Shown: positions 1-64,000 of the stretch, piece after piece
Layout: the number at the start of each line of letters is the position of its first letter
Numbering within the stretch: the stretch's first letter is position 1
Assembly (NCBI GenBank): GCA_905178155.1
Contig: CAJINV010000001.1
Coordinates: 13,718,664 to 13,782,663 of the forward strand
Reading direction: 5' to 3'
DNA: 64,000 bases
Origin: Amoebophrya sp. A120
Taxonomy: Eukaryota > Protista > Dinoflagellata
The notes under the pieces: generated by a model
Database searches by the model: none
What the model saw: the letters and a program-made list of their open reading frames with translations, nothing else
Told to the model about the DNA's origin: nothing
Program-made: the position numbers and the translations under genes

Positions 1-9
1 TTTTTTTTT

Positions 10-612
10 TTGGATCGCGGAGAGCTATGTGAGGTTTTGAAAACCAAAACCTCGTATAGCCCCCTCGAAATTCGGGCGGCGCGGCAGCGCCGCGAAGATT
101 TTTTTTTTTGGGTTCGCGGAGGGCTATGTGAGGTTTTGAAAGCCAAAACCTCGTATAGCCTCCTCGAAATTTGGGCGGCGCGGCAGCGCCGCGGAGAATT
201 TTTTTTGGTTCGCGGATAGCTATGCGAGGTTTTGAAAATCAAAACCTCGTATAGCCTTCTCGAAATTTGGGCGGCGTAGCAGCGCCACGAAAAGTATATT
301 TCCTACCCGGGCCTTTTTTTTTCAAAACCTCGTATAGCCTCTCCGAAATCTGGGCGGCATATTTTTTTTTTGGTTCCCGGATGGCTATGTGAGGTTTTGA
401 AAACTAAAACCTCGCATAGCCCCCTCTAAATTTGGGCGGCGCGGCAGCGTCGTGAAGAATTTTTTTTGGTTCGCGGAGGGCTATGCGAGGTTTTGGAAGC
501 CAAAACCTTGGATAGCCCCCTCAAAATTTGGGCGGCGTGGCAGCGCCGCGAAGGAGTTTTTTTATTTTGGTTCGCGGAGCGCTATGTCAGGTTCCGAAAA
601 CCAAAACCCCAC
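10..612. repeat. Tandem array of ~96-100-bp units with internal hairpins
   Basis: The unit TTGGTTCGCGGAGGGCTATGTGAGGTTTTGAAAACCAAAACCTCGTATAGCC...GGGCGGCGCGGCAGCGCCGCGAAG recurs near 10, 109, 205, 370, 466 and 567, with a partial copy near 320. GCTAT-GAGGTTTT/AAAACCTC-ATAGC is self-complementary. Confidence 0.9.
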
Positions 613-757
613 GTAAGCCTCAGGGGGTCGCATCGGGTAAGTCGCGCCAACGCGCGGGCGCAGGGGCTGCAGCGCTGCATTTGGTTTCTACCGTCAGTGG
701 TGTGGGCCAGAATGTGAAAAGTCATTTGACCTGTGACCTTTATGAAAGGGCCGCTAA

Positions 758-985
758 TTACGTCATGTAGAGTACTCGAAAACCAGTGCGCTTCGCTGGG
801 CGGTTCGGAGTGACAACGCGCCGATGGTAAACTTGTTGTTGCGGGCCGACGCGGATATCATTTCGGAGGAACGCTTGCTGCTGCAGGAAGCAGATTCTGA
901 TCGGCTGCGGCAGTTCCTGCGAAACACAATTCGGGCCGAGAAGATACGGCTCGGCCATATCATCGATAATGCTCTGCAGACATAA
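758..985 (+). CDS. Ankyrin-repeat-like coding fragment (terminal exon or remnant)
   Basis: A + frame not in the ORF track reads VEYSKTSALRWAVRSDNAPMVNLLLRADAD...NALQT*, resembling the ankyrin pattern TALHxA...NxxMVxLLLxxGAD. No upstream exon identified. Confidence 0.45.
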   Translation, partial: LRHVEYSKTSALRWAVRSDNAPMVNLLLRADADIISEERLLLQEADSDRLRQFLRNTIRAEKIRLGHIIDNALQT

Positions 986-1869
986 AGCAGTACTCGTATG
1001 CGACTTTGTTCTGCACGTGGCGGCGGGGCGCTGTTTAGATTCAAAGCTGTCCCCGCATCCGCACAAGAACTAGTGATTTTGGTTTAATTACATGTTTCAG
1101 TTTCGCTCAGTATTGAATAACAGCGTCTTGCGTCTGGTGTTTGTCTTCTCGGAAAATGTGTTTCACTAGATCACGTGTGTTCATGCTTGGAGTCCGGAAA
1201 ACGCGGAACACTCTGTCTGTGCTGTCGTGGTCGCTCTGCGTAGTATTGTCGATTCACTTCTTTAAAACCTCTGTGACGCGAAGTAGCTGCGTCAGAAATC
1301 GTTCGTCCGAAAGTCGTCCTACTAGCTGGAAGCTGTTCGGTGTCGGTTTGTCTGTTTAGTGTCGGTTTGTAAAATTGTCGACGTCATCGTCTTGTCAATG
1401 TCAATCAAGACTGGATTTCGGTCTTCGTATTCATCGTCCAACACCGTCTCCTTTCCTGCGTCCCGCGTTCGTATCGTCCACTACGTGCGTTGTATGGTGC
1501 GCATGGATTTGGAGATGAAAACATCCATCGTCACTAGGTGTAGCTTGTGTAGTCTTTCAATTTAGACTGATTTCGTAAATCCTGATCCTCATCCCTGCGC
1601 AGCTCCCTGAATCGTCATTCGCTCTGGTGCATACGAGTAGGAAGTGTATACTTTTAGTAAATCAATCCAAATATTTTTTTACTCTTTTTCTGTGCCGCAT
1701 TTTTGACGTCATAGCCAAGCCAACCAGTTTCTCTACCCTTGAGTTTTGCACTGGCTTGCTGCTTTCTCGATCTTATGTCTTTCTTATGGTGATGGTAAGG
1801 ATAGAAGTACCCAAACTCAATCCCGATTTTTTTTGAGGACTGACGGAAGAACGAAAAGAAACACCCCCA

Positions 1870-2297
1870 TGATGTGCGAATTCGTCTTCATTTTTATTGG
1901 GATCGGCATCGTAACGTGTGGCGCACTAGCCGGCATTGCAGTGGTCATCAGCAATGTTACGGGAGATGACGAAGAACAACAGTACCTTTTTATGTTTGTG
2001 ACTACGCTTTCCTTTTGCTGCATGGTTGTGATTCCTCGTGGAAACCAAGTATTGATTTGTCAAGAAAAAGAAATCTTTATCTCGTCCATCCAATTTCCCC
2101 TCTTCAGGTGGATTCGCAGTCTGTATAGCAAGAAGACACGGGATCGGAGGAAGCGAGACGAGCTTTACGTGAGAGCCTTGCTTGCGAGCTACACATTAGA
2201 TCCCGCCGGGTTCGGACTCGGGTTCGGGATAGGAGGCTATGGGGCGGTGCCACCTGGGGGATACGAGAATGCGAACAACATCCAGTGCGCGCCATAG
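1870..2297 (+). CDS. Small hypothetical membrane protein
   Basis: ORF 1746-2297; two hydrophobic stretches follow the ATG at 1870. Confidence 0.4.
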
Positions 2298-2997
2298 CAT
2301 TGTTGAACCAGTACTCAAAGTATCGTTGTGCTTGTGTACTGCTGACCAGGACGAGGACGACGCTTCGGAGTTTGAAGTCTAGACATGTCTGTCTCTTCCT
2401 CACTCAGGAAAAAATGCAGACTCCCATTGTTTAACAGCCCACACTTTTCTTTGGTCAACCAGAAACATAAAAATCTCGCGCAACGTACTTGTCTGTAAAG
2501 TTGGTACTTATCTGGATTACAGGCTACTCGAATACCACCATTCCGTTCTCAGCCCTTTGCCTCTACTATGAATAGGTTATGATTTGTTCAACTTCAAGTG
2601 TTCTACCTAGGATCTCCTGGTCGAAATGGAAATACTCTGGTTTGAGAAAGCTGTGAAGATGATCTTAGACTGATTCTCAGGTTCACTAAACGAGGAGCCG
2701 TCGATCTTGTTCAAAGAAATCAATAAAAGGATCATGATGTGTTCCCGGCTCGGTTTATTTTGTAATTGTCAATCATGTCATGGAAAAGGGTAACGGGTGG
2801 TCATGATAAGGATAACCAACAAGCATATTCAGTGATACCATTCTTCTTCGAGCAAGTGTCCCGGTTTTTGGTCCGCCTAAAAGTAAAAAGCGTAGTGCCG
2901 TTCTTTTTATTCCGCACAGAAAAAAGCGATAGCCTTTACAACCCGAATTACGGGTGCAAAAACATAAAGTTTGTAAACGATCATCCATAATATTGCC

Positions 2998-3759
2998 ATG
3001 ATGGCGAAGTCTCCTTCTCCAACTCAGACCGTGTCCGCAGTTGATCAACAACTCTGTGTGACCTCCGGAGCAGGACGTCTGCCGACGCCGAAAATTTGGA
3101 GTCGTTGGACGGTCGAAAATGACGATCCAAGCAGTGGCCCGTCGGCGGCGACTACTTTCACGCTGCGCAACGCTGTGGTGCCCGATCTCGAGGAGGTTCA
3201 TAAGATGATTTATGAACTAGCTGTCTACGAAAAAGAGGAGGACCAGATGAAGCTCCCGCTGGAGCAATTCATCCGAGACTCGGGGCTGCCCGGAAGCGGA
3301 AACGTAGATCGCGAAGACGGCAGCGGGCCGCAGCGGTACCAATGTCTGGTGCTGTCTGCGCAGCAAGCGGACGTTGAACCATCATCACGCGCAATAAATA
3401 CCGAGCAGCAGAGCGAAGCAGTAACAAAGGAGAAAATTGTGGGCTACGCGCTCTACTTTTTCACCTATTCCACCTGGGAGGGGCGAGCTTTCTACCTGGA
3501 GGATTTGTACGTGCGCCCCGAGGTGCGGAAGGGGGGCCTGGGGACGAAGATGGTTTACTGTCTCGCGAAGATTGCCGCGGTGGAAAATTGCTGCCGCCTG
3601 CAGTGGCAGTGTATCGATTGGAACACAAGCAGTTTGGAGTTTTACTACAAGAAGCTCAAGGCCGAAGAGCGCACGGAAACCAACGACGCCAAGTGGGTCA
3701 ACATCTGGCTCAAGCGGGCGCGGATTCTCGAAATGGCAGCGGAATTTGACGGGGAGTGA
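2998..3759 (+). CDS. GNAT family diamine/polyamine N-acetyltransferase (SSAT/SAT2-like)
   Basis: Motifs IYELAVYEK, VGYALYFFTYSTWEGRAFYLEDLYVRPEVRKGGLG and WQCIDWNTSSLEFY are typical of SSAT-type GNATs. Confidence 0.88.
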   Translation: MMAKSPSPTQTVSAVDQQLCVTSGAGRLPTPKIWSRWTVENDDPSSGPSAATTFTLRNAVVPDLEEVHKMIYELAVYEKEEDQMKLPLEQFIRDSGLPGSGNVDREDGSGPQRYQCLVLSAQQADVEPSSRAINTEQQSEAVTKEKIVGYALYFFTYSTWEGRAFYLEDLYVRPEVRKGGLGTKMVYCLAKIAAVENCCRLQWQCIDWNTSSLEFYYKKLKAEERTETNDAKWVNIWLKRARILEMAAEFDGE

Positions 3760-4779
3760 TGTTGAAGGCCCAGCGCTGAAGCTGCTGTCAAAAACTGGCT
3801 TTACTTTGCTCGTCCGGTCGTTGCCGTAGGCGTACGAGAAGAAGATGCCTATGCAGCCAAGACGCGCGCACCATTCTGAAGTTTTGCAGCACCGAGATTG
3901 TAATCGTGAAGAATTTGAAGAACAACATGAACAACAACAAACGTCGCAGACCTCAATGACAGATCGAGGGGTAGAGAAGTCCCTGCGCTAGTCTAATACT
4001 GCACATCATTTTGACTCCGCGCTCATACCTCAATAAACGCAAACACCCAAAGGCAGCTAAGTACCCCTGCCGTCATCGGAAGCAAAGATCGCACGGAAAT
4101 ATCATACAGACATAACCCGCAACCGGCATCTAGCTCTGCCCTTATTGAATGGAAACACATCAGAAGAATACGCGTGAACGGCTCAAACTACAACAGGAAA
4201 GAGATTTTTTCACAGAATGGCGATCGACATTCATGCTTGCCACATGTAATTGTGGTGTGAGTTCTTCTTTTGTGGTTTACTTGCAGTAAGTAACAAGTTC
4301 ATTCTGTTTTCCTGAGCGACGGACACTAACACTTACACCTTCAGAGAGCAGGGAAGATCTTACAGAGTGGCTGCAACATCTTGCAGGAAAGTATAGAGGA
4401 AAAGAGCGAGACTGAGGTGAATAGATTCTCCCAACCGGTATCAAGTTCTGGTATTATTTCACAAAAGATGTGAACAGATTGGAAAGATTAGCGCGCCGCA
4501 TCATTTGCCTCCCGACGCCGACGAGCAGCGCGCGGCCTGACGTGAGACGATGCCCTTTCGCAGCGGTCCGGTACGGGGCATATCATACAGAAAAGTAGTA
4601 CAACACTCACACTGATTCTGACCAGGTCACCGAGCATTTGCATTTCTATCCCAAGCGCAACATCAGCTGAGTAGAGGCTGTTGTCTCACTCCCGCATCGC
4701 GGAGTGAACAAGAAACCACAGAGGACAATCAACGGGATATTAAACATTGTGTGATCACAATTACTTTTCCATATGATAG

Positions 4780-7136
4780 GGAAACGAAGTCGCGCAGTGG
4801 AGCTGCGTCGATGTCGCAGAGTGGCTGAGAAGCCTGGAATTACCGCAGCATGCGCTGGCGTTTCAAGAAGTGGGCATCGACGGCCCGACGCTCTTGCAGC
4901 TGACACAGCAGGATATCAAGGAGCAATTTGAAGGCCTGTAAGAGCTGCATAAAAATTGATGTTGTCTTTTTTTCTATTTGGGAAGAAAGGTAGAGGTATC
5001 TATGTCGTGATTGTTCCTCCAGACTTTCACTTGGCTGAACCTGAGTCCAAGCGCTCAAAGAAACAACAAAAAAAACTAAACAGCGTGCCCGGATTGCAGG
5101 GATGGATTGCATCCAAGAAGATTGCGGGACACATCAACATATTTAAGCTTCACCTAGGGCAGGAGTCGGTACTTGAGCTTGTTTATCGCTCATATTTCTA
5201 GTTCCACCTTGCTGATGCTGTTTCTCTGCAATCACGAGCAGAAAAGATAAGGACCATACTGCGAAATCATATTTATCAGACTGAAAATGAAAATCACCAC
5301 AGAGCCTTGCGGAGCTGGAGATGTCAGCCATATCCTCCCTACGTGGCCGGAGCCCAGTGCCACCAGTAAACACTAGGCCACGACTACGCAAAAAAAAAGT
5401 TGTGCCTGTGGTTGCGTATCGTTTTTGGAGCAACAGTTCGGCCAGTATGCTCGGCATAAGTAATTGACTCGCGTCAGATGGGGGCTGCATGAAACATTCA
5501 GAAACTCGGCTTTCGGTCCACAGCGAGTGATACCGTCAACGCCATGCATGTCCTGCAATACCAGACGCAGATACAACTTTTTTTCTTGCATAGCGACCAG
5601 CCACTGCGGACGAAATCAAGAAAGCATCGCACTCGTACAGACTATATATATTGTTTCTGCTTCAAACGCACTGGGCCTTGGTGCTAAGAATGAAGAAAGT
5701 GCAATAGATTAAGACGATCTACCGCTTGCAAGAGTAGTGGCACCTCATGAAGATTGCAAGCACATTCAGCACAATCGTTCCACAAAAGCTACAAACCTGT
5801 TTGCGAATTGTCACACAGAACAACCGCGTCGAGCAATAACAACGCCGTCTCCTCTGGCTCGGGGTCCGCTCGTATTATCAGGAAAAAGCTGCCCGCCCCA
5901 AACTGTCATGCGGGATTTCCTGTCAGAGACAGAGTCAGCACAGATTTTCTGTACAGCTCGCTCCCGGATGATCGCCCAGAAAAAGTGTAGGCTCTATCAT
6001 TTTGCTGTCATGCTGCCCTCTCAAGCGATTCACGTTTCTTATATTCTGCAATGCGAAATTGACGATTTGCATTTGAGGACGTAGTGCAGTTTCTGCGTGC
6101 GGCCGGGGGCTTTTTGTCGCTCTGATAGCAGGAAGTATGCACACACGCCGAAGCTCGCGACCACGGACCGCAAACGCAGGTAGTTCATCTGAGAAACAAG
6201 GAAACCCTGGTCGTTCTTTTCAACGCTTTGGTTGTTGTAGCTTCAAGGTTCTTTTCCGCCGTACGCTGATGTAGCAAGAGACAAGGTTGAGTACGTAGTC
6301 TAAGAACTTAGTATCCACTTCCACTACCCGAGCGGCGAGCACGGGAAAAAACCAATGTAAAACAGCCTCCCTGTCGCAGCTCTCCATGGATCCAGTGGAC
6401 ACAAGCGATGTTATCACGAAGAGAATATCCTCCTCCCGATGCTCAAAAAAGAACGTGTCTTGCATGATTTCGGGTCCCTGCAGGTGCCATACACAAATAT
6501 TCTGAAGGCAGAACAGATCCATCTGATGTCTGCGCAGCTGTGCAACAGCGTAGCTGTTTGGCATATGGTAAAGAGTCTTTAGATTTATTTGCAGTGCGGA
6601 GCAGTGATAGAAATTGAAATGCACCACAGGCTCAGGCAAGCGCTATGGGATTCCATCGGAGCATGGGGAGGAGATTTCTTTCCCCGTGATGGATGTGATG
6701 CTCCATACGCAGCGCTCGCAAAGTTTTTTGACGGAACAGATGAGCACCTTCGATTTGCGGCGAAGAAGCCGTACTGCGTGTTTTCGTTAACAGTATTAGA
6801 CTCTGCTTTGGTTATTACTGCATTTTCTCTGACCAACCAGCGTGTAGTGTCTATGTCTATGAGTATCAAGATCACACTCATTACACAGATAAGGGCACCA
6901 TGAGCCAGGCCAAGCGGAATGTTTCGGAGGGTCTCTATCTCCGCGGTGCCGCTTCCCCCGGCGTCTGCCGGTACGATGTGCATATTCCCGATGCGAAGAG
7001 CCGTCGAGGCGGAGTGATGAGCAGAGCCCCGAGATTCGAGCAGAAGCGACCGCATCTAGTGCACGCAGAAAGACCACCACCGGGGCCTCAAAGCTACGTG
7101 CCGAACTTTCTCGCGAAAAGTAGAGCGGTGAGATAA
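4780..7136 (+). CDS. Multi-exon gene: SAM domain and C-terminal SHIPPO/ODF3-like PG-rich motifs (5' end and middle exons unresolved)
   Basis: Exon 4780-4937 reads GNEVAQWSCVDVAEWLRSLELPQHALAFQEVGIDGPTLLQLTQQDIKEQFEG (SAM pattern). GT-AG intron 4938-5083 joins it in frame to VPGLQGWIASKKIAGHINIFK. The last exon (~6888-7136) has SPGVCRY, SRAPRF and PPGPQSYVP. That these form one gene is inferred. Confidence 0.55.
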
Positions 7137-8416
7137 AGTAACTTCGTCGCGGAGGAAAGTCAAAGAAACGGAATTTGCGAACTTGCTGCATTCCCAATGT
7201 AAGATCTAGTTTCAGTGAAGTCTCTGGCCGACTTGATTTTAGTCTTTTACCACAAACATATTCCAGATGGACAATGAATTCAGGGAATCAATTTCCGACC
7301 TTAGGTGTACTTATCTGATCATTTGCATTTTCAACTGATAGATAAATTGATGAAACCGATAACCTTATTTCAATGACACCAAAAATGAACCAAGAGATGT
7401 TGACTCTTCGTGACAATGAATCAATGTTGCATACTAGGACGAGTCGGGCACGGGCGTTTAGACTCTTTCACTTTCCATCTTCAAACAGACAGGGCGTCAG
7501 GGCAAAAGCATGCCCTGACATGTGAGCTTTTGATCTTTCACGGTACGGAAATCCACACTGTATAATGGGCACTGCTGCGTTAGCGGCGGACAGTAGAGCA
7601 TTGTATCTAGACATGAGGGGCATTCCTGCTGTAATCGTTTGTATAGTACAGGTGCAGTAAAAGCGAGCCGAACTGACGGAAGTTGTCTCTGGTAACCGCT
7701 TGACTGTTCTGCAAGAGCATGTCAAAGTGTTCGATTTGGTCTGAGACAACACATATAAGAATGTGATGTTAAAGTGGATCCAAAACCATCCGACGCGATT
7801 GCGATCTCAAACTGTATTTGAACGAAAGTACTGCGTCTCTGACGCACCCAAATGCGATACGATCCTAGCGAGGAGTGTCGGACGATCGTTTGGATATCGG
7901 CTACAGCAATCGCGAACGCGAAATAAGAGCGCCGCAAATGCTGGATCATTTTTTCTTTTTCGTGACTGAGAATTGGGATCAGAGCCATTGATTTCATTTA
8001 TAGCGAGCCAGCTCGTGCTCGTCTCAGCCAGCTCGTGCTCGTCTCACTCTCGAAGGATGTGTCCCGACCCTAATTCTCTTTTTTTGATGACAGGGCTAAA
8101 CAACACACGTTGTAGTAGGGCTTGTTTCTCGTGTACGATACATTCTTCGGAGGACGGACGTTTGCATCCGTCCTTACGAGAAGTTGCTGCACACGTACTC
8201 ATTTTTTTAAAATTTCGACAAAGAACTAGAGCACCAAGAGACAAAAAGTCTATCGTTTTTTTTATCCAAGATTTTCTCTAGATTTCTGAAGAGGTCTGTC
8301 ATACACGGAAGAGGATTACGCATTTGCAGTATGTATCGGGCATAGGTTTACACTAGACTATCAGCATTGATCTTAGAAGTTTCATAGACGGAAAATCATT
8401 TCCAAAACACGAAAAC

Positions 8417-9661
8417 ATGTCGCTTTTTGGACGATTGGGTTGCTTCAGCTTGTTGGCTATCCTCGTGACGGTTGGCGGGCCTCTGTTCTGCGCAGCCAGC
8501 ACTCCGTCTCGGTCTCCGCTTCGAGGACGGTCGACGAAGCGTGTTCACTGGGACAAGTCGACCACAAAGATTAGATCGTTTTCCGGTGAAAGAAACTGTG
8601 ATCGCACACAAAGACTGTTCAACGTCGGAGGACCGTGGTGGGCGGAATCTGCGGACACGCGCACGCCTCGGGTCTGTACCATAACCCCAAACTACGCTAA
8701 TTTGCACCTAAACGCATTTCCCTTTTTGGGCAAGGGGAAGCCAACGAATTTGCCGCCGCAGAAGCAGATCAATGGCACCAGTGAACAAGAGCAGGGAGAA
8801 ATAAAAAAGCCGTTCATCGCAAGTATTTTCTCAGCTTCAGTGTCCTCAGAGGTACATGGAAAGCCGCGCTACCTGATATTCCAAAGAGTTGACGGCACTA
8901 GCAACCGGCGCGAATCTGTCACGATTTACCCGGATCGGGTAAACGACAACGACCCTGGGGATGAGGACATGGAAATTGGGGCCTTCCTAAAACCTGGCGG
9001 ACGGTACTTCGAATATTACACCACCGATAGCAAAGGGGAAAGAGTTAATCGACTTTCCGGAAGTACGCCGATTCGGCACCTCGATGACTGGCAGAAGGGG
9101 AAACGTGAAATCGTCCTGCACTACGAATTCACCCGCAGCAGCGCAGTAGAGAACGTGTACCTCGACCCGGTTGCAAACCTGACGGGGGAGCTGCAGGCAC
9201 TGAATGTCGGACCGCCATACGTCGGCGAGCAAACTGACGAGCAGAAGTGGGCGGCGTTGCACAATGCAAAGAAGTATCAGGCAAGCGAGGATCTCGTGCT
9301 GCAAGACATACGCAGCCCAGCGGTTGACATAAAAGACGCGGAGGACTTTTTGCTTAACCGGTTTCCGTTCGAGGACGTGCGCCGGAAGTACCGCGTTATG
9401 GAACCGCTCGTCCGAATTGCGCCCCGGCTGCTCGAGTATGCAACACCGGACGTGGAGGCGGCACTGAGGCTGAAAGAGTTATCTAGAACCTGTGACGTCC
9501 CGGGGCCGGATTGTGTAGCTGGTACAAAAATTTGTGGTGTTTATTCTCCTTTCTCGATTGGCAATGCAGATCTTCGCGCTGTGTGCTCTTCATGCTTTTT
9601 CGAATACATTCTTGTTCAAAACGCGCGTCGTGAACGTCCGCAACTTACTTGCGCTAAATGA
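8417..9661 (+). CDS. Putative secreted protein, paralog of 12310-14382
   Basis: 414-aa ORF with a hydrophobic N-terminus. Shares FLxPGGxYFEY, VNRLxGxTPxRxLDxW, YQxSEDLVL and LVxxAPRLLxYATxDV with the neighbouring gene. Confidence 0.8.
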   Translation: MSLFGRLGCFSLLAILVTVGGPLFCAASTPSRSPLRGRSTKRVHWDKSTTKIRSFSGERNCDRTQRLFNVGGPWWAESADTRTPRVCTITPNYANLHLNAFPFLGKGKPTNLPPQKQINGTSEQEQGEIKKPFIASIFSASVSSEVHGKPRYLIFQRVDGTSNRRESVTIYPDRVNDNDPGDEDMEIGAFLKPGGRYFEYYTTDSKGERVNRLSGSTPIRHLDDWQKGKREIVLHYEFTRSSAVENVYLDPVANLTGELQALNVGPPYVGEQTDEQKWAALHNAKKYQASEDLVLQDIRSPAVDIKDAEDFLLNRFPFEDVRRKYRVMEPLVRIAPRLLEYATPDVEAALRLKELSRTCDVPGPDCVAGTKICGVYSPFSIGNADLRAVCSSCFFEYILVQNARRERPQLTCAK

Positions 9662-12309
9662 AACACTGAGCCTTCTGTATTCTTTTTCACATCTTCGTTA
9701 CAGGTACATACAAAACGAACGTGGAAGCCCCCAAGACGCCGGAGGCTCCGGCACTGGTTCGGAAGGAGCGAAAGAAAAAAAGGATTTTTAAAGGTTGGGA
9801 GTGAAGCGACGTCGAAGCGACAAGCTGATGGTCGCTGACTATGATAAGTAAATCAGATGCTGCAGGCGTTTGCATGGAGCATCGCAATACCTAGGAGCGA
9901 GTAGTCTCGTTTTACCTATGGCTTATTTTATCTGGTGCTCCTTACTGCTAGCTGGTCTAGCGTTGAGCTCGTTTGAAGCGAGGAGCAAGGAAAAAATACA
10001 TGTACGCCTCCCTGCACTGCTTTGAGAGTGAGACAGTTTGCTTATTAAAAGAGCTGGCAACAGTCACTCATTTTGACTATTTGTTGCTATCCACCTAAGT
10101 GTTTCTATCATGATGCTGTGAGAATTTCTAGAAAGGCAATGCAACGGACGTAAAGAAAGTTTCGTTCTTAAATAAAGTAGCAAAAGGAAGAGAAGCTTCA
10201 CTCGTGTATGATAGGGATTTTGCTTGCGTTGAAGTTCTCTTGAAAGGGAGCCTCTCACGCAGTCGCTAGAGCCCTCTGGCTGCGTCGAGGAAGTCGGCTT
10301 GAGAGTTGACCCCTCGCGCATTGACGTTTAGAGTTGATACGGTATTATCAGTCAGTTTGGCACAGCTTTGCGGGTACACTCGTCCGCACGAATCCCCAAG
10401 CTGAGGTGGACTCCCTGAAGGTATCACTTCTTCTCGTACATATCACTTCTTCTCGTGCAGGGAAGTTTGAACAAAAAGAGGCCGGGTTTTGATTCATTTT
10501 CGCATTTACTCTGCAGTTTGAAGCTGTACGTAGAATACACATGCATTTGCTGTGCAGATTGAAAGCGCTTTGTCGCATATGTAAAGAGTAGGGAATGAAA
10601 TACACCATGCATTTTTTGCTGTCCAGATCCATTGACAGTGCTTTGTTGCGTTTGTAAAAAGCACACTAACGCTTGAGTGCAGACGTTGAAAAGTGCTTCG
10701 CGCTGTGAAATGGAATAGGGGAGGAGTACAAGCAAGCAAGTCGTGTGGTAAAGTAAGTCATCATTGATTTCTTTCCAGTACGACTCACTTACACTTGAGC
10801 ACGCGTAGACACCAGGTGCCCCGTTTCTGGGGTACCCAGGAGCCGCATCCTCCCTCGCTGGGCATAAGCGGATCCGTCCGCAAGGGTCTCTTCTCGACGA
10901 ACTTAATTACAATACAAGATTAGACATGTAGCAGTAGCCACTGAGACACATCGGAAAACTTATGATTTGTCATCCGCTCACTCACGCGCACCATTACGGA
11001 CACCGCTCACTGTGACATCGCAGTAGTTTTTTTACTTCGTAGCGCCGGCTCTGTAGCTTTGATTTGACCTGCAGTTCTGAACTTCTCTATTTGAGGATAA
11101 CAAATACAGCCCGTGCTGTGGAAGAACGAAACGTCAGAGCAAAGCGCAGAACCTGCATAGGAATATACGGTCATTTTGTTTTTTTTTTCGCGTGTGAAGC
11201 TGCATCTGAAGATGCACGCTTTTGGAGCGGGTGCTGAAGGATGAATATCTGCGGTTTTTTGCAAATAGAATCGTGCTGATGTTTCCGACGTCGCATCAGA
11301 TGGAGTCGTGATTATTTTCATTTCTTGAAGAATCACGAGACTGAAGTATCAGGCTGATACTACAGCTTTTTGACTTGTTCTATCTAAGCATCAGAGGATG
11401 TTGAGTGGAACATGATCATGAACTGGATGTTGCTTGATGTGTCTGGAAACTAACTCTCAAAGGAAATGAAAACTGGAAAAAAAAAACGCATAGCCGAGTT
11501 TGTTTATTCCGGAGAGTCAAGAGCTACTGGTATTCCTTCGTCGACCATCTAGCCGATTGTGTTCCTTGGTGTGGGAGTAAGTCCTTGCCGCAGGAGTCGT
11601 GAAGAGGACGGCATCTTCCTCATCGAATTAAAGAAGAAGGCATACAACCTACCGTGGCTTTTGCTACATGTGATTTCCGATCTGCAACCACTTTTCGATC
11701 TAGCGACGCACGCATGCTTACTTGGCGAGGTCTTGATGTCATGGATCTGAATTCACGATAAGAAGTAGCGTATGTGACCGGCGCATCATGGAGGATTATA
11801 CGTCTGTTCACGATCATTATTTTTATCAGCCTCAGCGGCCTTTTTTGTCCATTTTTGTGTTGGATTCGGCGTCGCTCTGGCCGGGCTGCTTCTAAACTTC
11901 CCTGCGGTGTCTGTTTCTACGACTTTCGCAGAAGGGGGCATAAAGGTCATCTCTCTGAATTGACGTCAACCGCGCATATGCACAGCGATAGCGATATACA
12001 CCACACGATTGTCGCCATGCCGCGTTTGGAAGTCACCGCTTTTATTTCGTAATTCGAATAAATTCTCTACGTAAAATTTTCGCTAGCTTAAATTTATTTC
12101 TCAGTCACGCAGAGAAGTACATTGCTTGGTATTGAAATAGATTGATTTGTTTTCCAGATTTAATGACGTACTGTCGGTAGTTATCAATAGAATTTTTTAT
12201 CTTGTTGTTGATAAGAAGGCCATTTTTCTCGTTCTTTGATATCATATATTATAATCCGGTGACTTTTTTGAACCCCACAATCATCCGGGAGCAGGGCTAC
12301 ACTGCGAAA

Positions 12310-25007: not shown

Positions 25008-27079
25008 ATGCTGCTGCGCACACTTTTGGATGATCTTGTCCGCGAGCTGTGGAACGCTAGTACCCACTCCGACTTTCCAGCCACGTCGTCCGCAGTAAAA
25101 GAAAAAGACCGGAATCATGCAGCAAAAGCCACGGCTTTTTTGACAAAGGAAGACCTGAAGGCGATTCGTTGCACGCAGAAATCCATTCCAAATTCCGTGT
25201 TGGCAAAACTGGAACGCGGGCGCGATTACGAGGAGGTGTTTACGCCGATCGATCCTCAAGCGCCCAAAGCCGCTGCTGAAAAAGTCGACGCCGCAATGCA
25301 GCGGTTGTTCGACAAGGGCCTGGCGGATCCGCTCGGCAAAAAGCACGGGCCCGTGGTGATGCTGAAGCAGTGGCTCGCGGAGCCGAAAAAGTGGCCGAAC
25401 GAAATACAGAACAAAAAGAGGGGCATCGGTTTGCTGTTCCGGAAGAGCGCGCTGGCGCAAATTGCTTCGATGGGCGACGCCGAGGGTGGCGGCATGCAGT
25501 TGACCAAAAAGGCACGGGAGAGCAACTTCGGCCCCGCGACCCGGACGTACTACAACCTGCAGACCGCGGGGGAAACAAATTTGCCTGGCCTGCCCGCCGA
25601 GGACGACGACACGGATTGCGTCTGCGACGATTTGGAGCAGTGGAGCTGCAAGCAGAAACTGGCGGAGGTGTTCGGGCTCGGCAACCGGCCCGCGCCCTGT
25701 GCGCTGCAGATTAAGCAAGGGAAGCCCTGTCCGACCAAAGCCGGCTGCAAGCTGGTGGACGAGAACGGGCAGATGGGCTGCGTGCAGGATTGCGAGAAGT
25801 TCTCCAGTATCAAAAGTAAAAATGTCTGGGTCTGGAAACTTGTTATGTTGAAAATGAATGATAGACGCACTGCAATACGCAGCTGTGCATGACAAATTTC
25901 TTGGCTGCCATGTATTACGTATTCCGCATGGCAAACTGCGTTTTTCACTGTCCACGGGTGGTGTTGCGGGTTAGCCTGGCGAAAGCCAAAAACCGGCAGA
26001 AAATGGGGCCACGGAAGCGCTCTTGCTGGACATTACCAACATTTGCCCACGCAGAGCCGTCCTCTTGCCGGACACAACCAACATCTGTCCGAAACAGCCT
26101 AGGGCCAAGACGACACCGTGAGGACGACCACAGGGGGTCCGTCTCAATGATGATGATGATGACAGGTAAGAGGGCTTTTTCGTGCCTATGCAACACAGAT
26201 TCCCGAGTCATGCCAGACAAGCATGACAAACTTGCATTCTTCCAGACCCAGACATTTTTACATTTGATATCCAGCCAACAGGAGTGCGACCACGCCTCGG
26301 ACGAGGTGTCGCCACCCGTATCAAATGTAAAAATGTCTGGGTCTGGAAGATTGCAACTTGTCATGCTAAATCTGCAGCATGCAAAAATCTGCGTTGCATG
26401 ATTACCAAAAGTCGTCCAGTTTTGACCAAGTCGGAAGGTAGTTTGTCATGCAGGATAGGCATTAGAAAGGCCTCGCAGAATCTGTCATGCTAGGTCCTGC
26501 ATTCCAGACCTCATGGGTCATGGAAAAGCAGCGTGACAAATCGCGCATTCTTCCAGACCCAGACATTTTTGCATTTGATAACCCGTGAAGGTGTGCAAGT
26601 GGTACGACACCAAGGGGGGCCACTGCGGCCCGGATAACGAGAAGTACGACGCGAAGATCCAGGCGGAGCTGGCCGCGAAGAAAGCGGCCCAGAAAGCCCA
26701 GGAAGGCGAGGACGAGAAGACCGCGGATGAGGAGAAAGCGTCCGGAGACAGCGAGGAGGGGGACGGGGAGAAAACTGCGGATGCAAACGACGAGGACAAG
26801 GCCGAAGAAGCGAAGGAGGCGGAGATCAAAAAGGAGGAGGACAAAGCGGACAAGGAAGGCAGCGGCGAAGAGGACACAACTAGCATGGTTGCGGAAGATG
26901 ACAAGGAAAACGGTGGTGACGAAAAGGCAGCCGAAGACGCCGAGAAAGAGAAGGAAGCTGATGCAGAAGCGAAAGAAGACGCAGCGGACGAAGCCGCAGA
27001 ATCGGGTTCCAACGCTGAGGGTGCCGAAGGCGGGGACGAGGGTGAAGAAGGAAAGGAGGAGTCAAAAAAGGAAGAGTAA
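25008..27079 (+). CDS. Hypothetical protein with Cys-rich domain and acidic E/D/K tail; two introners (5' end uncertain)
   Basis: Removing 25808-26274 and 26319-26585 joins ...QDCEKFSSQQECDHASDEVSPPVKVCKWYDTKGGHC... in one frame. Confidence 0.8.
25808..26269 (+). mobile_element. Introner, main family, long (462-bp) variant, 5-bp TSD TCCAG
   Basis: TIR TATCAAAAGTAAAAATGTCTGGGTCTGGAA / TTCCAGACCCAGACATTTTTACATTTGATA, TCCAG on both sides. Confidence 0.95.
26319..26580 (+). mobile_element. Introner, main family, 5-bp TSD ACCCG
   Basis: ~32-bp TIR, ACCCG on both sides. The 3' interior is nearly identical to the 36759 copy. Confidence 0.95.
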
Positions 27080-27858
27080 ACGTAAAGGAGTAATTTAGGA
27101 CAGGGAGGACAAGCCTCGTCTCTCTTGTGAAGAAGACATCAATGTCGATTTTGTCGTACAAGTACTAGAGTGCTGAATGATGGTACTGATGTCTGTGCCG
27201 TAGTTGAGTAAGCAAAGTAGAACTTATCATGCGTTCTTGTGGTGGTGCTAGTGCTCCTGGTACGGGAGACCCTCGCCCCGCAAGTGCTGCCCCCTTGCTT
27301 TGTGGCAGAAAACCAGCGTGCTCGTCTGCGGTGTCAATAGTCGTCGGTTGTGGTTGACCAGAAGTCAACATCGCAGTTCCAGGGTCGTCTTCGTAATCGT
27401 ATCGAGCAGGGCATCAAGAAAGATTCGATTTTTTGTATAAGTACATGCATTGGGAACAAGGCCTTGGCCTGCTTCCTGCTTGGTAGCACGTCCGTGAGAC
27501 TCAAATCAATGAATTTGTCAGGGCAATCGTGATCGTCGCGTGAGCGTTCTCGCCGGTCGGGGCACTGTATCTGAGTGTCGAGTGGGTACAATTGGGATGT
27601 GCTAAATTATGAATTATGAATACTCCATAGTCAATGTCAAATGTATGATCTGTTGTTTCATACCTACATTCGTACTAACTTTGATAAACACCAAGGTCAG
27701 TTTGAGTGTTGAACGTACGTTGGCTGCGTTCCTGGTATTTGAAATTCTATGGTATCCTCCGCCTTCGTGTCATTCAATTTCCAACGCTGACAGAATTCCG
27801 TCGCGCGCTGCCCATTCGCAGTTTTGCCGTCACTAGGTTTTTTTTGTTTCCGTCGTCG

Positions 27859-29115
27859 ATGGGCAATTCCTCCCGTAGCGTGACGCGGCTGCTCATCTGC
27901 ATCTCGATTGCCAGGGTCGCTGTCCGAGATCGTCTGGGCAATGTCGGAAGCGGTGGGGAGACTCCCCACACGACCGGGGAGGAGGAACCTGCGGACCAGG
28001 ACCCGCTGATGTTCACCGAAGTCGGCGCGCATGCTACGTATACGTTCGTCGAACTTTGGCCAACGTCCACACCAGTGGGGATGAAAGAGTTGCCGCGACA
28101 ACCTGGGCGTTTCACACGACAACCTGGGCGCATATCGGAGCACCGTGGTCTGATAAAGTGGTGCCAGAACAAGGGCTTTTTCTGCTTTCCAAAAGTATGG
28201 GAGGCGCACTTGATGGTCGGAGATTTCCTTGCATGCAAGTGCTCCCCCTCTCCCTGGGAGGAGAAAGCTGCTCCTGGGAAGACATCGGCGATGTTCAATT
28301 TCACATCTTTCTACGTGCCGTGGAATTCGCCGGCGGCGATAATCAAACGCCGAGAGAAGGATCAAAGAAGGCACGAAGAGCACCTCCCTACCGAAGCAAA
28401 CTCAGGCCCCTCCTCGTGGTTTGACCGGATCTTGACAACCTTCAGCCCGCTTAGCACGAGCGTAGAAGAGAAAAAGTTGGTGCAGCACTTAGGAGAAAGC
28501 GCGCTCCTAGATCGCTCTCTCCGCGGTAGCGCAGACTTCGCTTTCGGCGACGCGCCACTGCTTCCGGGCGCTGGAGTGGAGCCCTTGGATGCCGCACATG
28601 ATCTGAAAGCCGTGCGGGTAGACGGCGGAAGAACAGGGCAGCGGGGGCGCTGGGAAAGCGTGTCGAATGCGGATCCGTTTCTAATTCACTTCACCGCTGA
28701 AATAGAGAGAAGAATACCGCCGCAGTACGAGGAAAAGCTCGGGTGCGACCACGCGAACGGTGTGGGTCTTGCGTACCTGCAGCACCCTCAACAAGTGTGC
28801 GACAGTGACGGTTTTTGCTACTGTCACGAGCTCCAACCCTGGCTGCCGATCGACGTTGACCGATTTGTCCTTCGCATGCCCGTGTTGCTCGACAATTGGT
28901 GCTGGGGTACGTGCTTCGATTTCGTTTACGACAAAATCAATGCTGACGTGGACAAGCAGGAAGTTGCGGGCTCGGCACCGACAGCACAGGGACTTTTTGC
29001 AAAGTTCATGCGAGTGTATGACGCAATGCGCACTTCAGTCGTAAGATACGCAGAAAAGGTGGACGATCCGTGCTCCGTCGTGAAGATGGATTTTGTGGCC
29101 GAACCACGTAGCTGA
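27859..29115 (+). CDS. Hypothetical, probably secreted, Cys-containing protein
   Basis: Long ORF (27706-29115); first ATG at 27859 is followed by a short hydrophobic segment. No family recognised. Confidence 0.65.
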   Translation: MGNSSRSVTRLLICISIARVAVRDRLGNVGSGGETPHTTGEEEPADQDPLMFTEVGAHATYTFVELWPTSTPVGMKELPRQPGRFTRQPGRISEHRGLIKWCQNKGFFCFPKVWEAHLMVGDFLACKCSPSPWEEKAAPGKTSAMFNFTSFYVPWNSPAAIIKRREKDQRRHEEHLPTEANSGPSSWFDRILTTFSPLSTSVEEKKLVQHLGESALLDRSLRGSADFAFGDAPLLPGAGVEPLDAAHDLKAVRVDGGRTGQRGRWESVSNADPFLIHFTAEIERRIPPQYEEKLGCDHANGVGLAYLQHPQQVCDSDGFCYCHELQPWLPIDVDRFVLRMPVLLDNWCWGTCFDFVYDKINADVDKQEVAGSAPTAQGLFAKFMRVYDAMRTSVVRYAEKVDDPCSVVKMDFVAEPRS

Positions 29116-30045
29116 GGAAAAGCTGCAATAAAGGGAGCAAGTCGATCATGTGTCCTTCAACCCGCAGCTACCATTGTACTAGGGACGGTTGCTTCTCATC
29201 ATCGATCTTAAATTTGTCTGCTAGTATAGCAACGACAAGAACGTCATCAATGTTGGGAATCGTTTGAACGCATCACAATGTCGAGATATCGAATTGCGTA
29301 CTTACACTTGTCGCTAGATACGTACAATGAATACGACCACTCGTGTTCTGCACGTTGAGATGAAAGTACAGAAAACCAAAAACAATTTTGTCTGGTCAGT
29401 CGCACTCCGATGATGTCATTGATTTCTGTATCATCGTGGTTCTCCAGTAAACGATATGATGTACGGCGTACACATGTTTGCATAAAAAGAAAAAAAGCGG
29501 TCGCTAGTTGGTGTGCTACTTATGCGCTCGTGTGGTCTTGTGACATGTCCTGATCTTGAGTTTCGCTGTCGTGATTCAGAAGTTGTAGTGCAGCTGTGTG
29601 CGGTATTTTATGAAAAAGACAGACGAGCTCGAGGTCCTTCTCGATGTTGATAGATGCTGACGCAGGATCACCGACGATCGATTTTCCACGGGTGGTAAAT
29701 ATTGTTATCGCGGGTCTGAATATTATGGTTCAAAGCTTGTGGGGATGACAATGGTGGATTGAAGCTGAATGTCCCCTGAGGAATAGAGCGAGCTGTTACT
29801 GTTAGTTTATCACAACATCGTGCTTCGATAAACAAGGTGAAAGTCTTAGTTGTAATATTCGGCACAAGTTTTAGTTTAGTATTAGTTCTCGTTTTTCGCT
29901 ACATAGTGCAGCAATGCCCTCTGCAGCAAATTTTGAGTTTTCTCTTTTTCTGACTAGCTTTCCCGTGAGCTTGATTTGAGTTTGACTTCAGCGGCAGCAG
30001 CCAGCCCTTCCATTCAAAAAGTTGTCCTGCCCGTAAGTGCCAAGC

Positions 30046-33000
30046 ATGTCCTCCAGTGCGGCCGGGGGGCGGCGCGGCAAAGGACCCGGTCGCTCGAAGT
30101 ACGGCAAGACTTGGTGGGGCGGGAAGTTCTTAGATGCCTTCAACGGCATCGACGAGACGAACCGCTTACCTCGGGGCGTGACGTACGCGAACAACGGTTC
30201 CTGTGCCGGTATCAAACTGGAAAAAAACGAGGTGCGGGCCAGTGTGCAAGGCAGCGACCCCACGCCGTACCAGGTGCGGATTCAGTTTGCGGACTTTAGC
30301 CAGGAGAAACAGAAAATCCAGAGCGTGATACAACAAAAGGGACCCGTCGTGCTGAGCAAGCTGTTGAACCGGGAGCTGCCAGAAAGCATCCTGGACGATT
30401 TGGAGCGCGCCAGACTGCCAATATTCCCGTCCTCGTGGCGCCACGTCACGGCGAGGTGCAGCTGCCCGGACCGGGCTGTGCCCTGCAAGCACATAGCGGC
30501 CGTCATTTTCCTGACCGCGGGCGAGATCGACAAAAACCCGTTTCTAGTCTTCAAGATCCACGGCCTCGACATCCAGAATGAGGTGCTTGCAAAGCTAGGG
30601 GGTGGAGGGAACGTTCCTGGAGGTGCGGCTGCGAGCAGCAGCGCCGCGACCGGAGGTGCCAGCACTGATGCGGCGGAAGGGAAGAAAAGCCGAAAGAAGG
30701 GCGCGACGGGGAAGCACGGGGGCGACAAAAACTCGTCCAAAAGCTCCGTAATATCTTCCGCTCAGGAGCAACAAACCAACACTGCGCTTAGTGCCGGCGG
30801 GTTAAGCATCGGCGAAATTCCAGTTTTCTCCGAGTTGGTGTGTGCTCCGGTGAACGACGTTGAACTTGTCGAGCCGGACGAGACGGCACAGATGAGTACT
30901 TCTAGCAATAGCACGACTCCCATTGTTCCGAAGAACTTGGTGGATTTTACGAAGTTGACCAACTTGTCGACGCAAATCCAGGACATCCTCAAGAAAGAGC
31001 CGCCGTTTTTCCCGAATGCAGACTTTACGCAGCTGCTTGGCGCCGCATACAAGCACTGGGCCAAGATTTACGGGGGCTCCTCCGCGAATGCACCGGCTCG
31101 CCGGGTGCCGGAGCCGCACGGGACGGCAATGACCCGGCAGCCATCGGGTACAGCCACGTCGTCACGTGGCCGTAATGCCAAAAAGAATCGCGCGGACGCG
31201 TGGAACTTGCAGCAAGACGGTGAAGGTCGTGATGTCGGGGGCCCTTCAGAAGGAGACAACATCACCAGCTCGGATGATCATATCGAGCAACTGCAGTCCA
31301 CCGCGAAAGCTGAACTCATGAAGCAGCTGCGCAAATTCGAGCGTGTACAGCTGCGACTGGATGCCGTGGGCGACTTCGATTCGTTCGAAGAAGAGCAGAG
31401 CGAGGAAATGCAACGGCAAAATACTACAACTTCATCAAGCAACCGCGTCGCGGCACAGCAGGGTAACCGCCTGACGCTCGACGCGGTGCCTTTCTCTTCA
31501 AGCTCCGACGGCGATGGAGTGTCAGCGCAAGGCGTGACGGAAGTGCCCGAGGACCTTGAAGACTTGCAGGCCTTTCGGGAGGAAGTCGCAGAAATAGAAG
31601 AAGGAGATGGTGAGGCGCAGAAGATGCTGTCAATCAGTCAACTGTTCGGGAATACGTCGAGTTTGCCACCGCAGAACCAAAATAGCACCGGCCAGCATAG
31701 GAAGTCCAAATCGAAGCAGGAGGCAGACAAGCAGGCTTCGCAGGTTCCCAAGTCGAGGATTTTGGAGATGCTCCTGGACTTCCTCGAGTTCGATTGCAGT
31801 TCCGAAGACCTCGGGAGTTTTAGTTACGATTTGCAGTTTCTCGCACTTTTGCTCCGCTACGTGGACGTACTAGTCAAGAACAGCGCGATAATACCGCAGA
31901 TTTGTCGGAGAGACCGCAGAGGAGACGAGTACGTGTTCGTGCGGTGGGTTCCGGCTTTGATCAACTCCGACACGAAAGACGTTCATCAGGCACTGGTTGA
32001 CGCGTGTCCTCGGGCGTTGGTAAAGTTCTCTCCTGGCGTCTCATCCGCCGCGGAGAAGCTGCTCGGCGTGAGCACCACTGATCGCCTGCTAACTGCACGC
32101 GAGCAAGTTACCTCACTCGTTTCCTTGATCGTCAAGCGGACTCTGCTTGCCCGGGCGACAAATATTATGGGAAGCTCACATGCTTTTGGAGCAAAAGATC
32201 ACGACCAGCTCCAGTGGTATGCAGCACGTCACCTTGCGACTGCTTCCTGGGCGCAGAAGCACGCACTGAAGGACAAGGCCAGGGTTGTGCCGCTCGTTTT
32301 CGAGTTTCAAGAGCCGACCAATATGTACGGAAACGCAAAAGCCGCAAACTACTTCGAAATGAAGGAAATCCCGATGAGCATTCACGTTTGGCTCAGCCGC
32401 CTTTTCTTCACTGATAAGGACTACAGATTGCGGTTGCTTGTGAAACAGAAGCCCCGACCCTTCACCGGTCGCGCGGGCGCGGCGCAACGGAACACGACCC
32501 CTGCAGCTGGAACCACCTCGATGTCACCTGGCATCGCTACCGATAGTAAGCAACAATTGGAAATCGAGGACACCTTCGCGTTAGCAGTGGAAGTCGAGCT
32601 GCTGAAGGAAGAGAAGAAAGTCTACGCTTTGGGGAAGTACCTTACCCTAGACCATCCTCGCACCATGGACGTTGTGGCCACTCTGAATCTCCTCTCTGAC
32701 CGCATTCCGGGCTTTGAAAAGGCCATTTCGAAGCTCGGTGGCAAGTCCTACGAGAAGACGCAGACCATTCGTCTGTCGCAGGAGAGGGAGCGCGAACTTG
32801 CACAGCTTGCTCGCACCGACCCGGATCTCGCAGCGGCCATGCGCAGTTCGTTGGAAGACCAAGCGAAAGAAGCTTTGTTGAAAAAAACCGATATCGCAGA
32901 CGAAGACGACGGATCAATCGCGAACCGGCCGGAATTCGATTTGCTGAACTTTCACTATTCGCAACTCGGCGACATCTTCCTGCATGTCTTCCCGCTGCTG

Positions 33001-36000
33001 GAGTCCCTGGGCGTGAAAATCATTCTACCGAAGAAACTCAAGAAACGTGAGAAGCCGCGGCTCCGTATGCGCGTCGCTGACAATGACGGCAGTACAACGA
33101 CGGCTGCCGACGCCGGCGCCTCTAGCCGCACCCCGGGGTTCGCAACCATGTCCGACAATTTGAGCTTCAACTGGACGGTCGCGATTGGGGACAAGGATGT
33201 TTCCATTGAGGAGTTTGAGAAGATGGTGGAAAAGCAGAACGGGCTGGTGAAGTTTAACGACCAGTTTCTGATGATCGATCCCGCGGAGATGAAGCAGCTG
33301 TTCCAGAGAGCGAAGCAGGTGCAGAAGGACAAAAAGAAACTTAGCAACTTCGAAGTTGCCCAGGCGGCGTTGGGTTGTCCGCACGTCTTGGGCAAAGACG
33401 TCGAGTGTCTCGTGGACGACAAAGTGGCGCAACTTGTGCAGCAGAAGCTGTCTTTCGACGGTCACGGCGCGGACGCGAGAAGCGTGCGGTTCCCGCTGTA
33501 CGCCCGGCCGGTTGTCGAGAAGTGCATTTTGAAAGTCGGGGAGGAACTGGAAGGCAAGATCTACCCGGAATTGCTCGAAGTGGCCTGTCTGCACGACGGC
33601 CAGACGTTTGACGCGGAGCGCGAGATGAACGGCATCCAGCGCTCGGAGCATCAGACTCCCGTCGTGAAACTGCTCGTTTCCACTTCAAACAAGCGACAGC
33701 ACTTCGCGAAACTCAAGTTCGGAGCACCGACGGAAAAAAAGGCAAGCGCTCAACAAGAAGAAGCCGCCGCTCCGGCAGGCCGCGCAGCGACTTCTTCGCA
33801 ATATTACAACTCCGTCGGGTCGTTGCAATCTACTTTGAAGGCTGGTGGCAGCGGCCAACCAGGTTTGATGCACCGCACGTTATCTGACACGGGTACCTCG
33901 TCCTTGTTGCTCAACGTCTGCTTCAAGGACATGTGGAGACATGGCAGCGTGCAGGAAAGCGAAAAATATGTCGACAACCCGTTCACGCGTGGTCCAATCA
34001 GCAAACGCCACCCACCCCGACTGAACGCGAAAGTGCAGGGCTTCATTGATGCGCTGCAGCTACTGCTGACTGGACGAGGACAAAGCGCCCCTGCTGGGGT
34101 GCCGCAGGGTCTTGGCGGTCTGTTTCCTGGCGGCGCGCCCCAAGTAAAGGAACTCGAGACCGCCCGCGAACTACCCACTTCCTTCGAAAAATTTTCCGAT
34201 GACGAGCTGAGCGAAGTGTTTCACCGGCTGAAGGTCGCAGCGCGGCCAGTGCTTGCAGCGCAAGAAGTCAACGTGTTGTTCCGCGAGTTGAAAGAGATCG
34301 TAACCGCCGCGGCGGAAAATCCAGCGGTTAAACTTGCCGGACAGGACTATGAATCTTGCGAGGAACAAAGCAGCTCGGAGCAGTTTTCGTCGGGTGATGT
34401 GAACAAACCTGTGTGTGATCAGGAAGCGTCCTCGCCGAAGGAAGCTTTCCCCGTCCCTCCGGACCTGTGTGCCAACCTCCGCGAGTATCAGAAGCGCGGC
34501 TTCCAGTGGCTGTGCCACAACATCGATTTCGGCTTCGGTTGCATCTTGGCGGACGACATGGGGCTGGGAAAAACGGTCCAGGTGCTCACGGCCATTTTGC
34601 ACTTCCGCAACGCGATCGCGGGCTTCCCCATGCAGATGCCCCAAGCAGGTGGTCCTTTCGTCGCTGGTGGAGGTCCTAACACCGCTGCACCAGCAGTGCC
34701 CGCTACTCAAGTTTTTCCCGGGCTTTCGCAAAAGGGCCAGCCTTTCCGGGTTTTGGTCGTTTGTCCAACTTCTCTGGTCGACAACTGGTGCGCCGAGGCT
34801 GCCAAATTCACGCCTTCGCTTCGCGTCATCCAGTACCACGGCGGCCAGCGCGCGGCGGCGCTACAAAAGTTACTCGGACATAAGGTCGACGAGTCCTCTT
34901 CCAAGACCGCGGGGAAAAAGGCAAGCATGAAGACGGCGAAAGGGAAGTCGAAAGCAATGAAAGCTCTTCCTCCTCCAGCTGATGCAAGTACAATGTCAGG
35001 CGCTGCTGCTCCATTAGGCTCGCCCTCGTCCTCTGCGGCTGGTGACACGACGACGTCCAATGCTGACAACCAGGCACAGCCGGGTGCAACTGCTTCGACG
35101 CAGACTTCCCAGCTGGCGGAGCAGCAGCTGCCCGAGGTCATCGTCACCTCCCTTGGTACCGCGCGTTCCGACGCCGCGCAGCTGTCAAAGATCGACTGGT
35201 TTTTGCTCGTGCTGGACGAAGCGCAGGCCATCAAGAATCCCTCGTCACAGCAAACCAAGGCGCTGAAGAGTATCCCGGCCAGGCACTACCTGGCGATGAG
35301 TGGGACCCCCGTGGAGAATCGCCTCCTCGAGTACTGGAGCATCTTCGACTTTGTCAACAAGGGATACCTGGGTGACACCGCGGGAAGTTTCGCGAAGACC
35401 TACGCCCGACCGATCGAGAAGGATGGCTGTCGGGAGACGCTGCAGCAGTTTCATCGTGTGACGCAACCCTTCTTGCTCCGCCGGTTGAAAACGGACAAGC
35501 AGATCATCAAGGACCTCCCCGACAAGGTCTACTGCGACGAGAAATGCGGGTTGAGCAAGGAGCAGGCCAGCTTGTACCAGGCTCTGGTCGAGCACTGCAT
35601 GGGGAACATCGAGGGAAAAAGCAAGAGGAAGCAGGGAGCGCAGTCGGACGCTGAGGTGCTCGTCGGCCACGTCGCGGCGGCCGCGGAGGATCACGCGGCG
35701 CGCGCAGAGCAGGCGGGACCTGCACGGAAGCGGCGCAAGATGGGGAGCAGCAGCGCAGCTGGCGGGGCGGGAGCTGCGTCCCTCGGGGGGGAAGTCGACG
35801 CGGTCACGAGTGCGAAGGTCGATGCGGTCATGGATCACGAACAGAACAGTCTGAAACCGAGTGGCATGTCCGGAATTCAGCGCAAGGGCATGGTACTGAA
35901 AATGATCACCGGCTTGAAGCAGATCTGCAACCACCCGGCACTGTACCTGAAGCAGCACGATCGGCATCGGACCACAAATAGTCCTCCGCGAGTGCGAAAA

Positions 36001-37584
36001 GCGAGCAGTAGCGCCGCCGCTGCGGGTGCTGGGCGATCGAGCAAGGCTGTAGCGGGAAAAAATGGAGTGGCAGCAGCAGGCGCAAATGCTGCGACAAATA
36101 ATGTAGTTTCATCGTCGACCGAGAAGCAGGCGATCAACATGGCAACGCGGTCGGGAAAATGTGAAGTTTTGTTGCAGCTTTTAGAGAACATTCTAAATGC
36201 CGACCCCACGGACAAGGTAAGTACTTACTGACACGGTTTTTCTTGCATGAAGGTGATGGCACGACTCGAAGCTGGTGTCTTCAAAGTACTTTATGATTTA
36301 CGAGTTGCCTCGCTTGTTGAGGTCAGGACATGCGATCTTCACATTCCACGCATTTTCTTCCATTGCTTTTCCGTGTAGTTGTGTAAACTGTTTTCACATT
36401 GCATCACCTTTAATTCGTATAACCCCTCGACTATTTCTATTTCAGGTTCTGATTTTCACGCAGTATGTCGGCATGGGTGTTCTGTTGCAGGCCATGCTGC
36501 GGAAAAAGTTTGACCTGGATAACGTGCCCTTTTTTCATGGAGGGCTCTCTAAGGAGGAGCGGTCCCGCCTGGTGAACACGTTTCAAGACGTGGAACACAA
36601 CTTGGCCGCAAATGCCTCCGGGAAAAAGAAACCTACCGCGACGAGATCATCTCCTAGCTCCGCGCGCATTCTGCTGATCAGTCTGCGTGCTGGCGGGACG
36701 GGGCTCAACTTGACCAAGGCTTCGCACGTGATTCATTTTGACCACTGGTGGAACCCGGTATCAAATGCAAAAGTGTCTGGGTCTGGAAGAATGCAACTTG
36801 TATTATGCTAAATCTCCAGTTTTGACCACGTCGGGAGGGAGTTTCTCATGCAGGACAAGCATGAAATTGAAAGAGATCGCACAGAATCTGTCATGCTAGG
36901 TCCTGCATTCCAGACCTCATGGGTCATGGAAGAGCTGCGTGACAAGTCGCGCACTCTTCCAGTCCCAGACATTTTTGCATTTGATACCCGGCGGTGGAGG
37001 ACCAAGCCACGGACCGCGCGTACCGAATCGGCCAGACGAAGAAGGTTTTTGTGTACCGGTTGCTCACCAACGGAACACTGGAGGATCGGATCATGCAAAT
37101 GGTGCAGAAAAAGCGGAAGTATCCTGTGCAAACGTGGTTCTTGTTGTACCACTTAGCCGCGGACCAATTCACTGCCTCAGACAATAAAACGCAACAATGA
37201 CTTTTACTGCAAGTAGCTCACATGAAGAAAACCATTTCTGTGCAGGATTTGGATTGGTGTTTTTGGAGCATGACTTTGTTTGTGTTTCGAACTTGGACGT
37301 GGCAAGGTCATTTGTAGTCTGGTCTATGGACTTGGACTTCTAGTCCTAGCCTCTAAGTGTGCGTCGAACAAGATGCTTTTGTCCTGCATAGGAATCTGCA
37401 GGAGTTAGCGGTTACCTCCGCCGAGACGTGGCTCACGGAGATGTCTTCAGAGGAATTGCGGGACTTGGTATCGCTCGGCAGCGGAAGTACGGTCGCCAGC
37501 AGTTTGGCAAACACGCTGCCCGCGGCTGCACCGGTGGGGGGCGTGCGCATAGTACAGTCGGTGGAGGAAATGGATGTGTCGTGA
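30046..37584 (+). CDS. Bacterial-type SWIM zinc finger + DUF3670-like + SNF2 helicase; 3 introns
   Basis: N-terminal YGKTWWG...NRLPRG; [16 protein letters not shown]; FNWTVAIGD...EEFEKMV...GLVKF; [28 protein letters not shown]. Removing introns 36217-36445 (GT-AG), 36759-36991 and ~37119-37394 gives [23 protein letters not shown] and [10 protein letters not shown]...[12 protein letters not shown]. Confidence 0.92.
36759..36986 (+). mobile_element. Introner, main family, 5-bp TSD CCCGG, inside the conserved helicase WWNPA motif
   Basis: TIR TATCAAATGCAAAAGTGTCTGGGTCTGGAAGA / TCTTCCAGTCCCAGACATTTTTGCATTTGATA. Removal restores [13 protein letters not shown]. Confidence 0.96.
37120..37390. mobile_element. 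Decayed introner
   Basis: Starts TATCCTGTGCAAA (same start as the 40099 element) and ends ...GTCCTGCATA. Flanks GGAAG/GGAAT match 4 of 5. Removing 276 nt keeps the frame. Confidence 0.65.
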
Positions 37585-38456
37585 GCAAACGGCCACCTGT
37601 TTGCAAAATTGCAGTCTCGTCGGGGGTGGAACCGTGGCAGAGGAAGTGTGGACATGCTTTTACGTGATCTACAGAAAAAAATTTCTGGCTTTTTTGAGAG
37701 TGCGTATAGCCGTACTGAAACTAGAAACGAAGTGTGCAGCTACTAACGACTGCCCCACTCCAACCGACGGTCAGACGAATTCCATTCTCGACAATATGCC
37801 CGCATCGGTTTGTGATGCGTACGCACGACTGCTATCAAGTTCGTTGATTAAAGCTAAGTGGTAAACTTTCTACTAATGAGCGCCATGACTTCCCAAGATC
37901 GTTTGATTTTCGTACCAGCCCCAGCGTTTTGGGTTGATCAGACCTAAGAAAGTGTTTTCCATCGCGCCTCTGCGCCTGTTCGCGTTTGCGAGTTTCGGCC
38001 CGCCGGGCAGAGGAGGCTCCCGGCCCGCTCGTGGTGCTCGTCGTCATGTTCTCAACGAATTTGGAAGTACTCGTCTTTCCTCGTTTTCGTTCTCGCTATT
38101 GAATGTCAAGAAGCCTTTCATCTTGCTCGTCCTCGACGAAAAAATCGCTGGGTCAGGTCGTTTCATTCATCGTCTAATCTTTTCGCAAAAAAGAATAACA
38201 AAATGTATCGATATTATCGGAAAGGGGCTCGATTGGTATTCTCTTTTGGGATTGGGGCCTCTTGCATGGTAGGCGAGAGACGAAAGAAAATGTAAAAAAA
38301 AAAATACGTCGTAATCGTACTCGACATCTTCCCTCATATTCTTTTCACACAGACAATTGACCACAGATAGTTGCACACAAGAATCGGGTTTTTTTTCGCA
38401 GAGATGTGAGTCCGCAAAATTATTGTAGGACAATAAAAACTACTACCACCTCCAAC

Positions 38457-40631
38457 ATGCCAACAGCAAGAACACTGTTCCCTTCGCGATTTCGGCCGCG
38501 GCTGCGCATGTGGCAACTTTCTCTGGTTCTCGCCGCGCTCGCAAAGCAGCATGTCGTCGTGGCGCCGGAAGAAGGCACCGCAGCGGATGACCAGCTGAAC
38601 GCTGAAAAACAAGAGAGCTGCGATGTTGCGGATCCCACTGCCGTTCCGGATCGCGTTCGCGGAGTAGATCACCACCCGCAGGGGTATTTGGAAACGGAGT
38701 TTACCGACCCGACCGACTTTGATGTTAATGCCGAGCCTACTTCTGCTACAACTTCAACTTCTTCAAACGTGGCGGGTGGACAAGATAATCAAGAAACAAC
38801 AACGCTGCAGACATCAGCGATTCTGGAGCTGGACCAGCTCGAGGAGCTGAAGAGGAACGACAAGCAGGATTTATTTGATGAAACTTCTGCGCCCGGTGTG
38901 GTCGTGAGAGGTGAGACGTTGACAAACTACAACCTCGCTGACGATATGAGCAGTGACGCTGGCAGTGTGCTCCACCTCGCATCCACTTCTCGTAGAAGTT
39001 CTTCTACCGGGCGAGGGAATGCTGGCATGATCTCGCAGGTCGCGGCGGACAGTACTAGCCAGTGGGACTCGTCGTATAAGAACGAAAATTGGAACCCGGG
39101 TACGCAGAAGCCGTTCAGGCCCGATGTGAGGACCCGTGAAGACCGAGGTGTGCCAACCAAAGAAGAGCGGAAGGAGGCACACCCATACTACCGCGAGATC
39201 ACCGACGAAGGGAAGCCGTCGAAGATTCACAACGGCCACCTTTGTATCTGCACGAGCCCGGACGCCGCCGGAAAATTTGACGAGAGCGAACCGCTGCAGT
39301 ATTACGTGGCCTTCGCCTACCCGGACATGCTCGACCAGGCGGTGGCGTGGTGGCGGAAGAACTACAAGAGTACCGCGGAGAAGTTGCCGACGTACGACGT
39401 GACTGAGTTCCGGGATCACGACGCCAAGTGGGACGCTGTGCCTGGTAGCGCGACCGTCCGCAATGCAGTGGGAGCGGACCCGATGCGTGGCTACCGGAAC
39501 TCCCTCCCGCTGGACGCAAACAAGTCGCTCCCAAAACTGGACGCCGAACGGTTCAAGCAACTGGCCGCGCGTGAACAACGCAATCGGAAGCAAATGTACA
39601 AGGAGTTCAAAGTGAGAGAGTTCCTGCGCCGGGTCCGGGGTGGGCGGGGAAAAACGGGCAACGAAGAACGCTACCGGCGCATGCGGTCGCAGGAGTACAG
39701 TGTGGAGTGGGCGAGTTGGTTTGAACTTTGGTTGATGTCCGAGAAGTACATTGTCCCCGTCGTGCCCGAGGACCGGGATGGGTTGATTCACCAGGAGGAT
39801 CTGAAGCGACAGAAGACGCAAGAGCCGTTTCAAAAGGTGAAAATTTACACCCGGAGGACCTGCTTCGGGGGGCAGCCCGTTGTCGATGTGAAGAGCCGCC
39901 CGACGCGAGGGTCCAGAGAGGAATTTACTTGCAACAATTGGGAGCAGAGCTCCCAGTCCGCGCTGGGGTGGGTAAACTGGGCCCAGCTGTGCCCAAAGGC
40001 GATGAAGTTCGGGCCCGACGACCGGTCCGGGGTCGATCTTTACGAGCTTGTGCTGCGGAAGCATCTGATGGATTTTAGCGACGAAGAGTGGGACGACATA
40101 TCCTGTGCAAAAGTATCGTACTCGTATGGCAATCATGCATTACAAATCTTTTTTTTAAGGGAAAGCCGCATTACAAATTTCACTTCTCATGCTGAGGAAA
40201 CTTGTAATGCATTTATACGAGTACGATACTTTTGCAGTCCATACGACAGCGCGCGGGACGACGTGCTGAGAAACCTGATTGCCGACGGGACGGTGCGAGG
40301 GATTTCCCGGAATTTTCCGTTCAAGTTGATGCTGCTCAAGTGCGTGAAGGAAGGATTCGAAGACCACTTTGTAGTGGAAGTGACCGACCAGGAGGCTGAA
40401 GACGCGTACGAGGACACATACGACGTCGAAAAATGGAACACGAACCGGCTCGGCATCTGGAACGGTCTGGATCCCACGTGGCGCTGGAGATGGAGAAGTG
40501 GGGGAGGTAAGCTCTACCGCTTTGCCCCGGCGCACGTGCGCCAGAAGTGCAAAAAGTCGTGCAGAGTCCTCGACCTGGAGTACAACAGCGACAGCGTGCA
40601 GCCCTACATCGAGAAGCGGAAGGAGCGGTAG
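38457..40631 (+). CDS. Hypothetical secreted protein containing a hidden in-frame introner
   Basis: 741-aa ORF with signal-peptide-like MWQLSLVLAALA. 150 nt at 40099-40248 is an insertion element. Confidence 0.75.
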   Translation: MPTARTLFPSRFRPRLRMWQLSLVLAALAKQHVVVAPEEGTAADDQLNAEKQESCDVADPTAVPDRVRGVDHHPQGYLETEFTDPTDFDVNAEPTSATTSTSSNVAGGQDNQETTTLQTSAILELDQLEELKRNDKQDLFDETSAPGVVVRGETLTNYNLADDMSSDAGSVLHLASTSRRSSSTGRGNAGMISQVAADSTSQWDSSYKNENWNPGTQKPFRPDVRTREDRGVPTKEERKEAHPYYREITDEGKPSKIHNGHLCICTSPDAAGKFDESEPLQYYVAFAYPDMLDQAVAWWRKNYKSTAEKLPTYDVTEFRDHDAKWDAVPGSATVRNAVGADPMRGYRNSLPLDANKSLPKLDAERFKQLAAREQRNRKQMYKEFKVREFLRRVRGGRGKTGNEERYRRMRSQEYSVEWASWFELWLMSEKYIVPVVPEDRDGLIHQEDLKRQKTQEPFQKVKIYTRRTCFGGQPVVDVKSRPTRGSREEFTCNNWEQSSQSALGWVNWAQLCPKAMKFGPDDRSGVDLYELVLRKHLMDFSDEEWDDISCAKVSYSYGNHALQIFFLRESRITNFTSHAEETCNAFIRVRYFCSPYDSARDDVLRNLIADGTVRGISRNFPFKLMLLKCVKEGFEDHFVVEVTDQEAEDAYEDTYDVEKWNTNRLGIWNGLDPTWRWRWRSGGGKLYRFAPAHVRQKCKKSCRVLDLEYNSDSVQPYIEKRKER
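40099..40243. mobile_element. Short (145-bp) introner, 5-bp TSD CGACA, no in-frame stop
   Basis: TATCCTGTGCAAAAGTATCGTACTCGTAT pairs with ATACGAGTACGATACTTTTGCAGTCCATA; CGACA on both sides; AT-rich island in GC-rich coding sequence. Confidence 0.9.
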
Positions 40632-41399
40632 CCTGCAAAAAGGCGCATCGTGGTGCTCGCCGGAGCTCTAGACTGATTGTTGTAAGTAGAACAAGATGTT
40701 GATCTTATTTATGAGAATGTTGTCTTCATCATCGGGCCATTTTTGTCTGTACGCAAAAGTTGTGTCCCTAAAGGCGTGCGGGTTTCACATTCTTGTTGAC
40801 GGGCCCCATCACGATTGATAACGCGTAGTACATAAACGACATCAACAATGTGCGCAAAAGTGTGTGAGGAATGCTAATGCTACTACTGAAACTGAAATGA
40901 GTACAACAGATACAGAAACAAATAGAATTCGAGTATCCGTGAAGTTTTGAAAGTGGCAGTGTCCGTCGTGCAACGCGGAATATATCGGGGAGACGATTGC
41001 GACGGATTAAGTAAACAAATATCGTGTTGCGCGTCTTTGGTTTTGCAAGGACAGGTTCGTATGTTCTCGAGGACTTTTTTGTGAACGAGTTGGAAAGCGA
41101 CTTGATTCTGACCTGACCAAGGTTGTGATTCAGCATTCTCATTCTTCTGTCTTACTTCGAAGCGAGCACACATAGTGACTTTTGCGATCCTCGTGTTTAG
41201 TTTCGCGATTTGCATTTTGGAAACTGATGCTGACCCTCCTGCTTGTTCCGACTGATACTGATTTATTAGTGTGCTTCGCGAGAAGCCTGATCATCTTCGC
41301 TTCTGCAACTGCGGTAGAATGAATTATGCGCGTCGTCAGAAACAGGAACAGCTTGCTCCAATCTAGACGGTGAAGTTGTGGAGGAGAAGGAACGCAACA

Positions 41400-44300
41400 A
41401 TGAAGGAAATCCAATTGGCGGACGTGGGGAAGATCAAAGTGGTTAGTGGGGGCGGCGGCCGTGATACCGAAGTCGATCAGCGCTCGTGGCCGCCGATAGA
41501 GGACCATGATCTGATCACACAACGGACAGGAGCCCAGCCGCTCCCCAATTGGATGCTGGACTTCCATCGCAGTCACAAGACCCAGCAGCGTTCAAGCAGT
41601 GGCCGTAGCAATGGCGTTGCTGAGAGATTGTATGCGCAGCTTTATCCGTTTCAGAAGGCTGGAGTGGATTTCATTGTGGACCGGAATTTTCGATGCTTGC
41701 TGGCTGACGACATGGGTACAGGCAAAACCGTACAAGGCCTGTGCTCCGCCTGCTTTTTTCGCGATAGGTGGCCAGTGCTGGTCCTGTGTCCGGCAAACGC
41801 CTTGCCGGTGTGGTTTGCGGAAGTGAAAAAATGGCTTCCGGATGTTCGTTTGCAGCAGGTGAAAACCGGAAAAGATGTTTTGGACGCGCACGCAGATATC
41901 GTCTTGATAACGCACGATCTAGCAAAAAGCCCCAACATGCAGTCACAGCTGCAGAGTCGGCCGGGCTCCGGTGGAGGTGCAAATCCGTATCAACTCGTAA
42001 TCGTGGATGAGGCACATCGGGCTAAAAACGACACAGCGAAGAGATCCGAAGCCCTGCGGGATCTGTCGCGCAAGGCGTTTGGCGCATTGTGGCTGACGGG
42101 AACTCCCGTCGAAAACACTGCTGTGGAGGCGTTTCCATCATTGGCAAACTACTACGAGAAACTCCCCCAAAACGAGTTTTTGCAGCGGTACAAGGGAGCA
42201 AGCAAGGCCAGGCTGCCTTTGCGAACAGCAGAGCTGTCTGCGCTGATGAAGTACTGCATGCTGCGTCGAAGCAAAAGAGACGTGTTGCCTGACTTGCCTC
42301 GGAAGACGCGCGAGGTCGTCAAGCAAGATTTCACACGAGATTGCTTGGGCGTTGCTTTTGTGTCTGGCATAGGTTCCGGAAATTCAAACTCGCAGCAGGC
42401 AGACGAAATGGAAAAAGGCGGCGAGAGTACGATGGAAAAGTTCCGAAAAGCTGGCGAAGTCAAGGTTCCGTGGATCAAGGAGCGAGTAAAGCAGATGTGT
42501 AAACTCTCGGTGAAAAGCAAAGTGAAGTTCTTGGTCTTCCACCACCACGAGCACGTCGGTAACGAAGTTGAAGCGAGTTTCAAAGAAGCCGGTACTCCGT
42601 ACGTGCGAATCAACGGAAAAACCCGAACCGAGGATCGACAGAGATTGGTCGAGAGGTTCCAAACAGACGAAGCAGTTCGGGGTGCGGTGCTGTCGATAAC
42701 GGCGTGCGGAGAAGCAATGACCTTGACCGCGGCGAATTACGCGTTGTTTGCCGAGCTGTACTGGAAATCAACTTCTTTGGAACAAGCAGAGGACCGCATG
42801 CATCGAATCGGGCAGCGAAATCCAGTCAACATAACATATCTTTGTGCTCGGAACACACTGGACGAACGCATCGTCGATCTTTTGGACAAGAAGGAACAGT
42901 TGCGGACGCATGTCGTCGATGGGCGGTCGCAGCGGTTCTACGACGAGATGAATGCGGCGGTGGTAGTCGCCCCTCCCTGTGTTAGTTCCGAGGATCAGCT
43001 GCAGCAGGAACTTTCCAATGATAGTAGGAGCAGCAGTAGCACAAGCACTGGAAGGAGATTTGCACTCACCGATGAAGCAGAGTCGCGTACTCGGGAAGAC
43101 CGCGAACAAACACATTTATTAACGCAAGTGACCGACTCACCTCGCATGCCTCTTGTTGAAGAAGACCGGTTGTCCTGCCAGTCCTCAAACAGTAGGAGGA
43201 CTACGACGCGAGAAGACCACCACCCCTGTGAACCGTTGCAGCAAGATGAAGCTGGCACAGATAGCCGGAGCTTGCCACCTGTGGATGATTCGTCTGGAAT
43301 GTACTCTGAGCCATGGAATCACAGTACTGCTCGTCCTTCCTGCAATAGTACTACAGAGCAACATCAAAGCAGTAGCAGATTCGAAACGGCACCTCCGGCT
43401 CTGGGTGCAGCTGTAGCAGAATTTCGGCCGACGATTGATGTGCGGGACGGGCAATGTCGTGCCCATTCAAGTCATCCTCCGTCATCTTGTACGACTACCG
43501 AAGGCAGCGGTGGGCTATCCTCGTGGTTGCAGCGAAAATTTTCCTCGTTGTCGAGCCCGACCTGCTCTCCCGAAGCGTTATTTTCCTCTAGTCCAGCTTT
43601 GACGACTCCGACTCCCACACCCGCTGGCACTGTTTTGGCGTCCTCGGAAGGAACGACTGGACCCGGAGTTCAGCATTTTACGGAGTGTAGAGGCGGCGAG
43701 ATGTTGCGCGGCAATTCATCACTGTCACCAAACACACGAATGTTCCATGAATTGGTCGACGAGGTTGCACACTCGGAAGAGAGACGTGATCAAAACTTTG
43801 TTGAGATTTTCCCCGACATGCAAGATGCTGCGTCGCCTACCTCCTCGTCGTCCCGCACCGGTCACATCACGCGCACCTACCAAGACGTAATGCAAATGTC
43901 TCACCTGCTTGCACATGCTCTCGAGGATCGACTACAGTCCGCAGACACTGTCCACTCTTGTGAAGCTGGCGCTTGGCTGAAAATTGCCGTGGACGTTCCC
44001 GTTCAAAGCGCTTTCTTTCTGCCTCTCCTGGCGGCGATTAGTCGAATTCACGCAACGGCCTGCTTTTTGACGCCCCGGCTTGGCTCGCATAGCGCGGATA
44101 TGAACGAAAAGGCGAAACTTCGTAATTTTCGAACCTGCGAGGAATTGCGGCCCCAGATTCAGATTACGGAGGATTTTTGCCGCCGTTTCGAACGCTACGA
44201 GGAAAAAGGATGGTATGACTTCCACCAGAATCGGAGCAGTGCTCGCGCGTCTCAGGATGATCGCCGCCTCCACAGTGGCGTGTTCTGCCTTGCTTACACA

Positions 44301-47300
44301 AGTGGGACCCGCGGAGCCGAAAAGTGTGTCGCCATCACGCACGATATGATCGCGCATGAGTTCCTGTACTACCCGAAGTTGATGCAACGGCTTCACCAGG
44401 GGCATTTGCCGGCAACGGAAAAAATTATTTGCGGAGCAAGCATGTATTGGGTAGCCAGCACGCTGGGTCAAATCAGCATGGCGCTCGCATTGCGTGGGGT
44501 CTGCGTATTTCCCGGTGCTGATACTCCAGAGTGCTACCTAGCAACGTGTCGCGACTCCGGAACCACGATTCTGGGCATAGCGCCAGCGACCTTTCAGCGG
44601 TACCTCGCGGCTTCGGGTGTCGGGAATGATGCAAAGCAGCTGCAGAAGCTTTTCCTGCCCAACTTGCACACTGTCATTTTCTGGGCTGAACCGCTTCCGA
44701 AGACGCTAGTGCTTTTGCTCGCACGTACAAGCCTGAGGGTTTGCGATCTGCTCATTGCGACCGAGTACTGGCTCTGCCTATACGCCGACGTACTCTCTGT
44801 TTCCGGCCCAGAGGCGCAGGGCTTTCAACTTGTCGACCGACAACTGGCAGCAGACGTTAAGGTAGTCCTAGATGTCACAGAAGAGGGGACTATTGACACA
44901 CGTTTTGGTGTTCTTCACGTTTGCGGCGGCTTCGTGTGTCCAGGATATTTTGACAAGCTCCGAGGCTCCATCGATGCCACGCCACCACTGTGGATTTCCG
45001 CGACCGAGCTGCGAGACAGGCTGCGCAACGTGGACGGCACAAAGCCTTGCGAGCAAGACGAGAGCGGATTCTTTTTCAACACCAATGACCGAGTCGAGAT
45101 CTTGCCAAGTGGCTATCTACGATTTTGCGGGCGCGATAACTTTCGCATTAAAATCCAGGGCGAGTATGTCGATTTGATGGCAGTTCGGGAGCGCATTGCC
45201 GAACAGGTCGGAGCAGATAGCGTCTCCCGCTCCGTGGACTTGCTTAAGTTGGACAATCAGTATCACTTTTTCGTTGCGGAGTTGAGCTCCGGACCGGGTG
45301 CAGGGCAGGCATCGTGCGGAGCGTCTATCAACAACTACTGTCTCGACGCATCCTCGCTTGTCGGCAAAGTCCTTCGCGAGATTCCACGTGACCAGGATGA
45401 TCGCATGTGTGTGCATTTTCGTAGCACGCTGCTGGAGAGAAATGCCGATGGCACAAAGCTGTGCCAAAAGACAGCACGAGCTGCAATTCAATCCGAGAAA
45501 GCTCGTCAAGCAACTTTCTTTCCGATGGCCGAGCCGTGGACACGGCGAAATTTGAAGAATCACGGAGCGCGGTTAGCAAAAACTTGGTTGCGGGGCAAGC
45601 TCTGCGGCCTTGTCCTCCTGCTATATCTAACCGTGCATATTAATGGAGCCTTTCTCTTTCTGTCGCAGTCGTTGCCGACAGTTGCAGTTCTGATGATTTT
45701 CTTGGGCGTGCATGCGTACGGGGACTTCCGCGTGTCACTGGTAGTCCTCTCCGCCTTGACCCTCGCTGGTCTGATTCCGAGCCGCTTAGATGATGTTGCC
45801 GCGTATTTGGAAGAACGGTCGGATGGGATCGGGCCTCCGCTATTCTGCGCTGCTACCCACGTCGTGAGCCGTGGAGTGGCGTTGTGGATGGTTTTGCCGC
45901 TGTTGCACCGGTTTGCCCTGCATTGCAACTGGACTGAGGACACTGATCTGTACGTTCGCCCACGCCCACCCTTTCGGGAAAGATTGCTTGGTGTAGTTCT
46001 TCGCTTGCCATTCTTCGTTGCGCACAAGCGCTTCGTGGGGGGTATTTTCGACACCACAAGGAGCGAAAGAGTCTGGAATCCGCATTGTTTTAACGAAGTA
46101 CTCTGGGCGGCGGGCTCGCTGTGCTTCGTGTTCGAACTGTTGCTCCGTGTCGTGATTTTACAGCACCTGCCACTTGTTCTCGGCCCATACGCAAGTCTGG
46201 CGACCTCGTGTCTTGACTTTGTCCTTTTGCTGTATGCAATTGTGTATCTGTGGCGAAAAAACGACGGCTACACACAGTTATTTTGGAACGGGCTAGCAAT
46301 GGAACTCGCAGCAAACAACAGCGCTGGGTCCTTTGTTCTCCTGCTACTACAACCGGAGAACAAAGAACAACGCAGGGCACGGACACGGGAAGACGCGAAG
46401 TCCCGTGACCAAAGCCGAACAACTACCATCAACACAGACAAGACTGGCACTGGCACTGGACAAGACGCGTCGACCAAGTTGGAGCACGAAAATCCACAGG
46501 CAGGTGACTATCAGGAGGTAGCAAGTGACGCACATCGTTTCGAAGAATACTACCTCGAGAACGAAGCGTGGGGGAGAGTGCTCCACACCACGCGTCGCCG
46601 GGAGCAGATCCACAATTTTCTTGAGCTGACGCAGCCCCTCGTTGAGTCCAGAAGCGGTTCCCAATTGTACGGGGACGTCGTGTCCGGGCCGGGCTTGCCC
46701 CTATCGGGATCCGAAAGGGAGATGCTGCTGCAAATAACTGACATTCTGCAGCACCACCTTCAATGTGCGGAAGACGCGGAACCCTGCACTTCGCTCTTAC
46801 ATCTCGATAGTTTGGCGCGGACCCAACTACTGCACCAGCTGCAGGTGCGCACGCAACGAAAAATTTCCACAGTGCAATTGCAGAAGTGCGATACTGTGGG
46901 GGACCTGGTGCGGTGCCTATCTGGCGCCTCCCCGGCAGAGGAGGAATGTGGACTGTCTTTTTCCTCAAGTGGTCCACTGACAGCAAGCACCAGCCCCGGA
47001 GGAGATTCCGAGGCCTCGTCCGTGACTACGGAGAAGGATGCACTGCTAGAGCATAGAGTGTGGTTTTCCGCGAACCATTGCAGGCCGATGGGGTCTTCGT
47101 ACTACGAATTGCTTGGTGAGCAGCCACTCGAAATCGATCCCGATCGTGTCTGTCGTGCGATGCACGCGGTTGTCAGCAAGCATCCGCTTCTGCGGACAAC
47201 CCTCGACGCTGGCACCGCGTACCTTCGGTTTATTGCCGACTCTGCTTCTCTGCACGACACACTGCAAGTTCATCAAAGCCGCGGCAGTTCAGGATGGTTC

Positions 47301-50300
47301 GACCACTGGCCGGGGCTTCGAGTACACGAAGCTGACCACTTGTATCCGCATGATGCACTACGTAAGGCTTGTTGCACCTGGTATGAAGTCAGCATAGGTG
47401 ACCGGGAGCCATTTTTGCGGGGATTGGACGGCAAGGCAGCCGCGGATTGTCCCGCGCTGCCACGACCCGTTTTTTGTCCGAAGTTGAGGACGCCGCTACG
47501 AATTGCGTTCGTCAGAATAGAGGATCGTCCCGGAAGCTTCAGGCGGTTTGTCTTCTTCTCCGCCCTACACTCTGTCGCGGACCCGGCGTCAATGCAGGCG
47601 ATTGCGGCAGACTTCTTTGGCTATTACAATGCGCAGAACCCTCCCGTGCTCGCACCGCGGTCCTCGCTCGGAAGCGTAGATCGAGCGGGACACATCCTGG
47701 AAGCCCGGCTCCGGGATACTCTGGTCAGTCGCGATCAATCACGTTTGACTTCGACAACGACAAATGTTCACGAAAAGGGCACGACGCGCGCATCTCTCCG
47801 CGGACACCACGCGCTGAATGCAAACAAGAAGTGGAACTGTATCAGCTTCAGTCGAACAATTGAAATCCGGGGCGAAGCGCTCCGTGCGGTCTACCGACTA
47901 GCAACGCTGTACCAAGTTCCGGTAGATCGATTGATGTTTGGCCTTAGCGTCGCGGCCCAACGTCGCGCGTCGAACAGTTCGGGGCCTCTGACCTACACAC
48001 TGTATGTGCCGATGCGCGATGAAGCAGATTGCGTTGGAGCCGTCGGTTTGTTCGTGGATTTTCGGGATCTGACTCTGTTTCAATCAGACACACTTCTGGG
48101 CCTGATTCGGGAAGTGGACGAGAAGATAAAAAACCGTGACTGGTCGGTCCATCGCGCAGAGCTCTTGCCGGAGACGACGGTGGTGAACTGGGAGTTACGG
48201 GACCGATCTGGTGTTTTAGGCCGGACTGGAAGTAGTTCTGCCGTGCAGGTGAGCGGAGCAAGACCGGGAAAGCACGATCTGGTCGCGTCTCCGCGCACCT
48301 GGTTCGAGTTGTGGGGCACTAACGAAGAGCAAGATCGCGCGGTCCGGTCGGGAAGCCAAAGAGTGCGCACCTTTCACTGGAACACACAGGAAAATGCGAA
48401 AATAAAGTTCACAGAATGCACGAAAGACGTATGGCGGGTGCGGATGAGTGTGTCTGAAAATTACCTCGCGCAGATAGCCAAGAACCTGAAGCCGACTGAA
48501 CAAAGGATGCCCGGGCTGTGGCACCGTCGATTTCAAAATAGCTTTGACAAGGCGATCGAGGGTCTCATGTTCTCGCCATTGCAGCAAGTGCTGAAGCCCT
48601 TTGGCGAGCACGCACAGGGAATACTCTGCCCATGGGAAGCGCCTGACTTAGCTGAAAATTCTCTCTGGCGCAGGTTTCGAGAATACGAAGGAACATTGTC
48701 CGAGAGAACCAGCGAAAACGCGGCCACGACTGAGCATCTTCTGCGCCGGACTTCCGCAAAAATTTTGCATGGCGATGAAGACTCGTCTGGTGTGCTCTCT
48801 TCACCGTCCGATAGCAGTAGAAGTGGGGCAGCAGCGCCAGGAGCAGGACGATTTGTTCTTTCCAGCAAGTGGCACGATGACGAACCAGCAAGCGGCACGA
48901 CGACGAACCATCATCAAGTTGCCGGAAGTCGAAGCTCCACATCAGATGACCCTTTTCGGGGGGGAAGATCGCACGCCGAGGATGCGAGTGGCCGCGGTTC
49001 GGGAGCAGAAACGAGAACAGGTTTTCATGTACCGAATAACGATCATGCTTTTTCGCAACATGAACACGAGACGGGAGATAGTAGTCTGTTTTTACTTTCA
49101 ACATCAAGGTCATTCTTCCCAGCCAGTGACGACGACGACGAACGCTTGCCGAGCTCGCTGACCGTAAGCAGATCGAGGAGCGACAGTTTTCATCTCGACG
49201 ACATCTGGGGATCTTCAATGTTGAGTTCACCATCCACGAATATGGCTGCACCTACCCAATTTACCGACTCGCTGCTGGACTTGACGGGATGCTGGAGGGC
49301 TGCCGAGGACGCTGACCGCCACGGCATGAGATCCGGAAGTCGTTACCAGAATTTCGTCGAAGCAGTGTTGCAAGAAGCATCGGCGCCTGTGTCTGATACG
49401 CAGAAAGCCCGTTTGAAGAGCGCCCAGCCCGGAGCCGTGCTTTACTACATGGACCGGGTTGGGCACGAAAGTTGGACACCGCTGCTAACATCTTTGAGTC
49501 ACATGTCGGACGGGGGTCATAGCGCTACTACGCCTTTGATGTCGGTGCGGCCACTTCGTGCCTCTTTTTGCGGAAAAAACAAAAGACGACATTTGCTCGC
49601 GATGTTGGGAACAGAACGATTCCTCGTGGTCCCCCTGGAAGCGAATCAGCTGGATAAAGCCGCGCTGTCCTTTGAATTTAATCAATGGCGTTACGTGCAG
49701 TGTGGGTCCCTGGATGTGGATCAGCAGAAGCCCCCACCATATGTAGTCGATGGTCTTTCCAAGCGAGGCGCCAGCAGCTCGGCCGCTGTTTTTGCGGAGC
49801 GCAACAAGGTCATTCCTTTTACGAGCGAAAGATCCAGTGCGGGCGGTTCGAGGCACCGCAGTCCCGCAGGCACTTCTCGCGCCGTTGCTAACGTCCTATT
49901 CTTTGCAGAGAGCGGCCCCGGATTGGACCCTCTCTCGATCGATGAGCTGTTTGCAAAGGTGTTTTTCCATTACCGTGCTGTGGATTTTTTGAACGAGCAT
50001 GGAAAACTGGTGTCTCGCATGCGGTTGAATTTATCGGAAGCGGCCTACTCGGCCAAGGCCATACCCGCGAACTGCCTACGCAATGGCAAGGACGACCTGC
50101 GGGCTGCGGATAGATACGATGGGTCCGTCCTCTGTTCGGATGGTCTTGGAATCATGAGCCTGGCCCTTGCCCGACACGTGCTCGGGGCCAAGCATGCGGA
50201 CGAAATTTCATTCCTGCAAGTGCGCATTGCAAACGCGAAAATGGGCGTACTGGTCGACGTCCATGACACGAACGATTTGTGGATAAACCTGCCAGAATCG

Positions 50301-51605
50301 GTGCAGAAGTTTCCAGTCGTGAGCATGACTGCAGTGCCCGAGGACGCGCGGTTTCTCCGCGTCGTGAAGATGCAACTGCGCACGGAGAACCTGAGAAACG
50401 ATTACAGCATGCCTTGGGAAATGGTGTTGGTGCTCGCCGGCGTCGCACACACCTCGGGACGACAAGCAGACTTCGAGTCCCTGCTCCGTGCCCGACAGCG
50501 CAAGCGAATCGACGAAACCGGGCGAGGTTTGTTCATGGAGCTGCAAGAAGCAGTGACCTTGCGGGCAAGGCTCAAGAACTGGTCGGAAAGGCTGCCGGCA
50601 GCCGGAGCATTTGGATCGAAGAGAGGTTACAAGGAGGATTTCAAGCAGCTTGCGACCACGGCCCTGGAAGGCCTTGACCGAAATTTTGCCGAAGGTTGCA
50701 GGGTAGCGCGCAGACTCGCACGAGAGCTGGAGCTGGTGCCAAGCGTGAAGCGATTTCAGCCGCTCCGCGTAGCTGAGCAAGCCTACCGCCCCTTTGTGGC
50801 GCCCGACATGGACCAGCGGTTGCCCGTGGATCGTGTGCTCTGGAAGCGCAACGGACTCTTCTATTCCGGCACGGTTGGTGTCATGAAAAATCCGTGCAAG
50901 TTGCTGACCGGTTTTCAAAAGTACCGGGGCGTGAGCGAACGCGAGGTCAAGGAGTTGTTTCCACGTGGCGGGCCATCGTACGCTTTTGAGAATATCCTGA
51001 TCATGCCCGCCAAGGCCCGGAACGGTCGCTGGGTGTTTGATTTCCACGCGGGGATGGATGCCGACGGTGACGCACCGCTCGTTCTTGAAGATGAGGAGCT
51101 CTTGCGCTTGCTGACGCCCATTCTCGAGGAGTCCCAGCAAATACAGGAGCTGCAGCAAGTGGTGAAGGAAATAGATACTAGCCAGCTGCCGTCCGTCGTC
51201 GATTGCCGAAGAGCGTCCAGCTCGCGACAAGCGTTGTCTGAGGCTATTACAGCCGAAATCCACCGGGACGCAGGTGAGCAATGGCTTCCGCTTTGCGATA
51301 CCGCCTGGACGATCGCGGCAGATAGGCACGGGGTGCAGCATGCAGCAGCCGAGGCTTTTGGCTTTTTCTGCGGCTTGGCCGTCGACAAGAAGTTGCCGAA
51401 CTCTCTTGTCTGTGACTGGTTGAGTGCGAACAGATCGTATCAGCAATATTGGCCTGGAGGAACTCGAACTACGGAGTTGCGGCCTCGGTGGTATTTGGAG
51501 TACAAAGGTAACAAGCTTGCCTTTCGAGGCCACCAGTGTGACACAAGCGTGCTTCATCGTTTGTGGCAGTTTTCGGTGGACTTGGCAAAGGGCCTTGATC
51601 CATAG
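41400..51605 (+). CDS. ~3400-aa fusion: SMARCAL1/HARP-like SNF2 helicase + NRPS-like A-(TM)-T-C module + eukaryotic RNA-dependent RNA polymerase
   Basis: One stop-free frame. Helicase: LYPFQ, LLADDMGTGKT, VDEAH, LTGTP, QAEDRMHRIGQ. A domain: LAYTSGTRGAEK (44295), NTNDR...GRDNFRIKIQGEYVDL. Carrier: LHLDSL (Ser codon 46809). C-like: LHSVADP (47565). RdRP: SDGLGIMS, LQVRIANAKMG, VMKNPC, AGMDADGD (51057-51071). Confidence 0.85.
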   Translation: MKEIQLADVGKIKVVSGGGGRDTEVDQRSWPPIEDHDLITQRTGAQPLPNWMLDFHRSHKTQQRSSSGRSNGVAERLYAQLYPFQKAGVDFIVDRNFRCLLADDMGTGKTVQGLCSACFFRDRWPVLVLCPANALPVWFAEVKKWLPDVRLQQVKTGKDVLDAHADIVLITHDLAKSPNMQSQLQSRPGSGGGANPYQLVIVDEAHRAKNDTAKRSEALRDLSRKAFGALWLTGTPVENTAVEAFPSLANYYEKLPQNEFLQRYKGASKARLPLRTAELSALMKYCMLRRSKRDVLPDLPRKTREVVKQDFTRDCLGVAFVSGIGSGNSNSQQADEMEKGGESTMEKFRKAGEVKVPWIKERVKQMCKLSVKSKVKFLVFHHHEHVGNEVEASFKEAGTPYVRINGKTRTEDRQRLVERFQTDEAVRGAVLSITACGEAMTLTAANYALFAELYWKSTSLEQAEDRMHRIGQRNPVNITYLCARNTLDERIVDLLDKKEQLRTHVVDGRSQRFYDEMNAAVVVAPPCVSSEDQLQQELSNDSRSSSSTSTGRRFALTDEAESRTREDREQTHLLTQVTDSPRMPLVEEDRLSCQSSNSRRTTTREDHHPCEPLQQDEAGTDSRSLPPVDDSSGMYSEPWNHSTARPSCNSTTEQHQSSSRFETAPPALGAAVAEFRPTIDVRDGQCRAHSSHPPSSCTTTEGSGGLSSWLQRKFSSLSSPTCSPEALFSSSPALTTPTPTPAGTVLASSEGTTGPGVQHFTECRGGEMLRGNSSLSPNTRMFHELVDEVAHSEERRDQNFVEIFPDMQDAASPTSSSSRTGHITRTYQDVMQMSHLLAHALEDRLQSADTVHSCEAGAWLKIAVDVPVQSAFFLPLLAAISRIHATACFLTPRLGSHSADMNEKAKLRNFRTCEELRPQIQITEDFCRRFERYEEKGWYDFHQNRSSARASQDDRRLHSGVFCLAYTSGTRGAEKCVAITHDMIAHEFLYYPKLMQRLHQGHLPATEKIICGASMYWVASTLGQISMALALRGVCVFPGADTPECYLATCRDSGTTILGIAPATFQRYLAASGVGNDAKQLQKLFLPNLHTVIFWAEPLPKTLVLLLARTSLRVCDLLIATEYWLCLYADVLSVSGPEAQGFQLVDRQLAADVKVVLDVTEEGTIDTRFGVLHVCGGFVCPGYFDKLRGSIDATPPLWISATELRDRLRNVDGTKPCEQDESGFFFNTNDRVEILPSGYLRFCGRDNFRIKIQGEYVDLMAVRERIAEQVGADSVSRSVDLLKLDNQYHFFVAELSSGPGAGQASCGASINNYCLDASSLVGKVLREIPRDQDDRMCVHFRSTLLERNADGTKLCQKTARAAIQSEKARQATFFPMAEPWTRRNLKNHGARLAKTWLRGKLCGLVLLLYLTVHINGAFLFLSQSLPTVAVLMIFLGVHAYGDFRVSLVVLSALTLAGLIPSRLDDVAAYLEERSDGIGPPLFCAATHVVSRGVALWMVLPLLHRFALHCNWTEDTDLYVRPRPPFRERLLGVVLRLPFFVAHKRFVGGIFDTTRSERVWNPHCFNEVLWAAGSLCFVFELLLRVVILQHLPLVLGPYASLATSCLDFVLLLYAIVYLWRKNDGYTQLFWNGLAMELAANNSAGSFVLLLLQPENKEQRRARTREDAKSRDQSRTTTINTDKTGTGTGQDASTKLEHENPQAGDYQEVASDAHRFEEYYLENEAWGRVLHTTRRREQIHNFLELTQPLVESRSGSQLYGDVVSGPGLPLSGSEREMLLQITDILQHHLQCAEDAEPCTSLLHLDSLARTQLLHQLQVRTQRKISTVQLQKCDTVGDLVRCLSGASPAEEECGLSFSSSGPLTASTSPGGDSEASSVTTEKDALLEHRVWFSANHCRPMGSSYYELLGEQPLEIDPDRVCRAMHAVVSKHPLLRTTLDAGTAYLRFIADSASLHDTLQVHQSRGSSGWFDHWPGLRVHEADHLYPHDALRKACCTWYEVSIGDREPFLRGLDGKAAADCPALPRPVFCPKLRTPLRIAFVRIEDRPGSFRRFVFFSALHSVADPASMQAIAADFFGYYNAQNPPVLAPRSSLGSVDRAGHILEARLRDTLVSRDQSRLTSTTTNVHEKGTTRASLRGHHALNANKKWNCISFSRTIEIRGEALRAVYRLATLYQVPVDRLMFGLSVAAQRRASNSSGPLTYTLYVPMRDEADCVGAVGLFVDFRDLTLFQSDTLLGLIREVDEKIKNRDWSVHRAELLPETTVVNWELRDRSGVLGRTGSSSAVQVSGARPGKHDLVASPRTWFELWGTNEEQDRAVRSGSQRVRTFHWNTQENAKIKFTECTKDVWRVRMSVSENYLAQIAKNLKPTEQRMPGLWHRRFQNSFDKAIEGLMFSPLQQVLKPFGEHAQGILCPWEAPDLAENSLWRRFREYEGTLSERTSENAATTEHLLRRTSAKILHGDEDSSGVLSSPSDSSRSGAAAPGAGRFVLSSKWHDDEPASGTTTNHHQVAGSRSSTSDDPFRGGRSHAEDASGRGSGAETRTGFHVPNNDHAFSQHEHETGDSSLFLLSTSRSFFPASDDDDERLPSSLTVSRSRSDSFHLDDIWGSSMLSSPSTNMAAPTQFTDSLLDLTGCWRAAEDADRHGMRSGSRYQNFVEAVLQEASAPVSDTQKARLKSAQPGAVLYYMDRVGHESWTPLLTSLSHMSDGGHSATTPLMSVRPLRASFCGKNKRRHLLAMLGTERFLVVPLEANQLDKAALSFEFNQWRYVQCGSLDVDQQKPPPYVVDGLSKRGASSSAAVFAERNKVIPFTSERSSAGGSRHRSPAGTSRAVANVLFFAESGPGLDPLSIDELFAKVFFHYRAVDFLNEHGKLVSRMRLNLSEAAYSAKAIPANCLRNGKDDLRAADRYDGSVLCSDGLGIMSLALARHVLGAKHADEISFLQVRIANAKMGVLVDVHDTNDLWINLPESVQKFPVVSMTAVPEDARFLRVVKMQLRTENLRNDYSMPWEMVLVLAGVAHTSGRQADFESLLRARQRKRIDETGRGLFMELQEAVTLRARLKNWSERLPAAGAFGSKRGYKEDFKQLATTALEGLDRNFAEGCRVARRLARELELVPSVKRFQPLRVAEQAYRPFVAPDMDQRLPVDRVLWKRNGLFYSGTVGVMKNPCKLLTGFQKYRGVSEREVKELFPRGGPSYAFENILIMPAKARNGRWVFDFHAGMDADGDAPLVLEDEELLRLLTPILEESQQIQELQQVVKEIDTSQLPSVVDCRRASSSRQALSEAITAEIHRDAGEQWLPLCDTAWTIAADRHGVQHAAAEAFGFFCGLAVDKKLPNSLVCDWLSANRSYQQYWPGGTRTTELRPRWYLEYKGNKLAFRGHQCDTSVLHRLWQFSVDLAKGLDP

Positions 51606-52079
51606 CACCCGCTTTGGTAAAAGATTGTGAAACAACTTCTCTGGTGTTGTGCGTTTATGCGCGATCTTTTTTCATTTTTATATCCGTGTCCCTCAGAAGT
51701 GGTGATTCCCATTCATTGCAGTTGACGAAATTTTTTCAACACATGCTGACGTTTTGTTTCTCAGGAAGCAACGCAATCAAAAGCAGCCTGTTGTGCAACA
51801 TGTGATTTTCGTCGTGGATGACCATCGGCTGGAAGTAGGAAGCGGTCTTTGTTGATTCCGGTGTTTATTCGCTCAAAGAGATCATGTGCGTGTTTTTAGC
51901 GAAAAGATCATCAAACTTACTTGCATTGAGCGTCTCTTTTTTTTGCAGACTACTCTCGTGAGGAACTCACATGATGTACACGTAAAAAGAGTGAGGCGAA
52001 AAAGGTTCTGAAACCTCCGCACGAGGCATGATCTGAGAGCATCATTAGACGGTGTTTGGTGTTTTCTTGTAGAACAAAA

Positions 52080-53015
52080 ATGAGTGCAGACCTCCCAGAT
52101 GTGCTTCGCCCTCCGCAACATCAAGGCACAGAGGCCACAGCGCGCCAAGTAATTCGAGTCCTTTGTTTGCACCCGAAGAACAGCAACAGTGTCTTGTTCA
52201 AACAAGAATTGGAGGTCGTGCGCACGACGGTTGAAAAAAACACTTTACATCAAGCGTTTGTTTTTGAGTGGGTGTTCCTTGACGCGCCAAACCTGCTTGC
52301 TCCCCACAAGGACCCCGAGGGACGGGTGTGGTGGCAGCTCGCAGACGGTGCCAGGTCGTTCACCGCGGAGGCCTACTTTGGAGATGACAAGTCCTTGGAC
52401 GTTGTAGAGAGTACCATAAAGAACGTCGACCTCCGGCCGAAAAACTACTCCGCCGAGGGTCAAGAGCATGGTGAAGGCCACGACGCACCTACAGCTACCG
52501 GTATCCTAGGTTTCAGCCAGGGCGCCATGATGGGAGCCATCGCGGCGGCGCGCAATCCGGACCAGATAAGATTCGCGGTACTTTTTGGCGCCGCGGTGCC
52601 AAAGCCGTACGAAAAAGTTCTCGAAGATTTCGGAAAAAACAGCAGTACTGCCCGCCCGGATGTTCTTTCGGTGCTCAGCCGGGAGGATTCCGTGAATCCC
52701 CCTGACATGGGGAAATGGGTCGGCGACTGTCTGAACCCGGAATCTGCGACGGTCTTGTGGCATGGCGAAGGCCACCAGATTCCAAAAGACCCGGAAAAAC
52801 TCGAGGAAATCGCAGGTTGGATCGCAAATCGTGTTGTCATTGTTGGTACAGAAGCACCAGGAAAAGCAGAAGCAACATCGTCTAGATTTTTGGGTCTCGT
52901 TCCAGTTGCTGGAACCAAGTCTGTTCTTTGTTGCTGGGACAGCAAAATCTTCAGTGCGCAAAATTTACATGATGCACGAATTCGTTGCTTATTTGCTGCT
53001 CCTCCCTGTCCTTGA
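52080..53015 (+). CDS. FSH1/OVCA2/LovG-family serine hydrolase
   Basis: RVLCLH, VFLDAP, RVWW, GILGFSQGA (nucleophile), EDSVNP and WHGEGHQIP give a Ser-Asp-His triad pattern. Confidence 0.88.
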   Translation: MSADLPDVLRPPQHQGTEATARQVIRVLCLHPKNSNSVLFKQELEVVRTTVEKNTLHQAFVFEWVFLDAPNLLAPHKDPEGRVWWQLADGARSFTAEAYFGDDKSLDVVESTIKNVDLRPKNYSAEGQEHGEGHDAPTATGILGFSQGAMMGAIAAARNPDQIRFAVLFGAAVPKPYEKVLEDFGKNSSTARPDVLSVLSREDSVNPPDMGKWVGDCLNPESATVLWHGEGHQIPKDPEKLEEIAGWIANRVVIVGTEAPGKAEATSSRFLGLVPVAGTKSVLCCWDSKIFSAQNLHDARIRCLFAAPPCP

Positions 53016-54606
53016 CGGCAACGAGTCGTTCGCTCTGGACACCACTTGTCACCGTAAGAACCTATGTAGGTAGGGACGTGAAAAAATACGGACGTAATGG
53101 CAATGACGAATCGTCAATACTAGTCACTGCTCTTCGGTCGTGGAATTGTCTCCGTCGGTCACTGGAGAATCTTGCAACAGAGCTCTCGGCGTGTAACAAG
53201 TACGTGAAGCAATCAAGAATGTAGTATCCTGTATCGTAACGTAGACGTGCGATGAAATCAACTTTTTGTGTGACAGCAAAGAAAAATCACGACTTTGCGA
53301 ATTCGTTTTGATCGTCGCACTTCGTGGATATGTACAGGCTCCACTCAATCAACGTCATCGTATTGTATTTATTTTCATTCGTTCTTCGACGGTGATGTAC
53401 AAAAGTCGAAGATCAACAGAATGAAAAAACGGTTGACAGTTTTTTTTGTGAATGTGCTATCGATAACGATATCGCTCACGTGGTAGTTGGTGTAGTAAGC
53501 AGCGAGAGCCACAGCTATTGCGCTGCGTCAACTCTAACAAGAACTCTACCTTCATTGAGTAAGCTGCAGAACATAGTAAACCATGACAGCTGCTGCGAGC
53601 GTCCAGCAGGGCACTGTTGCTAACGACGAGATAAAACAACAGGACGCCAACATGGACCACCCTCACGACCAGGCCAACCCTTTTGCAGGGTACTCGCCGC
53701 GCACGCTGCGCAAGATGGACACAGAAACGTACGCCGCCGACGGCAGCACGCTACTTGAAGCTGCAGCAGAGGCAGAAGTAGGGGTGGGCGAGGACAAGGA
53801 GAACATAATATGTAGTGAGGTCACCGAACGGTTCTAACCGGGGAGTTTTTTTGCCATATACCCTGAAAAACGACCGGCAGTTTTCAAGCGGCCGACGACC
53901 CTTTTTGACATAAAGAATTTCCAATTACTCAGCGGCCGGGGCTTTGATATCAAACAAGCCCGGTCGAAAACTATCGACTCGCACTTGATAAAACGACGCA
54001 GGGGAGCCGGCAAAAGGGGCGCCCTTCTGAGGCGCCCGCCGCCTTAGTTTCTGGCGATTTGGGGCGCCCAAAAAGGGGCGCGCAAAAAACGCGCCCAAAA
54101 TCAGAACAGCGAAACAGCATGGCACGGCCGCGATTTCGGAGCATCTTGGGCGGCCGCGAAAGCGGCCGCCTTTTTGCCGGTTTTAGAGCCTGGGAAGCTT
54201 TGCAAAAAGCGCCGGCGTGAAAAATAAAAACGCGAAAAATAAAAAACGCCCCAGACGCGCAAAGCCAATCCGCATGCTATGGGCCCGGTTTTTCTTCGCT
54301 TTTTGGGCGCCCCCCGTGGCACCCGGATCGGCCCCATAGCATCGGGGCTGGCTTTCGGAAAGGAATTTTGGAAATGTGCCAAAATTTGTGACGTTTCCCA
54401 AGTGGCCGCCATACCGTGCGGCATAACGTTACTCGCGGCGGTATGGCGAGCCCAAAAAAAGCAAAGCCGCGGCCAAGGCGGCGGTCGGCAAAAAAACGCC
54501 CACGACCTCACTACCCCCGCCCCGGCGGCTATATTTGGTAAAGAACAGTGCGGCACCTCCTGCGACCCTAGTATCAAGATCACCGAAGGAAGAAGTGAGT
54601 CTTTTC

Positions 54607-56053
54607 ATGGTGCAGCCGGCGAGCGACTTCGTGCAACCCGTGAGCGCGAGCAGGCTGAAGCTTTTCCAGTCTTTTGAAGATTTCAACGCGGACCGAGCCG
54701 AAGTTTTGCATTCGAAGTCGGTGCTGAACTGCTTTCTGGAGGGCGGATGCCGGATGGTCGAGCAGAAACGCATTTCCGAGGGCACCACGCCCTGGGAGCC
54801 CAGGTTTGGCTCGGGGTACTACCAGCCAAAACCAAAACTGTCCGAGGCTGCGCTGTCCTCGCGTAGTTGGATCTTTGGAAGATCAGGTACTGCATCTAGA
54901 ATCAATGGTTTCACTTTTTCTTTCGTAGAATGGTCTGAAGATGCTTTTCCTTTTCTCTCTTTTTGTGTTTGTGAAAAAAATAGCTTCCAGAAGATAAAAA
55001 TCCACCCCACACGACGACACAGGCGGCTCCCTATCCCCCCGTTCGACGCGGGTTCGCGGATTTGGCGGGCCGTACGGCATGTGGTACCACGAACGGGCAG
55101 CCCTTGAGGGCAAAGACGTGGCGGAACAAGAGGCGGTACCAGCGGAGGCGGCCCCACCAGCGCCCGCTGCGCCCGAAGAAGAAGCCTCCCCCGCGGCAAA
55201 AAAGGCGGAGGCGCTGGCCGCGAAACTCAAGGTCGTCACGGTGGAAGAGCCGGAGGGGCAAAAGGGAGACACGAAGGAGAAGAAACAGTTTGCGTCCGTG
55301 ATGGACGATCTGGTCATGCCCGACAAGGGGGTCATGAGCCCGCTGCAGAAGGTGCGGGCGCCCATCCCGGAAATGTACTCGTACAAGGACCCGGCGGACC
55401 GGCCGATGCTGGTAAACCCGAGCGTGGAGACGCTCGCGCACATCGGCACCCGCATGCCCATTCTCACGCAGGACAACATCGACATGAAGTTTCTGCGCTC
55501 CCGCGTGGTCGCAAACGTGCACCGAAACCACGAAATTATCCGAGAAATGCAACGGACGGACAAGGTATAAACACTTGAGTCTGAGCACAAGCAGCCATAT
55601 TGGCCTGGTGTCAGTTTACACAAAGTATGTTGGTCATCAAAGATGAATGATTTTTATAGTACCCCTGCGGGGGGCAGCGGGTTTTTAGGCATCCCCGCCG
55701 GTATAGGCGTGATTTTAATGTCATTGACATCACAGCGGGAGCAGCGGGTTCTTCGTCTGTATACCGACGTGGTGAAGCGCAGCGACCGGGACGACGCGGC
55801 CGCGGGACAGCGGAAGGACCGGTTTGGTTTCATGGGCGAGTCCAAGCGGCACAAGGTGCAGGAGGCGTCCCGCGCGGCGCATATTTCGATCCGGAAAAAC
55901 CTGTCGCAGGCGACCGGCACGTTGGACGCCTCCGTGAAGGAACTCGAGCGCATCAAGAGGCGCGACGAGATTGCGAAGCGCAAGGCCAGCGGACAAAAAG
56001 AGGAAGACAAAGAGGAGAAGGGATTCGGGCAACTCATGTCGTTCTTCGCTTAG
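54607..56053 (+). CDS. Hypothetical protein, 3 exons
   Basis: GT-AG introns 54863-55022 and 55565-55735 join three ORFs in frame (...SSRGSLSPR...MWYHE...RTDK-REQRVL...). Confidence 0.65.
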
Positions 56054-56871
56054 AAATTGCTAGTGTCTACTGGGTCTGCTCCGACTGACTCTCTTACCTT
56101 ATTTCACATACACGCTTGCAGAAGCTTCCAAGAATTGTGTTGCATTTTTGCTGTATTGATACACATACAACTAGATTATGTTGCCCGACGTCAAAGTATT
56201 CCCGGTGATGTACCCAATAATAATGGTCTGCCTAGTTGATTGGGAAGCCGCCTCGACGTTTCATATCATGAATATTGCATGGAAACAGCTCGCTGTGGTG
56301 CGATTCGTTTATCCCATCCTGATTAGCTACGGCAGATTGTACCTGCTCTTTACAAACTCACCACACATTCTTTCAGATCAGCAAGTCATATCATTCCAAA
56401 GTTACCAAAGTTACACACACGGATTTTCAGAGTTAAACAGAATTGCATGCGTTTTCAGTTTCTGACCAAACAGATTCAGACGTTTTTTAACCCGGGTTCT
56501 TACAACAAGTATAAGTAACACTGTACAATACCACTTTGTGCCACAGAGGCAACTAACTCCCAAATTGTATCTACTCCTTGGAAACAAACCGCACGACGCT
56601 GCTAAATCAAAGTATGTCATCTGACTTGCTTCTGCAACCCGATCCCGACGGCGAGTTTCCATCTGTGCTTTTGCAGTATGATGAAACGCGGTGCTGTTCT
56701 ATTTCAGAGTATGCCCTTTTCATCGTTTCGATTGTTGCTTTGATCCACTACTAGGTGATCTGGTGAGCAACAGCCCTATATTATGCTTCGCACGCAACGC
56801 AGACGTAGCTCTATGCGGTGCACGACAACGAAATCGAAGATGACTCACAATCTATTTGTCAAAAAGTAATC

Positions 56872-57504
56872 ATGCTGAACGTAAGCGAGCACTTCCTCGA
56901 GGAGGTCCGCGTTGCCTTAGCCTATGTGAAGGAATCCGCGCGCGTGATTCTGCACACGATTCTCGTGCAACGGTCCATCGGAGGCCAGCAGGCGGTGGAC
57001 GTGCGGACGGTGTGGTCCGAGCAGCTGGAACTCGCGTACTGCAGGCTAGAGGACCTGGAGCTGCAGGATCTGGTGGAAACGAAAGTTAAGGAGTTTGTGG
57101 ACATGTTCGAGAAGAATCAGAACCAGAAGCGCAGCGGGTGTCTCAGCCTCCACTTCTACACGACAAAAAGCAAGAAGGCCAGCGTGTGGAATCTGCTCCT
57201 GGGCCAGGAAGAAAAGATCGTCTTCGAAACCTGGCGCATACCACTAACACTGCAAAACCTTCGACGTTACACCCACCCGGAAGACGAGCTGCTGCAGGAA
57301 GCAAACTTGCAGCGGACCGCCGCGCAGTACGTCCGGCTCACGGTTGAAGAGTGCGTGCGGAAAGTGATGACCAGTAACATGGACCACTTGCCGCCCCCAC
57401 CACAGCATCTGCCGGTCTATCGATTTGAAATCGCGTTTGACTCAGGTGCTCCATTCTCACCACGGGCTTTTTCTCAGGCAATCAAGATTCCCTACATAAG
57501 TTGA
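56872..57504 (+). CDS. ATG101: Autophagy-related protein 101
   Basis: VKESARVILHTILVQRSIG, LELAYCRLED, LSLHFY and EEKIVFETWRI match the ATG101 HORMA family pattern. Confidence 0.85.
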   Translation: MLNVSEHFLEEVRVALAYVKESARVILHTILVQRSIGGQQAVDVRTVWSEQLELAYCRLEDLELQDLVETKVKEFVDMFEKNQNQKRSGCLSLHFYTTKSKKASVWNLLLGQEEKIVFETWRIPLTLQNLRRYTHPEDELLQEANLQRTAAQYVRLTVEECVRKVMTSNMDHLPPPPQHLPVYRFEIAFDSGAPFSPRAFSQAIKIPYIS

Positions 57505-57803
57505 AGAGAACGATGCTCATGCTTTATTTCTTGCGCAATGTCGAACACTCCCCGCAGAAGTAGGGATCGCGCTCGTTGCTGAAGGCAGTATCGTGTGTTG
57601 GACCAACGTCAGAGGCCGCTTCGCCGTCTTGATTATCATGTTTGAGGACCATCAAGCAGGTCGTTGGGCTCTTGTTCGATCGACAGCCTCTCCAGAGTTT
57701 CAGAGATTGGTAAATATTGTGCTTCGTGGGACTGTGCTTGGTGTCGTCGTGAACCGAGTAAATTTCTTAGAGTATGAGATCATATTCTCAGCAGAAAATC
57801 AAA

Positions 57804-58802
57804 ATGGTTCCAAGGAGCACTTTGCTGGTTTTTCTGCTGGTTTACTTTCTCGCTTTGATGCGAGCACGTGGAAGAGACGAGGATGGGGAAAGTGCGAGTG
57901 AAACTACTGATAGCAAAAAACAGGCCGACAGCACGAATGATGGTGAGGAAAACACTGCTTCCCAGGAAGAGGAAAAGAAAGACGACGACGCAGAGAGTGG
58001 CGCGAAGGAGAAGTCCGACACAACAAATACGGATGAAGGGCAAGAAAGCAATAGCAAAGGAGGCGGAAGCAGTACTGGTGCAAGCGAGCAGAAAAACGAA
58101 GAACAGAAAACAGATAAAGGCAACGAACAGGACGCCACCGGGAAGCCAGCCGAAGGCGATGATTCTGGTGATGCAAAACCACGCAAAGATGATACAGAGG
58201 GACTACAGATGAAAGGTGAGGATAAGCAGGAATCTGAAGACGAAAAAGCACCGGCCCAAGAGACGAGCAGCAGTGGAGATATCGACAATGCACCAGCGCC
58301 AAAAAAAGAACCTGCGGATGACGACGATACTCTCACAACGACACCCGAACCCAGTAGCACCTCTGAGACCACCAGTACCACGCCTGCTGCTGGAGCGGAC
58401 GATGAACGTGCAGCGGTGCCTGACAGCCCAGAACCAAGTGCAACTGCTGCGGCAGGAGACAACACCGGCGCCAGTGAAACTACCTCGATCGGAAAGTCCC
58501 GCTCCGCTCGGATACTTGATCGCGCGCACGCTGTGGAGAGTCAAGCGAAAAATTTAAGGAATGCGATGCTGAGCAAAGACCTTGGTCAGTTCAACACCGC
58601 ATTCGAGGGGTTGCGCCGGGAATTTTCCAAGCAAAGTCAAGCAATCACGGAAACTAAGGAAACGTACAAAACAAAAAACGCGGACGCAACTACCGAGATG
58701 CGCAAACTTCGAGATTCGGTCACGAAGGGCATAGAAGAGGTTCGAACTGTCATGCAGAAAGCCATGAATGACCTCGCTGAAAAACAAATGGCAGCTGGAT
58801 AA
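57804..58802 (+). CDS. Secreted acidic low-complexity protein with C-terminal coiled coil
   Basis: Signal peptide MVPRSTLLVFLLVYFLALMRARG, D/E/S/T-rich body, heptad-like C-terminus. Confidence 0.75.
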   Translation: MVPRSTLLVFLLVYFLALMRARGRDEDGESASETTDSKKQADSTNDGEENTASQEEEKKDDDAESGAKEKSDTTNTDEGQESNSKGGGSSTGASEQKNEEQKTDKGNEQDATGKPAEGDDSGDAKPRKDDTEGLQMKGEDKQESEDEKAPAQETSSSGDIDNAPAPKKEPADDDDTLTTTPEPSSTSETTSTTPAAGADDERAAVPDSPEPSATAAAGDNTGASETTSIGKSRSARILDRAHAVESQAKNLRNAMLSKDLGQFNTAFEGLRREFSKQSQAITETKETYKTKNADATTEMRKLRDSVTKGIEEVRTVMQKAMNDLAEKQMAAG

Positions 58803-59249
58803 GTAGGCATACCACGAAAGTGTATAGCAATCGTGGATCCCAGTTTTGAGCTCAAACCCGTAAATGAAAAGGGGAAAAAAACGAAAGCCTGCCGTTCGGC
58901 GTGTTCGCAAAAGTAAAAGATAGAAATTCTGATCTGGAAATCGCGATCCTGGTTGAAAATCTTGATTACACACGTAAATAGGTACGCGATCTCTACTGAA
59001 GTAAAGTTTTTCGAGACGCCCGATCCGCATTGGCGGCCAAGATGATTTGCAAACCGTTTGGCGCAAGTGATCAAATTTTTTGATTTTTGTATACATCCGA
59101 AGCAGACCAGGACCAGGACGGGTGTGGAGTCATTTCTTTTTCCATGGTGATGATGTTTTTGCTTGCGCGAACCCTTTTCTACTACTGAGCAAGAAGAAGT
59201 AAAACAGAGGTACAATCAGTTGTGTCAGCTTCAAGTAGAAAACAGCGCC

Positions 59250-60940
59250 ATGACCATGTCTGGGGGTAGTTTCGAAGCCTGCACTCGCGACAAGCTGAAG
59301 CTCGTGGTCGAAACAAGCAGGAAGCGCAATTTGCTCAACGACGACCGATGTTTCGACATTTTACACGACATGGAGGCGAACGAAGAGCTCATCGCAGCAG
59401 ATTCGGGCCTGCACATTGTTCTACGATGCACAAAAACGACGACTCTGGAGCACTACCACAAGTGGCACCCAAATATGCTCCGCCACGGGCGCTTCGTCGT
59501 GGATGACGATGAAGAGGAGGAGGAGCATACGCCCTCGACTTCTTCGAGTTCGAGATCTGCTTCATCGCACACGACACCTTGCAAGAAAGCCGCCTTGTTG
59601 GAGTACGGCGACCGTTTGGTCCTTGTCAATGGCCGGGCGACTTTTGCACCAACGACGAATATCGTGCCCGGTTCGTATCGTAAGGAAAAATCCCCCCTCC
59701 CCATGTCGAAAACGTATCCGTCTGAAAATTTGTCATGCGCATTTGTGACCTCAAATCCTGTCTGTCTTGCGAGAAGGCAAGGCCAGAAAGCGTTCCGCAT
59801 TTTTCAGGCGGTTTGTGATGCTGTTTGGCTTAGAGCATACACGTTTGTCATGCTAGGCGCCTACGTCAAAACCTCTCGACTGAGGCTTGACATATGCCTG
59901 CATTCCTCTACTGCAAGACAAATCTGATTTGTGTATGGAAATCCAGCATCAGAAACTTCGTTGCGATATGGGGAGGGGGGATTTTTCCTCTTAATAGTTC
60001 GCGACTGCTGTTCTGGCGTGCGTCGGGCAGTGAAAACTTCGAAGACACGCTCCCGGACTGCTCCGCGCTGGCGAGAGGTTGTAGGTGTTTGTCTTCTTGT
60101 TCATCGTCGTCATCCTCTTCCGCGGCTTCAAAACACGACCAACAGCGCGCCGCGCTTTGCACGGCTCTGCTAGCGTACATCATACACACCACCAGCGCAA
60201 CCTTTGCCGGCGCGAGTCGGATTCTCAAGAAAGAGCTGGACCGCAAAGATGCGGTGGCGCTTCTGAAGGGGCTGAGTGCCTATCGGGAAGATATCGAGAG
60301 GCTAGCGCTGCACTTTGCGGCAAACTTTCGGGAGTTCTTGGAACCTGGGGCTGCAAATAGAGCAGTTGACGCAGAGAGAGAAGATGTCGATGAAATTCCT
60401 GCAGCTGTTCTGGCCGCTAAAGTCAGAGACGACAGAACCAGTAGCCCCTCTCAGGGAGTAGACCAAGACGCGCGGATGATGCCAAGCGTTCCAACAGCCA
60501 ATGCTGATCAACGAGGTGATGAAACGGCAACAGAACCACCTTCCCCGACCGCAGCTCGTGAGATAATTGTAGAAGTTGAAGACAAAGTAGAAAAAGCAAA
60601 AGACGGACAACTACCTGCGGCACCGGTACCCATTGCCACTCCCACACCGGAGCTCTACCGCTGCCGCCAGTGTCGCACAGTGCTTTTCTCGGATCAGCAC
60701 ATCGCGCCGCACGAACCGGGACACAGCCCCTGCACGCCCTGTCTCTTCGTCGAGCCGGTCTCCTGGATGGCAGCAGTCATAAACAAGGGCGAGCGCCAGG
60801 GAAAACTGACCTGTCCAAAGTGCAAAGCCAAGGTAGGGAACTTCAATTGGGTAGGAATCAAGTGTGGGTGTGGGCATTGGCGCTCCCCCGCGTTCGCAAT
60901 CCACAAGGACAAGATCGATTCCCCCGAGTTAGAATTTTGA
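59250..60940 (+). CDS. DUSP12/YVH1-like protein with C-terminal zinc-binding domain; one introner
   Basis: YRCRQCRTVLF...FVEPVSWM...GKLTCPKCKAKVGNFNWVGIKCGCGHW.SPAF is the YVH1 zinc domain. Removing 59676-60001 gives in-frame IVPGS-RLLFW. Confidence 0.8.
59676..59996. mobile_element. Introner of a different TIR subfamily, 5-bp TSD GTTCG
   Basis: TATCGTAAGGAAAAATCCCCCCTCCCCAT pairs with ATGGGGAGGGGGGATTTTTCCTCTTAATA; GTTCG on both sides; internal TGTCATGC motifs as in the main family. Confidence 0.92.
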
Positions 60941-61766
60941 GCTCGAAGAGGTTTGTTGATGGCGACCATGCCACAATTGGATAAGTACATACTCACCGCT
61001 TTACTTGTCTGAGCGACCACGTACGAAAAGAAATCTTCGAACCAAAACCATGAAACTGATGGTGCATAATGGAGATCTTCTCGTGCTGTTCCGCCTCTGA
61101 TGTAGACTATTTCATGCATGCGTGCGTTTTTCTTGCGTTCGACCGTTCGTCCTCGTCGAAAGCAAGCTCTTCGTAAATGTTTCAATCGCGTGAGAAAGAG
61201 ACGGAGAGACAGAATAGAGTATAGAGATGAAAAAGGTGATCTTCCCGCGTGTTCTTATCCCTAAGAAAAATCGCGCCATACCGTCGCGATTCGTGGGCTT
61301 TTTTTATTCTAGACAAGGCCTGGCGTGTCTGAGGCTAACAAAAGCGCCACCGCCCAGGGCTATCCAAAGCCTTCGCCGCGCATCATCCAGAGGGTCGCGC
61401 TTTCGTGCTTAGCGCAGCCCCAGCTCATGCGCCAGGGAACGCTCTGCACACTGACAGAATAACCGCCGGCCACTGCGTCCAAGTTCGGGCGCCCGGGCGC
61501 GAGCTGATGCCCCACCCAAAGAGCCCCCCCAAGCCGGGGCTACGCCGGCGGTCGCACCGGGCCGCGGCAGTGTGCGCGCCCACCCGTCTCTCTTTGTGCC
61601 AGGCAGCAGATGATGGCCCCTCCGGTGTTGTCTTTGGTGCCTGCGCCGTGCCGTCGGTCCTAAATTAGGACCGGTGGGGCGCTGGCTCCATAAAATGATA
61701 CGTATATGGTTATGGGACCACGTCCACGAAGCAAAGATGGTGCTTCAGCTGCGCACGCCCCCGCTC

Positions 61767-62295
61767 GTGCATAGATAAGAGCACTGCTGCAGCGACCTGC
61801 TGTGGTGTTTTGGGATGAAGCAGAGTTGTAGCTTCGGCTCCAAATGTTCCCGTTCTCGTTTTCTGTTGTTCTTATCCTCCAACTCCGTGCATAAATAAAG
61901 AAGTTCTCATCTATGCACGGAGATGATTGGACGATCAGAATTGAAGCGTCTCCGCCAGATGTTCCCGTTCTCTCAAACATGCTGTTCTTATCCCTCCTGT
62001 TCGTGCATAGATAAGAACACCATTGTTAGGTCGTTACAAACGTGTTCTTATCTATGCACCATTTGGAGGATAAGAACAGCATGTTTGCGAGAACGGGAAC
62101 ATCTGGCGCAGAAGATGTCATTCTGCTTCGTGCCAGCCACCAATTTCAGGTCGTTACAAGCGTGTTCTTATCTTTGCACGGCGTGGAGGATAAGAGCAGC
62201 AGTGTTCGAGAGCGGGAACATTTGGCGCAGAAGCTCCAACTCTGCTTCATGCCAAAACATCAATGCCAGGGCGTTGCAGTAGGTGTCCTTATCTA
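61767..62295. repeat. Foldback (nested inverted repeat) of ~120-bp units
   Basis: 61953-62020 pairs with 62042-62108 (21-nt loop); ~61772-61860 pairs with ~62207-62295. Shared motifs TAGATAAGAACA and ATGTTCCCGTTCTC. Confidence 0.85.
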
Positions 62296-63049
62296 CCTCT
62301 CCGAAGCGTTCAAACGAGTACCAGGCGGGAAGCTTTCAGGGTCTTCTGCCAGTGCGTCCACCATCGCCGCGAAAGCGGTGCCAATGGTGAGTGAGTGGGG
62401 CGGTGGGTGGGAGATTGGGTTGCGCTTGAAGAGTTCCAAGGGGTCACGAGGGGCCTGCGCACCAAGTCCGCACGAGCCGGCTTGCGGCCTTTTTTGGGTT
62501 GCGAGTACGTAGGGCCCGGGGCCGCGGAAAAGATGCTCGCCTGCGCCGGATGGCTGTGTTGTGAGTGCCCGTTGGGCGCGTCGATCTGCGCAGTGGGGGG
62601 GCCTCATTAGTCTAGGTCTAGGCTCGCCGGGGTGCTGAAATGCCTGCTGGTTCCTCTAGAACGACGCCTGGGCCGCGTGCAAAAACCCACCAGGGGAGGC
62701 AACAGCACTTCTACGCAGGCGCGACCATAAAAACTGCAGCGCCTGCGTTGGCGCAAAAAAAAAAGGCAAATCCCGACGGTATGCTGCGAATTTCTTTAGG
62801 GATAAGAACAGTGCTGAAGATCACCTATTTCGTCTCTATATAGAGAAAGAGAGGAGCGCGCGTTCGCCCTGTAAGTTTGGAGCGCGTTTCAGCAATGATT
62901 GAATCTGTAAGTGCAGCGCGTCCCCCCCCCGTCCAGTTTGTTTCGACTGCGATGAAGACTGGTTTTGGGTAGTTTATGATTTTTTAACAGAAGCTAGCTG
63001 GTCACATCAAAAGATCTTATCATCTCCCACTGCAATAAACGATGGCCAA

Positions 63050-63925
63050 ATGGCGCCGGGCTACGTGTCCAGGTATTTGAGCGATTTTTTGTCGACTCTT
63101 TTGGACACGATCGCCAAACCGGGGGCGGTGCAGAAATACTACTCGGACGGAAACGCGGACACGGACCACGAGGGCGAACTCATCACCGAAGCAGACGTGC
63201 AGCGGGCGCAAAGCTACCTCCGCACGCTGAAACACCTGCAGTGCACAGAATCCGTGCCGAAATACGAGATCGACAAGTTTTTTGGACGTTACAAGGGGCC
63301 GAAAGCGCAGGAATTTTCCGAGGCCTACAAATTTCTCCATCAGGAAGAGGCGCACATCCCAGCGAACAGCAAACTAGGCACCTACGGCACGGAAAATCCG
63401 AGCACGACGGAAGGGAAAACCGGGGAGTCCGAGGGGATTCCGAAACCCGGCGCGGAGGGCGTGATCGGGCCGGATCCGGAGAGAAACGCGAAGCTCCTCG
63501 CCGAACGCAAAAGCCGCGTTGCAGACGCGTTTTTCGCCCTTTTCCAAAGTGGCGTCGGAGCGGCGAAGATTTTCGTGGACGACACGAATAAGAAGAATTT
63601 CGGCGACCTGGTGCTGTTCCCGAAAGACGCGAAAGTAGTCGACGGCGCGCAGCGGGCGCGCTTGGACGTTTCGGTAGGCTGGGACTGGAACCGAGGATCC
63701 GAGCACTACGCGGGTAGCTCCGCCGTTCGATATTGGCACGTCGCGGCGGGACCGGAGAAGGACGCGAAGGTCGAATACTGGCGGCCACCCGAGAGCCCGA
63801 CAGAGTTCCCCACGCCCTGCCGGTGTTGGAAGGACGACGCGCTCAGTTGCAAGAAAAAGCTGCGGACGTATTTGGAGGGCCACGTGGCATTTTTGAAACG
63901 AAGGCTGCAGGCACAGCAAGCGTAA
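63050..63925 (+). CDS. Hypothetical protein
   Basis: 291-aa ORF with codon usage like neighbouring genes. No family recognised. Confidence 0.65.
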   Translation: MAPGYVSRYLSDFLSTLLDTIAKPGAVQKYYSDGNADTDHEGELITEADVQRAQSYLRTLKHLQCTESVPKYEIDKFFGRYKGPKAQEFSEAYKFLHQEEAHIPANSKLGTYGTENPSTTEGKTGESEGIPKPGAEGVIGPDPERNAKLLAERKSRVADAFFALFQSGVGAAKIFVDDTNKKNFGDLVLFPKDAKVVDGAQRARLDVSVGWDWNRGSEHYAGSSAVRYWHVAAGPEKDAKVEYWRPPESPTEFPTPCRCWKDDALSCKKKLRTYLEGHVAFLKRRLQAQQA

Positions 63926-64000
63926 AAATATTGACCATGGTCGGCGGTAGTTGGTCATCGGTTCTTTCCTCAACATCGGGGGGAGGATTGCTCCAGCAGC

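Follow-up and report, generated by a model that had tools for sequence, protein, structure and literature searches.

The DNA analysed here, referred to as the window, is a 64,000-nt stretch of the genome of Amoebophrya sp. A120, and it raises the question of whether a SNF2 motor, an NRPS-like module, and a cellular RdRP are made as one polypeptide. To our knowledge, the assembly lines of secondary metabolism and the polymerases of RNA silencing are regarded as unrelated machinery. On the forward strand of the window, a stop-free frame of 3401 aa encodes all three parts in the order SNF2, linker, adenylation (A), transmembrane (TM), carrier (T), condensation (C), linker, and RdRP. The first-pass annotation had proposed these domains in this order; Pfam, fold searches, and motifs bore out both the calls and their order, and the motif coordinates agreed. 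The features are as follows.

41400 to 51605, forward strand: whole frame (translation; identical DNA contig over 40216-53832).
41622 to 42929, forward strand: SNF2-family ATPase with Walker A at 41706, DEAH at 42006, and motif VI at 42783 (Pfam, motifs).
42942 to 43754, forward strand: linker 1, 271 aa, Ser/Thr-rich, GC 54% (shuffling; similar linker in protein P0002 of Amoebophrya sp. A25).
43767 to 45479, forward strand: adenylation domain with A3, A5, A7, A8, and the A10 Lys, and with Val at the Asp235 position (Pfam, alignment).
45600 to 46232, forward strand: hydrophobic helical region with four predicted TM helices (hydropathy; low-confidence model).
46800 to 46919, forward strand: carrier (T) core with Ser1804 at 46809 (Pfam; Ser in 15 of 15 rows).
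47031 to 48572, forward strand: terminal condensation-fold domain with HxxxD at 47568-47582 (ESM Atlas, alignment, fold search).
48672 to 49319, forward strand: linker 2, about 215 aa, Ser-rich (shuffling).
49021 to 49108, forward strand: GT-AG intron of 88 nt (3n+1) (joint in RNA-like runs X3 and X4).
49120 to 49122, forward strand: predicted alternative acceptor CAG (sequence prediction).
49159 to 49161, forward strand: TGA closing the spliced helicase-NRPS frame of 2557 aa (translation of the spliced form).
49218 to 51605, forward strand: cellular two-barrel RdRP, 795 aa from ATG 49218, with DxDGD at 51057-51071 (Pfam, fold search).
51606 to 51861, forward strand: likely 3' UTR (RNA-like contig ends at 51772-51861).

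A 13,617-nt DNA contig matched positions 40216 to 53832 with zero differences. This contig may be the source data of the window, a point in favor of a misassembly or of a chance joining of three neighboring genes. Such a joining is so improbable as to be practically negligible, since the two Ser-rich linkers proposed at first pass, both of which were found, are stop-free beyond chance (linker 1 was open in 0 of 20,000 shuffles; P = 3.5e-4 for linker 2) and have a coding-like GC content (53-54% versus 42-45% in the flanking intergenic DNA). In addition, RNA-like contigs from a sample other than that of the DNA contig match the window without substitutions, and the domain order recurs in other organisms (see below). 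The codon-usage score was low in both linkers and gave no support for coding by itself, which we attribute to the Ser/Thr bias. None of the RNA-like contigs of the four runs, all from one sample, extended across linker 1.

The N-terminal part had been described as SMARCAL1/HARP-like. The description held at the level of the SNF2 family, as indicated by Pfam matches to SNF2-rel_dom (aa 84-311; 4.8e-26) and Helicase_C (aa 363-471; 4.9e-11) and by the presence of Walker A, DExx (DEAH), and motif VI. The HARP domain itself was not detected, with no match, even at E values of up to 10, in the N-terminal 85 aa or in the N-terminal 88 aa of the A25 protein, to which the SNF2 part is ~40% identical (P0002). 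The motif V-VI region presumably recalls SMARCAL1. The compact SNF2 core and intact motifs are common to this protein and SMARCAL1/ZRANB3, but the fusion partner is here an acyl-transfer module. JBP2 and DNMT5, which are SNF2 motors fused to modifying enzymes, are precedents for the type of fusion and likewise differ in the partner. The closest ESM Atlas clusters for the SNF2 part were stand-alone phage and bacterial SNF2 proteins. The window has another SNF2 gene at 30037-36231, which is of the SWIM plus DUF3670 type (2064 codons, stop-free).

The adenylation domain was identified by an AMP-binding match (aa 857-1184; 3.5e-17) and by the core motifs A3, A5, A7, and A8, as proposed at first pass, together with the A10 Lys. 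In the family profile, W-x-A-S aligned to F-D-x-S of solved A domains. Asp235, the residue that binds the alpha-amino group in amino-acid-activating A domains, was absent in all 14 family rows, the position being occupied by V, A, G, or P (Val in the window). Loss of Asp235 is typical for keto-acid-activating A domains according to PMC10949194. Because the same residue is lost here, the A domain likely activates an acid devoid of an alpha-amino group rather than an amino acid. Aminoacyl activation, which the first-pass annotation had also envisaged, is unlikely with Asp235 absent.

Between the A and T domains, four hydropathy peaks (1.63-1.98) were found at aa 1401-1611, and relatives have two to four peaks at the same place. 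The Pfam search returned no family match for this region, which was modeled as low-confidence helices (pLDDT < 50), so that its TM status is a prediction only; the region may be membrane spanning, a weak prediction. The carrier domain and its Ser were both retrieved, with a PP-binding match (aa 1801-1840) just over the Pfam cut-off (20.9 versus 20.8 bits) and with Ser1804 invariant in the 15 aligned rows. Thus, SNF2, Helicase_C, AMP-binding, PP-binding, and RdRP all exceeded their Pfam cut-offs, in contrast to Condensation, which gave no match on the whole protein and remained below the cut-off when the isolated domain was searched (E 0.0039). The condensation-like domain announced at first pass was nonetheless recovered by other means: Pfam detected Condensation in the A25 orthologue (1.6e-7), ESM Atlas called it at 0.97, and the fold search matched the C-domain model to PCP-C structures (LgrA, 7e-13), the module model used having a mean pLDDT of 53.7, with the TM part under 50. 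At least 90% of 15 rows retain the His and Asp of HxxxD.

Pfam revealed a single A-T-C module, with neither a TE nor an R domain in the chain. By its predicted domain content, the module is therefore NRPS-like rather than a canonical NRPS. Modules of the A-T-C type with a terminal transferring C domain are known, such as fumonisin Fum10/Fum14, and SgcC5 and Fum14 are acyltransferases acting onto a free acceptor. SgcC5 and the enacyloxin release C domain were among the fold-search matches of the C-domain model. The module of the window resembles these systems in its A and T domains, in its C fold with HxxxD, and in lacking a thioesterase in the chain, whereas it differs from them by the predicted TM block between A and T, the absence of Asp235, the fusion to nucleic-acid enzymes, and the lack of a biosynthetic cluster save a neighboring hydrolase. 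This hydrolase, an FSH1-family serine hydrolase encoded directly downstream (52080-53015; Pfam 1.9e-19), is a possible trans-acting thioesterase; no FSH1 homologue was present in the 13 loci of the NRPS scan described below, and the RNA-like contigs have their poly(A) at 52878, ahead of the stop codon of this ORF. The second point of comparison is the epsilon-poly-L-lysine synthetase Pls, an amino-acid-activating enzyme with an A-T organization followed by TM helices with three C-like domains, whose A domain was among the matches of the A-domain profile comparison. Both are membrane-anchored single-module NRPS-like enzymes (by prediction in our case), but here the TM block precedes T, there is one C domain, and Asp235 is missing.

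At the C terminus, the proposed cellular two-barrel RdRP was confirmed by PF05183 (aa 2862-3330; 1.7e-14; 53.9 bits versus a cut-off of 23.8). A phmmer search against PDB sequences gave no match; the fold search did match, the RdRP model (pLDDT 67.5) displaying the double-psi two-barrel fold of QDE-1 (2j7n; Foldseek 1.6e-19) and RDR2 (7w82; 9e-13). The catalytic DxDGD is intact (aa 3220-3224), and at least 90% of 15 rows preserve it. The two-barrel fold and DxDGD are shared with QDE-1 of Neurospora and RDR2 of plants, with only 14-16% identity, a separate clade from the conventional RdRPs retrieved, and a C-terminal location on an NRPS-like chain predicted to be in the membrane. According to the entry titles, QDE-1 structures have been solved with both RNA and DNA templates. 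The known SNF2/helicase partners of RdRPs are separate polypeptides, as in CLSY-Pol IV-RDR2, SAD-6, and QDE-3, whereas here the SNF2 part and the RdRP share one genomic frame.

Relatives were sought among proteins with the NRPS region (4 proteins among 7,996 candidates) and with the RdRP (15 among 1.84 billion representatives, including that of the window). The nearest named relatives, with 32-40% identity, belong to Amoebophrya sp. A25. In this organism, P0002 (CAD7974892.1) has the organization SNF2-HelC-A-T-C, with SNF2 joined to A via a similar linker and an end inside the C domain, and P0008 (CAD7974891.1) is an RdRP fragment that starts at the catalytic motif; the two are consecutive gene models on equally long contigs. 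Because both model ends fall mid-domain, the pair suggests one gene broken by annotation. P0016, from locus L005, is an A-TM-T-C-linker-RdRP chain in one 2990-aa protein devoid of SNF2. It is encoded by a single frame (9818-18805; 2995 codons) with a GC content of 41%, against 31-33% in intergenic DNA; its 341-codon linker was open in 0 of 20,000 shuffles, no SNF2 was found within 28 kb, and the linkage there is read from the DNA frame. In P0012, the end of a C domain, a linker, and the N-half of an RdRP occupy one frame (pairwise E 3e-12 and 3e-21; matches of 2e-16 and 4e-49 with profiles built without P0012), and P0007 is an RdRP C-half on a contig as long as that of P0012. P0006 was called as a stand-alone 744-aa RdRP. 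Judged from these frames and gene models, the linkage recurs elsewhere (L005, P0012, and the consecutive models of A25) and is conserved in other organisms, an argument for the NRPS-like module and the RdRP being functionally tied.

The module also occurs alone. The NRPS scan confirmed 15 of 168 pattern matches, at 13 loci, with an RdRP at 1 of the 13 and SNF2 at none; at least seven complete A-TM-T-C proteins, on transcript-like contigs, stop after C without RdRP. None of the relatives found had all three parts in one translated frame. Word-based protein searches for an RdRP at fusion lengths returned 0 of 2,542 and 0 of 7,984, a weak result, since both missed P0016 although its length falls within the range covered, and a first metagenome scan, with 0 of 598 pattern matches, missed L005, which is present in the same collection. 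Viral contigs (0 of 181 and 0 of 27) and prokaryote genomes (0 of 144) yielded no relative; these are weak negatives on the same ground. Neither the A25 gene identifiers nor two Pfam identifiers occurred in 10 supplementary files of PMC6176090. Several members of the family carry a domain between TM and T, namely, WWE in L004 (1e-10), a zinc-ribbon/GATA-like finger in L002 and L008, and a Cys motif in L001; the WWE and zinc-ribbon inserts hint at signaling or conflict roles of the A-TM-T-C family. L006 has tandem modules, with the end of one family C domain and its stop at 217-1248 and the A domain of a second copy at 2716-6662. The gene right after the fusion in L005 (19588-27669) encodes a second large RNA-processing fusion, a 2693-aa chain with a T4-type RNA ligase, a 3'-5' exonuclease, R3H, an AAA_33 kinase, and an AEP primase-polymerase; it has no homologue in the window.

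In the A-domain tree (15 rows), the window, A25, L005, L001, and L006 formed one clade (100/100). In the RdRP tree, built without P0012, P0017, P0021, and P0023 (non-overlapping, short, or redundant sequences), the window, A25, L005, P0006, P0007, and P0009 grouped together (99/97), apart from seven conventional RdRPs; by these trees, the fused RdRPs are a new RdRP clade. Both trees were midpoint-rooted, and P0016 has a long branch in both. These relationships bear on the alternative offered at first pass, the recent insertion, in frame, of an NRPS-like cassette into a helicase-RdRP gene. The position of the NRPS block between two Ser-rich linkers and the existence of stand-alone modules are in its favor. 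However, NRPS-RdRP occurs in L005 without any SNF2 across 28 kb, the SNF2-A junction is also present in A25 (32-40% identity), no repeat pair among those listed flanks the NRPS block, and protein searches for relatives found no SNF2-RdRP devoid of NRPS, making the insertion very unlikely. The simplest history would start from a stand-alone membrane module, which would have undergone one old fusion to an RdRP, SNF2 being added later.

The full chain could also be a polyprotein of convenience, whose parts would merely be co-expressed, the Ser-rich linkers being cleaved or tolerated. Linkers of 210-340 aa among relatives show no sequence conservation, partners vary (SNF2 is present or absent, and stand-alone modules carry WWE or a Zn ribbon), and in the L005 genome a further large multi-enzyme fusion lies beside this one. 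Yet organisms with 25-33% identity keep the C-linker-RdRP order, and the fused RdRPs group in a clade of their own; we consider mere co-expression improbable.

Whether the frame is translated in full depends on an intron. The RNA evidence consists of contigs of four runs from one sample, at a depth of 3-6. Their assignment to RNA is a guess by the program used, and they behave like poly(A) RNA, with abrupt ends at 40956-40957, poly(A) at the end at 52878, and scant intergenic cover. Cover was patchy over the gene and climbed toward one 3' end near 51860. In two of the four runs (X3 and X4), the 88-nt GT-AG intron was spliced out. Its GC content, 38.6%, is intron-like and the lowest of any 88-nt segment of the frame. 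Splicing shifts the frame, so that the upstream part stops at TGA 49159-49161, and the first ATG of the RdRP frame after the intron, only 56 nt beyond the TGA, is that of the 795-aa protein. The uninterrupted frame reported at first pass thus stands for the DNA and not for the RNA-like contigs; likewise, the single triple polypeptide is compatible with the open DNA frame, but the splice of the RNA-like contigs parts the RdRP from the rest. If the same donor were paired with the CAG at 49122, the computed excision would be 102 nt, and the fusion frame would stay intact. The full triple protein needs either intron retention or this in-frame acceptor, and neither was observed among the RNA-like pieces listed. 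The raw RNA runs X9-X11 (0, 1, and 0 reads) were too few to inform. We treated an extra base at 49573, present in one contig at depth 4, as an error. The intron terminates in TCAAG (49104-49108), the same five bases that end the dinoflagellate spliced leader reported in PMC7789003, a match probably due to chance; the acceptor at 49108 could be usable for trans-splicing, leading to an RdRP-only mRNA.

These data invite the reading that the gene is undergoing fission: an ancestral fusion whose intron is always spliced, so that only a 2557-aa helicase-NRPS protein and a 795-aa RdRP are made. In variants, the two would come from overlapping or dicistronic transcripts or the RdRP mRNA would have the intron in its 5' UTR, the open frame being a relic. 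The spliced form was seen in two of four runs, with no unspliced form among the pieces listed, the database model is the 795-aa protein from ATG 49218, the GC content is that of an intron, and P0006 was called as a stand-alone RdRP. On the other side, the frame is open through the intron and the next 109 nt up to ATG 49218 (P = 0.035 by shuffling), which gives modest support to a read-through form in use, the intron alone being stop-free by chance with P = 0.13. One contig (48774-49370) crosses both the TGA and the ATG, separated by a very short gap, and no poly(A) or 3' end was seen between C and RdRP among the contig pieces listed. The RNA data are shallow and come from one sample, and PMC7789003 reports no evidence for polycistronic mRNAs in the Amoebophrya lineage. 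Taken with these points, fission in progress is a serious possibility that we nevertheless hold to be doubtful.

We favor, as somewhat more probable than its opposite, a conserved NRPS-like/RdRP fusion that is likely a membrane-anchored polymerase, preceded by SNF2 in the Amoebophrya lineage and carrying an intron that likely mediates a switch between fused and separate forms. In this fusion, the A domain would adenylate a carboxylic acid lacking an alpha-amino group (a keto, aryl, or fatty acid), which would be loaded onto the phosphopantetheine of Ser1804 and passed by the terminal C domain to a free amine or hydroxyl. Transfer to a free acceptor is likely because there is one module with a terminal C domain and no thioesterase, and the acceptor would most likely be a membrane lipid or a small molecule, the membrane being suggested by the predicted TM block. 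Since stand-alone A-TM-T-C members exist, the acyl chemistry would be independent of the RdRP, and the most economical role of the fusion would therefore be to tether the polymerase to the membrane, with splicing as the release. The 3401-aa form would result if the intron were retained or the CAG at 49122 used, and it would put dsRNA synthesis at the membrane, next to an ATP-driven nucleic-acid motor; the splice at 49108 would yield the 2557-aa helicase-acyltransferase and a free 795-aa RdRP. Several observations run against a switch between fused and separate forms: the sole RNA form across the intron is spliced and frameshifted (two of four runs, one sample), at least seven complete modules end after C without RdRP, indicating that the module works alone, the intron has an intron-like GC content and could be stop-free by chance, and nr and EukProt carry the 795-aa RdRP alone.

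A bolder and distinctly unlikely proposal is that the C domain acylates the product or template of the RdRP itself, placing a lipid-like or keto-acid tag on the dsRNA or small RNA that this polymerase would make while bound to the membrane. The tag would serve export or protection in the parasite-host conflict, the SNF2 motor would feed templates, and one intron would toggle tagging. If true, it would be the first case of carrier-protein (NRPS-type) chemistry acting on products of RNA silencing.

The window also carries high-copy inverted-repeat elements, which the introners described for Amoebophrya resemble (PMC7789003). A 147-nt high-copy element with terminal inverted repeats (40097-40243) is in frame and stop-free within a 724-aa ORF (38457-40631), which likely includes an introner. 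Other inverted-repeat families or nested inverted repeats are located at 20346-20913, 25804-26585, 36754-36996, and 61220-62840, and a tandem array of 96-99 nt is found at the start of the window (2-563).

The novelty claimed for the architecture holds, as no paper describing RdRP-adenylation-condensation fusions or dinoflagellate NRPS-like TM proteins was found in the literature searched, a mention in a domain-architecture survey being possible. The NRPS-RdRP linkage and the A-TM-T-C enzyme family are apparently undescribed. Public annotation conceals the link by splitting the gene: nr and EukProt annotate the RdRP on its own, and the 3401-aa protein is absent there. Parts of an assembly line and of a silencing polymerase, their catalytic residues intact, are fused in two or more further organisms and adjacent in another. 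The frameshifting intron offers an easy means of telling three isoforms apart. The full form, if it is made, would let one ask directly whether RNA synthesis is linked to acyl transfer or to a membrane in marine parasites, which control algal blooms.
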